Of a DNA stretch of 59,681 bases, positions 1-59,681 are shown piece after piece. A model generated the notes under the pieces. That model did not search any database. It was not told the origin of the DNA and saw only the letters and a list, made by a program, of their open reading frames with translations. Both the position numbers and the translations under genes were made by a program. The DNA comes from an uncultured bacterium (GTDB taxonomy: Bacteria > Macinerneyibacteriota > Macinerneyibacteria > Macinerneyibacteriales > CAYRFE01): contig CAZIJP010000002.1 in assembly GCA_964539615.1 (NCBI GenBank), positions 1 through 59,681 on the forward strand, written 5' to 3'. Within the stretch, counting starts at the first letter, position 1; the number at the start of each line of letters is the position of its first letter.

Positions 1-809
1 GTAATGGTGATGTTTCATTGGTTGAGGGGGAAGTTGCATACCGTTGTACCAATCCATCTTGCCCCGCACAAGTGAAGGCCAGAATTTTGAATTTTGTGTC
101 TGCCGACGGCTTTGATATTGAACAACTCGGCGAGAAATGGATAGAAATATTCGTAGACAAAGGATTATTGAAAACATTTGCCGATATTTTCAGACTTACG
201 TATGATTCGGTTATCTCGATCGACCGCATGGGAGATAAGTCAGCGAAAAATCTTCTGAATGCCATTCAAGCTGTACGAACGATCGGGCTTGGTCGATTTA
301 TCTATGCATTGGGAATTCCCTATGTAGGAAAAAAAGCCGCAATGACGTTGGAAAAAGAGTGCGTTACGATAGAAGCGGTCATGCAGAAGACCGCTGATGA
401 TCTGTCGCAACTCGATGGGGTCGGTGCTATCACGGCCCAAAGCATCGCTGATTTTTTCAGCCATACTGCCAATCGTGAGCTCATCAAAGATCTGTTGCGC
501 TATGTTACGATCATGGCTAAGCGGTCTGATGGGTTGCCGTGGAACGGAAAAATATTTGTCATTACCGGCACATTATCAAGCATGGGCAGAAAAGAAGCGG
601 AAAAAATCATCGAATCCTTTGGCGGTACGGCGTTATCGTCGGTCAGTGCTAAAACATTTGCCCTGATCGCCGGAGAAGAGGCCGGTTCAAAATTGCAAAA
701 AGCTGAAGAACTCGGGATCCAAATATGGGATGAAAAACGGTTTTTACAGGAAACAGGTCAGAACACGAGTGATACCAATGAGCGGCCACAGACGTTATTC
801 GACACATAA
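1..809 (+). CDS. ligA: NAD-dependent DNA ligase LigA, C-terminal part (5' end lies outside the window)
   Basis: The frame is open from the window edge (codon phase of nt 3) to TAA at 807-809. The translation shows a zinc-finger remnant 'YRCTNPSCPAQ', an HhH region 'GIPYVGKKAA...LDGVGAITAQSIADFF' and a C-terminal BRCT domain 'GKIFVITGTLSSMGRKEAEKIIESFGG...LIAGEEAGSKLQKAEELGI'. Confidence 0.9.
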   Translation, partial: NGDVSLVEGEVAYRCTNPSCPAQVKARILNFVSADGFDIEQLGEKWIEIFVDKGLLKTFADIFRLTYDSVISIDRMGDKSAKNLLNAIQAVRTIGLGRFIYALGIPYVGKKAAMTLEKECVTIEAVMQKTADDLSQLDGVGAITAQSIADFFSHTANRELIKDLLRYVTIMAKRSDGLPWNGKIFVITGTLSSMGRKEAEKIIESFGGTALSSVSAKTFALIAGEEAGSKLQKAEELGIQIWDEKRFLQETGQNTSDTNERPQTLFDT

Positions 810-818
810 GGCGGAAGT

Positions 819-1949
819 ATGAAAATATTGTATATAATCACGAAGCTCGAACTCGGCGGAGCACAGAAGATCTGCCTGAAACTGGCCGAGGCCTTTTCAA
901 AGGAACATGACGTTCACGTAATGGCCGGCGCCGGCGGATTGCTCAATGATGAGGCTAAAAAGATGCTTGGAGATCGCTTTGTCATCAATCCGTACATGGG
1001 GCGTGAGATCTCACCGTTTGACGATGTGCGCGCGTTGAAGTTCATTCGTTCCTACATACAAGAGCATTCTGTTGATATTGTGCATACCCATTCTTCTAAG
1101 GCCGGAATACTCGGAAGATACGCAGCATATAAAGAAAAAGTTCAGAAGGTATTTCATACGATACACGGGTTTGCGTTCAATGATTATCGCAATACTCTTG
1201 TTAACGAGATCTATAAAGCTACCGAACGTTGGGCAGCGCGTTTTGCGACAAAACTTGTTGCGGTCACCGCGGAGGACATCGCGATCGGGTTAAAATGTAA
1301 TATCGGGAAAAAAGACCAGTATGCGTTGATCCGAGCTGCAGCCGACATTGATCATTTCACCGAATTTTCATGTGATATCGCTGAGGTGAAGCGGTCATTG
1401 TCTATTCCTGTTGCTGCAAAGGTGGTTACGCAGATCGCTTGTTTTAAAAAGCAAAAGAACCCTGTGGATTTTATAAAATTGGCACAGGTATTGATTTCAG
1501 GAAGAAAAAAAGATATCTATTTCATCCTCATCGGCGACGGTGTACTTAGAAAACCCGTCGAAGATGCGATTTCCCGATTCGGTGTGGCGGAAAATATCCG
1601 ATTGCTCGGTTGGCAAGCCGATGTGCGCCCGTATCTTGCCGCGAGTGATGTCATAACACTCACGTCATTGTGGGAAGGGCTGCCGATAACGATCGTGGAG
1701 GCTTTTGCTATGCGTAAACCGGTCGTTGTCACTGCTGTCAACGGCAATAAAGAGATCGTCAAAGACGGAAAGAACGGATACCTTTACACTCCCGGTGATA
1801 TACCTGCAGCAGCGCGAAGAATCACCGATTTAATCGAGGATGAACGGCTTAAAGTGCAATTGGGTGAGTCAGGGTTCAACGATGTGGCCGTTGAATTCTC
1901 TTACGGCGAGATGATCAAGAAAACGGCGAAAATGTATGAAACAGTATGA
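819..1949 (+). CDS. Glycosyltransferase, GT4 / GT-B fold family
   Basis: 376-aa ORF starting 9 nt after ligA. N-terminus is 'MKILYIITKLELGGAQK'. The C-terminal half carries a GT4-type signature, 'TSLWEGLPITIVEAFAMRKPVVVTAVNGNKEIV'. Confidence 0.8.
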   Translation: MKILYIITKLELGGAQKICLKLAEAFSKEHDVHVMAGAGGLLNDEAKKMLGDRFVINPYMGREISPFDDVRALKFIRSYIQEHSVDIVHTHSSKAGILGRYAAYKEKVQKVFHTIHGFAFNDYRNTLVNEIYKATERWAARFATKLVAVTAEDIAIGLKCNIGKKDQYALIRAAADIDHFTEFSCDIAEVKRSLSIPVAAKVVTQIACFKKQKNPVDFIKLAQVLISGRKKDIYFILIGDGVLRKPVEDAISRFGVAENIRLLGWQADVRPYLAASDVITLTSLWEGLPITIVEAFAMRKPVVVTAVNGNKEIVKDGKNGYLYTPGDIPAAARRITDLIEDERLKVQLGESGFNDVAVEFSYGEMIKKTAKMYETV

Positions 1950-1997
1950 AAGAATGACGATAATAGCAGTAAAATGCCCCCTGTATTGAAATAATTG

Positions 1998-2026
1998 TTG
2001 ACAAAAATTGTTATCGGTCGTATAGT
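1998..2026 (+). promoter_or_regulatory. Sigma70-like promoter TTGACA-17 nt-TATAGT
   Basis: TTGACA at 1998-2003, a 17-nt spacer and TATAGT at 2021-2026, inside the 101-nt gap upstream of the 2051 ORF. An AAGGGGA Shine-Dalgarno follows. Confidence 0.5.
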
Positions 2027-2050
2027 ACAACGAAGAAAAGGGGAATTTGA

Positions 2051-4588
2051 ATGGATTATAAGAAAGATATTTACCAAGATCCTGAAATCAAAAAATATCT
2101 TAAACAAATGACCCAAGACCAGCGTGCATTTGTGTCGCTGGCGAATATCCTTTTAGCCCGCGGATTTGCCGACGACGCAGCTGAGATCTGCAAAGAAGGG
2201 CTTGAAAAGAACCCTAACTTTGCTGCGGGACGCGCCGTGCTAGGTAAATGTTTTATAAAACTAGGTAATAAAGAAAATGCGCGTATAGAATTTGAAAATA
2301 CCATCAAATTGAATCCGGAAAACGTTGTTGCATTAAAGGGTCTTGCTGAAATTTATTATGTCACTCAGGTGTTTGATAAATCTTTGGAAATGTATAAACG
2401 ATTGTTGTTTATTGATCCGATGAATATTGAAACAAAAGAGATCATCGATAAACTGGAACAGATGAAAACAACGCAGGATAAACTGCGAGAAGAACGTCTT
2501 GAGAAATTAAAACAATCGCAACAAAATGCAACTCCACAAAATCAAGCGCCGGTAGCAAATACCGCATTAGAAGGTGCAAGTCAAGAACCGGATACAAGCA
2601 ACACCGAAGGACAACCTGCATCGGAGCAAGCGCCGATACAAGAACAATCCGTACCGCAGACTGTTTCAGATGCGTCGGTATCATCTCAGCCGTTCAGTCA
2701 GGCGGATATAGATCAGCTTATAGGCTCTTCATCATCGAACGGGCAGATGCCTCAAATCAATACTTCTCAACCTGAAAGTGTTGAGGTGCCCGCTATCGCT
2801 TCGCCGGTGAAAAATATCACAAAGATCACTTCGGTCCTCATTGATATGTATATGTTAGCCGGATTACAAGAAGATGCCAAATATTTGAGCGATACGTTGA
2901 ACGGTGGCGCTCCGGTCAAACAAACAGAAGTGCCGCCATTTAATGAGCAGCACTTGAACGAAGCCGCATCAACTGTTGGTGACGTGTCCAAATATGAGAC
3001 TGAGCAGTCGGGGCAGGAGAATACCGTAAATAATGCCGTTACGCCGCCAGATTTAACTGATCTTCCTGCTAGTGACGCACCTGATGATGAACAATATCCG
3101 CGGCAACAAATATCAACGAATATGCTTGATGATATTTTGGACCAACCCAGTACGGCTTCGGTTGATGATATTTTGGGTATAGCCGAGACAAAGCCTGAAA
3201 TGACCCATGATGCAAATAATGCGATCCATATAATAAGTGAAGATGTGCTTCGCCCTGATGATGTGAAGGGATTTGAGGTAACTGGCGCAGAGAATATCAA
3301 ATGGCGTCAGGGAGATGATGCCGAAGTTGAAAAGACCATTGAATCAGCAGAAGGTATTGTGACCAATGATACTGCGGCTATGGATATGTTGTCTGAGACT
3401 AATCCCGAGGTTGCGCAAAACGATGCGATTTCTTCATCGACGTCGTATATGGAGCCGACAGATATGCTTCAAGATATGCCGTTGCAGTCTGCAATGCAGG
3501 ATTTTGAATCAGCCATTTCACAGCCGACCGGGCTAGACAATACTGTACCCGATACAACTCCTGCTGAGGGAACAATGATTACGTCTTTCGATGAACTCAA
3601 ACAGGTGAATGATAGTGCTGCCGATTCTACTGCTGATCAATCTCAGGATGAGTTATTACCAATGGGAGATTTATCTTCATCACCCGGAGAAATTACGGAA
3701 GAAGTGCTTCCTATGGACACTTCAGCGGCTCTTTCCGATATGACCGCTTTGACCGAATCTTTACAAAGCACACCTTCTTCTATGCCGTCGGAAGATACCA
3801 TTGAGGAAGTTTCCGATTCAAGTTCTGTTTCTGCCAATCTTACCACAGATGAAAATTTTGTTCCGGAATATAGACAGGATGCATTTTATTCTATCGAAGA
3901 TGCTGCTCAGAGTCTTAATGATTTGCAGTCATTAATGGCAGTGACAGAACAGAATTTCGGCGAACCTGCTCAGGATGACCAACAAAGCATGTTGTCAGAA
4001 ATCCCGCGGCAAGAGCCTGTAAGTAGTTCGGCGGAAGATATATTAGAAGAATTATCGGGAGATGAGGCCGCTTATAAAGAACAAGCAGGGGCTATGGATT
4101 TTGCCGGTTCTGGGGATATGAACATTGTTAATGCCCAGCAGGAAACGATTTCACCAGATGAGCTTCAACGGTTTGCATCAAGGAATGAAATTGATATGAC
4201 TGCCGCAATTAAGGAATCAACACAATTACAGGGAAATATCGCTTCGTTTGAAGGGAAAAAAGAATTAGATGTCGATCAACTCCAAATTGAGGAGACAGCG
4301 ATATCTTCTTCTAAGGTAAATTCCGAAGAGATTTCCGAGACGCTTGATATGGATATGTCAATGGATTCTCATTCATTTGCAGGAAAGAACGAAATGGCAT
4401 TGGAGGATTTATCGTTGACCTCTTCAACAAGCGCTCCTCCCGACCAATCAAAAGAATTGTCGGCAGATACATTGCTGCTTCCCGGCACCGAACAAAAAAA
4501 TGAAACCGTTAATATTGACGATATTTTGTCAAAACAGGAAAAAAAGAATGATATTGATGATATCAATAACTGGCTGAAAGGTTTATAA
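2051..4588 (+). CDS. Cytoplasmic protein: N-terminal TPR repeats (about 130 aa), then a roughly 700-aa acidic, S/T/Q/D/E-rich low-complexity region; function unknown
   Basis: 845-aa ORF. TPR-like 34-mers are visible: 'AEICKEGLEKNPNFAAGRAVLGKCFIKLGNKENARIEFENTIKLNPENVVALKGLAEIY'. I see no signal peptide or TM segment. The rest is acidic low complexity ending 'DIDDINNWLKGL'. Confidence 0.8.
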   Translation: MDYKKDIYQDPEIKKYLKQMTQDQRAFVSLANILLARGFADDAAEICKEGLEKNPNFAAGRAVLGKCFIKLGNKENARIEFENTIKLNPENVVALKGLAEIYYVTQVFDKSLEMYKRLLFIDPMNIETKEIIDKLEQMKTTQDKLREERLEKLKQSQQNATPQNQAPVANTALEGASQEPDTSNTEGQPASEQAPIQEQSVPQTVSDASVSSQPFSQADIDQLIGSSSSNGQMPQINTSQPESVEVPAIASPVKNITKITSVLIDMYMLAGLQEDAKYLSDTLNGGAPVKQTEVPPFNEQHLNEAASTVGDVSKYETEQSGQENTVNNAVTPPDLTDLPASDAPDDEQYPRQQISTNMLDDILDQPSTASVDDILGIAETKPEMTHDANNAIHIISEDVLRPDDVKGFEVTGAENIKWRQGDDAEVEKTIESAEGIVTNDTAAMDMLSETNPEVAQNDAISSSTSYMEPTDMLQDMPLQSAMQDFESAISQPTGLDNTVPDTTPAEGTMITSFDELKQVNDSAADSTADQSQDELLPMGDLSSSPGEITEEVLPMDTSAALSDMTALTESLQSTPSSMPSEDTIEEVSDSSSVSANLTTDENFVPEYRQDAFYSIEDAAQSLNDLQSLMAVTEQNFGEPAQDDQQSMLSEIPRQEPVSSSAEDILEELSGDEAAYKEQAGAMDFAGSGDMNIVNAQQETISPDELQRFASRNEIDMTAAIKESTQLQGNIASFEGKKELDVDQLQIEETAISSSKVNSEEISETLDMDMSMDSHSFAGKNEMALEDLSLTSSTSAPPDQSKELSADTLLLPGTEQKNETVNIDDILSKQEKKNDIDDINNWLKGL

Positions 4589-4603
4589 GGAGATAGTGAT
4601 AGA

Positions 4604-4966
4604 ATGGATTATACCGGTTTGCTTCAACAGACTTTGAAACAAGTGGAAGGAACGTTCATCGTCAGTTTTTGCGGAATTGACGGTTTGGCCGTTGCTCATG
4701 CCACGTATCCTTTATTGCCGCCAAATCTTCAGGTTGGCGATGCCCATGTGGCAACATTCGTTTCTCACAAACGCGAATCGCTGAAGCAAATGGGTATTAC
4801 GGGATTTACTGAGGATATTTCCATTACTCCGATGTATGTAGTATTGATCCGTATGATTAATGACGATTACTTCGTCAGCATGGTATGTTCACATGTGACC
4901 GATATAAAAAAAGCACGTTATTATTTGTATCTTTTGACAAATACGCTGAAAAAAGAAATATCTTAA
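4604..4966 (+). CDS. Roadblock/LC7 (MglB-like) domain protein
   Basis: 120 aa with an AAGGAG RBS. The sequence pattern fits the Roadblock alpha-beta-beta-alpha-beta-beta-alpha layout: 'LLQQTLKQVEG', 'TFIVSFCGIDGLAVAHA', 'AHVATFVSHKRESLKQMG', 'ISITPMYVVLIRMI', 'YFVSMVCSH', 'KARYYLYLLTNTLKKE'. This is a fold-level call without a profile search. Confidence 0.6.
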   Translation: MDYTGLLQQTLKQVEGTFIVSFCGIDGLAVAHATYPLLPPNLQVGDAHVATFVSHKRESLKQMGITGFTEDISITPMYVVLIRMINDDYFVSMVCSHVTDIKKARYYLYLLTNTLKKEIS

Positions 4967-4979
4967 AGGGGGGTTTTTC

Positions 4980-5546
4980 ATGGGTGTTATCGGAATCAAT
5001 GATATCAGGAACGGAATGGCTGTTGAAATGAACGGCCGATTGTATTGGGTGATCAAGGCAGAGCATGTCAAGCCGGGTAAGGGGACAGCATTCTGCAGGA
5101 CACGTCTTAAAGACGTTGAGAGCGGTAAAGTCGTAATGGAAACATTTAAAACATCCGATAAACTCAATGAAGTGCGTCTTGAAACAAGACAGTGCCAATA
5201 TCTTTACAGTGATGAACACAATGCACATTTTATGATCATGGACTCATATGAACAATTGGCTATTGCAGAGGATACCCTTGAAGAAGAAAAACATTTTTTG
5301 AAGCCGGATATGATGGTTGAATTGTTGATGCACGAAGAACGTCCTGTCGGCATCAAATTGCCAAATTTTGTTGAACTTGAGATCGTTGAGACAGAGCCTG
5401 CGGTTCGCGGAGACACCGTGTCGGGCGCTACAAAGGTCGCAAAGCTTGAGACAGGGCATACCATCACCGTACCGTTGTTTATAAATCAACATGAGGTGGT
5501 TCGCATCGATACCCGTACCGGTGATTATATGGAAAGGGTAAAATAG
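4980..5546 (+). CDS. efp: Translation elongation factor P
   Basis: 188 aa. Canonical N-terminus and loop, 'NDIRNGMAVEMNGRLYWVIKAEHVKPGKGTAFCRTRLKDV', and C-terminal 'GATKVAKLETGHTITVPLFINQHEVVRIDTRTGDYMERV'. Confidence 0.95.
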   Translation: MGVIGINDIRNGMAVEMNGRLYWVIKAEHVKPGKGTAFCRTRLKDVESGKVVMETFKTSDKLNEVRLETRQCQYLYSDEHNAHFMIMDSYEQLAIAEDTLEEEKHFLKPDMMVELLMHEERPVGIKLPNFVELEIVETEPAVRGDTVSGATKVAKLETGHTITVPLFINQHEVVRIDTRTGDYMERVK

Positions 5547-6644
5547 ATGCAACTTTTTGAGATCCTTCAGAAAATGGTTGATGCCGAGGCTTCTGATGTG
5601 CATTTCAAGGTCGGTAGCCCGCCCATGGTGCGTGTCGACGGAGGGCTACAGCCTCTCGGAGATACAAAGCTATTGCCTGAGCATACATTGTCGATAGCTA
5701 AGCAGTTTATGAGCGATGACCAATATAAAAAATTCGAAGCGGATCATGAACTCGACCTCTCGGTCGGTATCCGAGGACTCGGTCGTTTTAGAATCAACTG
5801 TTTTATTGCGCGCGGTGCGGTTGCTATTGCTTTGCGACGTATATCGGCGCAGATATTAAGCTTTGAGGATCTCGTTTTACCAGAAAAATTAAAGGAAATT
5901 GCGCTCACTCAGCGCGGATTGATACTAGTAACCGGCACAACCGGAAGCGGTAAATCCACTACGCTTGCCGCGATGATCGATTATATCAATTCAAACGAAC
6001 GAAAACATATCATTACGGTCGAAGACCCGATAGAATATCTGTTCAGTGATAAAAAAAGTATCATCAATCAACGTGAGATAGGAGCGGATACCGATAATTT
6101 TTCACAAGCCTTACGCCGTATTCTTCGTCAGGACCCTGATGTTATCATGGTCGGAGAAATGCGTGATTTGGAAACAATACAAACAGCCGTCACTGCTGCC
6201 GATACCGGTCATGCAGTAATGAGCACATTACATACGACCAATGCAATGCAGACGATAAGTCGTATCATTTCCTTCTTTCCTCCGCATCAGCATGAGCAGA
6301 TCAGAATACAATTGTCGACTACTTTGAAGGCAATTATTTCATTAAGACTTATACCTAAAGCTACGGGCGTCGGCCGTGTGCCGGCAGTTGAAATATTGAT
6401 CAATACTCCTTATATCAGTGAATTGATCGTTGACCAGAATCAAACATTCCTAATTCCCGAAACGATTGAAAAAGGGTCGCAATACGGAATGCAATCATTC
6501 GATCAATCGATCATGAAGCTGTATAAAGGTGGCCTGATATCACTTGAAGAAGCATTAAAACGCTGCAGTAACCCGGATGATTTCAAACTGAAGATTCAGG
6601 GTATCGATTCCGCATCGGTATCCGATGTGTGGCGTGATATGTGA
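5547..6644 (+). CDS. pilT: Type IV pilus retraction ATPase, PilT/PilU family
   Basis: 365 aa. 'ASDVHFKVGSPPMVRVDG', Walker A 'GTTGSGKSTTLAAMI', Walker B/Asp box 'DPDVIMVGEMRDLETI', His box 'TGHAVMSTLHT'. The ATG directly abuts the efp TAG stop. Confidence 0.9.
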   Translation: MQLFEILQKMVDAEASDVHFKVGSPPMVRVDGGLQPLGDTKLLPEHTLSIAKQFMSDDQYKKFEADHELDLSVGIRGLGRFRINCFIARGAVAIALRRISAQILSFEDLVLPEKLKEIALTQRGLILVTGTTGSGKSTTLAAMIDYINSNERKHIITVEDPIEYLFSDKKSIINQREIGADTDNFSQALRRILRQDPDVIMVGEMRDLETIQTAVTAADTGHAVMSTLHTTNAMQTISRIISFFPPHQHEQIRIQLSTTLKAIISLRLIPKATGVGRVPAVEILINTPYISELIVDQNQTFLIPETIEKGSQYGMQSFDQSIMKLYKGGLISLEEALKRCSNPDDFKLKIQGIDSASVSDVWRDM

Positions 6645-6659
6645 TGAAAGGCATCAAAA

Positions 6660-9600
6660 ATGGCCGGTACTGAAGATATAAACGAAAAACTATTACAAAT
6701 AGCCAAGTACAATAATAAGAACCAATTTGATAAGGCCATCAAAGAGTATAAACAGTTACTGGCCACATATCGAAGCGACCCGAAGATCCTCAACAGCATG
6801 GGCGATACCTATGCGAAGATGAATGACATAGATAATGCTCTTCGTTGTTATGACGAGTCTGCCGATCAATATGCTAAAGACGGTGTTTGGCCGAACGCGA
6901 TAGCTATATTAAAGAAATTATTACGATTAAAGCCTGAAAAACTTGACACTAAATTTAAAATTGCCGAAATGAGCATTCAAATGAAGGCATTTAACGATGC
7001 TGAATATTATTTGATCGAATACGGCGAGTTTTATATTAAGGCGGGCGATGTTCAAAAAGCAATTCCCGCATATGAGAAGATCACTTCGATAAGTCCTGAT
7101 AACATGGAGCGAAAGGTAAAGCTTGCCGATCTGTATTTTTTTACCGGCAATACCGACAAAATGCTTTCGACCTATCAGGCGGTTTTCAATTATTATAAAG
7201 CTGTAAAAAACCAGGTCAAGATCCAGGAGATTTTTAATACGATCACGGCGATCTCTTCTAAGAACCAACTCCTGATGACGCCGACCTATTTCAATATATT
7301 TTTAAGTTATATCGATCATCTTCTGTCCGAACAACAGGACGATGAGCTTGCTATAAGCACCGCTATGGATATGATCAATCGCCTCTTTGAGGTCAATGAT
7401 TTTGACAAAGCTGAAGCATTATGCCTAAAATTGATAGAAAAACGACCTGATCTGTTGCCGGCTCGTTTTAAACTGATAGATATCTACGATAAATCCGGAG
7501 ATACCGGAAAATTAATTGACGGATATTTAAGCGTCGGCAAGTATTTCGCATCACGCGACCCGGGAAGGGCCGAGGTGCTTTATAAGAAAGTCTTGCAACT
7601 CGATTCGTCTAATGAAGAAGCCAATGCATTTCTCGGAATAAAAAAAACTCAATCCGCAGACAATGTGATGACATCTCAAGTTCAACCGCTGTCAGGCGGG
7701 ACAGCCATACAGGAAGCTTCCGATATCGCAGAAGGGATCATTGAAGGATCTGTCGATATTATTCATACTGTTGAAAAAAATTCGGATGATCTTGACCATC
7801 TGATCGATAAGGGAAGTTTGGGAATTTCCTCCGCGACCTATGATGAGGAACAGGGCGGCAAAGAGTTAGGAACGTTTGACCTGACGCAGGTTGTTGCTGA
7901 AGATGACGGCCTGAAAGCTCGCCTGGCACACGATATCACTGCAATGCCCAGCAAAAATCAAACTGAAGAAGTACCTGAGTTTTCTGCGGAAGACCTTTCA
8001 TCGGTAGCTTCCGTACAGACAGAACCGGAAAAAGAAGTTATTGTTCAACCCGTATCGGTTCAAGAAACACATGATGATGATGATGATGATATTGAAATCG
8101 AGATTGAGATCGATGAACCATCTGAACAAACAGCTGCAGCAGAATCTTCTAATAAGAGAGCAGTGTCTGAACCAATTACCGAGGCTTCGATTGATATTCC
8201 CGTTGAATCGACGGTTGTTCAGGGTAATGAAGATCTCGATGGCGAGATTGACACAATGTTTACCGAGTACTCATCAACTTCAGAACAGAAAAAAAGTCTT
8301 CTCGAAGAGATTTCCGATAAACAAAGTACTTTTGTGCCGAATTTGGATGCTATCGTAACGGAATTTAAGCGAGGTCTTGAAGAGCAACTTGAAGGCGACC
8401 CGCAGGCCCATTATGATATGGGAACATCATTTTTGAGCATGGAAATGTTTGACGAGGCAATGGATGAATTCAGAAAACTTACAACAATAGCGCAGTTTAA
8501 ATATAAGAGTCATGATGGTCTTGCTCGATGTCATATGGCGAAGCAGGAATATGATGCGGCTATTGAAGAGTATTTTATAGCTCTTGATATGGAGAATTTA
8601 TCTCAGGACGAATTGGATGCGACATATTTTAATTTAAGCAGGGCTTATTTTCAAAAAGGCGATCTGATTGAAGCAAATAAAAATTTGGGCCAGATAAGGC
8701 AGATCGAGTTATTTGAAAAAAATGATGAATATACGTCAATGCATAAGCAGTTCAAAGTGAATTTGCCTTCGACGGATGATGCTGTTTTTGATATCAATGA
8801 AGATGCTGAATCTGAGATAACCATTGATGCAGACGGAACGATGACCATTGGCTCAGATATAGCTCCTGACTTGGTCAACGATTCAATGCAGTCGCCGTTT
8901 GATGATTATTCAAACAATCAAATCACTTCAGGTTCTGATGCGGAAAATAATCTTTCTCAAGGCAATGATATCACTGTCGAGGCCTCAGGAATAGAAACGG
9001 GAAGCTCAATATTTGAAAATACAGACAACAATACAACTAGTACCGAATCAATCGATGCGGATCCGGTTATCGCAGAACATGCTGTTGCCGAAACGCAACC
9101 CGTTTACGTAGCAGAAATAGCAAATTCTGTCACATCTGTGCAGCAAACTGCTACTTCGGGGTCTTATCCGGCAAAAGCAGCTGAACGACTCGATGCCGAG
9201 GTCAATAAATTACGACTGGACCTGGTGTTTGTCAAAGATAATATGACGGGGCAAGCTGATGCCGTACATGAAATATCCGAGCAGCTTCAACAGATCGAGC
9301 ATGAACAAGCCGAATTTCGTGATACCATACAAGAGTTTTCTCAGGTCAAGGAAGCCATTACCGGATTTCATGAAACCATGGATATTTTTCGTTCGCGTAT
9401 CGAGCAGGATGTGACCAAAGCTATCCAGAGTACTTTGGCTCAATCAGAAAATACGCAGATTATCGAAGATATTAATCGGATCAAGACCGAAATGGAAGGA
9501 TATCGTGAACTGAGCGTTCGTGAAAAGGAAATACTTAATCAATTCATGAAATACCGCGAAGATTTTGATACGTTTTCAGATGAAATCTCGGGATTGAAAA

Positions 9601-10079
9601 TTACTATGGAGAAAAATCAAGCGTTGGAAGAACGAATATCTTCCATGTTGAAAAAATTGGAGATATTACCGGAACTTGAGACTCGATTACAAACGGTTGA
9701 AATGTTCAATGCGCGATTGGGTGATCTTGATGACAGGCTTGCAGAATTGGAAGCTGCAGTAGGGACTACCGATAAACTTCGTAATGAAATGACGGCGATG
9801 AAGACGCTAATCCATGACATCGACAGCAAGGTGTATATGTTAGAATCTAAGCGAGATATAGTAAATGGGGAAGCCGGCGAGATACAATCCCGCCAAAGCG
9901 CATTTCCTGAAACGCAATCAGGACTGAGCCAGAATGATATGCAGTCTGAAAATTATGATTCAATGACGCCGGTCTCCGAATCAATAAACGGGTCACCAGA
10001 GAACATCGTTCAAAATGAAGAACGCCCTCGAAAAAAAGAATCTAAAAAAAGTAAAAAAGATAAAATATCTTTTCTATAA
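6660..10079 (+). CDS. Large cytoplasmic multi-module protein: N-terminal TPR array, acidic disordered region, internal TPR block, long coiled coil, Lys-rich tail; function unknown
   Basis: 1139-aa ORF. TPR-like repeats span aa 1 to about 330 ('LNSMGDTYAKMNDIDNALRCYDESADQYAKDG...'). An acidic stretch contains 'HDDDDDDIEIEIEIDEPSE'. A second TPR block reads 'AHYDMGTSFLSMEMFDEAMDEFRKL...YFNLSRAYFQKGDLIEA'. A heptad-like region covers about aa 850-1050. The C-terminus is 'RPRKKESKKSKKDKISFL'. Confidence 0.8.
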   Translation: MAGTEDINEKLLQIAKYNNKNQFDKAIKEYKQLLATYRSDPKILNSMGDTYAKMNDIDNALRCYDESADQYAKDGVWPNAIAILKKLLRLKPEKLDTKFKIAEMSIQMKAFNDAEYYLIEYGEFYIKAGDVQKAIPAYEKITSISPDNMERKVKLADLYFFTGNTDKMLSTYQAVFNYYKAVKNQVKIQEIFNTITAISSKNQLLMTPTYFNIFLSYIDHLLSEQQDDELAISTAMDMINRLFEVNDFDKAEALCLKLIEKRPDLLPARFKLIDIYDKSGDTGKLIDGYLSVGKYFASRDPGRAEVLYKKVLQLDSSNEEANAFLGIKKTQSADNVMTSQVQPLSGGTAIQEASDIAEGIIEGSVDIIHTVEKNSDDLDHLIDKGSLGISSATYDEEQGGKELGTFDLTQVVAEDDGLKARLAHDITAMPSKNQTEEVPEFSAEDLSSVASVQTEPEKEVIVQPVSVQETHDDDDDDIEIEIEIDEPSEQTAAAESSNKRAVSEPITEASIDIPVESTVVQGNEDLDGEIDTMFTEYSSTSEQKKSLLEEISDKQSTFVPNLDAIVTEFKRGLEEQLEGDPQAHYDMGTSFLSMEMFDEAMDEFRKLTTIAQFKYKSHDGLARCHMAKQEYDAAIEEYFIALDMENLSQDELDATYFNLSRAYFQKGDLIEANKNLGQIRQIELFEKNDEYTSMHKQFKVNLPSTDDAVFDINEDAESEITIDADGTMTIGSDIAPDLVNDSMQSPFDDYSNNQITSGSDAENNLSQGNDITVEASGIETGSSIFENTDNNTTSTESIDADPVIAEHAVAETQPVYVAEIANSVTSVQQTATSGSYPAKAAERLDAEVNKLRLDLVFVKDNMTGQADAVHEISEQLQQIEHEQAEFRDTIQEFSQVKEAITGFHETMDIFRSRIEQDVTKAIQSTLAQSENTQIIEDINRIKTEMEGYRELSVREKEILNQFMKYREDFDTFSDEISGLKITMEKNQALEERISSMLKKLEILPELETRLQTVEMFNARLGDLDDRLAELEAAVGTTDKLRNEMTAMKTLIHDIDSKVYMLESKRDIVNGEAGEIQSRQSAFPETQSGLSQNDMQSENYDSMTPVSESINGSPENIVQNEERPRKKESKKSKKDKISFL

Positions 10080-10088
10080 GGAGTTTTT

Positions 10089-10913
10089 ATGAGTTATGAA
10101 TCTTTTTTCCGTTTGAAAGAAGCGCCGTTTTTCAACATACCAGACGAGCGGTATTTCTTTAAATCCCAACAAGCGGAAAAAGCCATGCTGAAAATATTTC
10201 ATGCGCTTAAAAGAAGAATGGGGTTATGTGTCATAACCGGCGGTATAGGAACCGGTAAAACGATGCTGAGCCGAAAAGTATTGGAAGCGCTCAATAACGA
10301 TTTCTATGAATCATCATTATTGGTCATGGTGCACAGCGAAGCAACTGCAGAATGGTTTTTACGCAAACTTGCCATTCAATTCGGCGTTGAAGATACAAAT
10401 GCCCCCAAACCGGTTTTGATCAGCAAATTATATGAACGTTTGTGTGAGATACAGGAAGAAGGCCGTATCCCTGTGGTCATCATTGATGAAGCCAATATGG
10501 TAAAAAACAAAGAATTTTTTGAAGAGATGCGCGGGTTACTTAATTTTGAAAATATGAACGGGAAATTATTGAATTTCGTTTTGTTCGGGTTGCCTGAATT
10601 AAAAGAAAACTTGCTTCTTGATATTCCGTTGGCACAGCGAATAGCCGTTGCCGTGGAACTAAAACCGATGGATGAACGTAATACCATTGCATACATTCGG
10701 TACCGTTTGTCTGTAGCAGGTGCTCAACGGCCTATATTTGATCAGGATGCTCTCGGATTGATCTACCGCTATTCAAGCGGTGTTCCTCGAATTGTTAATA
10801 CTATTGCCGACAATGCATTGCTTGAAGGTTTTTTTGAACGCAAAGAGATCGTTGATGCTTCGGTTTTGCAGAATACCCTTGTTGACCTTGGTTTGGTCGT
10901 CTCTGCAAAATAA
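10089..10913 (+). CDS. ExeA/MshM-like AAA+ ATPase (general secretion pathway protein A family, ATPase domain only)
   Basis: 274 aa. The family-typical N-terminus is 'YESFFRLKEAPFFNIPDERYFFKSQQAEKAM'. Walker A 'ITGGIGTGKTML', Walker B 'PVVIIDEANM'. There is no C-terminal peptidoglycan-binding extension. Confidence 0.8.
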   Translation: MSYESFFRLKEAPFFNIPDERYFFKSQQAEKAMLKIFHALKRRMGLCVITGGIGTGKTMLSRKVLEALNNDFYESSLLVMVHSEATAEWFLRKLAIQFGVEDTNAPKPVLISKLYERLCEIQEEGRIPVVIIDEANMVKNKEFFEEMRGLLNFENMNGKLLNFVLFGLPELKENLLLDIPLAQRIAVAVELKPMDERNTIAYIRYRLSVAGAQRPIFDQDALGLIYRYSSGVPRIVNTIADNALLEGFFERKEIVDASVLQNTLVDLGLVVSAK

Positions 10914-11707
10914 TGCCGTATATTGACCTTCACATACATTCCAGTTTCTCAGACGGGAAAAAAACTTCAGAAGAAATAATTTCATTATGTAAACAGGCTG
11001 ATGTTAGATTTGCTTCGATCACAGACCATGATGACATGAGAAGCGCAGGAATATGTAATGAATCTGTTCGATTCATCAACGGCATAGAATTATCAGCTTA
11101 TTACGGAGATGCTGAGATCCATCTGCTGGGGTATGGGTATCGCGCCGATGAACCGGCACTTATTGCAACAATGGCAGCATTACGCCAGGAGCGCATTGCG
11201 CGTTTTCAGCGTATGATCGCAAAGGCCATCCGCTTAAAATTGATACAGGATGTTGATTATTCCGATTACCTGGTTAATGAGGCGGTAATTGGCAGGGTTC
11301 TGATGAGTGAATTATTGATAAAAACCGGATGCGTGCGATCAGTAGCCGAGGCTTTCGCGCGGTTTCTCAGCGAAGGGAAACCCTTATATGAGCCGGTTTA
11401 TACACTTGACCTGTTTAAAGCATTGGAACTATTGAAAAATGCCGGTTGTTTTGTTTCATTAGCTCATCCTCAGCGGATACGCAAAGATGAGTTGATCCGA
11501 AAACTTGTTGACAGGGGATTGGATGCTATTGAAGCGTATTATCCGTTTCATGATGCCACCATCACGCGATATTATTTGAAACTTGCAGAAAAGTATACTA
11601 TTATAGCCACCGGAGGTAGCGATTATCATACGGGTAATTATTCTTGTGTGTATTCTTGCGATCAGCTCAATGCTGCGATTGAACGACTTTTCGGTAGTTG
11701 CATATGA
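10913..11707 (+). CDS. PHP-domain phosphoesterase (TrpH/YciV-like)
   Basis: 264 aa. 'MPYIDLHIHSSFSDG', 'ASITDHDDM', 'SLAHPQR', 'ATGGSDYH'. The ATG overlaps the TAA of the preceding gene (TAATG). Confidence 0.85.
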   Translation: MPYIDLHIHSSFSDGKKTSEEIISLCKQADVRFASITDHDDMRSAGICNESVRFINGIELSAYYGDAEIHLLGYGYRADEPALIATMAALRQERIARFQRMIAKAIRLKLIQDVDYSDYLVNEAVIGRVLMSELLIKTGCVRSVAEAFARFLSEGKPLYEPVYTLDLFKALELLKNAGCFVSLAHPQRIRKDELIRKLVDRGLDAIEAYYPFHDATITRYYLKLAEKYTIIATGGSDYHTGNYSCVYSCDQLNAAIERLFGSCI

Positions 11708-12914
11708 GCAATCAATAGAAGAAGCCGACATTTTTTATAGGGGATTGCCGTTTTATTCAATTCAAGAACGGGAATATCAACTAAGTTTTTCGCCGATCTT
11801 ACCAAGGCATTTTTTTAATCATGATACGTTACGTTCCATCTCTGCTTCGGACGGAATTCATTTATATCTTCCGACCATGTCGCGAGTAATCGATAACAGC
11901 AGGATTTCATTGACATTTAATGACAGGCAATACGAAAATTATATGTTTTTCCTGAGAAAAAGTAAGACAACTTTAATGGCAGATTTTTATACGCGAGACG
12001 TGCAGGGTAATTATTCCAATGATGCGAAAAGTTATTTTTTTGAACAGCGTGTAGGGAAACATTCGGCCACGTTTTTTCTTGTCAATAAAGCGGTCGATAA
12101 CGGAGTTGTGATACGGGATTCCGTATTTGCTTATATGCGCTACGGATTTGATGCCCCCGGGTGGGGCGTGTCTGCAGATCGCGAATTCGTTAAATGCCTA
12201 GACGGAATAAACCATGCGATTGACCACGGAAGGGCTTATTATAAAAACATTGCCTTTGATGTAAGCGGGCAGGAAGGCGATGACAATTTAAAGACAGGTA
12301 TCACGATCAAATTAAAATATAATGATCTCAGTACAACAGTAGAGCCGTTCATTTTCAGAAATGATTTTGACATTAATGCTCTCGTTGAATATAAAGGTTT
12401 CTTTGCCGAAAGGAAAAGCGCATTTGATTGGTTGGATACCCATTCGATGCGATATTATGAATTAGGATATACGTTCAACGATAGTGTGACCGGATATGTT
12501 CGTCATATCGATACGTTACAATACGGTCCGCTTTCAATAAAAAATCACGATGTGCTGGGGTTGGCGTATTCATATAATTTTCCGATTTACGGCGAATTGA
12601 GTTTATCAACCAACGGGGATATTATAACTTCACCGGAGTTTTTCAATAAAGTCCAGAATGCTCTCGTAATTTCGCAGCCTTTTTTTGAAAACGACCTCAT
12701 TGTATCTGCTTTTATCCGAAACAATTACACTTGTAAGACCTCTCGTTTTCCTGAGACGGTAACGTGGGACGCATATGTTGACGCAACGTTGATCCGCGTT
12801 CGTTTTTTTGTCTTAGCGGAAAATATTTTCAAAAGCGATAAATACGACTATTCGGGTTTGACGGGAAGCGACATGACCGTTAAATTCGGATTCAGTTGGT
12901 TTTTCTATAATTGA
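11646..12914 (+). CDS. Hypothetical beta-rich protein (possible outer-membrane beta-barrel); start uncertain
   Basis: 422-aa ORF with no family I recognise. It has many alternating hydrophobic/aromatic strands ('LGLAYSYNF', 'LIVSAFIRNNY', 'ATLIRVRFFVLAENIF') and an aromatic C-terminus 'MTVKFGFSWFFYN'. The annotated GTG start overlaps the PHP gene by 62 nt, and an alternative ATG lies at 11670. No clear signal peptide. Confidence 0.5.
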   Translation: MCILAISSMLRLNDFSVVAYEQSIEEADIFYRGLPFYSIQEREYQLSFSPILPRHFFNHDTLRSISASDGIHLYLPTMSRVIDNSRISLTFNDRQYENYMFFLRKSKTTLMADFYTRDVQGNYSNDAKSYFFEQRVGKHSATFFLVNKAVDNGVVIRDSVFAYMRYGFDAPGWGVSADREFVKCLDGINHAIDHGRAYYKNIAFDVSGQEGDDNLKTGITIKLKYNDLSTTVEPFIFRNDFDINALVEYKGFFAERKSAFDWLDTHSMRYYELGYTFNDSVTGYVRHIDTLQYGPLSIKNHDVLGLAYSYNFPIYGELSLSTNGDIITSPEFFNKVQNALVISQPFFENDLIVSAFIRNNYTCKTSRFPETVTWDAYVDATLIRVRFFVLAENIFKSDKYDYSGLTGSDMTVKFGFSWFFYN

Positions 12915-12995
12915 GGCGTACAACACTAATAACGGGAATGACCTGTTCTTTTTGTATTTATTTTTCATATTCTGTAATTTAAGGTGATTTTATTC

Positions 12996-13023
12996 TTGAA
13001 AAGATTCAAAAAACAGTTATGAT
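12996..13023 (+). promoter_or_regulatory. Possible sigma70-like promoter TTGAAA-16 nt-TATGAT upstream of secD
   Basis: TTGAAA at 12996-13001 and TATGAT at 13018-13023, in the 144-nt gap before secD. Confidence 0.4.
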
Positions 13024-13067
13024 TCTTTCAAGATTTTCGCTGAAATTATTGTAAAGGAGTGAATCTG

Positions 13068-14477
13068 ATGAAACGTGTTGAAAATTGGAAATGGGTCGTT
13101 ATTTTCATTGTTCTCGTTATGTCGGTCATAATTTCATTGCCGACCACAGGTTTATTGAAAAATGCTCCGGAGAGTATCACAAAACATTTACCGGGGAAGG
13201 TTAATCTCGGGCTGGACCTGCAGGGCGGTATGCATGTTGTCCTCGAAGCGGATGTTGAGGCCATGAAGCAGAAGCTTCAGGAGACCAACAGTACGTTTGA
13301 TGACAGAATACTTGCCGAAAAAATGGATCAAGCTTTGTCGATCATCCGTAACCGTGTCGACAAGTTTGGTGTTACCGAGCCGACCATTCAGAAGCAAGGC
13401 AAAACCCGTATTGTTATTGAATTGCCGGGCGTTAAAGACCCGCAGCGCGTGCTTGATCTTGTCGGTAAAACCGCTTACATGGAATTCAAGTTGGTATCCG
13501 ATATTCCTGCGAGCGAATTTATTGATGACAAAGGTCAGCAGATCCCGGGTAAAGTATTGCCGCCGAATATGTCAATTCATTACATGCGCGACAAAAAGAC
13601 CAATGCTCTTGTCAATCCACTTGTTCTTCGTAAGGACATTGTTGTGCCCGGCGGAGAATTGGATACCGTGTATGTGCAGATGAATCAAAACAAAGTAGGC
13701 TACGTTGTTGATTTTTCCTTGAAACGTGAAGGGGCAAAGCAATTTGCAAAGATCACAAGTCAATACACCGGCAAAATGCTCGCGATTGTGTTGGATGATG
13801 TGATCGTGTCTGCGCCGCGGATCAACTCTGAGATACCCGACGGACGCGGTATGATCGAAGGAAATTTTTCTGCTGAAGAAGCGCAGGACCTCTCGCTTAT
13901 CCTGAAAACAGGCGCATTGCCCGTTCCTTTGAAAATAGTTGAGAACCGCACTGTCGGCGCATCGCTCGGTAGCGATTCCGTTCAAGACGGTTTGAAAGGA
14001 ATCCTTTACGGCTGTCTGGCTGTAATACTGTTCATGATCATTTACTACAAACTCAGCGGTTTAGTGGCTGATATTGCTGTTGTGTTCAACGTTATTATCA
14101 TCGTAGCGGTCATGGTATTGTTCCATGGAACACTTACTTTACCGGGTATGGCGGGTATCGTGTTGACGATGGGTATGGCCGTTGATGCAAACGTACTGAT
14201 CTATGAACGTATCAAGGAAGAATTGCGTGGTGGTAAGAGCATCGGAAAAGCCGTTGATAACGGATTTGACCGGGCATTCATAACCATCCTCGATGCAAAC
14301 TTGACCACTATCATAACATGTATCGTGCTGTATTATCTGGGTACCGGCCCTGTTCGCGGGTTCGCCGTTACACTGATGATCGGTATTGCAGCAAGTATGT
14401 TCACGGCTGTTTTTGTTTCCCGTGCGATATTTACCGCAATGCTCTATAAAAAACAAAGCGGCTCTTTGAGCATCTGA
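13068..14477 (+). CDS. secD: Protein translocase subunit SecD
   Basis: 'LGLDLQGGMHVVLEAD', 'IRNRVDKFGVTEPTIQKQG', 'IVLDDVIVSAPRI' and a C-terminal 6-TM block 'VLTMGMAVDANVLIYERIKEE'. I prefer ATG 13068, which is 8 nt after AAGGAG (13054-13059), over the track's GTG 13059. Confidence 0.92.
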   Translation: MKRVENWKWVVIFIVLVMSVIISLPTTGLLKNAPESITKHLPGKVNLGLDLQGGMHVVLEADVEAMKQKLQETNSTFDDRILAEKMDQALSIIRNRVDKFGVTEPTIQKQGKTRIVIELPGVKDPQRVLDLVGKTAYMEFKLVSDIPASEFIDDKGQQIPGKVLPPNMSIHYMRDKKTNALVNPLVLRKDIVVPGGELDTVYVQMNQNKVGYVVDFSLKREGAKQFAKITSQYTGKMLAIVLDDVIVSAPRINSEIPDGRGMIEGNFSAEEAQDLSLILKTGALPVPLKIVENRTVGASLGSDSVQDGLKGILYGCLAVILFMIIYYKLSGLVADIAVVFNVIIIVAVMVLFHGTLTLPGMAGIVLTMGMAVDANVLIYERIKEELRGGKSIGKAVDNGFDRAFITILDANLTTIITCIVLYYLGTGPVRGFAVTLMIGIAASMFTAVFVSRAIFTAMLYKKQSGSLSI

Positions 14478-14491
14478 CAGAGGTGAGATGT

Positions 14492-15388
14492 ATGCAATTA
14501 TTTTTAAATGCAAATTATGATTTCGTTTCAAAAAAAGTTCGTCGCACTGCTATGACTATATCGGCGATAATCGTATGTATCGGTATCGTGTTTTTCTTCA
14601 CCAAAGGATTCAATCTGAGCATTGATTTTACCGGGGGAACCATATTCCAGTATAAATTCCCTACAACGATTACTATTGAAGAACTTCGCTCAGAAATGAA
14701 ATCGCAAGGGTTAAAGACCGTTACGCTTCAGAATTTCGGCGACAGTAGCGATGAATTGCTTATCCGTGTCGGCTCGGAAGCAGAGGCAAAACTAGTCAAA
14801 GCCTATATGAACCAAAAATATCCTACCGGTTTAGACCTTCGCCGCGAAGAATCGGTCGGACCGTCGATCGGATCTGATCTGAGGACACAAGCGGCATGGG
14901 CCGTTATATTTTCATGGTTGGGTATTCTCTTGTATGTCGCGTGGCGTTTTGAATCAAAATTCGGTATCGGCGCTATCATCGCATTGGTTCATGATGTATT
15001 GATCACTTGTACCGCATTCGTGGTATTAGGGCTTGAATTCAATGCGACCGTGCTCGCAGCCATACTGACCTTGATCGGTTACTCGATCAACGACACGATC
15101 GTAGTGTTTGACCGTATACGAGAGATGATGCATGCAGAACGGCCTCGCTCGGATGAACATTTCATCAGTGTTATAAATAGAGCTATAAATATTACACTTT
15201 CACGTACGATTATTACATCGCTGACCGTACTGCTTGTTGTTGTTATCCTCTATTTAGTAGGCGGGGAAGTAATTCATAACTTCGCGTTTGCTTTGATCGT
15301 CGGTATTATTACCGGAACTTATTCATCTGTTTTTATTGCTACGCCGATTATGATCGAATTACGTATGCGTGTCAGTTTAAAAGATTAA
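14492..15388 (+). CDS. secF: Protein translocase subunit SecF
   Basis: 'LSIDFTGGT', 'VGPSIGSDLR', 'VHDVLIT', 'IGYSINDTIVVFDRIRE'. ATG 14492 follows GAGGTGA. The track start GTG 14483 is in the same frame. Confidence 0.92.
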   Translation: MQLFLNANYDFVSKKVRRTAMTISAIIVCIGIVFFFTKGFNLSIDFTGGTIFQYKFPTTITIEELRSEMKSQGLKTVTLQNFGDSSDELLIRVGSEAEAKLVKAYMNQKYPTGLDLRREESVGPSIGSDLRTQAAWAVIFSWLGILLYVAWRFESKFGIGAIIALVHDVLITCTAFVVLGLEFNATVLAAILTLIGYSINDTIVVFDRIREMMHAERPRSDEHFISVINRAINITLSRTIITSLTVLLVVVILYLVGGEVIHNFAFALIVGIITGTYSSVFIATPIMIELRMRVSLKD

Positions 15389-15393
15389 CATTG

Positions 15394-15419
15394 GACGCCC
15401 TTCGGGGCGTCTTTTTTTT
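15394..15419 (+). terminator. Rho-independent terminator after secF
   Basis: Perfect 7-bp GC-rich stem GACGCCC/GGGCGTC with a TTCG loop, followed by T8 (15412-15419). Confidence 0.8.
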
Positions 15420-15432
15420 ACTAAGGTAGATA

Positions 15433-17364
15433 ATGCGATATTTGTGGGAAGAAAAACCGTTTGATACAACCATTGCACATTCAATTCTTCAACGCTTTGG
15501 CGTTCATCCTGTTATAGCACGTATTTTAGCCGGCCGATTCACCAATATTGATGATGTCGAGCGCTATCTTAATCCTGATGTCGATATGTTGTTTGATCCC
15601 TTCCTTCTGAATGATTGCAGAAAAGCAGTCGATCTGATCAATGCTACTATCAAAGCAGGGCATAAAATTTGCGTGTATGGCGACTATGACGTAGATGGTG
15701 TGACCGCGACGGTTGTTCTGATCACGATATTGCATAAACTCGGCGCTAATGCATCATGGTATATACCAAACAGACTTGATGAAGGATACGGATTGACCGT
15801 TGAAAGCATTGATTTTTTAAAAGGCGAGCAAGTTCATCTTGTCATTACCGTCGATTGCGGCATAACCGACGATGAAGCGGTAAGCCATGCTAAAGCAATA
15901 GGGATGAATGTTATCATTACCGATCACCATATACCTCATGCAACCATGCCGGAAGCGGATGCGATCGTTAATCCAAAGATCGGCGATTATCCCTTCAAAG
16001 ACCTTGCTGGCGTAGGCGTTGCCTATAAACTTGCGACGGCTTTAAACGGAAGCCAACCGAAAGAATTGCTTGATCTGGTGGCAGTAGGGACCGTGTCGGA
16101 TGTAGTGCCATTGTTGTCTGAAAATAGAATTATTGTTAAAAATGGACTTAATGCCGTACATAATAAAGCCTTGCAGTATTTGATCAACCAGGTGAATAAT
16201 GGCAAACAGTTGACGCCGGATGATGTAAGTTTTAAGATTGCGCCTCGTATCAACGCCGTAGGGCGTTTGGGACATGCTAATGATGCCGTTCGATTACTGT
16301 TTGAGCAAAATATGCCGTTGATACAGGAATGGGTGCAAACGATCGAATTGCTCAATTCTCAGCGACGAGCCATTGAAGAGGAAATTTACAGGGAAGCCTG
16401 TGATATGATTTCAAAACTGCCGCGAAGCGATTCCTTTGTCATTGTATTGAATTCTGATCATTGGCATTCCGGAGTGATCGGGATCGTTGCTTCTCGGATC
16501 GCAGAAAATTATAATCGTCCTGTGCTCTTGATGAATTCTGCCGAAGAGATGGCTCGCGGATCCGGACGAAGCATAGCAAATATTCACCTCCATGATATGG
16601 TCAAATCGCATGAAGTGTTGTTTGAGCGTGTCGGCGGTCACAAGCATGCCGTAGGATTTACCATAAGAAAAGATCGAATCGATGAATTACGACAAAAATT
16701 AAATCAATACTTTAAAGAGAAATATTCAATGAAAGAGATCATACCGATCTTATACGGCGATGCCACGGTAGAGATCGGCGAATTGGATTCACACTATTTT
16801 AATGATCTTCAGTCATTGATGCCTTTTGGTTACATGAATCCCAAACCGGTGTTGATCATCAATGAATTGTTTGCGCCACATGGCTTTTCAATAGCTGCCG
16901 AACGTCACTTGCGGGGTTTTGTTACCAATGGTAATGTGAAAATGTCTTGTATAGGGTTTGATTTTGCTTCTCATATTTTAAAATTAACAAAAAATATTGA
17001 TATTGCCGGTGCTGTGGAAATATCCTCATATGACGGATTGCCGCAGATAAAAATACGGGATATTAGAAACCATATCCGCAATTTGGCCGGCGCCGAACGA
17101 AAAAGTATGGAACATATTTACCGATTGATCCGCGAGGCGGGCAGTATTCACCGAACAGAGTTGACCTATAGTCTCTATGAAAAATATCAAGAAGATCTTA
17201 TGTATCTTGATTGGATTTTGCTCATATTCGAGGAATTGGAATTGATCTATTCGGTGGGTGATATGATCTCGATTAATTCAGATATCCCATCTGTTGAAAA
17301 TAAAGAAGAACGTATATCCGGATCGACGGTATATCGTTATGTTTTGGAGCACAACATTAACTGA
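15433..17364 (+). CDS. recJ: Single-stranded-DNA-specific exonuclease RecJ
   Basis: 643 aa. DHH motifs 'VYGDYDVDGVTAT', 'VDCGITD', 'VIITDHH'. DHHA1 region 'GGHKHAVGFTI'. Confidence 0.92.
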   Translation: MRYLWEEKPFDTTIAHSILQRFGVHPVIARILAGRFTNIDDVERYLNPDVDMLFDPFLLNDCRKAVDLINATIKAGHKICVYGDYDVDGVTATVVLITILHKLGANASWYIPNRLDEGYGLTVESIDFLKGEQVHLVITVDCGITDDEAVSHAKAIGMNVIITDHHIPHATMPEADAIVNPKIGDYPFKDLAGVGVAYKLATALNGSQPKELLDLVAVGTVSDVVPLLSENRIIVKNGLNAVHNKALQYLINQVNNGKQLTPDDVSFKIAPRINAVGRLGHANDAVRLLFEQNMPLIQEWVQTIELLNSQRRAIEEEIYREACDMISKLPRSDSFVIVLNSDHWHSGVIGIVASRIAENYNRPVLLMNSAEEMARGSGRSIANIHLHDMVKSHEVLFERVGGHKHAVGFTIRKDRIDELRQKLNQYFKEKYSMKEIIPILYGDATVEIGELDSHYFNDLQSLMPFGYMNPKPVLIINELFAPHGFSIAAERHLRGFVTNGNVKMSCIGFDFASHILKLTKNIDIAGAVEISSYDGLPQIKIRDIRNHIRNLAGAERKSMEHIYRLIREAGSIHRTELTYSLYEKYQEDLMYLDWILLIFEELELIYSVGDMISINSDIPSVENKEERISGSTVYRYVLEHNIN

Positions 17365-17560
17365 CGTCACTTCGAAAACGCGAACTATCTTATAAATATT
17401 TAACTAATTAAGAGAATAATAATTGAATCAGTTTAAGTGAAAAAAGTAAAAATAGTTAAACTTGAAAAACGTATCAGACATAGTGGTATTGGTTTTAAAA
17501 AAATACATTACAAGCAATTGTTCGATCAGTGAACCGCGTTCAGTAAAAGGTATTTTTAGC

Positions 17561-17589
17561 TTGACAATCCGGTGTTCGGGTTATATAGT
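17561..17589 (+). promoter_or_regulatory. Sigma70-like promoter TTGACA-17 nt-TATAGT for the yceD-rpmF-fab operon
   Basis: TTGACA at 17561-17566 and TATAGT at 17584-17589, preceded by about 190 nt of AT-rich DNA. The yceD ATG lies only 8 nt past the -10 element. Confidence 0.55.
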
Positions 17590-17597
17590 TTCGCAAT

Positions 17598-18104
17598 ATG
17601 AGATTTGACCTGAGAGCAGTAAATGAGCACCCTCGCCATTTTCGGGAACTATTTTCTGTAGATGTGCCTGAGATAGAAAAGCCGACGGAAGTGGAATGTA
17701 CAATTCAGCTTCAAGGTGATTCATATATACTTGACGGAACGGTTTCGATAGTGTATAACCTTGTCTGTGCCAGATGTCTTGTACCGTTTTCTCGGAACGA
17801 AACGGTGCCGTTGCATGTTCTAATAAAGAAGGGCATAGCACCGGACAAACAGGACAATGCTGATGATGAGACAGATGTTGTGTATTTATCAGCTGACGAC
17901 GATGTGGATATTTCGGAATATCTTCGAGGAGAGATCCTTCTTGATATACCGGTAAAAGCAGTGTGTTCTGAAGAATGCAAGGGAATGTGCCCCGTTTGCG
18001 GGACAAACCTTAATGAGAAGCAATGTCATTGCTCTCATGCTGCAATTGATGCGAAATGGGCAAAACTGAATGAGATTAAAAGGGAACTTTACGGAGGTGA
18101 CTGA
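17598..18104 (+). CDS. yceD: YceD/DUF177 family protein (large-subunit rRNA accumulation protein)
   Basis: 168 aa, in the conserved position upstream of rpmF. C-terminal Cys cluster 'CSEECKGMCPVCGTNLNEKQCHC'. Confidence 0.85.
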   Translation: MRFDLRAVNEHPRHFRELFSVDVPEIEKPTEVECTIQLQGDSYILDGTVSIVYNLVCARCLVPFSRNETVPLHVLIKKGIAPDKQDNADDETDVVYLSADDDVDISEYLRGEILLDIPVKAVCSEECKGMCPVCGTNLNEKQCHCSHAAIDAKWAKLNEIKRELYGGD

Positions 18105-18107
18105 GTT

Positions 18108-18287
18108 ATGGCAAATCCAAAACGCAGAGCGTCAAAACAGAGAAAACATAAACGGAGAACTCACTGGAAGCTGAGCGCTCCCGAGTTCGTTAAATGTGAT
18201 AATTGCGGCGAAATGAAACGCCCGCATCGCATTTGCGAAGCATGCGGTTTTTATAACGGCAAAAAGATCATCGCTGTCGGGGAATAA
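18108..18287 (+). CDS. rpmF: 50S ribosomal protein L32 (below the ORF-track size cutoff)
   Basis: My own translation gives 59 aa: '[59 protein letters not shown]'. It has the typical L32 N-terminus and a CxxC...CxxC zinc ribbon. The TAA stop shares its last A with the fabH ATG. Confidence 0.93.
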
Positions 18288-19282
18288 TGATTACCCCTCG
18301 GGCGAAGATTATCGGGACAGGATCGTATCTTCCTGAAAAAGTGCTTACCAATTTAGATCTTGAAAAAATGGTAGATACTACTGATGAGTGGATACGGACC
18401 AGAACCGGTATACAAGAACGCCATATTGCCGCTCCTGAACAGGCCGCTTCTGACTTATCAAAAATAGCCTTGGAGCGTGCTTTGATTTCAGCAGGAATAA
18501 CTGCAGAGGATCTTGATTTTATCATTGTTGCGACAGTATGCCCGGATACGACGTTTCCGTCAACCGCGTGTATTCTGCAAAACAAAATAGGCGCTCGTAC
18601 CATTCCGGCTGTTGATATAACGGCAGCGTGTTCAGGTTTTATGTACGGCTTAACGATGGCAAAAGCATTTATTGAGAGCGGAGCTTATAAAACAATAGCC
18701 GTGATCGGTGTAGAGCTGCTTACCCGTTATACTGACTGGAAAGACCGTGACACATGTGTGCTTTTCGGTGACGGAGCAGGTGTTGCGATCCTTCAGGCCA
18801 ATACTGACGAGAATGATACAAGCTGTATAGTGTCTACGCACTTGGCGGCAGACGGCAGTCTTAATCATCTCATCATCAAAGAAGCCGAGGGAAGCAGGAA
18901 TCCCGCAAGTCACGAAACCGTTGATGCAGGTATGCATTATATAAAAATGGAAGGGCGTGAAGTTTTCAGACATGCCGTCCGTTCAATGTTATCGGTTGCG
19001 GAAGAAGCGTTGAAAAGCGCAAATCTTCAAGAAGCCGATGTTGATTGGATCATTACACATCAGGCAAATATTCGCATAATCGAATCTCTTGCTGAACGCT
19101 TGAGTATTCCTCGCGACCGCGTATTCGTTAATATCGAAAAATGCGGAAATACATCTGCGGCATCCATTCCTATAGCACTTGACGAAATGAATAGTAAAGG
19201 TATGCTTAAAAAGGGATCTGTAATCCTGACGGCCGCTTTTGGTGGTGGATTGACCTCTGGGTCTGTAATCATAAGGTGGTGA
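18287..19282 (+). CDS. fabH: 3-oxoacyl-ACP synthase III
   Basis: 331 aa. 'TSDEWI'-type motif 'TTDEWIRTRTGIQERH', active-site Cys 'AACSGFMYGL', 'HQANIRII', 'GNTSAASIPIAL'. Confidence 0.93.
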   Translation: MITPRAKIIGTGSYLPEKVLTNLDLEKMVDTTDEWIRTRTGIQERHIAAPEQAASDLSKIALERALISAGITAEDLDFIIVATVCPDTTFPSTACILQNKIGARTIPAVDITAACSGFMYGLTMAKAFIESGAYKTIAVIGVELLTRYTDWKDRDTCVLFGDGAGVAILQANTDENDTSCIVSTHLAADGSLNHLIIKEAEGSRNPASHETVDAGMHYIKMEGREVFRHAVRSMLSVAEEALKSANLQEADVDWIITHQANIRIIESLAERLSIPRDRVFVNIEKCGNTSAASIPIALDEMNSKGMLKKGSVILTAAFGGGLTSGSVIIRW

Positions 19283-19287
19283 AAAAA

Positions 19288-20211
19288 ATGTGTAAAGCAT
19301 TTTTGTTTTCGGGACAGGGCTCTCAGTATGTCGGTATGGGAAAAGATCTGTATGAAAATTTTCCTGTGTTCCGTGATCTTGTCGAACGAGCCGGTCATGT
19401 ATTGAAAAGAAATTTAAAAACAATTATATTTGATGGACCTGAAGATGTATTAACGATGACCAATAATGCACAACCTGCGTTGTTGACTATGGATTACGGC
19501 ATCTATGCTATCTTGGAAGAAATGAACCTGACTCACGGGGCAAAGTTTATGGCAGGGCACAGTCTCGGCGAGTATGCCGCTCTTGTGGCTGCTGGGGTTT
19601 TATCGTTTGAAGACGCAATGTATATCGTTGATAAACGTGGTGAGCTTATGGCGCTCGCCGGTGAGGAAGAACCGGGGACCATGGCAGCTATCATGGGTCT
19701 TGATATGCATTTGATCGCATCTATCTGCGCTGGGCATGAGATCGATGTGGCAAATTTCAATTATGCTGAACAGATCGTTATCTCCGGACGTGTAGATAAT
19801 GTTTTGCAAGCAATGGAAAGTTGCAAATCACACGGTGCTAAGCGTGTGGTACAATTGAATGTATCAGGGGCATTTCACTCGCGGTTAATGAAAAATTCCG
19901 GTGCAATTTTAGCGGAAACGATTAAACAAGTGCCGTTCAACATGCCAAAAACACCCATTATCATGAATGTGGTTGGTGAACCCGTTAAGGATCCGGCAAT
20001 GATCCGTAAGTATTTGATCGCTCAAGTTAGTTCTCCGGTCAAATGGCTTCACAGCATGGAGCATATGGTAAAACATGATGTTACTCATTTTATAGAATGC
20101 GGCCCGAAGAATGTCTTGGCCGGTATGGTTCGCCGTATCGATGGTGATGTTACTGCATATTCTACCGATACGATTGGAACGATACGATCTCTCTCCGAGG
20201 TTTTGGTATGA
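19288..20211 (+). CDS. fabD: Malonyl-CoA:ACP transacylase
   Basis: 'AFLFSGQGSQYVGMG', active-site 'AGHSLGEYAALVAAG', 'VSGAFHS'. ATG 19288 lies 8 nt after AAGGTGG. The track start GTG 19276 is in the same frame. Confidence 0.93.
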   Translation: MCKAFLFSGQGSQYVGMGKDLYENFPVFRDLVERAGHVLKRNLKTIIFDGPEDVLTMTNNAQPALLTMDYGIYAILEEMNLTHGAKFMAGHSLGEYAALVAAGVLSFEDAMYIVDKRGELMALAGEEEPGTMAAIMGLDMHLIASICAGHEIDVANFNYAEQIVISGRVDNVLQAMESCKSHGAKRVVQLNVSGAFHSRLMKNSGAILAETIKQVPFNMPKTPIIMNVVGEPVKDPAMIRKYLIAQVSSPVKWLHSMEHMVKHDVTHFIECGPKNVLAGMVRRIDGDVTAYSTDTIGTIRSLSEVLV

Positions 20212-20951
20212 TTTCTCTTTCCGGTAAGACGGCATTTGTAACCGGTTCAGCACAAGGGATCGGTAAGGCAATTGCTTTGAAGTTAGCGGAAGCCGGAGCG
20301 AACATAGTGATCGGCGATGTTAATCAGGATAAGATAAACGAAACCGTTGCCGAATTGAAACAAAAAGGGTTTTCCTGTATGGGGCAAGTGTGTGATGTTA
20401 CGAAACCCGAATCGGTAGAAAGCATCATAAAGGCTGCACAGGAAACATACGGTAAAGTTGATATTCTTGTCAATAATGCCGGTATAACGCAAGATACATT
20501 GTTCATGCGTATGGAATTAGATAAATGGAACCGCGTGCTTGAGGTCAATCTTACCGGCGCTTTTAATACAACTAAAGCTTTGATCCGTGATATGGCGAAA
20601 AATCGTTTCGGCCGTGTGATCAATATTTCTTCGGTTGTTGGTGTTATCGGTAATGTCGGACAAGCCAATTATGCTGCTTCAAAGGCCGGCATGATAGGTT
20701 TTACAAAGTCCATCGCCAAAGAGTATGCACAACGTAATATTACCGTTAACGCGGTCGCTCCGGGATTTATAGAGACCGGGATGACCCATGTTCTTTCGGA
20801 AGAAGTAAAAGAGGAGTTTTTCCGTTCGATCCCGCTGAAGCGTATGGGAACCCCCGATGATGTGGCAAATGCGGTTGTCTTTTTGGCATCCGATATGTCT
20901 GCCTATATCACCGGTCAGGTAATTCACGTTGACGGCGGAATGGTTATGTGA
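20208..20951 (+). CDS. fabG: 3-oxoacyl-ACP reductase
   Basis: 247 aa SDR. 'VTGSAQGIGKAIA', 'NNAGIT', 'YAASKAGMIGFTKSIAKE', 'ITGQVIHVDGGM'. ATGA overlap with fabD. Confidence 0.93.
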   Translation: MISLSGKTAFVTGSAQGIGKAIALKLAEAGANIVIGDVNQDKINETVAELKQKGFSCMGQVCDVTKPESVESIIKAAQETYGKVDILVNNAGITQDTLFMRMELDKWNRVLEVNLTGAFNTTKALIRDMAKNRFGRVINISSVVGVIGNVGQANYAASKAGMIGFTKSIAKEYAQRNITVNAVAPGFIETGMTHVLSEEVKEEFFRSIPLKRMGTPDDVANAVVFLASDMSAYITGQVIHVDGGMVM

Positions 20952-20973
20952 ATAAACCAAGGAGGTGTGTTCG

Positions 20974-21213
20974 ATGAACGCAGAAATACTGAAAAAAGTA
21001 CAGGAAATCGTTGCTAATCAGTTGGGTAAAGAAGCTGGCCAAATAGGTGAGACCGCATCATTTATTGATGACCTCGGCGCTGATTCTTTGGATACGATGG
21101 AACTCATTCTTGCATTTGAAGACGAGTTTGGTTTTAAAATTCCGGATGAAGATGCGGAAAAAATCAAAACTGTTAAAGATGCAGTTGAGTACATCGAAAA
21201 AAATAAAAAATAA
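20974..21213 (+). CDS. acpP: Acyl carrier protein
   Basis: Phosphopantetheine site '[21 protein letters not shown]'. ATG 20974 lies 8 nt after AAGGAGG. Confidence 0.95.
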
Positions 21214-21222
21214 TGGTTTTTG

Positions 21223-21262
21223 TACGGCGGCTGGCAAGTGTGTTCCCCCGCCGTATTTTTTT
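21223..21262 (+). terminator. Probable Rho-independent terminator/attenuator after acpP
   Basis: Stem TACGGCGG (21223-21230) pairs with CCGCCGTA (21248-21255) across a 17-nt loop, followed by T7. Confidence 0.6.
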
Positions 21263-21297
21263 ATCAATCGACTGATTAATAAACAGGAGGATTCATT

Positions 21298-22536
21298 ATG
21301 AAAAAGCGCGTTGTCATTACCGGTATGGGGGCTGTGTCACCAGTAGGTAATGAATTGAATGATATATGGGCTAATCTTCTGGCAGGAAAATCCGGCGTAC
21401 GATTAATAGACAGTTATGAAGATCCGGATATTTACTCAAAAATAGCAGGATTGGTCAATGACTTCTCTACGGATGGGTATATTGATCCGAAAGAAGCCCG
21501 GAGAATGGATCTTTTCATTCAATACGGTCTAGTTGCCGGAATCAAGGCATTTCGTGATTCCGGGTTGGTCATTAATGAAAAAAATACCGATCGTGTCGGC
21601 GTGATCGTCAGCTCAGGTATCGGAGGTATGGGAACATTTTCCAAACAGCATGAGATATTAATGACAAAGGGCGCAAGCCGCATATCGCCGTTCTTTGTTC
21701 CGATGCTTATTCCGAATATACTTTCAGGATATTTATCAATAAATATCGGTGCTAAAGGGCCGAATCTATGTGTAGTAACCGCTTGTGCATCAGGAACCCA
21801 TTCCATCGGGGAAGCATTTAAAATTATTCAGCGCGGCGATGCTGATGCGATGCTTGCTGGTGGAGCAGAGGCTCCGGTTCTTCCTATCGGAGTGGGTGGC
21901 TTTTGTGCGTTGAAAGCGCTATCGGCACGTAATGATGAACCTACTCGGGCATCACGTCCGTTCGACAAGGACCGTGACGGTTTTGTCATAGCCGAAGGTG
22001 CCGGAGTTCTAATGCTTGAAGATTATGAACACGCAAAAGCTCGTGGGGCAAAGATTTATGCCGAAATAGTCGGTTACGGTTTAAGCGGAGATGCGTATCA
22101 TATCACTGCACCTCAGGATACCGGAGACGGTGCGATCCGTGCTATGAAAATGGCAATTCAGGATGCAGGTATTAAACCTGAAGATCTCCAGTATATCAAT
22201 GCTCATGGCACTTCGACTGACCTCAATGATCCGATCGAGACCCGTGCGATCAAGGCCGTATTTGGAAATCATGCTCAAAAATTATTGATCAATTCGAGTA
22301 AGTCAATGTCAGGTCATATGTTGGGTGCAGCGGGCGGTTTTGAAGCGATCGTTATGGCGTTAAGTATAAAAAACAATAAAGTTCATCAGACATTGAACTT
22401 AGAAAATCCGGATCCGGAGTGCGATTTGAACTATGTGCCGGGATCTCCAATGAATTGTGAGATTCAGTATGCTCTTTCTACATCACTCGGCTTTGGCGGG
22501 CATAACGGAGTAGTGCTATTTAAGAAATATGAGTAA
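21298..22536 (+). CDS. fabF: 3-oxoacyl-ACP synthase II
   Basis: 412 aa. 'RVVITGMGAVSPVGN', active-site 'TACASGTHSIGEA', 'NAHGTSTDLND', 'SMSGHMLGAAG', 'GFGGHN'. Confidence 0.95.
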   Translation: MKKRVVITGMGAVSPVGNELNDIWANLLAGKSGVRLIDSYEDPDIYSKIAGLVNDFSTDGYIDPKEARRMDLFIQYGLVAGIKAFRDSGLVINEKNTDRVGVIVSSGIGGMGTFSKQHEILMTKGASRISPFFVPMLIPNILSGYLSINIGAKGPNLCVVTACASGTHSIGEAFKIIQRGDADAMLAGGAEAPVLPIGVGGFCALKALSARNDEPTRASRPFDKDRDGFVIAEGAGVLMLEDYEHAKARGAKIYAEIVGYGLSGDAYHITAPQDTGDGAIRAMKMAIQDAGIKPEDLQYINAHGTSTDLNDPIETRAIKAVFGNHAQKLLINSSKSMSGHMLGAAGGFEAIVMALSIKNNKVHQTLNLENPDPECDLNYVPGSPMNCEIQYALSTSLGFGGHNGVVLFKKYE

Positions 22537-23212
22537 CGGAGAATCTTTCGAACGTGATTTTCAATTGACATTTAAAAACAGGGCGCTTCTTGAGAGCGCC
22601 CTTTCTCATAGGTCTTGTAAAGACAGCCCTTTTGGTCACAACGAACGGTTAGAGTTTTTAGGTGATGCAGTAGCCGGTCTTGTGATCAATGAATTTCTGT
22701 TCACATCCACCGATAAAAGCGAAGGCGATATGGCCAAGATAAAGGGTATGGCTGCAGGACGAGTGCTCATGGCTGAAATTGCACATGAGATTCATCTTGA
22801 ACGTTATGTATATGCTGGAAAAAGTGAACTACAACATGGATTACAGAATACCATTCTTGCAAATGTGCTTGAAGCTGTTATAGGAGCGATCTATCTCGAT
22901 AAAGGCTTAGAGGCCGCTTCAGCATTTATACATCGGTTTTGGAGAGATAAGCTTGATGTGTTGATTTCCGGTTCGTATGATGATCACAAGTCAGCCTTGC
23001 AGGAATACCTTCAAAAACGCGGATTTCCTATTCCCGAATATCAGGTTTATAATGAATCTGGCCCTCCGAATAATCGAATGTTTTTTGTTCATTGCCTGCT
23101 TTCCGGTAAGATCACAAGCTCAGCGGAGGGATCGAGTAAAAAACGTGCCGAAATGGAAGCTGCACGCTTGGCATTACAGCAATTACTAGCTGATGAAAAT
23201 AAAACACACTGA
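22529..23212 (+). CDS. rnc: Ribonuclease III
   Basis: 227 aa. Signature 'NERLEFLGDAV', 'LANVLEAVIGAIYLD', and a C-terminal dsRBD 'KSALQEYLQKRG...GSSKKRAEMEAAR'. Overlaps the fabF end by 8 nt. Confidence 0.92.
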   Translation: MSNGESFERDFQLTFKNRALLESALSHRSCKDSPFGHNERLEFLGDAVAGLVINEFLFTSTDKSEGDMAKIKGMAAGRVLMAEIAHEIHLERYVYAGKSELQHGLQNTILANVLEAVIGAIYLDKGLEAASAFIHRFWRDKLDVLISGSYDDHKSALQEYLQKRGFPIPEYQVYNESGPPNNRMFFVHCLLSGKITSSAEGSSKKRAEMEAARLALQQLLADENKTH

Positions 23213-24140
23213 TGTAATAATCCCGTTCTTTATCCCCTTTGAGGGTTGCACATATACGTGTGTGTATTGCGATCAACGAAAAATCAGTAATTCAAATACT
23301 CCCGATATAGAACGAACGCTCAATGATTATTTCACCCGTCATCCGGATACCGGTAATACTATAGAAGCGGCTTTTTTTGGCGGGACATTTACCTGCCTGC
23401 CGATCGAACAACAAGAACGGTATTTATCGCAAGTTAAACCTTTTGTCGAGAACGGCTTGATTTCCGGCATTAGATGTTCTACGCGACCGGATGGGTTTGC
23501 ACAAGCTGATTTCTCGTTCTATAAAGAGAATGGGTTGACCCATTTTGAGTTGGGTGTTCAATCATTTGATCCTCGTTATTTATCGTTTCTCGGACGAAAT
23601 TATACTCTTGAAGATATAGCACAGGCTATTGAATTGATAATGCAACATGATTGCACTTTCGGCATACAGCTCATGTGTGCGTTTCCTGCGCAAACCGGGG
23701 AAGATTTCATGCAGGATATTCAAATGCTGATCCGCTATCAACCCGTCGATTGCCGATTATATCCGCTTGCGGTGATAGAAGGCACAGCGCTCGCTCGTCA
23801 CTATCACGACGAACCGTTCGCTGTCCCTCCCCTGGAAACGGTCGTTTCGTGGCTTGCTGAAGCTGCATTCGCTATAGAAATGAATGATATAACCATTCTT
23901 CGTATGGGTTTGCCGCATTCAGTTGAATTGGCTGCTTCCGTGATCGGCGGAACATATCACCCGTCGCTTGCCGATCTTGTTCGGTATGAACAAATTAAAC
24001 GATCTCTCGATGATGTTGGAGCGGTATCTCATATTACCGTGCATCCGAAAGACGAGCAGTATGCCAGGAAGATATTATCAGAGCGTTCGATAAAGATATT
24101 CGTAAGCGAAACCGTTCAACGAGGGAAGCTTATTTATTAA
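23193..24140 (+). CDS. Radical SAM protein (ELP3/TIGR01212-like class; exact function unknown)
   Basis: 315 aa. CxxxCxxC cluster near the N-terminus, 'GCTYTCVYCDQRK', then 'FFGGTFT' and 'ELGVQSFD'. Overlaps the rnc end by 20 nt. Confidence 0.8.
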   Translation: MKIKHTDVIIPFFIPFEGCTYTCVYCDQRKISNSNTPDIERTLNDYFTRHPDTGNTIEAAFFGGTFTCLPIEQQERYLSQVKPFVENGLISGIRCSTRPDGFAQADFSFYKENGLTHFELGVQSFDPRYLSFLGRNYTLEDIAQAIELIMQHDCTFGIQLMCAFPAQTGEDFMQDIQMLIRYQPVDCRLYPLAVIEGTALARHYHDEPFAVPPLETVVSWLAEAAFAIEMNDITILRMGLPHSVELAASVIGGTYHPSLADLVRYEQIKRSLDDVGAVSHITVHPKDEQYARKILSERSIKIFVSETVQRGKLIY

Positions 24141-24258
24141 TTCATACTGTTGTTAAGTTATGCAATCGGTATTTTTGCCTGAGAGCGTTCAAAAGCTTAA
24201 AACTAATGACTGATAAAATTCATAGGAAATGGAATGATAAAAGGTATATTACACCTTC

Positions 24259-24287
24259 TTGACTTTTAATACCTCCGATGCTATCAT
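24259..24287 (+). promoter_or_regulatory. Sigma70-like promoter TTGACT-17 nt-TATCAT
   Basis: TTGACT at 24259-24264 and TATCAT at 24282-24287. AGGAGG RBS at 24303-24308 and ATG at 24314. Confidence 0.45.
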
Positions 24288-24313
24288 GAAACTGAAGTAT
24301 TTAGGAGGTTATT

Positions 24314-24565
24314 ATGAAGGAAATTCGTGTACTGGGCATTCTGGTGACCGACCGTATCGCCGAAGCCGGACAGGTTCAGCAGGTGTTGACAAAATACGGA
24401 TGCAATATCAAGACACGTATCGGTCTCCATGAAGTTGACGATAACCAGTGCAGCAAAAACGGTCTTATCCTTATCGAACTTTGCGGTCAAAGTAGTGACT
24501 GGGACCTTATTGAAAAAGACCTGGCCAAAATTGACGGTATAAAAACACAAAAGATGTCGTTTTAA
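24314..24565 (+). CDS. Small ACT-like protein resembling the TM1266 'iron-only hydrogenase system regulator' family
   Basis: 83 aa, 'IRVLGILVTDRIAEAGQVQQVLTKYGCNIKTRIGLH...GLILIELCG...LAKIDGIKTQK'. The pattern matches my recollection of that family. It has not been verified by a search. Confidence 0.5.
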   Translation: MKEIRVLGILVTDRIAEAGQVQQVLTKYGCNIKTRIGLHEVDDNQCSKNGLILIELCGQSSDWDLIEKDLAKIDGIKTQKMSF

Positions 24566-24566
24566 C

Positions 24567-24596
24567 TGGAAAGCGGGAAGTCCGCTTTTCCATTTT
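24567..24596 (+). terminator. Rho-independent terminator
   Basis: Stem TGGAAAGCGG pairs with CCGCTTTTCCA (one bulged T) across a GAAGT loop, then TTTT. Confidence 0.55.
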
Positions 24597-24615
24597 ACAT
24601 CATGAAAGATTTAGA

Positions 24616-25422
24616 ATGGTGCATATTTTTATAAATGAACATATGAAGGAAGTAGCGGATTCATCGACGGTCTTTTCAGTTCGTGATTCCGTAAAACCCG
24701 ATGCTGATATCGTGATCTATAACGGCTTTCCTATCGCACAAAATTGCCAGTTACGGGATAATGATACGCTTGTGTTCATCAAACGTGGTGAGATGCCGCA
24801 TCCTGATGAATTGGATGCGTTATTGACCGCACGGCACACGCCGTTTGTGCATGAGAAATTAAAACATGCAATTGTCGGGATAGCCGGATGTGGCGGATTG
24901 GGTTCTACTATTGCCGTCGCACTTGCACGAAGCGGGATCGGCTCGTTGATACTTGCGGATTTTGACGTGGTTGAACCGTCAAATCTCAACCGGCAGCAGT
25001 TTTTTATCGATCAAATCGGGATGCATAAAGTTGAAGCCCTGCGGCAAACCATTCAGCGTGTCAATCCGAATGTGACGATACGGTTATTTCAGGGAATGGT
25101 TACAGAAGATAATTGTGCCGACGTTTTCGCCGGTGCCTCGGTGATCGTTGAAGCGTTTGATAAAGCGGAATACAAATCCCGACTTGTTAATCATATATTG
25201 ACAACCATGCCCGGTATCTTTATAGTAGCGGGGAACGGTATGGCAGGATATGGGCCGAATGATGCTATCGTCACGCAAAAGATCGGTTCGCATTTTTTTG
25301 TATGCGGAGACGGAGTATCTGAGGCACAGCCCGGGAGCGGTCTAATGGCTCCGCGGGTCGGTATTTGCGCTCATGAGCAGGCCAATCAGGTTTTGAGGAT
25401 CATTTTAGGAGAGGATGTATGA
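24616..25422 (+). CDS. thiF: ThiF/MoeB-type E1-like adenylyltransferase with an N-terminal ThiS-like (beta-grasp) domain
   Basis: 268 aa. The N-terminal roughly 60 aa are ThiS-like: 'IFINEHMKEVADSSTVFSVRD...IVIYNGFPIAQNCQLRDNDTLVFIKRG'. The rest is ThiF-like: 'IVGIAGCGGLGSTIAVALARSGIGSLILADFDVVEPSNLNRQ'. Confidence 0.8.
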   Translation: MVHIFINEHMKEVADSSTVFSVRDSVKPDADIVIYNGFPIAQNCQLRDNDTLVFIKRGEMPHPDELDALLTARHTPFVHEKLKHAIVGIAGCGGLGSTIAVALARSGIGSLILADFDVVEPSNLNRQQFFIDQIGMHKVEALRQTIQRVNPNVTIRLFQGMVTEDNCADVFAGASVIVEAFDKAEYKSRLVNHILTTMPGIFIVAGNGMAGYGPNDAIVTQKIGSHFFVCGDGVSEAQPGSGLMAPRVGICAHEQANQVLRIILGEDV

Positions 25423-25563
25423 ACGATTCTATTTCCATATATTGTTTCACGTTATTTCGCATCGGTCATTCGACCGGTTGTTGGCGTACGCGCCGATAAA
25501 ATAATTCTTTAATAAATCTCCATTTCATGGCATACTGTTGAAAACAATAAGGAGTTGATATAT

Positions 25564-26535
25564 ATGCGTGTATTATCGGGTATTAAGCCTACAGGAAAAC
25601 TTCATTTAGGTAATTACTTCGGAGCTATCAAACAATTTTTGGAATTTCAGGAAAAATATAATGATATCTTTGTATTTGTGGCAAACTATCATGCCATCAC
25701 AACGTTACCTGATCCGAAGTTAAATCGCGAACGTACATTAGATATCATGCTCGATTATCTGGCTTTAGGATTAGATCCGAAAAAAGTGACTCTTTTTTTG
25801 CAATCCGATGTGCCGGAATTGTGTGAGCTTACATGGTTCCTGGATTGTGTGACGCCTATGGGGTTACTCGAACGCGGTCATTCATATAAAGATAAAATGG
25901 CGAAAGACGAAGCGGTGAATCACGGTGTTTTTGCTTATCCGGTGTTGATGGCTGCCGATATTCTCATTTACCAATCGAATATTGTGCCGGTAGGGAAAGA
26001 CCAGAAACAGCATATAGAGATCGCCCGCGATATAGCTATCAAATTCAATAACCAATACGGCGAGGTGTTTACCATTCCCGAAGACCGTATCGTCGAGAAT
26101 GTTGCTGTTGTTCCCGGTACCGACGGCCGTAAAATGAGCAAGAGCTATGACAACACGATCGAAGTGTTTGCAACACCGAAGAAGACAAAAGAAGCTGTGA
26201 TGCGTATCGTTACCGACTCAAAACAGCTTGAGGATCCGAAAGATCCCGATTCATGCAATGTTTTTGCATTATATAAACTGTTTGCGTCTGCGGAAGAACA
26301 AGAAGCAATGAAGGCTAACTACCGCGGCGGTAATTACGGTTACGGTCATGCAAAACTGGCGCTCAATGAAAAGGTGAATGAGTATTTTGCACCATTTCGC
26401 GAAAAACGCATGGAATTGGTCGCGCAACCCGATTATGTGGCCGATGTCGTTCATGAAGGTGCCAAAAAAGCCCGTGCAATAGCGATCGAAACTCTGAAAA
26501 AAGCGCGTGAAGCTGTAGGCATATTGGAATTATAA
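25564..26535 (+). CDS. trpS: Tryptophan--tRNA ligase
   Basis: 'SGIKPTGKLHLGNYFG' (HIGH-type motif), 'VPVGKDQKQHIE', 'KMSKS'. ATG 25564 lies 9 nt after AAGGAG. The track start TTG 25555 is in the same frame. Confidence 0.95.
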   Translation: MRVLSGIKPTGKLHLGNYFGAIKQFLEFQEKYNDIFVFVANYHAITTLPDPKLNRERTLDIMLDYLALGLDPKKVTLFLQSDVPELCELTWFLDCVTPMGLLERGHSYKDKMAKDEAVNHGVFAYPVLMAADILIYQSNIVPVGKDQKQHIEIARDIAIKFNNQYGEVFTIPEDRIVENVAVVPGTDGRKMSKSYDNTIEVFATPKKTKEAVMRIVTDSKQLEDPKDPDSCNVFALYKLFASAEEQEAMKANYRGGNYGYGHAKLALNEKVNEYFAPFREKRMELVAQPDYVADVVHEGAKKARAIAIETLKKAREAVGILEL

Positions 26536-26609
26536 GGATCACTACAGGGATGTAGCGATACGTTCCATGCACCAATTATTGTGATATAGATTGAAGTATA
26601 GAAAGGTGA

Positions 26610-26858
26610 TTGATGAAACCATATAGTATGAGGTTTAAAATCATTATAGCTGGATTAGTGACATTTATATGTGCGATCGTGACGGCAACGCTTGTCTGGC
26701 ACTACCTCTCGCTCTGGTGTGCCGGGATCTTTGACAGCGTGAATGCGCTGCGCATTGTTTTAGAAGTGATCATATATATCGGATTCTTAATAATATTTGC
26801 CTCGATGGAATCAAAGATAGTAAATAAAATAAAAGAATCGTATAAGAAGAGAATATAA
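26610..26858 (+). CDS. Small hypothetical membrane protein (2 predicted TM helices)
   Basis: 82 aa. Hydrophobic helices 'IIIAGLVTFICAIVTATLVW' and 'IVLEVIIYIGFLIIFASM'. Start is either TTG 26610 or ATG 26613, after AAAGGTG. No recognisable family. Confidence 0.45.
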   Translation: MMKPYSMRFKIIIAGLVTFICAIVTATLVWHYLSLWCAGIFDSVNALRIVLEVIIYIGFLIIFASMESKIVNKIKESYKKRI

Positions 26859-26889
26859 AAAAGGAAATGATGTATCCTAAAAAAAACAC

Positions 26890-26918
26890 TTGCCTTTTTT
26901 ACCGACATAGTATAGTAT
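26890..26918 (+). promoter_or_regulatory. Possible promoter for tRNA-Pro
   Basis: TTGCCT at 26890-26895. The -10 is either TATAGT (26911-26916, 15-nt spacer) or TAGTAT (26913-26918, 17-nt spacer). The tRNA begins about 17 nt downstream. Confidence 0.4.
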
Positions 26919-26934
26919 TTTCTTCGTCACACAG

Positions 26935-27008
26935 CGGGGTGTAGCGCAGCCCGGTAGCGCACTTGGTTCGGGACCAAGGTGTCGGAGGTTCAAATCCTCT
27001 CACCCCGA
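26935..27008 (+). tRNA. tRNA-Pro, anticodon CGG
   Basis: I folded a 74-nt cloverleaf by hand. Acceptor CGGGGTG/CACCCCG; D stem GCGC/GCGC; anticodon stem CTTGG/CCAAG with loop TTCGGGA; 5-nt variable loop; T arm GGAGG-TTCAAAT-CCTCT; discriminator A. CCA is not encoded. Confidence 0.93.
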
Positions 27009-27057
27009 TTTCTCTCGTTTATACCGTAAATCACCGCAAAATCACTGTACAATGCTG

Positions 27058-27086
27058 TTGCAAGCGGTGTTTTCATATGCTATAGT
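27058..27086 (+). promoter_or_regulatory. Sigma70-like promoter TTGCAA-17 nt-TATAGT upstream of hisS
   Basis: TTGCAA at 27058-27063 and TATAGT at 27081-27086. An AAGGAG RBS precedes ATG 27115. Confidence 0.45.
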
Positions 27087-27114
27087 TCGTGCTGTCATAT
27101 AAGGAGATATTACT

Positions 27115-28356
27115 ATGATTGACTCAGTACGCGGCGTGCGTGACCTGTTCGGTGATGACGCACGTTATTACAGATTTGTTGAAGATACTGCCCGTGAAGT
27201 ATTCGGAATGTTCGGATTCACTGAAATTGTGTTGCCCGTTATCGAACACACAGAGCTTTTTACCCGCGGTATCGGCGATACTACCGATATCGTGACCAAA
27301 GAAATGTATACATTCCCTGATAAGAAAGGCCGCAGCCTCACGCTTCGTCCCGAGGGAACAGCAGGCGTTGTGCGCAGTTATGTGCAAAACGGATTTGACC
27401 GCTCTGCGCCGATCCAAAAGCTTTTTTACAGCGGTCCGATGTTTCGGTATGAACGTCCCCAACGCGGACGGTATCGCCAGTTCTATCAGATCGGCGTGGA
27501 AGCATTCGGTGTGCAGGAAGTGGCGCTTGACGCAGATATTATCAAGATGCTTGCAGATTTTCTCTCAGCGCTTGGCATCAATGATATTATTGTTACTATC
27601 AACTCGATCGGATGCCCGGCATGTCGACCGGTCTTTAATAAGGCATTAGTTGATTATCTTGCAACAAAACGCGGTGAACTTTGTGCCGATTGTAACGATC
27701 GCATCGATAAAAATCCGCTACGTGTGCTCGATTGTAAGAATGAACAATGTCAGGCAGCTATTGCAGGTGCGCCGGTCATTGCTGATCACTATTGCGAAGA
27801 ATGTTCAACATCATTCACCGAATTGCAACGTTTATTGAAATGTATGAACATTGATTTCAATGTCAATCCTCGTCTGGTTCGCGGTCTTGATTATTATATG
27901 CGTACCGTTTTTGAGATCGCCTGTGCGGAACTTGGTGCACAAAATGCAATCGTAGGCGGTGGACGGTATGACGGATTAGTGGCGATGCTTGGCGGCGCTC
28001 CCGTGCCGGGTATCGGATTTGCTTTCGGCGTTGACCGCATTATCGAAGTGCTTAAGGAAAAAGGCATTGAAGTGCCGGTAAAATCACGAAAAGTGTTTAT
28101 CGCCTGGCAGCTTGATGATATGTCATTATTGTTCCGTGTGGCAGATATGCTGCGTAAAAGCGGAATACAGGCCGAGTATGTTTATGAACGGAAAAGTTTT
28201 AAAAACCAATTGAAACAAGCTGATAAAAATAATTTCAACTACGTGATCTTTCTTGGCGAAAACGAGGCTAAGAACGAGACCTTACATTTGAAGAACATGA
28301 AGACCGGCGAAGAATTTGAGATCGCCGTTTCATTAATAAACGAAATCATATCCTAG
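27115..28356 (+). CDS. hisS: Histidine--tRNA ligase
   Basis: 413 aa. 'VRGVRDLFG', 'KEMYTFPDKKGRSLTLRPEGTAGVVR', 'GPMFRYERPQRGRYRQFYQIGVE', 'GGGRYDGL'. Confidence 0.95.
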   Translation: MIDSVRGVRDLFGDDARYYRFVEDTAREVFGMFGFTEIVLPVIEHTELFTRGIGDTTDIVTKEMYTFPDKKGRSLTLRPEGTAGVVRSYVQNGFDRSAPIQKLFYSGPMFRYERPQRGRYRQFYQIGVEAFGVQEVALDADIIKMLADFLSALGINDIIVTINSIGCPACRPVFNKALVDYLATKRGELCADCNDRIDKNPLRVLDCKNEQCQAAIAGAPVIADHYCEECSTSFTELQRLLKCMNIDFNVNPRLVRGLDYYMRTVFEIACAELGAQNAIVGGGRYDGLVAMLGGAPVPGIGFAFGVDRIIEVLKEKGIEVPVKSRKVFIAWQLDDMSLLFRVADMLRKSGIQAEYVYERKSFKNQLKQADKNNFNYVIFLGENEAKNETLHLKNMKTGEEFEIAVSLINEIIS

Positions 28357-28366
28357 GAGGCAGTCA

Positions 28367-30112
28367 ATGGAAATTTTAAAGAGAACAGCCTATAACGGGG
28401 CGCTTCGTATCGCTGATGCGGGGAAAACTGTAGTGTTAAACGGATGGATCAGAAAAACGCGTGATTTCGGCAAATTCATTTTTATTGACCTCTGGGACCA
28501 CACGGGTTTATGCCAATTGGTTTTTGATATGAGTAAACCCGAATGCGCCGACGCTAAAACATGTACTGTCGGTGATAGCATCGGTATAAAAGGTACTGTT
28601 ATAGAACGACAAGATAAAAACCCGAAGATGCCTACCGGTGATGTGGAGATCGTTGTCTCGTCATTGACCATCTATTCACATTCCGATGCATTGCCGTTAT
28701 CTGATAACGCTTCCGAAGAAGTACGCCTTAAATATCGTTATCTCGATATACGAACCGATGCTATGCAGAAAAACTTGCGCTTGCGTAATACATTCATCAA
28801 ATGCATCCGTGATTTTATGGATGGAGAAGGGTTTATTGAGGTCGAGACGCCGATTTTATGTAAAAGCACCCCGGAAGGTGCCCGCGACTATCTGATCCCG
28901 TCACGAGTACATCATGGGACGTTTTATGCATTACCGCAGTCACCCCAGATATATAAACAATTGTTGATGATTGCCGGTACAGATAAATATTACCAGATCG
29001 CACGCTGTTTCCGCGATGAGGACCTTCGCGCCGACCGTCAGCCGGAATTTACCCAGCTTGATCTTGAGATGTCATATGTTACGGAAGAGGATATTTTCGG
29101 TCTTATGGAGCGATTGATGTCCTATGCTGTCGAGAAAACCGTTGGCATACCCGTTGCGACGCCATTCGAACGTGTTTCGTATGCTGATTGTATTGAGCGC
29201 TTTGGTTCAGATAAACCGGATATGCGTTTCGGCAGTGAGATCGTTACCATGACCGATAAGATCGATCCGAAAGGTTTTGCGGTTCTCGAAGATGCTATCA
29301 AAGCAGGTAAAGCGGTTAAAGCCATCAAAGTTGCCGGATTGGATATTCCCCGTAAGAAAATAGATGAATATACCGAACTTGCTAAAAAGAACGGCGCAAA
29401 AGGGCTTATGTGGTTCAAAAAGAATACTGAAGGATTCAATTCTCCGGTCCTGAAATTTCTAGCCGACGGCGGAAAAAGCATTGAGTCCGCTTTGTCGCTT
29501 GTCGATGGTGAGACCGCTTTTGTGGCTGCAGATGACTCATTGATCGCTTCGAAAGTTCTCGGGGTAGTTCGCCTGGCTTTACGTGACGATTACGATCTGG
29601 TTGCCGATCCAAAACAGTTAAAATTCTTGTGGGTCACGGAATTTCCGATGTTCAGCTACAATGAAGAGGAAAAACGTTATGAGGCCGAACAGCATCCGTT
29701 TGCGATGCCGCGTCACGACGATATTGAAAAGTATCTGAATAGCGATGTTTTAAAAATACGTTCCCGTTCCTATGACCTTGTTTTAAACGGTGTCGAACTT
29801 GCCTCGGGCAATATCCGAAATCACGATGCTGCGTTACAGGCAAAGGTATTCGGTTTATTGGGTTTTACACCAGAAGAGATGAATAATAAGTTTGGATTTT
29901 TTATCAATGCGTTACAATACGGTGTTCCGCCACACGGCGGAATTGCGCCGGGGATCGATCGCATCATTATGATCCTTACAGGAGCTACATCAATCCGCGA
30001 TGTCATTGCTTTCCCTAAAACGGCACAGGCTGCATGCCTTATGACAGACTCGCCGTCGGAGGTTTCGGAAAAGCAATTGAAAGAACTTGCAATAACTGTA
30101 AAAAAAGGTTGA
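28367..30112 (+). CDS. aspS: Aspartate--tRNA ligase
   Basis: 581 aa. OB-fold N-terminus 'VVLNGWIRKTRDFGKFIFIDLWDHTG', 'FYALPQSPQIYKQLLM', 'YYQIARCFRDEDLRADRQPEFTQLD', 'GGIAPGIDRIIM'. Confidence 0.95.
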   Translation: MEILKRTAYNGALRIADAGKTVVLNGWIRKTRDFGKFIFIDLWDHTGLCQLVFDMSKPECADAKTCTVGDSIGIKGTVIERQDKNPKMPTGDVEIVVSSLTIYSHSDALPLSDNASEEVRLKYRYLDIRTDAMQKNLRLRNTFIKCIRDFMDGEGFIEVETPILCKSTPEGARDYLIPSRVHHGTFYALPQSPQIYKQLLMIAGTDKYYQIARCFRDEDLRADRQPEFTQLDLEMSYVTEEDIFGLMERLMSYAVEKTVGIPVATPFERVSYADCIERFGSDKPDMRFGSEIVTMTDKIDPKGFAVLEDAIKAGKAVKAIKVAGLDIPRKKIDEYTELAKKNGAKGLMWFKKNTEGFNSPVLKFLADGGKSIESALSLVDGETAFVAADDSLIASKVLGVVRLALRDDYDLVADPKQLKFLWVTEFPMFSYNEEEKRYEAEQHPFAMPRHDDIEKYLNSDVLKIRSRSYDLVLNGVELASGNIRNHDAALQAKVFGLLGFTPEEMNNKFGFFINALQYGVPPHGGIAPGIDRIIMILTGATSIRDVIAFPKTAQAACLMTDSPSEVSEKQLKELAITVKKG

Positions 30113-30137
30113 CAGGGGTATCTTGAGTATGTATACT
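30109..30137 (+). promoter_or_regulatory. Sigma70-like promoter TTGACA-17 nt-TATACT
   Basis: TTGACA at 30109-30114 overlaps the aspS stop codon. TATACT at 30132-30137. Confidence 0.45.
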
Positions 30138-30186
30138 TCTGCAAAGGGTGGTAAAAAAGTTGTTATACAATGAGGAGGTGAATGTT

Positions 30187-30483
30187 GTGAAAAAAATCCT
30201 TTTCACGATAATTGCATTTTCGCTTGTTTTCGGAGTTATCGGATGCGAAAAAAAGGTTCAGGTAAAAGATGGCGATAAGACCATCACGATTCCGGAAAAA
30301 GTAGTTCCGCAGTTTGAAGCTACAAAGAAAGCCGAAGAAGATCAGTCTGCAGCTCAGCAACAGCTTGATGCTAAGCAGAAAGAAAAAGAAGACGCTCAGA
30401 AATTGCTCGAAGAACAGAAGAAAAATGAAGCTGATACGAAAAAAGTTGACCAGGTGAAGGAATCTAAGGGAAAACTGTGGTGA
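30187..30483 (+). CDS. Small K/E/Q-rich lipoprotein (hypothetical)
   Basis: GTG 30187 lies 8 nt after AGGAGG (30173-30178) and gives 'VKKILFTIIAFSLVFGVIGCEKK', a signal peptide plus a lipobox Cys. The mature part is charged and helical: 'KKAEEDQSAAQQQLDAKQKEKEDAQKLLEEQKK'. The track start 30148 is in the same frame. Confidence 0.6.
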   Translation: MKKILFTIIAFSLVFGVIGCEKKVQVKDGDKTITIPEKVVPQFEATKKAEEDQSAAQQQLDAKQKEKEDAQKLLEEQKKNEADTKKVDQVKESKGKLW

Positions 30484-30501
30484 GAGTGGAGGTAGAAAGC
30501 T

Positions 30502-31119
30502 ATGAATAAACTTGTATTACTCGTTCTTGCTGCGCTGATCGCGCTCCCGGTTTTCTCGCAGACCCAGCCGGCGGACAATGCATCTGCTGAAGAATGGATG
30601 CGTTATTTCCAACAGCGTGAAGCAAAAGCAAAAGTTGAAAAAGAACGTATTCAGAATGAAATCAATGCTACTGATTCTGAGATTCAGAAGATCAAACAGG
30701 ATACGGCAAACATTCGTCAGTATACCGCTGAAGAAAAACAGATGCTTGAAGACTTTGATAAAGTCCCCAAGAATTATGTTGTTAAAAGCGGCGACTGGCT
30801 GTCTAAGCTTGCAGAATATCCTGAAGTTTACGGAAAAGGAAACTATTGGAAATGGCCGGTTATTTATCGTGCAAACCGTGATCAGATAAAGAATTATGAC
30901 CTTATCTATCCGGGGCAAGATTTCGTAGTTCCGCGTTTGCTTCCTACTGAATGGAAAGTCTATTCAGGTGAAACCGTTTCCGGTATTGCTTCTTACTATG
31001 AGATCTATTACAAAGACGGTTCAAAACGTGCTAATGAGATCAAAGATGCTAATACTGATAAAGTTACAAATCCGAACGCGCTCCAGCCGGGAATTATCCT
31101 GAGCATTCCGCGTCCGTAA
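30502..31119 (+). CDS. Secreted protein with a coiled-coil segment and two LysM-like peptidoglycan-binding domains
   Basis: Signal peptide 'MNKLVLLVLAALIALPVFSQ'. LysM-like segments 'YVVKSGDWLSKLAE...IYPGQDFVVP' and 'WKVYSGETVSGIAS...LQPGIILSIP'. Confidence 0.8.
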   Translation: MNKLVLLVLAALIALPVFSQTQPADNASAEEWMRYFQQREAKAKVEKERIQNEINATDSEIQKIKQDTANIRQYTAEEKQMLEDFDKVPKNYVVKSGDWLSKLAEYPEVYGKGNYWKWPVIYRANRDQIKNYDLIYPGQDFVVPRLLPTEWKVYSGETVSGIASYYEIYYKDGSKRANEIKDANTDKVTNPNALQPGIILSIPRP

Positions 31120-31144
31120 TGTAAATTTAAATCGATTTCTTTCG

Positions 31145-31171
31145 GGGAAGGCTTTAAGCCTTCCCTTTTTT
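31145..31171 (+). terminator. Rho-independent terminator
   Basis: Perfect 8-bp stem GGGAAGGC/GCCTTCCC with a TTTAA loop, followed by T6. Confidence 0.8.
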
Positions 31172-31202
31172 ATTTAATTATGATTCAAAAGAGTAAAAAT
31201 AC

Positions 31203-31231
31203 TTGTAACAATCAACCCAATCGTGTATTAT
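31203..31231 (+). promoter_or_regulatory. Possible promoter TTGTAA-17 nt-TATTAT for the pgpH-ybeY-dgkA-corC-era unit
   Basis: TTGTAA at 31203-31208 and TATTAT at 31226-31231. Confidence 0.4.
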
Positions 31232-31284
31232 TCCTAAAGAGATATGGATGAAAATATACAAAAAAACATGAAACGGTATTACCA

Positions 31285-33444
31285 GTGGTAACAGCTCACA
31301 GTATAATGCATACCATTGTTCTTATAATAAAATCATTTTTTCGAAAGATATTCGGGAAGCCGTATTTAACTGCTGCAAGGGTATTGTCGTTGTTATTATT
31401 GCTCAGTATAACGTTATTGTTTTACATAAGCATCGCGCATGTAAATATTAAAATAATAGAAGGAGAACCTTCGCCGGCAACTATCGTGTCAGAAATTGAT
31501 TTTTTATGGGTTGATGAAGATCAGAGTGATAAGATTATTACGGATAGGATCAATTCGGCTCCGGCGATCTTTGTTTTAGACCCGGATATTGAGAATCAGC
31601 AGATAAGAAAAATTGATAGTGACCTTGATTCTGTTATAGGTGCGTTTCAAAAAAAGGATGAAAATCCTTATCAAAAGATCGTTAAAATTTGGGGAATCCC
31701 CGAACAATTTTCAATTTATTCTTTTGATCAGACGAAAATGATTGCGTTAAAAAGTATATGCAAAGAGATACTTGCGTCATTGTATGAACGAGGCATATTT
31801 AGAACGGATAATCCTGTTTCGGCAATCACAAATTATGAGATACGAAGAAAATCCGACAATATTCTTGTTGATAAGCAAAAGACAATTCTTTTTAAAGATT
31901 CCGGAAAATTTCTTGAATCATATATCCGTAAAACAATAGACGCAGATGAGCAATATATTGCGATGGCATTATATATAACCAATAATTATATATCGGAAAA
32001 TATTTGGTATGATGCCGAGATCACTATGAGGAATAGGGATAGCATACGCCAGAATTTTATACCTGAAAAAATGCTTATATCAAAAGGTGAACTTTTGTGC
32101 TCTAAGGGCCAGGTAGTTGTTAAGAAAAATGTCCTTATGGTAAATGCAATGTATGCTTCTTTAAAAAGAATGGCTTTTATTCGGATTGTTGGATTAATAT
32201 TTTTTTTAGCAATCGTTTGGGTTATAACTAAACGATATTTGATAAGTTTTCACCAAGCAGAATTTAAATCTGCTCAAATGATGATCATATTGACAGGGCT
32301 CTTTTTTATTATTCTCGTAGGATTGTTTTCACGATTATTTCCTTTAGAATATACCTACATGTTTCCCTATATCGCTTTTCCAATCATGTCATATTATGTT
32401 TTCAGGACAAAATTCACCCTCATTTCCGGATTAATATTTTCTCTTGTGTTTATGATGTTTTATACTGATCCTCGGTTCGCTTTCTTGCATGCCTTAACAA
32501 CAATATTTTTCCTTATTCATGCTGTTCGTCTGCGCACAAGAATTCCATCGGTTAAAATATTTCTTATTACATATGTATTTTCTTTGGCAACATCATTAGT
32601 TGTTGATACTGCCTTTATTGGAAAAGTGCCTTCTTTGCCAATTATATCAATACGGTGCATGATATCGGTGTTTTTTGGTTTTATTGTCGGGTATGGTTTT
32701 TTATTTATATATGAAAAATTGTCGGATATTACCTCAGAGATCAGGTTGAAGGAATTACTTGATATGAATCAACCGTTACTGAAAGAATTGATGAACCATG
32801 CGCCAGGTACATATCGTCATAGTATTATCGTAGCAGAATTGTCTGAAGAAGCATGCAAACATATTAATGCAGATCCATTGCTTGCCAAGGTCGGCGGATT
32901 GTATCATGATGTTGGAAAAATCCGCAGGCCAGATTATTATATTGAGAATCAGATGTTAGGACAAAATAAACATGATGCTTTACCACCGCTTATGTCTGTG
33001 CGGATATTGAAAAATCATGTTGCTGATGCAGATGCAAAGTTACGTCAGTATGGATTCGGAAAAAGAATACGCGATATCGTGCGGGAACATCATGGGAAAA
33101 GTCTCATTAAATTTTTTTATACAAAGGCTCTGAAGAATACGCGCAAAGAGGATATTATTGAACAATATTTTCGGTATGACGGTCCGATACCGTCATCAAA
33201 GGAAGCTGCGGTTGTATTTCTTGCAGATAAAGCGGAAGCTGTGTCTCGCGTTATGGTAAATGCATCCATTGTTTCGCTTGCCGAGAGGATCAATAAATTG
33301 ATCACTGAAGCGCTTGAAGATGGGCAATTGGACAATGCCCCTCTGACATTAGCCGAGTTGAAAATCGTTGAAAATAGTTTTATGCGATATTTTCGCGGAT
33401 TACTCCACAAACGAATTGAATATCCTGATATTGGAAAGGAATAG
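31285..33444 (+). CDS. pgpH: 7TM-receptor HD-domain phosphohydrolase (PgpH/YqfF family)
   Basis: 719 aa. N-terminal anchor, an extracytoplasmic domain, about 7 TM helices (aa 300-480), then an HD domain 'HSIIVAELSEEA...GGLYHDVGKI' and 'REHHG'. The start is uncertain: GTG 31285 or ATG 31306. Confidence 0.85.
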   Translation: MVTAHSIMHTIVLIIKSFFRKIFGKPYLTAARVLSLLLLLSITLLFYISIAHVNIKIIEGEPSPATIVSEIDFLWVDEDQSDKIITDRINSAPAIFVLDPDIENQQIRKIDSDLDSVIGAFQKKDENPYQKIVKIWGIPEQFSIYSFDQTKMIALKSICKEILASLYERGIFRTDNPVSAITNYEIRRKSDNILVDKQKTILFKDSGKFLESYIRKTIDADEQYIAMALYITNNYISENIWYDAEITMRNRDSIRQNFIPEKMLISKGELLCSKGQVVVKKNVLMVNAMYASLKRMAFIRIVGLIFFLAIVWVITKRYLISFHQAEFKSAQMMIILTGLFFIILVGLFSRLFPLEYTYMFPYIAFPIMSYYVFRTKFTLISGLIFSLVFMMFYTDPRFAFLHALTTIFFLIHAVRLRTRIPSVKIFLITYVFSLATSLVVDTAFIGKVPSLPIISIRCMISVFFGFIVGYGFLFIYEKLSDITSEIRLKELLDMNQPLLKELMNHAPGTYRHSIIVAELSEEACKHINADPLLAKVGGLYHDVGKIRRPDYYIENQMLGQNKHDALPPLMSVRILKNHVADADAKLRQYGFGKRIRDIVREHHGKSLIKFFYTKALKNTRKEDIIEQYFRYDGPIPSSKEAAVVFLADKAEAVSRVMVNASIVSLAERINKLITEALEDGQLDNAPLTLAELKIVENSFMRYFRGLLHKRIEYPDIGKE

Positions 33445-33445
33445 A

Positions 33446-33856
33446 ATGCTAAGCGTCACAGTCGAACAATCGTTAACCGTGTCAGAAAAGATCATTGCCG
33501 CATGTACTGCAATTGCCGGCCGAATTTTGCAGGATTATGGAAAATCAGAAACGGAAGTCAGCTTATATTTCACGACCGATGCTGAGATACGCGTGATGAA
33601 CCGTGAATATCGCAACAAAGACCAATCGACGGATGTGCTTTCTTTTCCGCTTGAAGACGGGCTTGATTCTATACTAGGGGAGATTATTATTTCTTATGAA
33701 ACTGCTGACCGTCAACGTGAGCAACATTCGATTGAAGAAGAATGTATAGTCTTGTTTGTTCACGGAATGTTTCATTTGCTCGGGTATGATCACGAGACCG
33801 ATGGAGAATATCAGCTTATGCATGAACAGGAAATGAGGTATGTACCTCATGCGTAA
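33446..33856 (+). CDS. ybeY: rRNA maturation endoribonuclease YbeY
   Basis: Signature 'TDVLSFP' and zinc site 'HGMFHLLGYDH'. ATG 33446 starts 2 nt after the pgpH stop. The track's 33368 extension overlaps pgpH and is unlikely to be real. Confidence 0.93.
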   Translation: MLSVTVEQSLTVSEKIIAACTAIAGRILQDYGKSETEVSLYFTTDAEIRVMNREYRNKDQSTDVLSFPLEDGLDSILGEIIISYETADRQREQHSIEEECIVLFVHGMFHLLGYDHETDGEYQLMHEQEMRYVPHA

Positions 33857-34562
33857 AAACAGAAATGTTTGGGAAAGTTTTAATAATGCATTGACGGGAA
33901 TATTTTTTGCTCTCCGTTATGAACGGAATGTACGAATTCATTTCACTATCGGTATATTGGTTCTGGTATATTCGTTTTTTTTACCGTTGAATTTTACGGA
34001 GCGAGCGCTTATAGTATTTGCGATCGCATTTGTTATTGTCTCAGAATTGATCAACACGGCAATAGAGCATACTATCGATCATTTTGTGTCTGTTCTGCAT
34101 GATCCTATGATCAAAGTAGTTAAAGATTTAAGTGCCGGTGCCGTATTCTGCGCTTCACTGAATGCTATTTTTATAGGGTATTTTATTATTTACCAAAAAT
34201 CTACCGTTTATATTGCCAATTTTATTGAATTTGTAAAAAAATTACAAGCTAATATTGTTATGATCTCGTTAGTTCTTGTTATGGCACTTGTCGTGATCTT
34301 AAAGCTAGCCACGCGCAGCGGATCTCCTTTCAGGGGAGGTTTCCCAAGCGGGCATTCCTCTTTTGCATTTGCAGTTTTAGCGCTTACTGTATTATACAGT
34401 CGTCATGATCTACTTACCGTATCAGTTTTTATATTGGCCTTTTTCGTTTCAAAAAGCAGAATAGACATGAATATTCATACTACATGGCAGGTTGTATCGG
34501 GAGCCTTATTGGGATTTTTTATGACTTTGTTTTTAAATATTATTATCGGAGGGATTGTCTGA
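33849..34562 (+). CDS. dgkA: Fusion protein: DgkA-type lipid (diacylglycerol/undecaprenol) kinase followed by a PAP2 lipid phosphatase domain
   Basis: N-terminal DgkA motifs 'FFALRYERNVRIH' and 'VSELINTAIEHTID'. C-terminal PAP2 motifs 'KLATRSGSP', 'PSGH' and 'SRIDMNIHTTWQ'. The start is ATG 33849 (10 nt after GAGG) or ATG 33840. Confidence 0.8.
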   Translation: MRKNRNVWESFNNALTGIFFALRYERNVRIHFTIGILVLVYSFFLPLNFTERALIVFAIAFVIVSELINTAIEHTIDHFVSVLHDPMIKVVKDLSAGAVFCASLNAIFIGYFIIYQKSTVYIANFIEFVKKLQANIVMISLVLVMALVVILKLATRSGSPFRGGFPSGHSSFAFAVLALTVLYSRHDLLTVSVFILAFFVSKSRIDMNIHTTWQVVSGALLGFFMTLFLNIIIGGIV

Positions 34563-34563
34563 T

Positions 34564-35808
34564 ATGACGTTGTCATTAATTATTATAGCCGGTTGTGCCG
34601 CGGTTTTGTTATTTCTTACTCGGTTTGTTGAAATTGCCTTTGTCAGTGTTGAGTATGATGATATCAAGGATATTGTTCTTGGCAATAGATTTATCAAGAC
34701 GATGTTTTTGCAATGGTTCAAGCACGCCAATATTTTATTGGCTTCATTGCAGTTTATTCGTTTTGCAATAGAAGTAAGCGCCATCTGTATTGCTTGGCAG
34801 CATGAGAACATTTATTCTGTAATCATTGTTTTTGTTTTTATCATTGTTATCGGCGAGTATGTCCCTCGTACCTTGGCTATGCAGAAGGGGATCAGGCATA
34901 CGTATTACATTATCGTACCGCTGTACTATTTTTGCCTTATCATTTCTCCTATTATACGATTGCTGATGTTGCCTGCTGACCTGATCATTAAAATGTTCGG
35001 CGGGACTATGGTTATTAATATCCCGTATTTAACAAAGATCGAGGAGCAGGTCTTGACCAATGTGCTGACTGAGGAAAGTGATAAACAAGAAAGCGAAATG
35101 CTTGCGAGCGTTTTAGAATTCAAGGAAACGATTGTTCGGGAGATCATGATCCCCCGTATCGATATCATTGCGATTTCAGCCGATTGCACCTGGGAAGAAT
35201 TAAATACCATTATTCAAGAGAATGGTCATTCCCGTATGCCGGTGTATGATGATCGTTTGGACAATCTTATCGGTGTGCTATATGTAAAGGATCTGATCGG
35301 AATTGATCCGAAAAAAATAACAATAAGATCAATACTTCATGAGCCTTATTTTGTTCCGGAAACTAAAAAGATCAATTTGCTTTTACGAGATTTTCAATCA
35401 AAGCATGTTCATATGGCTTTCGTTGTAGATGAGTATGGCGGTTTGGTCGGATTGGCCACAATCGAAGATGTGCTTGAAGAGATCGTCGGTGAGATCGAAG
35501 ACGAATACGATGAAGAGGAAGCAATGTTCACTCGTATCAATGATAAGCAGTTCATCGTTTCTCCTAAAATGACACTTGATGAATTTTCCGATGTATTTCA
35601 CATTGATATACATCATTATATAACCGATGATGATGAGACATTTGAAACGATCGCAGGTTTCATTATTTCGCTCTTGGGCAACCTTCCCCGGAAGGGTTAT
35701 GAACATGCATTTGATGATTTTAAATTGAGAGTGCTCGATGTAGACAAACGGCGCATCATAAAGATAATGCTAACGCTTAACGCGCCGCTTGATAAAGGAG
35801 AGAAATAA
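34564..35808 (+). CDS. CNNM/TlyC/CorC-family protein (DUF21 membrane domain + CBS pair + CorC_HlyC domain)
   Basis: N-terminal TM helices. CBS region 'REIMIPRIDIIAI...HSRMPVYDDRLDNLIGVLYVKDLI'. 'VDEYGGLVGLATIEDVLEEIVGEIEDEYD'. ATG 34564 lies 10 nt after GGAGGG. Confidence 0.88.
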   Translation: MTLSLIIIAGCAAVLLFLTRFVEIAFVSVEYDDIKDIVLGNRFIKTMFLQWFKHANILLASLQFIRFAIEVSAICIAWQHENIYSVIIVFVFIIVIGEYVPRTLAMQKGIRHTYYIIVPLYYFCLIISPIIRLLMLPADLIIKMFGGTMVINIPYLTKIEEQVLTNVLTEESDKQESEMLASVLEFKETIVREIMIPRIDIIAISADCTWEELNTIIQENGHSRMPVYDDRLDNLIGVLYVKDLIGIDPKKITIRSILHEPYFVPETKKINLLLRDFQSKHVHMAFVVDEYGGLVGLATIEDVLEEIVGEIEDEYDEEEAMFTRINDKQFIVSPKMTLDEFSDVFHIDIHHYITDDDETFETIAGFIISLLGNLPRKGYEHAFDDFKLRVLDVDKRRIIKIMLTLNAPLDKGEK

Positions 35809-36683
35809 TGAAATCCGGATTTATCGCTGTGATCGGAGCTCCTAATGTAGGAAAATCAAGTTTTGTAAATTTGATGGTCGGCAAAAAAGTGACTATTGTC
35901 TCACCTCGCCCGCAAACAACACGGGACAGATTGTTCGGCGTTGCCCATTGGAAGGAAACTGATACCCAGGTGGTCTTCGTTGATACACCGGGTATTTTTA
36001 AGCCGAAAATCGCTTTGGATAAATATATGGTAGGCTCGGCCACACAGTCGTTGGACGGAGTTGAGGGTATTCTTTTCATGATCGATGCTGCAAAAGGGTT
36101 TACCGAAAAAGACCGTGACGCATGGCAACGCATCAAACCTGATCCCGAAAAAACGATTATAGTCATTAATAAGACCGACTTAGTAAAAAACAAAAACGAA
36201 TTACTTGAAATGATCTCTTTAGCGAGCAATGAGACGGGAATTAAGACCATCTTTCCCATATCTGTATTGAAACTTACACAAACCGATGAATTAAAACGGT
36301 ATATTTGCGATATACTGCCTGATGGTCCTGCGTTTTTCCCGGCTGACATGTTGACTGATAAGGATCGGCGGTATATAATCAGGGAGCTTATACGAGAGGC
36401 AGTTATTTTTAATGTATTTGATGAATTGCCATATATGATAGCTGTTTTGATCGAAGAACTGCAAGGCGCTCATATTCGAGCAACATTGATTTGCGAGCGT
36501 GAATCACAGAAAGGAATACTGATCGGTAGTCAAGGAACAATGATAAAGAACATTGGTATAGCCGCTCGTAAAAAAATTGAGCATATGTTCGGCTCGACAG
36601 TATTTTTAGAACTGACCGTACAAGTGGAAAAAAATTGGCGTAAAAACGACAGAATTTTAAAAGAACTTGGATATGAGCAATAA
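35808..36683 (+). CDS. era: GTPase Era
   Basis: 291 aa. G1 'GAPNVGKSS', G3 'DTPG', G4 'NKTD', and a C-terminal KH domain 'ERESQKGILIGSQGTMIKNIG'. TAATG overlap with the preceding gene. Confidence 0.95.
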   Translation: MKSGFIAVIGAPNVGKSSFVNLMVGKKVTIVSPRPQTTRDRLFGVAHWKETDTQVVFVDTPGIFKPKIALDKYMVGSATQSLDGVEGILFMIDAAKGFTEKDRDAWQRIKPDPEKTIIVINKTDLVKNKNELLEMISLASNETGIKTIFPISVLKLTQTDELKRYICDILPDGPAFFPADMLTDKDRRYIIRELIREAVIFNVFDELPYMIAVLIEELQGAHIRATLICERESQKGILIGSQGTMIKNIGIAARKKIEHMFGSTVFLELTVQVEKNWRKNDRILKELGYEQ

Positions 36684-36697
36684 TATAAGGAGCCGAT

Positions 36698-39600
36698 GTG
36701 GAAAAACCGGATAAGATACTTAAAAAGGTCAATAAATATCTTGCATCCAGTCAATTTACAGAGGCCATGTACGCATTGCAGGATGCACTCATGGAGGACA
36801 GCCGCTCCGAAGAACTTTTATGGAAACTTGTAGAAGTCTATGGTTTTATGAAAGATGATGCGAATGCGGTCAATACAATCAGAAAAATAATCTCAAATGA
36901 TCAGAGTTCCGCTGCAAAGATCATGGCGCTCAAGTATCTGCAAAATGATTTCCCGACTTTTTTTCCACGGTCAAAATATGCCGACATGCTGGAATTTGAG
37001 ATACATATGGAGCGCAAAGATGTTGTGAAGGCCATTGAATCGCTTCGTCGGGTAACCGGTCATGATATTGAACAGTTTTCAACACTATATCTTGATAAAC
37101 TTGATAAATTGAAAAAAATTCACGGCGAAGAAAAGACGGTTCAGGATAATGTGCTATTGGCATATCAGATTTTCGGTGTTTATTATGCTATGGAGAAATT
37201 TGATGAAGCTTTTGACATGCTGAATCAGATCGCTGTAAAAAGTTTGAATGAAGTCCCAGTAATTGAGAAGATACTAATAAATTTAGAGGCAAAAGATACG
37301 TCAAATCCCTATCTGTACTATCATTTGGGACAATTACTCGTTCGACAGAATAAGGTATCTGAAGCAATTGCCCAATTTACAAAAGGTGTTGAGGCAAATA
37401 CAGCCGTAGCGCAATATATTTTACCGTTATGTGAACCCTTATATGAGCAAAATAAAACGGATGCTAAATTCGTGCGTTTTTTTGCGTTGCTCCATTATCA
37501 TTGCGGGCAGTTTGAGAAAACATTTACATATTTTGATGTTTTCGCTACCCTCGACACAAGCGATGCAGCAGTAAATTCCCTGAAAGAACTCTACGAAGAT
37601 ATCTATATTAAGGTAGGCGGGAAAACCTTTGTGCTTCTGGCAATGGTGAAATTGTTGATACGATTAGGTGATTTTGAGGGAGCTCTGCGTAAATTCTTAC
37701 AAATAAGAAGTTTCGATAATGCGGAGATCGAGACGATCGGTTTGGAACTATTGGGAAAGGTAAAGGAAAAAGGCGATCTTAACAAATTACTGGCAGAATT
37801 TTATATTTCAAAAGGTCCTGTTGAAAAAGCAGTTCATTATTTAGGTGAATTATTTGCTTCAGATGCAAGTTACAGTGAGTTTATCACGGAAAAAATGAAA
37901 AAAATGGAAGTAGGCGACAATAAGGAATATCTCAAGTTATTGGGAGATATCAGCGTCAGCCGTAATGATCTCAAAGAAGCTTTTACCTACTATAAAAAAC
38001 TTGAAGAAGTTTTTCCGGAAGAAGCGGATTCAATTATAGCAGGGTATGAAAATCTTTTGCTGAAATCAGAAAAATCGATCAAGCTCCGTCAATTATTGAT
38101 TGATCTGTACATGAAATATGAACATTATAAAAAAGCATTGAAAATGCTCGGCGAAGTGTTGATGATTGATCCTTCCATTTATCCAAGTATTTATCCGTAT
38201 TTTAATACGATTCTCGAGAAAAACCCCGATGTTGCTGATAAAGTAAAAGGACTTTTGGATATTATATCTAAAGGGTTGCCTAATAATCCATACTTGCTGT
38301 TTAATATGGGATGTTATTATTTTTTACAAGGTAATAGTGCTGCAGTAATTGACAGTTTTAAAATTGTCATGAATTCTAGTGATCCTTTATTAAAAAAAAG
38401 TGCTACTGAAATATTTTTTAAACTTTTGGAAAAATTTCCGCATGACCTTGAATTGCGCTGGGTTATTGCCGACACATTATACAATAACAAATTGTGGCAT
38501 GAACTGATCAGCCATCTCAATACGCTTTATTTAGATTTTCCGGCAGAAAACCCTAAGATATTAGCGTCACTTCATACGATATTTGAAAAATTTTATGCAG
38601 AAGACGATATTATTACATTATTTTCAAAAATTGCTTTTGAACAGAATCGCCTTGATGAGTTATCACACTTTATTGAAGATGCCGAAAAAATAAAGCCACA
38701 TTCATCGGCGGTATTTACAGCGCTTGCAGAACTTCATTTTAAAAAAGGGAGTATTAAGGATGTTGTAAAAGATTTTCAAAAGTTATTGAAATACGGAATT
38801 CAAGAAGACATAGCTAGAATCATTTCCATAGTGGGCGAAGTGCGTTCTGTTGTGAAACCGAATCCCGGCGTGTATTATGTACTTGGGGCAATGTATCAAA
38901 AAAACGGCAGTTTCAGCGCTGCGCTGGAATTGTATCGTAAGGTAATCGGGATCGAACGTGAAAAAGATGATCTTATCGAAAAACAATTGAGCGATATGGC
39001 ACGTGAAGCAACGAATGATCCGCAGCCGAAGATCACACTCGGCGTACTCTATATGAAATACGCACGGTATGATGAAGCAATAGTGATGTTTAATCAGGCC
39101 GTTCAATTGGATGAGGCATTGATCGGCGCTATCGTAGCACACTATGAGGAAGTTGCCAGAAAAGCTCCAGATAGAGTGGACTTTAAAATTGAGCTCGCCA
39201 GAATTTATGCATTGATAAATAAGCCTGAAGACTCTTACTCACTTTTGACATCCGTTGAGCCGGGAGACGAATTATACCTCAAATATCTTCAGACATTAAA
39301 AACTCTTACCGAGCAGTGCCCTGCATTCTCGCGGGGCCATCATCGTATGGCAGACCTTTTATGGGACGGTGAGAAATTTACCGAAAGCCTTCCGTTTTAT
39401 ACAACTGTTCTGACCGTTGCGCCGAAAGAAGAAATTGCTGAGATTACACATAAGATTTCAGAAAAAGTATTTGCCATCTCTTTGCGTGCTGCCGCTGAAT
39501 TGTATTGTGATTGTATGACTGCATCAGGCACCCTAGAGGAGATCGTGGCTGCATATAAACGCTTATTCGAACAATTCGGTGATGAAAGTGCTCCATATCT

Positions 39601-40492
39601 GGACAGTAAATTATCCGAATTTGAAAAAGGACAGAATGATGAAGCTTTTGCGGATCTTTTGATTGATATTGCATTATTGCGAAATCAATATGATAAAGCT
39701 CTAAACGTCATCAAATTGAATTATGATTATTTTTCCCATAACAGAGAGAAATTATTATACGCTATTGAGACCGTTTGGGAAAACAATAAGACTCGGGAGG
39801 ATATTTTCGACACCTATGTTACCATTCTTATGGAAAGTAATGAAATGACAAAAATGACAGAAGTTCTTCCGCTTTTTGAGTCGTTAAATATTTCAAATGA
39901 AAAAAAAGCACAGTATGCTTTGCTTGCAGCACAATTAGCTGTGCATGATGATCGTGATGTATCTCGCGAGTGGTATGCAAAAGCACGCGGTTATTTGCCA
40001 TCCGTTAAGAAACTGTATAAATTGATTCATGATGCTGAAAAAAGTATGTATACGGTTTGGATCACGTATTACGAATTACATAAAACCCCTGAGAATATGT
40101 TGAAACTTGTGCAATTGTATTTAAAAAATGAAGATTATGCTCAAGCCAGTGTAGTACTCAATGAGATCGTCACCGAGGATGCAACAGTTATAAGAAAGAA
40201 ACAGTATTTGCGTATTAAAATTTTGTACTTCCAAAAAGATTATGCCGGCGTGCTTGCGTTGGCGCCGTATGTTTCTATCGACATATGGAATATTCAAGAT
40301 GACGAAAAAGAAATAGTACATTGTTTTATTTCCTCTTCACGAGAATTACGATTGTTTGCCACTGCACGAGCCTATGTTCATTGTTTAAAGGGAAGCATTC
40401 TTGATGAAGTTTACGATACAATTCAGAAACAGATCAGCGCCGATGAGGCACGTTATGCGAAAGACACAAACGGTTACTCAATTACTTTTTGA
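36698..40492 (+). CDS. Very large cytoplasmic all-alpha TPR-like solenoid protein; function unknown
   Basis: 1264-aa ORF with GTG start 36698, 5 nt after AAGGAG. Degenerate TPR-like helical hairpins run throughout, for example 'PYLYYHLGQLLVRQNKVSEAIAQFTKGVEAN', 'PGVYYVLGAMYQKNGSFSAALELYRKVIGI' and 'KITLGVLYMKYARYDEAIVMFNQAVQLD'. No TM segment or signal peptide. Confidence 0.8.
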   Translation: MEKPDKILKKVNKYLASSQFTEAMYALQDALMEDSRSEELLWKLVEVYGFMKDDANAVNTIRKIISNDQSSAAKIMALKYLQNDFPTFFPRSKYADMLEFEIHMERKDVVKAIESLRRVTGHDIEQFSTLYLDKLDKLKKIHGEEKTVQDNVLLAYQIFGVYYAMEKFDEAFDMLNQIAVKSLNEVPVIEKILINLEAKDTSNPYLYYHLGQLLVRQNKVSEAIAQFTKGVEANTAVAQYILPLCEPLYEQNKTDAKFVRFFALLHYHCGQFEKTFTYFDVFATLDTSDAAVNSLKELYEDIYIKVGGKTFVLLAMVKLLIRLGDFEGALRKFLQIRSFDNAEIETIGLELLGKVKEKGDLNKLLAEFYISKGPVEKAVHYLGELFASDASYSEFITEKMKKMEVGDNKEYLKLLGDISVSRNDLKEAFTYYKKLEEVFPEEADSIIAGYENLLLKSEKSIKLRQLLIDLYMKYEHYKKALKMLGEVLMIDPSIYPSIYPYFNTILEKNPDVADKVKGLLDIISKGLPNNPYLLFNMGCYYFLQGNSAAVIDSFKIVMNSSDPLLKKSATEIFFKLLEKFPHDLELRWVIADTLYNNKLWHELISHLNTLYLDFPAENPKILASLHTIFEKFYAEDDIITLFSKIAFEQNRLDELSHFIEDAEKIKPHSSAVFTALAELHFKKGSIKDVVKDFQKLLKYGIQEDIARIISIVGEVRSVVKPNPGVYYVLGAMYQKNGSFSAALELYRKVIGIEREKDDLIEKQLSDMAREATNDPQPKITLGVLYMKYARYDEAIVMFNQAVQLDEALIGAIVAHYEEVARKAPDRVDFKIELARIYALINKPEDSYSLLTSVEPGDELYLKYLQTLKTLTEQCPAFSRGHHRMADLLWDGEKFTESLPFYTTVLTVAPKEEIAEITHKISEKVFAISLRAAAELYCDCMTASGTLEEIVAAYKRLFEQFGDESAPYLDSKLSEFEKGQNDEAFADLLIDIALLRNQYDKALNVIKLNYDYFSHNREKLLYAIETVWENNKTREDIFDTYVTILMESNEMTKMTEVLPLFESLNISNEKKAQYALLAAQLAVHDDRDVSREWYAKARGYLPSVKKLYKLIHDAEKSMYTVWITYYELHKTPENMLKLVQLYLKNEDYAQASVVLNEIVTEDATVIRKKQYLRIKILYFQKDYAGVLALAPYVSIDIWNIQDDEKEIVHCFISSSRELRLFATARAYVHCLKGSILDEVYDTIQKQISADEARYAKDTNGYSITF

Positions 40493-40514
40493 TATGAACA
40501 AAGGAGAATGAAGT

Positions 40515-42425
40515 ATGGGAAACATCTGCCCGTTTTTACCCCGAGAAGGAGAAGCATTTCAGAATTGTATTTCCGATAAATGTTTTCTCTATAATAAACC
40601 CGGTAAATCATGTGTTCTCAGCACAGTCGATTTGACCAAGCCGGGGAACATCAAACTTATTCAAGACAGTATTTCCGCATCTTCGCAAAGCACGAATGAT
40701 CTGATAAAAAAAATCGGCGGATTGTTGACAAAAACATCCAAACCGCTTCTTGAGTATATCGATGCTATGAAGAACGGTAAATATATTACCGATACGGTAA
40801 CCGCATTACAGCAATCGTTACAGTCTAATGAAACAGGAACAGTGGTTTCATCAGCAGAAGTTTCGGGAGAATTTGTCCGTATACGCGAAACTGCCGAAAA
40901 TATTCTTGAGACGGTCAATCGTATCGCATCTCACCATACATCCTTTCAGCAAAGCGCAGCCGTGTCTTCAATAACTGCTGATTATAAAACATTGATCGAA
41001 CGTGTTGACAATTCTGTTGAAGGTGCGACTCCCGTCAAGCCTGAAGCTGCAGGAACACCCGCTCCATCGAATGAAGCTCTGGCAGCATTGGTCAGTGAGA
41101 TCAATGATGTAAATAAGACAGCATTTAAAGGACTGTTCAATCTTATTAAGTCGACGATGGAAGAACAGAACGCATTATTAAGATCGCTTAAAGATGATAT
41201 TGCCACATCAAAAGCATCCGGGAGTTCCACGGTACAAGCATCAGATGACACTGTTGCTTCATCCGCAGCCTTGGCGAAATTTGAGCCGATCATAGAAGCA
41301 AGTCAAAAGGTCTATACGGCTGTCATGGATGTTTCCAATGCTCTCTTTGAGACCAAAGAAGAGATCATGGGTATACACAATAATCTTCGTGATTTTCACA
41401 CAGAATCTCAAACGCAGATCAGAACTTTTATGGAAAATGTACATGAATGGATGCAGACGCAGGGGGGTGCAAAAGAATCAACCGGAATAGCGGAGCTCCA
41501 TGAAACGATACGGCAAATGATAAAGAATTTTGGTACGCTTGGGGTAAACATTGCGCAGATCGAACAAAAAATATTGGATAAACAAGAAGAAACGTCAATG
41601 AACAGTGCAAAGATCGGTAAGGCAGCGATCGAGACCATCGCAAAGATAGGCGAGCACGTTGCATCCGTCTCACAGACCACTACCGACGGTAATGCGCAGT
41701 TAATTCAAAAATTGGATGCATTAACTTCAAAACTCGACGATTTGATTGTAATGCAAAAAGATACTGCCGTACTAGCTGAACGTTTTGCTTCAGGGCAGGA
41801 GAAAACTAATGAGATACTGCAATCGCTGGCAGTAAGTCTTGAGGGTTTTGCAAACGGACAAGATGTATTCAGAACCGATATATCAACTACTGTCGGTAAG
41901 ATGCAGGGTGTACTCGAATTGCAGGAAAGATACATGCAGCAGGAAGAGAGCGGCTATAAACTCAGAAAAGCTGAGGAATTGGCTGTTACTGCCGTTGCTT
42001 TGATGCTGGACAAAGATCTGAACGGCGCGATTCAAAAATCAAAAGAAGCCATTGAATTGAATCCGAAATTGTGGGGAGCATACAACACGCTCGGCATGGC
42101 CCTTGCGGAATCGGGCGAGTCAAAAAAGGCTGTTGAAGTATTTAAGAAATTAATAAATCAAAACGCTGACTTTTCAGAAGCGTATTATAATCTCGGCGTA
42201 TTACTGGCCCGTGATAAGGAATTTGAAAAAGCGATCGGGTTATATAAGTTATCCATTGAAAAGAACACGACATTTGCAAAAGCATATGTGGCTTTAGGGG
42301 ATGCTTTGGAAGAGACCGGCGCCACCGACGGAGCCTTAAAAGCATGGGAACGCGCAGTCCAAATGGACCCGACCCTTGATGAAATCCGTGAAAAGGTATC
42401 AAAATACAGAGAGATCAATTCCTAA
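40515..42425 (+). CDS. Protein with an N-terminal Cys4 motif, a roughly 450-aa helical/coiled-coil region and C-terminal TPR repeats; function unknown
   Basis: 636 aa. 'MGNICPFLPREGEAFQNCISDKCFLYNKPGKSC' gives C5, C18, C23 and C33. The middle is long and A/S/T/Q/E-rich and helical. C-terminal TPRs: 'WGAYNTLGMALAESGESKKAVEVFKKLINQNADFSEAYYNLGVLLARDKEFEKAIGLYKLSIEKN'. Confidence 0.8.
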   Translation: MGNICPFLPREGEAFQNCISDKCFLYNKPGKSCVLSTVDLTKPGNIKLIQDSISASSQSTNDLIKKIGGLLTKTSKPLLEYIDAMKNGKYITDTVTALQQSLQSNETGTVVSSAEVSGEFVRIRETAENILETVNRIASHHTSFQQSAAVSSITADYKTLIERVDNSVEGATPVKPEAAGTPAPSNEALAALVSEINDVNKTAFKGLFNLIKSTMEEQNALLRSLKDDIATSKASGSSTVQASDDTVASSAALAKFEPIIEASQKVYTAVMDVSNALFETKEEIMGIHNNLRDFHTESQTQIRTFMENVHEWMQTQGGAKESTGIAELHETIRQMIKNFGTLGVNIAQIEQKILDKQEETSMNSAKIGKAAIETIAKIGEHVASVSQTTTDGNAQLIQKLDALTSKLDDLIVMQKDTAVLAERFASGQEKTNEILQSLAVSLEGFANGQDVFRTDISTTVGKMQGVLELQERYMQQEESGYKLRKAEELAVTAVALMLDKDLNGAIQKSKEAIELNPKLWGAYNTLGMALAESGESKKAVEVFKKLINQNADFSEAYYNLGVLLARDKEFEKAIGLYKLSIEKNTTFAKAYVALGDALEETGATDGALKAWERAVQMDPTLDEIREKVSKYREINS

Positions 42426-42433
42426 GGAAATGT

Positions 42434-44629
42434 ATGAAAAAATATAATTTTTCTCAAGAACTTCAAAATATTCTCCAACGTGCAGAGGTTATAGCCGGTG
42501 AAATGAATCATGCTTTTATATTGCCGATCCATTTGCTTGCCGCCTTGATAGAAGCGAAAGATGATAAAGTTGAAAACTGGTTTCATCTGCATAATATCGA
42601 TCCGAAAAAATTACTTGGTGTGACCATGAAAGACCTCGAGGTCATCGAGACACTTCAGGAAGAGAACGAGCTCGAAGTGTCCGAGGCAACTCGTGATGTG
42701 ATGCGTCTTGGAGGAGTAATTGCTATCCAATCAGAAGAGGAAGAGGTTACACCGCTGTATTTACTGATGGCCATATTAGATGAGGCGGATGAGATCATAA
42801 CCAGTATTTTTTCTGCGGTCGGCGTGGAGATCGCCACCTTGGACGATATTCTGTATATCGAAGAATTGAAACGATCCTATGTGGAAGATAAAAGCATGCT
42901 TATGAAAAATGGGGTGAATGTCAGCACGTTGATCGAGAAGAAGCAGGTTATTCCTTTTACAACCGATTGGTCAATAACAGATGATCTGATCGAGATTTTA
43001 TCAAGGGACAACAAAAACGTTCCGGTGATCGTCGGCTCTTTCGGAATTCCCAGAGATGTACTCATTGAAGGATTGGCAGACCGTATCATCAACGGCGATG
43101 TGCCTGAACGTTTGAATTCTACGAACGTAATTCATATCATGATCAATCCGATCATAGCAAACTCAAAAGATGTGAACGATTTTGTCGCAACATTACGCCA
43201 GATGATTTCCGAAGCCGAAAATTATAACAATATCATTTTATACTTCGATGAATTATACCCCGATTTTTATAAAATGGGTACCATTGATATTTTGTTGTTA
43301 TTAAAACCTGCGTTGAGCCGACGCAATATAAAGATCATTGGTTGTTCTGAAAAACCGAACATAAAATCATATATTCAACAGGATATGTTCTTAGACGGTA
43401 AGGTCGAATTGGTTAAGATCCATAAAATATCGGAGACCAAGGCAGCTGTGATCCTGAATAATTACCGCAGTACGCTTGAACAGCTTCATAATGTCAAATT
43501 AAAAAAGATCATTCTCGAATATGCATATTCCACCGTTAAGCGTTACATCAATACTGAACAGTATCTTGAAGAAACGATCAATCTGCTCGATATGGCTGCA
43601 ACACGTGTCAACTTGAAAAATATTAAAAACGGTGAAACTCCCGTTGTTATAAAGAAAACTGATATTGATGAGATCGTTGCGCGTATGATCGGGATACCGC
43701 GATGGAGGGTTTCCCGCGATAAACGGTTCTATGATAAAATTGAAGATCGATTGAAAGAGAAGGTCATAGGTCAAGACGAGGCTTTGAAAAGCGTCGTTGA
43801 TGTAATTAAAATGAAAGAGAATTATTTTAATCTTAATCCATATTTACCGGATGGTATATTTCTCTTTGTCGGCCCTCGCGGAGTAGGAAAAAAAGAATTT
43901 ATCCATAGTCTTGCCGAGATATTATTCGATGACTCAGAACGTGTTTCTTACTTTGATATGAGGCAATTCAAAGATCCGGAGGCTGTGTATGATTTTCTCG
44001 GTTTTCGGGATAAATCAAAAGACGATATTTACCCGTCCATGCTTTCAAATGTTATCAAGGAATATCCGTATTCGATCTTGTTTCTCGATGAGATAAACCA
44101 GGCCTCCCAAGAGGTGCGGGACCTTTTTCTCAACATCTTTAAAACAGGTGTATTTGAGGATAATTTCGGTAATCGGGTATTCTTTAAGGGTATAACTATC
44201 ATCATGACCGTAAAGGCCTATGAAGAACAAAAAAAACAATTGGGATTTATAGCTGGAAACAAAGCCGATTATAATAAAGAAATGATCTATAAAGGCATGG
44301 AGAGTATGCTTGGGACTGAAATGCTCCATTTGATCGATCGCGTTGTTATCTTTACGGAATTGTCCACACAGCATATGCATGAGATCATTAGAAAACGCCT
44401 CGTAGACCGTCTCAATGAAAAATTACCGATAACATGGGTTGTCGAACCGTCTGCAATCGAATTTATAACTGAGGCTATAAATAATGAACCCGAGCGGTTA
44501 CAAGCGCTTGAACGTGTTTTTCAGAAACATATTTTCTCATATCTGGCGATCAATTTTTATAAAGATGATCTGAGTTTTAAAAATAAAATAACTATTAAAT
44601 CTAAAAACGGGGAGTTGCGTTTTGTATGA
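42434..44629 (+). CDS. ClpA/ClpB-like protein with a Clp_N domain and two AAA+ modules carrying degenerate nucleotide-binding motifs
   Basis: 731 aa. Clp_N-like 'FSQELQNILQRAEVIAGEMNHAFILPIHLLAALIE'. The D1 region 'NVPVIVGSFGIPRDVLIEGLADRIINGDVPERL' aligns with Clp '[29 protein letters not shown].L', and 'IILYFDEL' follows. D2 reads 'IFLFVGPRGVGKKEFIHSLAEILF' and 'ILFLDEINQAS'. Confidence 0.8.
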   Translation: MKKYNFSQELQNILQRAEVIAGEMNHAFILPIHLLAALIEAKDDKVENWFHLHNIDPKKLLGVTMKDLEVIETLQEENELEVSEATRDVMRLGGVIAIQSEEEEVTPLYLLMAILDEADEIITSIFSAVGVEIATLDDILYIEELKRSYVEDKSMLMKNGVNVSTLIEKKQVIPFTTDWSITDDLIEILSRDNKNVPVIVGSFGIPRDVLIEGLADRIINGDVPERLNSTNVIHIMINPIIANSKDVNDFVATLRQMISEAENYNNIILYFDELYPDFYKMGTIDILLLLKPALSRRNIKIIGCSEKPNIKSYIQQDMFLDGKVELVKIHKISETKAAVILNNYRSTLEQLHNVKLKKIILEYAYSTVKRYINTEQYLEETINLLDMAATRVNLKNIKNGETPVVIKKTDIDEIVARMIGIPRWRVSRDKRFYDKIEDRLKEKVIGQDEALKSVVDVIKMKENYFNLNPYLPDGIFLFVGPRGVGKKEFIHSLAEILFDDSERVSYFDMRQFKDPEAVYDFLGFRDKSKDDIYPSMLSNVIKEYPYSILFLDEINQASQEVRDLFLNIFKTGVFEDNFGNRVFFKGITIIMTVKAYEEQKKQLGFIAGNKADYNKEMIYKGMESMLGTEMLHLIDRVVIFTELSTQHMHEIIRKRLVDRLNEKLPITWVVEPSAIEFITEAINNEPERLQALERVFQKHIFSYLAINFYKDDLSFKNKITIKSKNGELRFV

Positions 44630-45648
44630 CACCATTGTTTTCAACAAAATCGTATAAGAGGGCACGGATCAATTGGTATTTGATCGCAGGAGTTGTCGTT
44701 GTATTTTTTATCGGGACACTATTGTTATCATGGTACAGACCAATAAAAATTGAAGGCGTTGTATATGTTCAAATTGAAAAAGGCGATACTGGTATTGTTG
44801 TTGTACGCAAACTGCAGCGATCGGGAATACGGCTTTCACCAACCATGTTCCGCTTGTATTACAAAATAATGCCGCATCAGATCAATGCCGGAGATTATTA
44901 TTTAAAATCTCCGCTATCAATAGCAAAACTCGTTGATATATTATCGAAAGGTCACGAACAAGGCGAGAAAGTGACCGTTCCTGAAGGGTGGACATATAAA
45001 AAGATCACTGAACTTCTCGAAGAGAAAGGTATAATTACCGATCGTCAGCAATTCATGGTGTTATTTGATAATACCGAGTTCATCCGCTCATTAGGTATCA
45101 ATGCTCCAACGTTAGAAGGGTATGTGTACCCGGACACCTATTATTTATCAAAAAATATGAAGCCGGAGGATATAGTAAAGCGCATGTATGAGCAGTTGCA
45201 AGTGAAGATAGCAGCTGCAGGTCTTGAAAAATCAATAAAGGAATCAAAGTTTACATTCCACGAGTTGATGACATTGGCCTCGATCGTTGAATGGGAGTAT
45301 CAGGCTGCAGAAGAACAGCCGATAATCGCACAAGTATTTTTAAAACGATTGGAGATCGGCCAGCCGTTAGAAAGCTGTGCGACGGTATTGTATGCTCTCG
45401 GTAAACATAAAAATTACTTATTATACAGCGATCTTGAAGTGAAATCCCCATTCAATACTTACAAAGTTGCCGGACTGCCGCCTACCCCGATCAATAGTCC
45501 CGGCATAGCATCTATACAAGCGGTATTAAATCCGGCAAAAACCGATTACTTATATTTTATTTCTAAAAATGACGGCACACATTATTTCTCAAAAACTTAT
45601 GAGGAACACCTTCGTGCGCGAAAGCAGTACCCCTCATGGAAAAAATAG
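44626..45648 (+). CDS. mltG: Endolytic murein transglycosylase MltG (YceG family)
   Basis: 340 aa. N-terminal TM 'WYLIAGVVVVFFIGTLLL'. YceG motifs 'LASIVEWEY', 'SPFNTYKVAGLPPTPINSPG', 'YLYFISKNDGTHYFSKTYEEH'. ATGA overlap with the upstream gene. Confidence 0.9.
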   Translation: MTPLFSTKSYKRARINWYLIAGVVVVFFIGTLLLSWYRPIKIEGVVYVQIEKGDTGIVVVRKLQRSGIRLSPTMFRLYYKIMPHQINAGDYYLKSPLSIAKLVDILSKGHEQGEKVTVPEGWTYKKITELLEEKGIITDRQQFMVLFDNTEFIRSLGINAPTLEGYVYPDTYYLSKNMKPEDIVKRMYEQLQVKIAAAGLEKSIKESKFTFHELMTLASIVEWEYQAAEEQPIIAQVFLKRLEIGQPLESCATVLYALGKHKNYLLYSDLEVKSPFNTYKVAGLPPTPINSPGIASIQAVLNPAKTDYLYFISKNDGTHYFSKTYEEHLRARKQYPSWKK

Positions 45649-46823
45649 AACTGTTAGCCCCGGCCGGATCGTTTGAAAAGCTTAAATTGGCAGTAGCGTT
45701 CGGAGCTGATGCCGTATATTTCGGCGGCAAAGAATTCAGTCTGCGTGCCAGGAGTGGTAATTTTTCCGGTGATGAAGTGGTATCTGCTTTATCCTATTTG
45801 CATGAACGCGGGAAAAAAGGATATATAGCTGTTAATGTCTATCAACGTAATGATGATATTCCCGGATTGATCGATTATTTATCCTATCTACAAGAAATAA
45901 AACCGGACGGGATCATTATTTCCAACATTGGAATGCTTCGCTTAGTCAAAACCTATGCAAAAGATATTCCGGTGCATATCAGCACGCAGGCAAATATTAC
46001 CGATGTTGAGACTGCTCGTATGTGGAAAGATCTTGGAGCACGTCGATTGATCCTAGCGCGTGAGTTGTCTCTTGACGAGATCAGATTTATTGCTGCCAAT
46101 GCCGGGATCGATTGTGAAATATTTGTACACGGCGCCATGTGCATGGCTTATTCGGGTCGATGTTTTATTAGTAAATATTTAACCGGCCGTGATGCTAATC
46201 AAGGTGATTGCGCTCATCCGTGCCGTTGGGAATATTACGTGCGAGAAAAATCCCGAAAAAACGAACTGTATGAGATCGAAGAAGATGAACGGGGATTATA
46301 TTTATTTAATTCAAAAGATCTTATGCTATTTGATCATATTGCAGAGATATTAAAAGCAGGTATAGTTAGTTTAAAGATCGAAGGCAGGATCAAGGGAATA
46401 TTATACTTGGCTACAGTAATCCGCTCATACCGATTGCTGATTGATGCGTTAGAGACAGGATTAGTTCCGGAACCACGTTGGCGGGAATTGTTATTTGAAG
46501 CAAATAACAGAGGCTATCACGATGGATTTATCCTAAATGCAGACGGTTACGAGTCGAATCTGGGGTCATCTAAGGCTGCTGCTTCCTATGATCTTCTCGG
46601 TTATATTGATTATGACGGTGCAGTACTCTCAAAGGCCCCGTTCAAATGCGGCGAAACATATGGTTACCTTACCCCGGGAGCCGAAGAGGGGGAAGTGGCA
46701 ATCCTATCAATTCACGACGAAAAAGGGTTGATCACTGAACAAGCAAAGACCGATCGACGGTATGGCGTTACCTTTTCAAAACCACTACCGTTGTATACAG
46801 TCTTACGCTATGCCGTAGTATGA
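45636..46823 (+). CDS. Peptidase U32 family protein (YhbU/YrrN/O-like)
   Basis: 395 aa. 'IELLAPAGSFEKLKLAVAFGADAVYFGG', 'ISTQANI', 'ILARELSLDEI', 'EIFVHGAMCMAYSGRCFIS', 'CAHPCRW'. Confidence 0.88.
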   Translation: MEKIELLAPAGSFEKLKLAVAFGADAVYFGGKEFSLRARSGNFSGDEVVSALSYLHERGKKGYIAVNVYQRNDDIPGLIDYLSYLQEIKPDGIIISNIGMLRLVKTYAKDIPVHISTQANITDVETARMWKDLGARRLILARELSLDEIRFIAANAGIDCEIFVHGAMCMAYSGRCFISKYLTGRDANQGDCAHPCRWEYYVREKSRKNELYEIEEDERGLYLFNSKDLMLFDHIAEILKAGIVSLKIEGRIKGILYLATVIRSYRLLIDALETGLVPEPRWRELLFEANNRGYHDGFILNADGYESNLGSSKAAASYDLLGYIDYDGAVLSKAPFKCGETYGYLTPGAEEGEVAILSIHDEKGLITEQAKTDRRYGVTFSKPLPLYTVLRYAVV

Positions 46824-47107
46824 AAAAAATGAATTACATACATACCTTATTGCTGTGGTTTCTAATTATTTCAACGGTATTGTTTATTATCATACTTCGG
46901 GAACAACGTCTTCCGGTTGATAAAAGATGTGCCAGAGTTTTTATAAGGGTTAAAGAAAGAGCGATTTATGAAAAGGACCCGAACGGTTCTTTGGATCGGT
47001 TGTTGTTTAGCTATCATTTGTCACATAATGAGTGGGATAATTTTTTAGAAAAGATACAACGATCTCCTGATTTTCTTGATAATTACGGAGAATATTTGGC
47101 GGAATAA
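46820..47107 (+). CDS. Small hypothetical single-pass membrane protein
   Basis: 95 aa. ATGA overlap with the U32 gene. TM 'LLLWFLIISTVLFIIIL'. No recognisable family. Confidence 0.5.
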   Translation: MKKMNYIHTLLLWFLIISTVLFIIILREQRLPVDKRCARVFIRVKERAIYEKDPNGSLDRLLFSYHLSHNEWDNFLEKIQRSPDFLDNYGEYLAE

Positions 47108-47110
47108 ACT

Positions 47111-50100
47111 ATGTTATATCTTTTGGGGAGTGTTTTTGTTAGTTTCTTGTATGTTATGTTTCCGTTTGATTTTTTCCTGATAGTTTATGCAATATTCAGT
47201 ACTGTAGCGGTAATTCGTAAGGCTACTCGGTCGATGGGTGTATTGTTGACTCTAACCGTTCTATTATTTTCCATTATGCAGTATCACTTGCGTAATAATG
47301 AACAGTTTGTTGAAGATCGGTTATTCGAGTCAAAAAACGAAATTGCTCGTGAATATGAATTATTGAAAGAAAAAATCAATAATAACTGGAAAATCTTAAT
47401 TTCCAAGAATCGTTCTATGACCGATGATATCGGTTATCGGATATACTCGTCGGACGGGGCTTTGAGCTCATGGTCGGGAAGTGAGGATTTTGCACCATCT
47501 GAATTGTATCCGTTAACGCCAACGTTAGTATATTATAATAACGATATCAGTTTCCGTTTTTCTGTTATGGAACGAGGGAAAACATATTATATCCGGCATT
47601 ATATTACAGCCATGTATCCGTCACAAGATTCAAAGTCAATATGGCTTAAAACTTTTGAACGAAATAATGTTGTAGATATTTCATGGTATGTCACTCGCGG
47701 ACAGATGTATATCAATAAAGAAAGGATTTCTTTTGATGATATAAATATTGGAGAACATATTTTCTTCCGCGATACAAATGTTTTGTATACGAGGATAGAC
47801 GCCTCATTATTGCTAAAAATTACCTCTCCCAGCTTGAATACATATCTGAAAACATCAAGGAAAATGTTTTTCGGTATAACAGTGTTGATTTACTCCGTTG
47901 CCGTATTTTTACTGACGCACGGTCGAAAAAGGGCATTTCATGTTTCAACGGTTGCTTGTGCGATCGCGGCCGCTTTACCGCATCCGATAGTGATTATAGT
48001 ATTGCTTATATTGATATTGATCATAAATCAAGCTTATTTTAAACAAGAATTCGATCTTACACAGACCGAACCGATAAATTATGTGTTTGTTATCATGACC
48101 CTTACCCCTGTTGCTGCCGCTGCGTTACATATACTATCGGCTCATACGCTTATTGGCGCTTTTGTATTTGGCTTTTATTCCAGCGATTTTTTTGTATATC
48201 TTCTTGTCGGAATAGTTTTATTTCTATTAAGCTTTTTTTCAATGCCGCATGCATCAAAAGCTTTGCGTGAGGGATTATCGATAGCTTTTTTCATCGCCTC
48301 TCTTTGGATCTCACCTATAGTATTCTTATTTATTGTTATATCAGGCGTATTTGTATATTATTGGGGAAAAAAAACGTCGAAAAAATACATATTTTCAGTG
48401 ATGTTTTTTTTATTTACTGCATTTTTACTATTTTATCCTATATTGATCGTTCATAATTCGGAAATATCGAAAAAAAACATATTAAAACTGACTGCAAGAA
48501 TTGAACAAGAAGTGCAAAAAACAATAGATAAAAGCGTTGCTTTACTGAATAAGGATGAACAGGTTGTCTGGACATTGAATGAACGGATTCATTATGACGA
48601 TAATAATTTTGCGTTTTACAAATGGTCCCAAACGCCGTTAGCCGGAAAGAAATATCCTAATTTTTTATCTTTTCAGGACAATGACGGTGTTGCAATCAGC
48701 TATTTTGCTTATAAATGCGTCCCTGTACAAACGAATTTTATATCTACCTCAACAGTTACCGATACCGGCGATTTTTGGGTCAGAAAAATTCCAGTATTTA
48801 ATAATAATAAGGTGATCGGGGCTATCGTGATCGGGATAGCAAAAGATTTTTGGAAGTATGACCCTTCGTTTATCCCATTATTGTTTACCCGGAAAAATGC
48901 CGGTCTAGTTCTTTTTTCTTCAGATGCCGGTCAACTTCCGTCAACGCATCTCAGTGCACGATTTCTAAAAGATGATGATGATATTCTAACGGTATGGGTC
49001 AAAAAAGATATATTTATCATATCACGAACGGTGCTGATTTTTATCGGCATTTTAGCGGTGTTTGCCCTGTTTATGAGAACAACAACACGTACAAATCACG
49101 TGACCATTGACTTTCGATTGCGTATGATGATCATTGTTGTATTGTTCATGTCTGTACCTTTTGTATTCAGTTCTCTGCTTATAATAAACAATTATTCTTC
49201 ATCAGTAAAAAATATGGTCAATAAAGAGATGACCTCCGCTAAGGTTCGATTGGCTGAACAAATACAGGCAATCATTAAACAAAATGATCTTTCAAAGGCA
49301 TCTGGAATCACCGGCGCGTTAAAGATCGGCAATACTGCTTCGACGTGGTCGATCTATAAAGGCCCGAAGCGAATTGCATCATTTAATGAGGATAGTTACC
49401 GGTTAAATCTTCAGCGGGATTATTTACATGAATCATTGATCAAACAGATCATGTTAAAAGGTGAGGTATATGATTATTCGTTCAGTACAGGAACAGCAAG
49501 TATACTCTATACGGATCCTGAGACAAAATTGATAATAAAACTTTCTGTCAGTCTTGACAAAATGCAGCATGATGATTTTATAGATACCGTTATCGTGTTC
49601 ATGGTTATTAATATTATTTTGATCATTGGGATCATGAAAACATTCAGTTCATTCATTATGAATCTTATAAAACCGATGAATGAAATGATAATTGCTACAA
49701 AAGAAATATCGTATGGAGATTTTTCTAAGGAAATTGTAACACGTTCCCGTATTCCTGAGATAAATGTTCTTCTTGTCAATTTCAATACGATGGTTGCGAA
49801 ATTGAATGCATTTAAAAATAATCTCAATGAGACGCAATCATTCTTACGCGAGATCATAGGATCATTACCGGTTGCTGCTATGATCTATGATAAAAAACGC
49901 GGAATTACACTCTATAATAAAGATATGGAAGGGATAGCGCCTACTATTTCTGTGAATAAACAACCACAAGATGTTCTAAATTTTGTAATAGCGTTTTATC
50001 AGTCACAAATAACCGAATTACGGTACAACGGAAGAATATATCGTGTTACAATTCGTCATTTCAAATATGGTTATATACTTTTAGCAACCGATATAACTCG

Positions 50101-50827
50101 GTTCGTTGTGGCTGAAAAAGCTCAAGTATGGTTTGATTTGGCGCAAGAGATTGCTCACGAACTGAAAAACCCGTTGATGCCACTTGAATTTTCAGTCAAC
50201 AGACTGGAAAAAACACTATCGGGTATGAATCTTGATGAACATGTACGATCATCGGTCGATGAATTGTTGACGGTAATTCGTGAGGAAACTCATGCGATAT
50301 CCCTATTAGTTCAAGACTTTAAAGAAATGACCCAACGCAGTGAGGCAGATACTAATCCCCTGACGATCGCTGATGAACTTGATGTTGTCATTGCAGGATT
50401 CAAGCCGTATCCGATCTTCACGCATTTGTCAGATACGCTTCCTGTTGTGTATTTTCCCGTTAATAAATTTCATATGATCATTAAAAATATACTGAAAAAT
50501 GCTATCGAAGCCGATATTCAGGCAAAACCGATTGAAATTGCAGCATATTATGATACACTGTTGCCTGAATGGGAAACAGGCGAATTGGACCGTTCAAAAC
50601 ATTATGTTATCATCTCATTCCGTGATCAAGCCGGAGGGATACATTCCGAGTTGCGGGATAAATTGTTTGAACCGTTTTATTCGTCAAAAAAAGGCGGGAG
50701 CGGCTTGGGTTTATATATCGTGAAAAAAATAATGCTTGAATACGGTAACGACATTGTAGTAAATGTCCGGGAGAACATCGGGACTGATATCTATTTGATC
50801 TTTCAATCGGAGGATAATGAACAATAA
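47111..50827 (+). CDS. Very large polytopic sensor histidine kinase (NtrY-like C-terminal module)
   Basis: 1238 aa with at least 10 hydrophobic helices and three roughly 130-190-aa loops in the first 830 aa or so. HAMP-like 'IKPMNEMIIATKEISYGDFSKEI', H-box 'IAHELKNPLMPLEFSVNRL', N-box 'NILKNAIEA', G-boxes 'DQAGGI' and 'GGSGLGLYIVKKIM'. Confidence 0.88.
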   Translation: MLYLLGSVFVSFLYVMFPFDFFLIVYAIFSTVAVIRKATRSMGVLLTLTVLLFSIMQYHLRNNEQFVEDRLFESKNEIAREYELLKEKINNNWKILISKNRSMTDDIGYRIYSSDGALSSWSGSEDFAPSELYPLTPTLVYYNNDISFRFSVMERGKTYYIRHYITAMYPSQDSKSIWLKTFERNNVVDISWYVTRGQMYINKERISFDDINIGEHIFFRDTNVLYTRIDASLLLKITSPSLNTYLKTSRKMFFGITVLIYSVAVFLLTHGRKRAFHVSTVACAIAAALPHPIVIIVLLILILIINQAYFKQEFDLTQTEPINYVFVIMTLTPVAAAALHILSAHTLIGAFVFGFYSSDFFVYLLVGIVLFLLSFFSMPHASKALREGLSIAFFIASLWISPIVFLFIVISGVFVYYWGKKTSKKYIFSVMFFLFTAFLLFYPILIVHNSEISKKNILKLTARIEQEVQKTIDKSVALLNKDEQVVWTLNERIHYDDNNFAFYKWSQTPLAGKKYPNFLSFQDNDGVAISYFAYKCVPVQTNFISTSTVTDTGDFWVRKIPVFNNNKVIGAIVIGIAKDFWKYDPSFIPLLFTRKNAGLVLFSSDAGQLPSTHLSARFLKDDDDILTVWVKKDIFIISRTVLIFIGILAVFALFMRTTTRTNHVTIDFRLRMMIIVVLFMSVPFVFSSLLIINNYSSSVKNMVNKEMTSAKVRLAEQIQAIIKQNDLSKASGITGALKIGNTASTWSIYKGPKRIASFNEDSYRLNLQRDYLHESLIKQIMLKGEVYDYSFSTGTASILYTDPETKLIIKLSVSLDKMQHDDFIDTVIVFMVINIILIIGIMKTFSSFIMNLIKPMNEMIIATKEISYGDFSKEIVTRSRIPEINVLLVNFNTMVAKLNAFKNNLNETQSFLREIIGSLPVAAMIYDKKRGITLYNKDMEGIAPTISVNKQPQDVLNFVIAFYQSQITELRYNGRIYRVTIRHFKYGYILLATDITRFVVAEKAQVWFDLAQEIAHELKNPLMPLEFSVNRLEKTLSGMNLDEHVRSSVDELLTVIREETHAISLLVQDFKEMTQRSEADTNPLTIADELDVVIAGFKPYPIFTHLSDTLPVVYFPVNKFHMIIKNILKNAIEADIQAKPIEIAAYYDTLLPEWETGELDRSKHYVIISFRDQAGGIHSELRDKLFEPFYSSKKGGSGLGLYIVKKIMLEYGNDIVVNVRENIGTDIYLIFQSEDNEQ

Positions 50828-52124
50828 TAAAGCGGTTATTCTGGTCATTGATGATGAGAAAAATATTCGAAAAATGATCGGCATGGTAATCGCTGACATG
50901 GGACATGAATGCCGGGAAGCCGCTCATCCTTTGGAGGCGTTTGATCTGCTTGAAAAAGAAAAAGTCGATATAATTCTGTGTGATATAAAAATGCCGTATA
51001 TGGATGGTATGGAATGCCTGAAAAAACTGAAAACTACCTATAAAGATATTCCGGTTATTATGCTTACCGGACACGGAAGCATACAGACCGCTGTTGAAGC
51101 ATTAAAAATCGGTGCATGCGATTTTATGGAAAAAACATCTGATGAAGACGTTTTGAAAGAAAAAGTGGCAAATGCGATCAAATCGCGCGAATGGTCTTTG
51201 GTCAACTATACCGATGATATATTTGACGTTATCACCGATAAAAAAACGGTAAAAATCTTGCAGGAAGCGATTAAGATAGCGAAGACCGATGCATCGGTTT
51301 TACTGCTTGGTGAGAATGGTGTCGGTAAAGAGGTGCTCGCACGGCTTATTCATAAACATTCGTCGTATTCGTGCGGAGAATTTGTGGCGGTCAATTGCGG
51401 AGCAGTCCCTGAATCGCTTTTTGAATCGGAAATGATCGGTTTTGAAAAAGGCGCTTTTACGGGTGCTGATACAATGAAAAAGGGATTTTTTGAACGTGCA
51501 CATAAAGGTACGCTATTTCTTGATGAGATCACCGATATGCCGATGCGAAATCAGGCTTCTATACTCAGGATTTTGCAAGAAAAAACAATAATGCGTCTTG
51601 GTGGGAAAGAATCTGTTCTTACTGATTTCAGACTGATAACTGCGACAAATAAACCCTTGCCGATGCTGGCCGCTCAGGGTGTATTTCGGGAGGACCTTTA
51701 TTATCGCATTAATGTTGTCCAGCTAACATTACCGCCATTACGCGAGAGAAAAAAGGATATTATGCCGCTGGTATACCATTTCCTTTCGACATTATGTAAG
51801 CAATATTCTTTGGACCAGAAATCAATTCATCCTGAGCTGGAAAAATATCTTCTTACTTATCCATGGCCCGGGAATATCAGAGAGTTGCGTAATTTTATCG
51901 AACGTCTTCTGATAATTACAGAAGGATCATATTTATATTATGATGACGCGCATTTTATGCATACTTCATTGAATCTTGATTCGTTTCTTGCATCACAGGA
52001 GAAAGAACTTTTATCAAGGATTGTTTCCCTCACAGGAAATAATATCGAAAGAAGTGCGCGGATACTCGGTTTGAAAATTGATGATCTTGAAAAACGATTG
52101 GAGAACTATGAGATCGTTCTTTAG
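50817..52124 (+). CDS. Sigma54-dependent response regulator (NtrC/NtrX family)
   Basis: 435 aa. REC 'VILVIDDE...IILCDIKMPYMDG'. AAA+ 'GENGVGKEVLARLIH', 'EKGAFTGAD' (GAFTGA), 'LFLDEI', 'ATNK', 'WPGNIRELRN'. C-terminal HTH 'NNIERSARILGL'. Overlaps the kinase gene by 11 nt. Confidence 0.92.
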   Translation: MNNNKAVILVIDDEKNIRKMIGMVIADMGHECREAAHPLEAFDLLEKEKVDIILCDIKMPYMDGMECLKKLKTTYKDIPVIMLTGHGSIQTAVEALKIGACDFMEKTSDEDVLKEKVANAIKSREWSLVNYTDDIFDVITDKKTVKILQEAIKIAKTDASVLLLGENGVGKEVLARLIHKHSSYSCGEFVAVNCGAVPESLFESEMIGFEKGAFTGADTMKKGFFERAHKGTLFLDEITDMPMRNQASILRILQEKTIMRLGGKESVLTDFRLITATNKPLPMLAAQGVFREDLYYRINVVQLTLPPLRERKKDIMPLVYHFLSTLCKQYSLDQKSIHPELEKYLLTYPWPGNIRELRNFIERLLIITEGSYLYYDDAHFMHTSLNLDSFLASQEKELLSRIVSLTGNNIERSARILGLKIDDLEKRLENYEIVL

Positions 52125-54726
52125 TTTTATTATGGTTATATTTTTTACAACAGGTATTATTAACGCTCAAATGCCTCGATTCGGTGCAAAATCAACACAG
52201 CTGAATCCGCGGGGAATATCATCCGAAACATGGAACGGTGAATATTCCGTTTTACTAATTCGGGTTGAGTTTCAATCTGATACCGATGCAACTACATACG
52301 GTAACGGGACATTCAGTTTACGTACCGTCTCGCAGAGAATACCATCCCGTATGGATTATTTTACCGTATTTGAGCAAGCAGAAGTTGACGAAGAGTATGA
52401 GTATGAGAATGGATCACCGGTCCATACATATTCATTGACTGATTATTTCAAAGAAGTTTCAGGAAACCGGTTCAATTTATCATCATATACATTGACGGAT
52501 ATCGTGTCTCTTCCGCATTCGATGTCGTATTACGGCGGGAATGACGATTCTGTGATGAATTACGCACGGCTTGTATCTGATGCTTTAAATGCTGCTTCTA
52601 TATATTCAGGCGCAAGTTATGATTTTGTTGTTATTTTACATGCCGGTGCCGGTGAAGAGAGCGATGCGCAAAGCCAATATCCAAATGACATTGCATCAGG
52701 TGTCATTACGGCGGAAGAATATTATGAAAAAACTGGCAGTACTTTACAATTTGGAAGTACTATGCTTAATACGGTGATAATTCTTCCCGAAACGGAAACT
52801 CGAGATACTGCAAATCGAGGATTGCTCGGTCCTTGTGCATATACGTTCGGACAGGCTATGGGTATGCCGTTGATGTTCAATGCAGACGGGAATTCTTCTG
52901 GATTGGGACTTTGGGATTTGATGGCATATGGTTTTTGGAATTATAACGGATTTGCGCCGATGCATCCGTGTGCATATACGAAGATACTCATGGGATGGTC
53001 CACGATAGAAACAATTGACCGCAACGGAAATTATGATTTACCTGTTTCATCATCGGATTATTCCGCATCATCATGGAACGGTAATACATATTTTAAGATC
53101 CCGATACGTGAATCCGAATATTTTTTAATAGAATACAGAGAGCGTCGGGGTATCGAGAAGTTTTTTGAAATCGGTTACTCGGTCACGGAACTTGGCAATT
53201 CGTTGAGTGGCAAGAAGGTAATACGAGAAAACTCAATTCCCTTAGGTGTTATGGTCTATCATATTCGCGAAGATGTGATTTCAGCTCATCCCGGCATGCC
53301 CATACAAGGGACTCTCAAGGGAATTGATATCGAGGAAGCTGACGGTTTTAACGATCTTGACAAACCCTGGGGGCAAACAGGCAGCATGGGGGATCTCTAT
53401 GATTGCTTCGGCGACGATCCTGAGCGTGCATTTAGGTTTACCCGTTTTAATTCCCGAACGACTCCGTCTTCACTGGATGATTTTTCACGATATACCGGTA
53501 TTACTTTTACGGTACATTGTGATACAGCAGCATTAGAAGCGCGCATAGCCGTTTCAAACGAACGTTTTGACCTCTATCCGATGAGTTATGAAATTGCAAT
53601 TATTCCGGGCAATTATTTTCATAGTAATGGGCATTCTGTTGTTAGCAACGATTCAGGAGAAACGCTTATTACATATCCTATTGACGAGAATGTGATCAGT
53701 ATTTTTGATGATCTTATTTTTACAACGAAAAGGATAATTCGATATCCCGATGTATCAAGTGCATTGTACACATTCGGTTTTGATGCTGAAAAAGTTTATA
53801 AAGACGGTCAACAGTGGTATGTAATCGGTGAAAGCACAATTGCGGTGTTTTCCGATGCAGGTTCCTTTATTGATAGTATCACTTTTTCCGATGCCGAATA
53901 CGCCGTTAAAAACGGTGTTGACTGGTATATTCGAAAAGGGAGCGCATGGTATGATGCTTCAAACACCTTTCGATTTAACGGAACATTGCTATCGATCAAC
54001 AAAGGACATGTTTATGTTCTAAGCGGCGTAACAGTAACTGACGCCACAACGGTTAATCACACTACGGTTTTTACAGTACCTGCAGGATGCAGGGATATTA
54101 TGGTCACTGATTTTAACGGTGATGGCGTATCCGAATGTATTACTGCTTATTCTGATTATATTGGGGTAGTTACGGTAAGCGGATCAGAGATATTACATGT
54201 TCCGGTTTCAAATGTATCTTTTATGACACTTGGGGAAGACATGCAAGGAATTTTCCTATTTTATGTCGGCGATACAGTTGGAAAGTATTATCTTAAAGAA
54301 CATTTTGTAAGAGAATTTTCCATTACCGGTACTATAGAAAAAGTTCGGGTGACCGACGGTGAGTTATTTATTACAACAAATCAAGAGTTCTATGGTTTAC
54401 CTGGATTTAAGGCAGGTCGATATGGAGTTCAATGTGAAGACATACAAGTAGTATTCACCCCGCCACAATCCGCAGATGTAAAAATTTATCCGAATCCTGT
54501 AAAAAATGGCACACTGCATCTCAGCTTTTTAAGTAAGACAATCGGGAACGGAAAAGCAACAATCTACAATGCGCGCATGCATATTGTAAAGACAATTGAA
54601 TTTTCTGTCGCGATGGGTGAGAACATTATTGAATGTGATGTTCATGACTTGAAGATCGGCACATATATTGCATTAATTGCAGTTGACGGAATTAATAAAA
54701 CAATTAAGCTTAGTAAAACCGAATGA
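52108..54726 (+). CDS. Secreted M6 (immune inhibitor A)-like domain protein lacking the HExxH motif, with an FG-GAP-like segment and a T9SS (Por) C-terminal sorting domain
   Basis: Start ATG 52108 gives signal peptide 'MRSFFSFIMVIFFTTGIINAQ'. M6-like blocks: 'YSVLLIRVEFQSD', 'DYFKEVSGNRFNL', 'FVVILHAGAGEE', 'LWDLMAYGFW', 'PCAYTKILMGW'. The position expected for HExxH reads 'AYTFGQ' (52840-52854). 'TDFNGDGVSE' is FG-GAP-like. The C-terminus 'VKIYPNPVKNGTLHLSF...IGTYIALIAVDGINKTIKLSK' is a T9SS CTD. Confidence 0.75.
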   Translation: MRSFFSFIMVIFFTTGIINAQMPRFGAKSTQLNPRGISSETWNGEYSVLLIRVEFQSDTDATTYGNGTFSLRTVSQRIPSRMDYFTVFEQAEVDEEYEYENGSPVHTYSLTDYFKEVSGNRFNLSSYTLTDIVSLPHSMSYYGGNDDSVMNYARLVSDALNAASIYSGASYDFVVILHAGAGEESDAQSQYPNDIASGVITAEEYYEKTGSTLQFGSTMLNTVIILPETETRDTANRGLLGPCAYTFGQAMGMPLMFNADGNSSGLGLWDLMAYGFWNYNGFAPMHPCAYTKILMGWSTIETIDRNGNYDLPVSSSDYSASSWNGNTYFKIPIRESEYFLIEYRERRGIEKFFEIGYSVTELGNSLSGKKVIRENSIPLGVMVYHIREDVISAHPGMPIQGTLKGIDIEEADGFNDLDKPWGQTGSMGDLYDCFGDDPERAFRFTRFNSRTTPSSLDDFSRYTGITFTVHCDTAALEARIAVSNERFDLYPMSYEIAIIPGNYFHSNGHSVVSNDSGETLITYPIDENVISIFDDLIFTTKRIIRYPDVSSALYTFGFDAEKVYKDGQQWYVIGESTIAVFSDAGSFIDSITFSDAEYAVKNGVDWYIRKGSAWYDASNTFRFNGTLLSINKGHVYVLSGVTVTDATTVNHTTVFTVPAGCRDIMVTDFNGDGVSECITAYSDYIGVVTVSGSEILHVPVSNVSFMTLGEDMQGIFLFYVGDTVGKYYLKEHFVREFSITGTIEKVRVTDGELFITTNQEFYGLPGFKAGRYGVQCEDIQVVFTPPQSADVKIYPNPVKNGTLHLSFLSKTIGNGKATIYNARMHIVKTIEFSVAMGENIIECDVHDLKIGTYIALIAVDGINKTIKLSKTE

Positions 54727-56312
54727 AAAAGAAAGTTATCTTATTTTCTTTTATTTTGATTATTGCCGTTTTTATTACTGGTATTGCTGCATATTATTTA
54801 TTATTCTCTATGCTTAGAAAAGATATGCAGCGTACGTTAGAAAGAAATATTCAATTACTATCGGTTTACAATGAAACTGATCAAGAATTTTTGTTAAAAA
54901 AAATGATTAGTTTACGCTATATTACCTCTGCCTATGATAAAACAACCGAGCAGTTTATTGGTCCACCGCTTTATGAAATGAAAATGTTAGACAAGGATAT
55001 ATATGGAAATTCTCCAAGAACAATCGGTCAAAAAATTTACATGTCTTTTCACGGGCATCATGACTATTTACTTGCTTATTCTTTTGATGATTACTTAATG
55101 TCGGATATCTATTTAAGATTTCTCATACCATTCTATGCAATCATTATAATTTTGATGGCTTATATGTATTACGTTTCATATGTCATATTTATTAGACCGG
55201 TTAGTGTGATTACACAATCAACAAAGCGTATCGCCGAGGGTGATTTCAATGTGTTGGTTCCGATTGAAGGTGTGGATGAGATACAGACATTGGCACATCA
55301 TTTCAATATTATGGCTGGTCGTATCCGTGATTCGTTCCAGATTTTACATTTTGTGATCGATAACCTTCAAGTAGGTTTCGTTTTTTTCACCGGGAATGGT
55401 GCTATTGTTTTATCGAATACCATTGCAGCCCAAATGTATGGTGCATCTCTAGAAGGAAAAAATATATTTGATTTGTTCCCATTTATGTCGGATAAGAGTA
55501 AAGTACGTAAATTCGGTGAAAATGAGTATTTTTCACAAACATTATTTTCAAAGAATGGCACTCCGTTATTGACGGATTTCGTTTACACATCTCTTGAACT
55601 GGAACATGAAAAAGGAGCAATGCTAATCATGCAACGCCGCGAAGAATTACTAGCGAAGGATAATATTGATGCTAAGACGATAAAAGTGTTGTCCTCGGTT
55701 GTTGCACATGAGATAAAAAATCCTCTTAATGTGATCGCCATGATAATACAAATATTACGGAAACAATATGCTGATGATCAAAAATGGGACGATATTGTTG
55801 AACAGATCAATTACATCAATACTGTTGCTGCAAATATTGGTTTAATGATTGACTATAAGCCTGAAATTATTGAATTACGATCTGCTATACTAGAAATGAT
55901 GTCTGTTTGGAAACCTATTTTTAACGCATCGGGTGTAACTGTAGACTTGAATATTTCCGATTCCGATATCGTATATTTCGATCGATTTAAGTTGAAGATT
56001 ATAATTGATAATATAATAAAAAATGCATTGGAGGAAAGTAAAGGCGATCTGCAATTAACACTTGATGTCACTTCCTCGGAAGCGTATACTTACCTAAGTA
56101 TAATTGATAATGGCAACGGATTTGATGCTCAAGAATTGTCAAAAGTGATACAAAGCGGATATTCGAAAAAAGAACGAGGTAGCGGAATGGGCTTGTTTAT
56201 CATCCGTTTGCTTTTGGCTTTGGGGTCTGCAATGATTGAAATAAAAAGCGAAAAAGGAAAACAAACAAGGATAACAATGAGGTTCATGCGAAATGAAATT
56301 ATTGATAGTTGA
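54723..56312 (+). CDS. Sensor histidine kinase (2 TM + HAMP + PAS-like + HisKA/HATPase)
   Basis: 529 aa. TM helices 'ILFSFILIIAVFITGIAAYYLLF' and 'FLIPFYAIIIILMAYMYYVSYVIF'. HAMP 'IRPVSVITQSTKRIAEGDFNV'. H-box 'VAHEIKNPLNVI'. 'IIKNALEES', 'DNGNGF', 'GSGMGLFIIRLL'. ATGA overlap with the upstream gene. Confidence 0.88.
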   Translation: MKKKVILFSFILIIAVFITGIAAYYLLFSMLRKDMQRTLERNIQLLSVYNETDQEFLLKKMISLRYITSAYDKTTEQFIGPPLYEMKMLDKDIYGNSPRTIGQKIYMSFHGHHDYLLAYSFDDYLMSDIYLRFLIPFYAIIIILMAYMYYVSYVIFIRPVSVITQSTKRIAEGDFNVLVPIEGVDEIQTLAHHFNIMAGRIRDSFQILHFVIDNLQVGFVFFTGNGAIVLSNTIAAQMYGASLEGKNIFDLFPFMSDKSKVRKFGENEYFSQTLFSKNGTPLLTDFVYTSLELEHEKGAMLIMQRREELLAKDNIDAKTIKVLSSVVAHEIKNPLNVIAMIIQILRKQYADDQKWDDIVEQINYINTVAANIGLMIDYKPEIIELRSAILEMMSVWKPIFNASGVTVDLNISDSDIVYFDRFKLKIIIDNIIKNALEESKGDLQLTLDVTSSEAYTYLSIIDNGNGFDAQELSKVIQSGYSKKERGSGMGLFIIRLLLALGSAMIEIKSEKGKQTRITMRFMRNEIIDS

Positions 56313-57585
56313 AGATGAGCCGATTCAAAGAAATTATTTAAAAGAGTTATTGATTGGTGCAGGGCATACTGTTTTAGAAGCCGATGACGGAGAGTCGGCG
56401 ATAGAAATCTTATCACGTCATTCCATTGATGTTATCATCACCGATTATAAATTGAAGAAAATGAACGGGATGCTTTTAATCCAATATGTGAAAAAAAATG
56501 CAATTCCGTCCGATATTATCATGTTGACGGCTTTTTCAAATACTCAAGATGCAATATTTGCTATGAAGATCGGCGCTTACGATTATCTTACTAAACCGTT
56601 GAATTTTGACGAACTTGAATTGTTGCTGTTACGAATTCAGCAAAAAAAAGAATTGGAAAGTCAGGTAGAGGGATTTGAGACCGCTCAATCGACAGATAAA
56701 AAAATGATCTATGTTTCGAATACAATGCGTGATGTTATTGATAATGCCAAAAAAGCTGCGGAGGCTGATGTTACAATACTCATTTCCGGCGAAAGCGGTA
56801 CAGGCAAGGAATTGCTGGCAGACTTTATTCATCGAGAAAGTACCAGGCGCAATCAACCCTTTGTAAAAGTTTTTTGTGCTGCATTACCTGAAAATCTGAT
56901 TGAGTCAGAATTATTCGGATATAAAAAAGGCGCTTTCACCGGAGCTGATAAGGATTACAAAGGGAAATTTGAGGCCGCCCATAGAGGATCAATTTTACTG
57001 GATGAGGTGACAGAGATTTCTCTTGCAACACAGGTAAAATTACTGCGGGTTGTCCAAGAAAAAGAGATATCTCGTTTAGGTGAAGTGTTATCTCGACCTA
57101 TAGACGTAAGGATAATAGCCGCAACGAACAGACAGATAATCCAAGAGGTCGGTAATGGAAAATTCAGAGAAGATCTGTACTATCGATTAAATGTGTATCC
57201 TATTCATATCCCTCCGTTACGCGATAGAAAACAAGATATTCAACCATTAATTGATCATTTTTTGCATATAATGAATAAAAAATATAATAAAAATGTTGTT
57301 TTATCATCAATAGAAAATGATTTGCTGATAAATTATGATTGGCCGGGGAATATTCGCGAATTGGAAAATATAATTACCAATATAGTTATAAGCGGTTCCA
57401 TACAAATTCTAACGTCTTTGAAAAATCATAGTGCAATGAATATGGTCCTCGAAAAGCAAGAGAAAAAAGCTATTGAAGAAACTTTACTTTTAACAAATGG
57501 TAATCAGACAAAAACAGCACAAATATTAGGTATTCATCGTAATACATTATTGAGAAAAATTAAAGCATATAATATAAAAACTTGA
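56293..57585 (+). CDS. Sigma54-dependent response regulator (NtrC/PilR-like)
   Basis: 430 aa. REC 'LLIVEDE...VIITDYKL'. AAA+ 'GESGTGKELLADFIH', 'KKGAFTGAD', 'ILLDEV', 'WPGNIRELEN'. Fis-type HTH 'TKTAQILGIHRNTLLRKIK'. Overlaps the kinase gene by 20 nt. Confidence 0.92.
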   Translation: MKLLIVEDEPIQRNYLKELLIGAGHTVLEADDGESAIEILSRHSIDVIITDYKLKKMNGMLLIQYVKKNAIPSDIIMLTAFSNTQDAIFAMKIGAYDYLTKPLNFDELELLLLRIQQKKELESQVEGFETAQSTDKKMIYVSNTMRDVIDNAKKAAEADVTILISGESGTGKELLADFIHRESTRRNQPFVKVFCAALPENLIESELFGYKKGAFTGADKDYKGKFEAAHRGSILLDEVTEISLATQVKLLRVVQEKEISRLGEVLSRPIDVRIIAATNRQIIQEVGNGKFREDLYYRLNVYPIHIPPLRDRKQDIQPLIDHFLHIMNKKYNKNVVLSSIENDLLINYDWPGNIRELENIITNIVISGSIQILTSLKNHSAMNMVLEKQEKKAIEETLLLTNGNQTKTAQILGIHRNTLLRKIKAYNIKT

Positions 57586-57609
57586 CATTTTATGGAAATA
57601 TGCTATCCT
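57582..57609 (+). promoter_or_regulatory. Sigma70-like promoter with an extended -10 element (TTGACA-16 nt-[TGc]TATCCT) upstream of pilM
   Basis: TTGACA at 57582-57587 overlaps the regulator's TGA stop. TGCTATCCT at 57601-57609. AGGAGG RBS and ATG at 57630. Confidence 0.45.
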
Positions 57610-57629
57610 AGTTGAAACTAGGAGGTATT

Positions 57630-58637
57630 ATGAAGCAGCTCGTTGGCTTGGATATCGGTGCTAACAGCATCAAAGCCATGGAACTTCGTCTGACATCCAA
57701 AGGTGTCGAAGTGACAAATTTTGGCTACGGACTGCTTTCACGTGAAAGCATAGTTGAAGGTGAGATCATTGATGCTAACCTTATTGAATCAACGATAAGC
57801 AGTATTTTTGCAAATCGAAAAATAAAAAATAAAAATGTATCGATACCTATTTCTGGACGCCATTTAATCAACAAGACCGTTCAAATAGATGCAACCGGTC
57901 GTGATAAAGTTATAGCATCACTTGGTTGGGAATTGCCAAACTATATTCCTTTTGAACCGACGGATATTTATTCGGATTTTGCGATCCTTGGTGAGAGTGC
58001 AGGAAAAACCGATGTTCTGATCGTAGCGGCAAAGCGCGAGATAGTTAACGCTCGTGTTAATCTGTTAAAGAGCTTGGGGTTAAGTCCGCTTGTCGTTGAT
58101 ACGTCGGCATTGGCAATTCAGAATGTTTACGAAGCCTTGGTTGCTCCAACGAGCGGAACGGTTTTGTTCGCTGACGTTGGGTCTGAGAAAACGAGTTTGA
58201 ATATCACTGTTGATGGTATACCCAAGTTCATTAGAGAGATCAATTATGGCGGAAGGCATTATACGGATGCCATCGCGAAGGGTTTGGGAATGAATTATGA
58301 TGCCGCAGATCGAGTGAAATTGGGGAAAGAAACTGCAAATGTTGATATTATGCCATTTGTCGAAGAGGTCAATACGAATATCGGCAATGAAATTATGCGT
58401 TCGATTGACTATGTGAAAATGAACACACAGGTCATAATCAACCGTGTCGTTGTGACCGGAGGCGGCGCATTGTCTCAGGGGCTGACGCAGTCGTTATCAT
58501 CGCTGCTGGGTGTTGATGTGGAATTATTCAATCCTGTAAAATACATGAAAGCACCTCCTGCGCTTATGGGAGATCTTGAACAACTTGGCCCTGCTTTGAC
58601 CGTTGTTGTAGGTCTTGCGATGAGGAAGGTGAAGTAA
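57630..58637 (+). CDS. pilM: Type IV pilus assembly protein PilM
   Basis: 'MKQLVGLDIGANSIKAMEL', 'VVDTSALAIQN', 'VVVTGGGA' (actin-like ATPase fold). ATG 57630 follows AGGAGG. The track start TTG 57612 is in the same frame. Confidence 0.9.
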   Translation: MKQLVGLDIGANSIKAMELRLTSKGVEVTNFGYGLLSRESIVEGEIIDANLIESTISSIFANRKIKNKNVSIPISGRHLINKTVQIDATGRDKVIASLGWELPNYIPFEPTDIYSDFAILGESAGKTDVLIVAAKREIVNARVNLLKSLGLSPLVVDTSALAIQNVYEALVAPTSGTVLFADVGSEKTSLNITVDGIPKFIREINYGGRHYTDAIAKGLGMNYDAADRVKLGKETANVDIMPFVEEVNTNIGNEIMRSIDYVKMNTQVIINRVVVTGGGALSQGLTQSLSSLLGVDVELFNPVKYMKAPPALMGDLEQLGPALTVVVGLAMRKVK

Positions 58638-58638
58638 T

Positions 58639-59214
58639 ATGATTGAGATTAACCTACTCCCGAAAGAAGAGCGACGTGAGCGAGCGAAAGTTCCTATATT
58701 AGGCACTGTAGTTATTTTGGGTTTTGCTGCATTGTTGTTTTTTTTAGGAACCATGTATATTGCAAAGACTCGAAAAATAAGCAATTTGAACAAGGAAAAG
58801 GTTGATTTAGATTCAAAGATCAATAAGCCTGAATATAAAACGCTTGATGCTACGGTAAAAACTCTTGAAGCGCAATTAGCGGAGATACAGAATAAAGTTG
58901 CTGTTCTTGACAGGCTTCAAAAGGGACGAACTTTTACACCAAAATTACTTGAGACGATTCTTTTGAAATTACCTGAGGATATATGGCTGGATTCATTGTC
59001 GTTAAAGGGCAATGTCTTGCTTTTAAGCGGAACAAGCAGAAATAATTTTCTTATTTCTGATTTTGCTGAAAGTTTGGAGATACCGGATTTTATTGATAAG
59101 GCTACTATTGATAGTGTTTCTGAAGCCAAGATAAATACCGGGAAAGAAGAGAAGAGTTTTTCGAAATTTTCAATTACCTGTTTAATTAACAAGTCATATA
59201 AAGAAGGAAAATAG
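58639..59214 (+). CDS. pilN: Type IV pilus assembly protein PilN
   Basis: 191 aa. Canonical 'MIEINLLPKEERRE', then TM 'ILGTVVILGFAALLFFLGTMYI', a coiled coil and a periplasmic domain. Starts 1 nt after the pilM stop. Confidence 0.85.
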   Translation: MIEINLLPKEERRERAKVPILGTVVILGFAALLFFLGTMYIAKTRKISNLNKEKVDLDSKINKPEYKTLDATVKTLEAQLAEIQNKVAVLDRLQKGRTFTPKLLETILLKLPEDIWLDSLSLKGNVLLLSGTSRNNFLISDFAESLEIPDFIDKATIDSVSEAKINTGKEEKSFSKFSITCLINKSYKEGK

Positions 59215-59226
59215 AAGAGGTGAAGA

Positions 59227-59681
59227 ATGGCAGAAAAATTTGATATCAATGATCCTAAAAATAAGAATATTATAATTGTAACATTTTTGGCCATTTTTCT
59301 CGTTGTCGGTTTTTATTATTTTTTACTTGCGCCAAAAGATGCCGTTATAAAACAATTGGAGACCGATGTTAGTACGAAAAAAACTGAGCTTGCCAGGTTA
59401 ATACAATTACAAAGCCGTGTTGTTGAGTTGCAGGCCGATATTGAAAATAATAATGCTAGAATTGAAGCTGCTAAGAAATTATTACCTACTTCACAGGAGT
59501 TGCCGAAATTATTGCGGGATATATCCTATGCTTCGCAAAGCGCGGATCTATCTCTTGAAAATTTCCGTCCGGGTTCATTGACTTCTAAGGGCGATTATTT
59601 TGAATTTCCTTTGGATTTAACTTTGAAAGGTAATTTTCACTCTTTGGGATATTTTTTATCTAATCTAAGTCTTTTACCGAG
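59227..59681 (+). CDS. pilO: Type IV pilus assembly protein PilO (3' end lies outside the window; absent from the ORF track)
   Basis: ATG 59227 follows GAGGTGAAG. My own translation reads 'MAEKFDINDPKNKNIIIVTFLAIFLVVGFYYFLLAPKDAVIKQLETDVSTKKTELARL...LLPTSQELPKLLRDIS...FEFPLDLTLKGNFHSLGYFL'. This is a TM segment, a coiled coil and PilO-like C-terminal motifs. The frame is open to the window end. Confidence 0.75.
   Translation, partial: MAEKFDINDPKNKNIIIVTFLAIFLVVGFYYFLLAPKDAVIKQLETDVSTKKTELARLIQLQSRVVELQADIENNNARIEAAKKLLPTSQELPKLLRDISYASQSADLSLENFRPGSLTSKGDYFEFPLDLTLKGNFHSLGYFLSNLSLLP

Follow-up and report, generated by a model that had tools for sequence, protein, structure and literature searches.

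Three consecutive genes lying between era and mltG in the window (the whole stretch of DNA analysed, 59,681 nucleotides) form what we consider, with a probability of about 45%, to be a cytoplasmic module restricted to one phylum, probably co-transcribed and centred on P3, a pseudo-unfoldase derived from the Clp/Hsp100 chaperones. The three genes comprise 2631 codons, and their open reading frames were exactly as originally predicted, with spacers of 14 nt (era–P1), 22 nt (P1–P2) and 8 nt (P2–P3), a 4-nt ATGA overlap at the P3–mltG junction, and Shine-Dalgarno-like AGGAG/AAGGA sequences 5' of each of P1, P2 and P3:

35808–36683, + strand: era, the codirectional upstream flank (NCBIfam NF000908, 329 bits; cutoff 237)
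36698–40492, + strand: P1, GTG start, 1264 aa, AAGGAG Shine-Dalgarno motif, cytoplasmic TPR/helical-repeat solenoid
40515–42425, + strand: P2, 636 aa, Cys4 head, heptad-periodic spacer and four C-terminal TPRs
42434–44629, + strand: P3, 731 aa, Clp/Hsp100-derived double AAA+ protein with degenerate motifs
44626–45648, + strand: mltG, the downstream flank (TIGR00247, 245 bits; cutoff 103)

A cytoplasmic location for all three proteins, as first proposed, is reasonable: their Kyte-Doolittle means over 19 residues stay below 1.6, with no stretch resembling a transmembrane segment, and nothing like a signal sequence is seen at their N termini. None of them reached the cutoff of a characterised family in Pfam or NCBIfam, in agreement with the earlier view that no such family could be assigned.

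The related loci that carry the triad belong to Candidatus Mcinerneyibacteriota. When 185,579 species genomes were scanned, ten orthologous loci were returned (assigned to Mcinerneyibacteriota, without a label or with an apparently wrong one) together with one canonical Clp locus, and no triad outside this phylum. About 16 P3 orthologue clusters scored at least 388 bits, true Clp proteins dropping to approximately 250 bits, and no orthologues of P1 or P2 were found outside the phylum. The neighbourhood analysis bore out the prediction of a conserved co-occurring block, the order P1-P2-P3 being identical in all related loci of sufficient length. No relative lacking the triad was found, and the earlier wording that the block was inserted between era and mltG is unsupported as an event. 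However, approximately 12 genes around the triad kept their order in all loci (7TM-HD, ybeY, dgkA, corC, era, triad, mltG, U32, HK and sigma-54 regulator; about 20 kb examined per locus) and, since gene order is frozen phylum-wide over this distance, the conserved adjacency alone is weak evidence for a common function. The unchanged order, and the finding of no locus or genome with differing triad flanks, would fit three functionally unrelated proteins held together by the generally frozen gene order of a small phylum. We consider this decidedly unlikely, given that three lineage-restricted genes are contiguous within an otherwise universal housekeeping string, that their junctions across loci are gaps of 9–27 nt or overlaps of 4–17 nt, which suggests translational coupling, and that their domains are complementary, with peptide-binding TPRs beside a Clp N domain, the part to which adaptors attach in ClpA and ClpC.

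The original prediction that the block lacks promoter and terminator signals held for terminators, none convincing being found within the block (terminator-like matches, 17 vs 13.7 expected from shuffles), but is too firm for promoters, as the top sigma-70-like match in the 20 kb scanned lies about 320 nt 5' of P1:

36351–36379, + strand: candidate internal promoter TTGACT-17-TATAAT (11/12 match), of uncertain status, within the 3' portion of era

This match is kept in loci L005 and L006 but falls within a conserved Era coding motif, and promoter-like matches overall (86 vs 70.6 ± 9.7 in shuffles) were only about 1.6 sd above the mean. The P1–P3 block is probably co-transcribed, and a long operon plausibly begins near 31285, since the sole strong terminator (31144–31166) precedes the 7TM-HD gene. 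Apparent membership of one operon with ybeY and era, with no terminator between, would suit a ribosome or RNA maturation module, for example an assembly-factor scaffold. This is highly improbable, however, as P1–P3 contain no RNA-binding domain and many phyla that lack the triad keep the ybeY-dgkA-era string; we also know of no role for Clp-type proteins in ribosome or RNA maturation.

The triad had further been linked to envelope or pilus organisation and to two acidic TPR proteins encoded at 2–10 kb, which together with P1, P2 and P3 occupy 23.2% of the window (the arithmetic of the earlier estimate of about 23% being right). A cytoplasmic scaffold for the envelope or type IV pilus machinery that includes these proteins would accord with the position of mltG directly 3' of P3 (4-nt overlap), with the presence of pilT, pilM and an SgmX-like TPR protein in the window, and with the frequent role of TPR and coiled-coil proteins as polar scaffolds. 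We regard it as very doubtful. The two acidic proteins showed one generic TPR-level match to each other only, match neither P1 nor P2, are not their paralogues and lie 27 kb away adjoining pilT, where the SgmX-like one belongs to a separate module. Pilus, secretion and cell-wall domains (Pfam, NCBIfam) are absent from P1, P2 and P3, and the pairing of mltG with the U32 peptidase gene is a common housekeeping arrangement in other bacteria (B. subtilis yrrL-yrrO region). The envelope or pilus link is unsupported because it was based only on adjacency to mltG amid the approximately 20 kb of phylum-conserved gene order.

P3 has a genuine Clp/Hsp100 fold. It contains the Pfam domains Clp_N, AAA_lid_9 and AAA_2, its AF2 model (pLDDT 83) matched ClpC/ClpP complexes, ClpB, Hsp104 and ClpA at the top of the Foldseek results (E down to 4e-46), and its scores fell below the NCBIfam cutoffs of ClpB (290 vs 1232 bits), ClpA (275 vs 993 bits) and TssH (255 vs 885 bits). 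Members of the P3 family share only 25–28% identity with ClpB or ClpC, compared with 50% between ClpB and ClpC, and 52% with one another (48% in the N domain, conserved almost as well as the ATPase modules), as would be expected of a family under purifying selection. P3 is probably a new non-motor offshoot of the Clp/Hsp100 family, judging by a motif census of 14 P3 family members against 104 canonical Clp proteins. At each position reported below as replaced, the canonical proteins agree without exception (100%; Tyr or Phe at the D1 pore position):

43034–43057, + strand: P3 D1 Walker A remnant GSFGIPRD (canonical GEPGVGKT), motif census
43871–43894, + strand: P3 D2 Walker A variant GPRGVGKK (canonical GPTGVGKT), Lys retained, motif census
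44231–44248, + strand: P3 KKQ-LGF motif, aligned by HMMER to the site of the ClpP-docking tripeptide of ClpA (IGL) and ClpC (VGF)

The loss of key Clp residues proved wider than claimed, reaching the pore loops and sensor-1 residues of both rings as well as every Arg finger. In D1, the third Gly of Walker A (Gly206) is Gly in none of the 14 family members, its Lys survives in 11 (the window copy has Arg) and Thr208 in one; the pore-loop Tyr/Phe246 is Asp or Glu in all 14, sensor-1 Thr306 is absent throughout, and Arg322 and Arg323 are Arg in 0/14 and 1/14 respectively. In D2, Thr487 of Walker A and sensor-1 Asn594 are each replaced by Lys in every member, while pore-loop Tyr528 and the Arg finger Arg633 are found in none. 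The Walker B Asp-Glu pairs are intact in both rings (D272 and E273 in D1, 14/14; E553 in D2, 14/14), as is the D2 Walker A lysine K486 (14/14). The picture of a degenerate platform therefore stands as regards residue loss but not as regards nucleotide insensitivity: nucleotide binding may persist because this lysine and both Walker B pairs are invariant, and motor activity has presumably been lost.

The original prediction overlooked that LGF is invariant at the site corresponding to the ClpP-docking loop. Across the 14 family members the retained motif is KKKQ-LGF, with K600, K601, Q602, G604 and F605 invariant and L603 present in 13. HMMER aligned P3 KKQLGFI with RKSIGLI of E. coli ClpA and NKYVGFN of B. 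subtilis ClpC, and in the canonical set G-F occurred at this position only in the 25 ClpC-type proteins, with a gap in the 79 ClpB-type proteins. The lowest-pLDDT segment of the P3 model (609–611) follows directly, which is consistent with a flexible loop. The flanks of LGF are invariant in the P3 family but variable in canonical ClpC, and something other than ClpP may account for the conservation of the motif. The invariance of LGF favours ClpP-linked proteostasis over a generic platform, and P3 possibly docks on ClpP.

An active, unconventional ATP-driven unfoldase of a new Clp class, to which P1 and P2 would act as adaptors and which would pass clients to ClpP via LGF, is the reading that the intact Walker B pairs, the D2 lysine, the retained LGF and the conserved N domain would also accommodate. 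Tyr533-Pro534-Ser535 is likewise nearly invariant, Tyr533 lying five residues past the canonical D2 pore-loop tyrosine position. There is a lineage-restricted precedent in ClpI of Actinomycetota, a phylum-restricted double-ring Clp class that was defined from sequences and includes subclasses with and without an LGF motif (PMC10149685). ClpI is described, however, as having an M domain and intact ATPase and translocation motifs (PMC10149685); P3 has neither. The predicted P3 D2 hairpin tip (residues 527–530) is polar and unconserved, and the Arg fingers, both sensor-1 residues and the D2 P-loop Thr (14/14; D1 Thr kept in 1/14) are lost at positions without exception in canonical Clp proteins, so that we consider an active unfoldase rather unlikely. 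Given the loss of motor residues and the retention of Walker B, the D2 lysine and KKKQ-LGF, P3 is better read as a non-threading ring or hub that would bind partners instead of threading substrates, with nucleotide probably serving as a structural or switch ligand. Bound to ClpP, it might act as a regulatory cap, or as a competitor of true unfoldases.

P3 is ClpA-like in architecture (double Clp_N, D1, D2, lid domains, a short linker and no M domain), and the E. coli-type ClpA model TIGR02639 covers its residues 7–704 in one stretch, with the docking tripeptide at the corresponding position. It differs from ClpA in its low score (275 bits), in a structure-based identity of only about 23–25%, in the replacement of pore-loop tyrosines, Arg fingers, sensor-1 residues and P-loop Thr, and in that no clpS gene was found near P3. 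The best structural matches were to ClpC, known from the adaptor-containing MecA/ClpC/ClpP system (9a66 and 9rai; Foldseek E 4e-46 to 1e-42), and the (L/V)GF loop is common to ClpC and P3. ClpC is known to rely on adaptors that attach to its N and M domains (PMC12521514), whereas P3 has no M or UVR domain, a linker of 5–8 residues (42–151 in the ClpC type), degenerate catalytic residues, and TPR proteins rather than MecA, McsA or McsB as neighbours. The plant proteins SMAX1/D53 similarly put a ClpB-like double-NBD scaffold to a non-unfolding role, and P3 matched them weakly (Pfam NBD_SMAX1, E 0.0066; PDB SMAX1, E 7e-4). They are eukaryotic transcriptional co-repressors, though, and P3 is no closer to them than to any Clp, with no sign of shared descent beyond the superfamily. 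In ClpA and ClpC, adaptors bind to the N domain, and that of P3 is the likely contact site for P1 and P2, with which P3 would form a three-protein complex.

P2 consists of a cysteine-rich head, a variable spacer and a conserved C-terminal TPR domain:

40515–40622, + strand: P2 head, residues 1–36, CPFL-x9-C-x4-C-x9-C, with C5, C18, C23 and C33 invariant
40632–41954, + strand: P2 central spacer, poorly conserved, length-variable, with heptad periodicity
40701–40718, + strand: LIKKIG motif where the helical region begins (L63, K65, I67 and G68 invariant in 9 sequences)
41970–42404, + strand: P2 C-terminal TPR domain of about four repeats (residues 486–630; Pfam TPR_1, TPR_2, TPR_11, TPR_17)

The four predicted cysteines are real and unchanged in all ten orthologues aligned. 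The head gave no Pfam match even at E≤10, its profile retrieved only orthologues, none outside the phylum, from 1.84 billion representative proteins, and its AF2 model was of low confidence (pLDDT 54). The spacer had no PDB or Pfam match; a crude score of hydrophobicity at the heptad a/d positions, computed over the stretch that begins at residue 41 and stops 150 residues short of the C terminus, gave 0.56–0.67 against 0.38–0.42 ± 0.03 for shuffles in 10/10 orthologues, and a coiled coil or helical stalk is probable. Orthologues range from 502 to 715 aa because this central region varies. The TPRs, confined to residues 486–630, are the most conserved portion of P2 and are followed in most orthologues, though not in the window copy, by an acidic tail (DGDGDDEEI, ELGEEEE and others). 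P2 would accordingly be pictured as an elongated, probably dimeric partner, with a putative metal- or redox-binding Cys4 head, a coiled-coil spacer and a peptide-binding TPR domain.

P1 matched multiple Pfam TPR families, all generic, and its profile searches retrieved only in-lineage orthologues and generic TPR proteins. P1 and P2 match the bacterial TPR scaffolds SgmX, MamA, PilW/PilF and LapB through generic TPR repeats only; they differ in scoring far below the cutoffs (e.g. MamA, 59 vs 200; PrsT, 55 vs 312) and in having orthologues restricted to the phylum. The P1 orthologues (1251–1268 aa) share only 24–54% identity and are nevertheless colinear and almost indel-free (1275 alignment columns), and this near-constant length despite identities of about 25–30% would suit a rigid TPR platform of fixed length.

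The triad consists of a new degenerate Clp/Hsp100 derivative and two orphan TPR partners, and typifies a single uncultured candidate phylum. Its three adjacent genes, here called P1, P2 and P3, lie between era and mltG, both flanks scoring above their NCBIfam equivalog cutoffs:

35808–36683, + strand, era, upstream flank
36698–40492, + strand, P1, TPR solenoid, GTG start, 1264 aa
40515–42425, + strand, P2, Cys4 head, heptad-periodic spacer and TPRs, 636 aa
42434–44629, + strand, P3, Clp/Hsp100-type double AAA+ protein, 731 aa
44626–45648, + strand, mltG, downstream flank

The three open reading frames lie exactly where they had been predicted and total 2631 codons, and their spacing also agrees, with gaps of 14, 22 and 8 nt and an ATGA overlap between P3 and mltG. 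Each is preceded by a Shine-Dalgarno-like motif, and neither a transmembrane-like segment nor a signal-like N terminus was found in any of the three products. The GC content of the block (0.37–0.41) is similar to that of the surrounding DNA and the block is universal in its lineage, so horizontal transfer was rejected.

A strong terminator (31144–31166) lies upstream of the gene string that holds the triad (7TM-HD phosphohydrolase, ybeY, dgkA, corC, era, P1, P2, P3, mltG, U32 peptidase, histidine kinase and sigma-54 regulator), and no convincing terminator was found inside the block, as expected from the original prediction. The top sigma-70-like match of the 20 kb scanned, TTGACT-17-TATAAT at 36351–36379, is in the 3′ part of era, approximately 320 nt before the start of P1. 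Two relatives (L005 and L006) have the identical sequence, yet it overlaps a conserved Era coding motif and is at most a candidate promoter. Sharing a string with ybeY and era, the triad might act with them in ribosome biogenesis, a role that we consider most improbable. In the window, as in the closest relative (L006), corC directly abuts era (35808), while most relatives (L001–L005) have a DUF502 gene between the two (about 3080–3760 in those loci) that is absent from the former.

P3 can be placed in the Clp/Hsp100 class I AAA+ superfamily, with a Clp_N domain ahead of two AAA+ modules and their lid domains. Pfam detected Clp_N (in two stretches), AAA_lid_9 and AAA_2, and an AlphaFold2 model built on 14 orthologues (pLDDT 83) matched ClpC/ClpP complexes, ClpB, Hsp104 and ClpA in Foldseek, with E values down to 4e-46. 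The initial view that P3 can be assigned to no functionally characterised family holds, the named Clp families all scoring below cutoff. ClpA was rejected on its score, far below the curated cutoff (TIGR02639, 275 bits against 993); ClpB on its score (TIGR03346, 290 against 1232) and the lack of a long coiled-coil M domain; type VI secretion ClpV/TssH on its score (TIGR03345, 255 against 885) and the housekeeping nature of the neighbouring genes; and ClpC because the short UVR-like M domain between D1 and D2, the first and second AAA+ modules, is absent. The UVR Pfam domain was not found in P3, and the D1–D2 linker spans 5–8 residues in the family, compared with 42–151 in ClpC-type proteins and about 124 in those of ClpB type; lacking an M domain, the architecture is therefore ClpA-like. 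Anti-phage defence was also discarded, since the sole PADLOC match of P3 was DolB, at 45 bits and confined to the generic AAA+ core, with no match for P2 and a single 16-bit match for P1.

The P3 family shares 25–28% identity with ClpB-type as well as ClpC-type proteins, two classes that are 50% identical to each other (65% in D1). Its own members share 52% taken as a whole, and 48% within the N domain. At the sequence level the family is a long branch, yet one evidently under purifying selection. ClpI of Actinomycetota shows that a Clp class can be restricted to one phylum, but its motor motifs are described as intact (PMC10149685), unlike those of the P3 family. Plant SMAX1/D53 are a precedent for reuse of the Hsp100 scaffold in a role other than unfolding, although they are eukaryotic and not specifically related to P3. 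Searches of the literature returned no described bacterial Clp with both rings degenerate, no described Clp gene cluster with TPR partners and nothing on this locus in Mcinerneyibacteriota.

The degeneracy proposed for the double AAA+ protein was confirmed by a motif census of 14 P3 family members against 104 canonical Clp proteins, in which catalytic residues are replaced in all or nearly all family members.

Motif census of the P3 family (14 members) and canonical Clp proteins (104)
D1 Walker A Gly206: canonical Gly 104/104; family keeps Gly in 0/14
D1 Walker A Lys207: canonical Lys 104/104; family 11 Lys and 3 Arg, the window copy having Arg
D1 Walker A Thr208: canonical Thr 104/104; family keeps Thr in 1/14
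D1 pore-loop Tyr/Phe246: canonical Tyr or Phe 104/104; family Asp or Glu 14/14
D1 sensor-1 Thr306: canonical Thr 104/104; family keeps Thr in 0/14
D1 Arg322 and Arg323: canonical Arg and Arg 104/104; family keeps them in 0/14 and 1/14, respectively
D2 Walker A Thr487: canonical Thr 104/104; family Lys 14/14
D2 pore-loop Tyr528: canonical Tyr 104/104; family Ser, Ala or Asn 14/14
D2 sensor-1 Asn594: canonical Asn 104/104; family Lys 14/14
D2 Arg finger Arg633: canonical Arg 104/104; family keeps Arg in 0/14

The Walker A sequences of the window copy (GSFGIPRD in D1 and GPRGVGKK in D2) both deviate from GxxGxGK[ST], and the family lacks the aromatic pore loops (KYR in D1, GYVG in D2) as well as the arginine fingers and sensor-1 residues of a functional AAA+ unfoldase. 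Tyr533 near the D2 pore loop is conserved, yet is placed off the predicted hairpin tip in the model. What the family retains is the hhhhDE Walker B motif, invariant as ILYFDE in D1 (D272 and E273, 14/14) and present as ILFL(D/E)E in D2, with an invariant final glutamate (E553, 14/14), together with the D2 Walker A lysine in all 14 members and the D2 sensor-2 arginine in 10 of them.

In textbooks, Clp/Hsp100 proteins are machines that thread polypeptides at the expense of ATP. Our preferred reading, to which we give a probability of about 0.45, is that P3 is a non-threading hub with TPR partners, possibly linked to ClpP. Within this picture, that P3 is not a canonical motor is the part we hold to be reasonably likely: pore-loop aromatics, arginine fingers and sensor-1 residues are all missing and the P-loops are compromised, so that it would be a ring or hub without polypeptide-threading activity, although nucleotide may still bind at D2. 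The N domain of ClpA and ClpC is an adaptor-binding domain, and the conserved N domain of P3 could likewise bind the TPR partners, with P1 serving as a platform and P2 as a sensor or adaptor of elongated and possibly dimeric form. Alternatively, an unfoldase that is unconventional yet active, assisted by TPR adaptors, would accommodate the retained Walker B residues and D2 lysine; set against the residues lost from both modules, this seems unlikely.

A possible link of the P3 hub to ClpP comes from the segment MTVKAY-E-KKKQ-LGF, which is almost invariant across the family. LGF is present in 13–14 of the 14 members and matches the (I/L/V)-G-(F/L) tripeptide that the ClpP partners ClpA, ClpC, ClpX and ClpE carry on a flexible loop of their last AAA+ module, HMMER aligning KKQLGFI of P3 with RKSIGLI of Escherichia coli ClpA and NKYVGFN of Bacillus subtilis ClpC. 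Tripeptides at this position in ClpA and ClpC dock into ClpP. Equivalent LGF loops of ClpC1 are described in published papers. The lowest-pLDDT stretch of the P3 model lies directly after LGF, as would be expected of a flexible loop, and in the canonical set G-F occurs at this position only in the 25 ClpC-type proteins, the 79 ClpB-type proteins having a gap there. LGF may thus dock P3 on ClpP, a component of the hub picture that we put forward as possible but doubtful.

An extension of this idea, which we rate as quite improbable, is that P3 is a cap for ClpP that is independent of ATP hydrolysis and under the control of P2 and P1. The former unfoldase would have kept only its ring architecture, the adaptor-binding N domain and the LGF docking loops, and would gate, block or tether ClpP, with control exerted by P2, a coiled-coil TPR protein sensing metal or redox state through its Cys4 head, and by the giant TPR platform P1. 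To our knowledge, motor-free ClpP regulators are small molecules such as ADEPs; if true, the cap would be a motor-free ClpP regulator that is itself a protein, loosely analogous to the ATP-independent proteasome activators.

P1 contains abundant TPRs, which are repeated 34-residue helix-turn-helix motifs, with TPR_19 (107 bits) and TPR_2 (81 bits) among its Pfam matches, and matched generic TPR models only; PrsT, LapB, MamA, PilW, SgmX, YbgF and FlcA models all scored at least three-fold below their NCBIfam equivalog cutoffs. The P1 orthologues are 1251–1268 aa long and align nearly without gaps despite an identity of only 24–30% across most of the phylum, and such a fixed length would suit a rigid solenoid platform. 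One further TPR protein, P0136 (1247 aa; in L018, 517–5122, GCA_015486655.1), is colinear with P1 in a profile alignment (hhalign probability 99.6%, identity 17%) and may be a distant P1 analogue in another lineage. The gene that follows it encodes a very acidic low-complexity protein without a Cys4 head, and the 5-kb contig ends before any Clp-like gene. A second protein of about 1246 aa, P0137, was rejected as part of an outside-phylum triad because its neighbours encode a SPOR-TPR protein and an MFS transporter; neither of these two loci shows a triad outside the phylum.

The Cys4 head proposed for P2 was also borne out: the pattern CPFL-x9-C-x4-C-x9-C has its four cysteines invariant in ten orthologues and is followed by a conserved LIKKIG helix. 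The central region is poorly conserved and variable in length, whole orthologues ranging from 502 to 715 aa, and leads to a conserved Q-x2-Y-x3-E motif and four well-conserved C-terminal TPRs (TPR_2 at 63 bits, TPR_11 at 60 bits), with an acidic tail in most orthologues that is absent from the window copy. On a crude measure of hydrophobic a/d positions, the central region scored 0.56–0.67 in 10 of 10 orthologues versus about 0.40 ± 0.03 in shuffled sequences, a heptad periodicity that would fit a coiled coil or helical stalk.

We had presumed the P2 head to resemble DUF1540-type C-x4-C-x(8–9)-C motifs, an assignment dropped when nine orthologues gave no DUF1540 or other relevant Pfam match at E ≤ 10. 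No PDB sequence matched the head, and an AF2 model of residues 1–110 (pLDDT 54) was too poor for Foldseek. Apart from the orthologues, an exhaustive profile search with the head against 1.84 billion representative proteins recovered only P0141, P0147 and P0148, low-complexity repeat proteins that resemble eukaryotic sequences and were rejected as spurious. From its invariant cysteines, the head may bind metal, as Zn or Fe–S.

A protein search with P3 returned about 16 orthologue clusters (42–78% identity, at least 388 bits even for fragments), followed by a sharp drop to genuine ClpB/ClpC at about 250 bits and 25–29% identity. Ten orthologous loci were found in a scan of one genome per species across 185 579 species, two of them named Candidatus Mcinerneyibacterium or Mcinerneyibacteriota, and others including one MAG labelled Bacillota and a 1.4-kb contig binned as Rikenellaceae, the latter probably a binning error. 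Public records containing the triad or P3 carry the labels ‘Bacillota bacterium’ (L014, DSCS01000062.1) and ‘Rikenellaceae’ (L015, CAZMSH010000117.1), which likely reflect mislabelling or bin contamination, as synteny and identity group both with Mcinerneyibacteriota. P1 and P2 had no detectable orthologue outside the lineage, and a metagenome scan with the P3 profile and generic patterns gave canonical Clp relatives only, among the matches listed. Two metagenome contigs have a split or interrupted P3 orthologue (L024, 6037–8217, in which Clp_N is annotated as a 101-aa gene of its own; and L016, 1421–3719), probably through assembly frameshifts rather than biology.

The order era-P1-P2-P3-mltG is kept in every locus long enough to judge, with junctions of 9–27 nt gaps or 4–17 nt overlaps. 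Identity to the window copy across the related loci is 51–76% for era, 42–77% for P3, 24–54% for P1 and 27–51% for P2. The block thus consists of three lineage-restricted genes within a string of universal housekeeping genes. The three genes do co-occur in relatives, as the original prediction implied, and gene order, flanks included, is frozen across the phylum over approximately 20 kb of each locus; among the loci examined we found no genome with different triad flanks and no relative without the triad. Such frozen synteny could by itself hold together three unrelated neighbours, an explanation that we judge improbable for three genes that are all confined to the lineage and lie side by side.

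No bacterial Clp/Hsp100 protein lacking hydrolysis and threading residues, yet under purifying selection and bearing a ClpP-docking tripeptide, was found in literature searches. If confirmed, the P3 family would show what a Clp ring does without its motor, be it as a scaffold or as a ClpP gate or competitor, which is of relevance to ClpP regulation and to the design of ClpP-targeting antibacterials, and would interest workers on AAA+ proteins and ClpP. P1 and the Cys4 head of P2 represent two orphan protein families, whose genes are signatures of a candidate phylum that has hardly been studied. The reach is limited, with the family known from about ten species of uncultured organisms.

The triad had also been grouped with two acidic TPR proteins at 2–10 kb into a five-protein system, which our data do not support since these proteins (2051–4588 and 6660–10079) are unrelated to P1 and P2, no paralogy being detected, and one is SgmX-like and adjoins pilT. 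The first (845 aa, net charge −104) has a few N-terminal TPRs and shares with the SgmX-like protein one generic TPR match only. The second (1139 aa, net charge −106) combines TPRs with a coiled coil. At its N terminus it resembles SgmX, which regulates type IV pili in Myxococcus (81 bits, far below cutoff), and it lies directly downstream of a PilT-like T2SSE ATPase (5547–6644) and ahead of an AAA_22 protein (10089–10913). The stretch 5547–10913 may be a separate pilus-regulation module. The envelope or pilus scaffold first envisaged for the triad has mltG and this pilus-related stretch in its favour and, with the latter unrelated to the block, appears very unlikely.

The + strand carries all credible genes of the 59.7-kb window, and the cumulative GC skew climbs steadily, so that the window looks like one very long co-directional housekeeping stretch (ligA, efp, secDF, recJ, fab genes, rnc, three aminoacyl-tRNA synthetases, era and others). 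Two histidine kinase and sigma-54 response regulator pairs (47111–52124 and 54723–57585) flank an 882-aa protein (52078–54726) whose window copy has no Pfam match, although a sorting tail for type IX secretion (Por_Secre_tail) is present in its orthologues, and pilM follows the second pair at 57612. Elsewhere, a single open reading frame (24616–25422) encodes a ThiS-like ubiquitin-fold domain fused to a ThiF-type adenylyltransferase domain.
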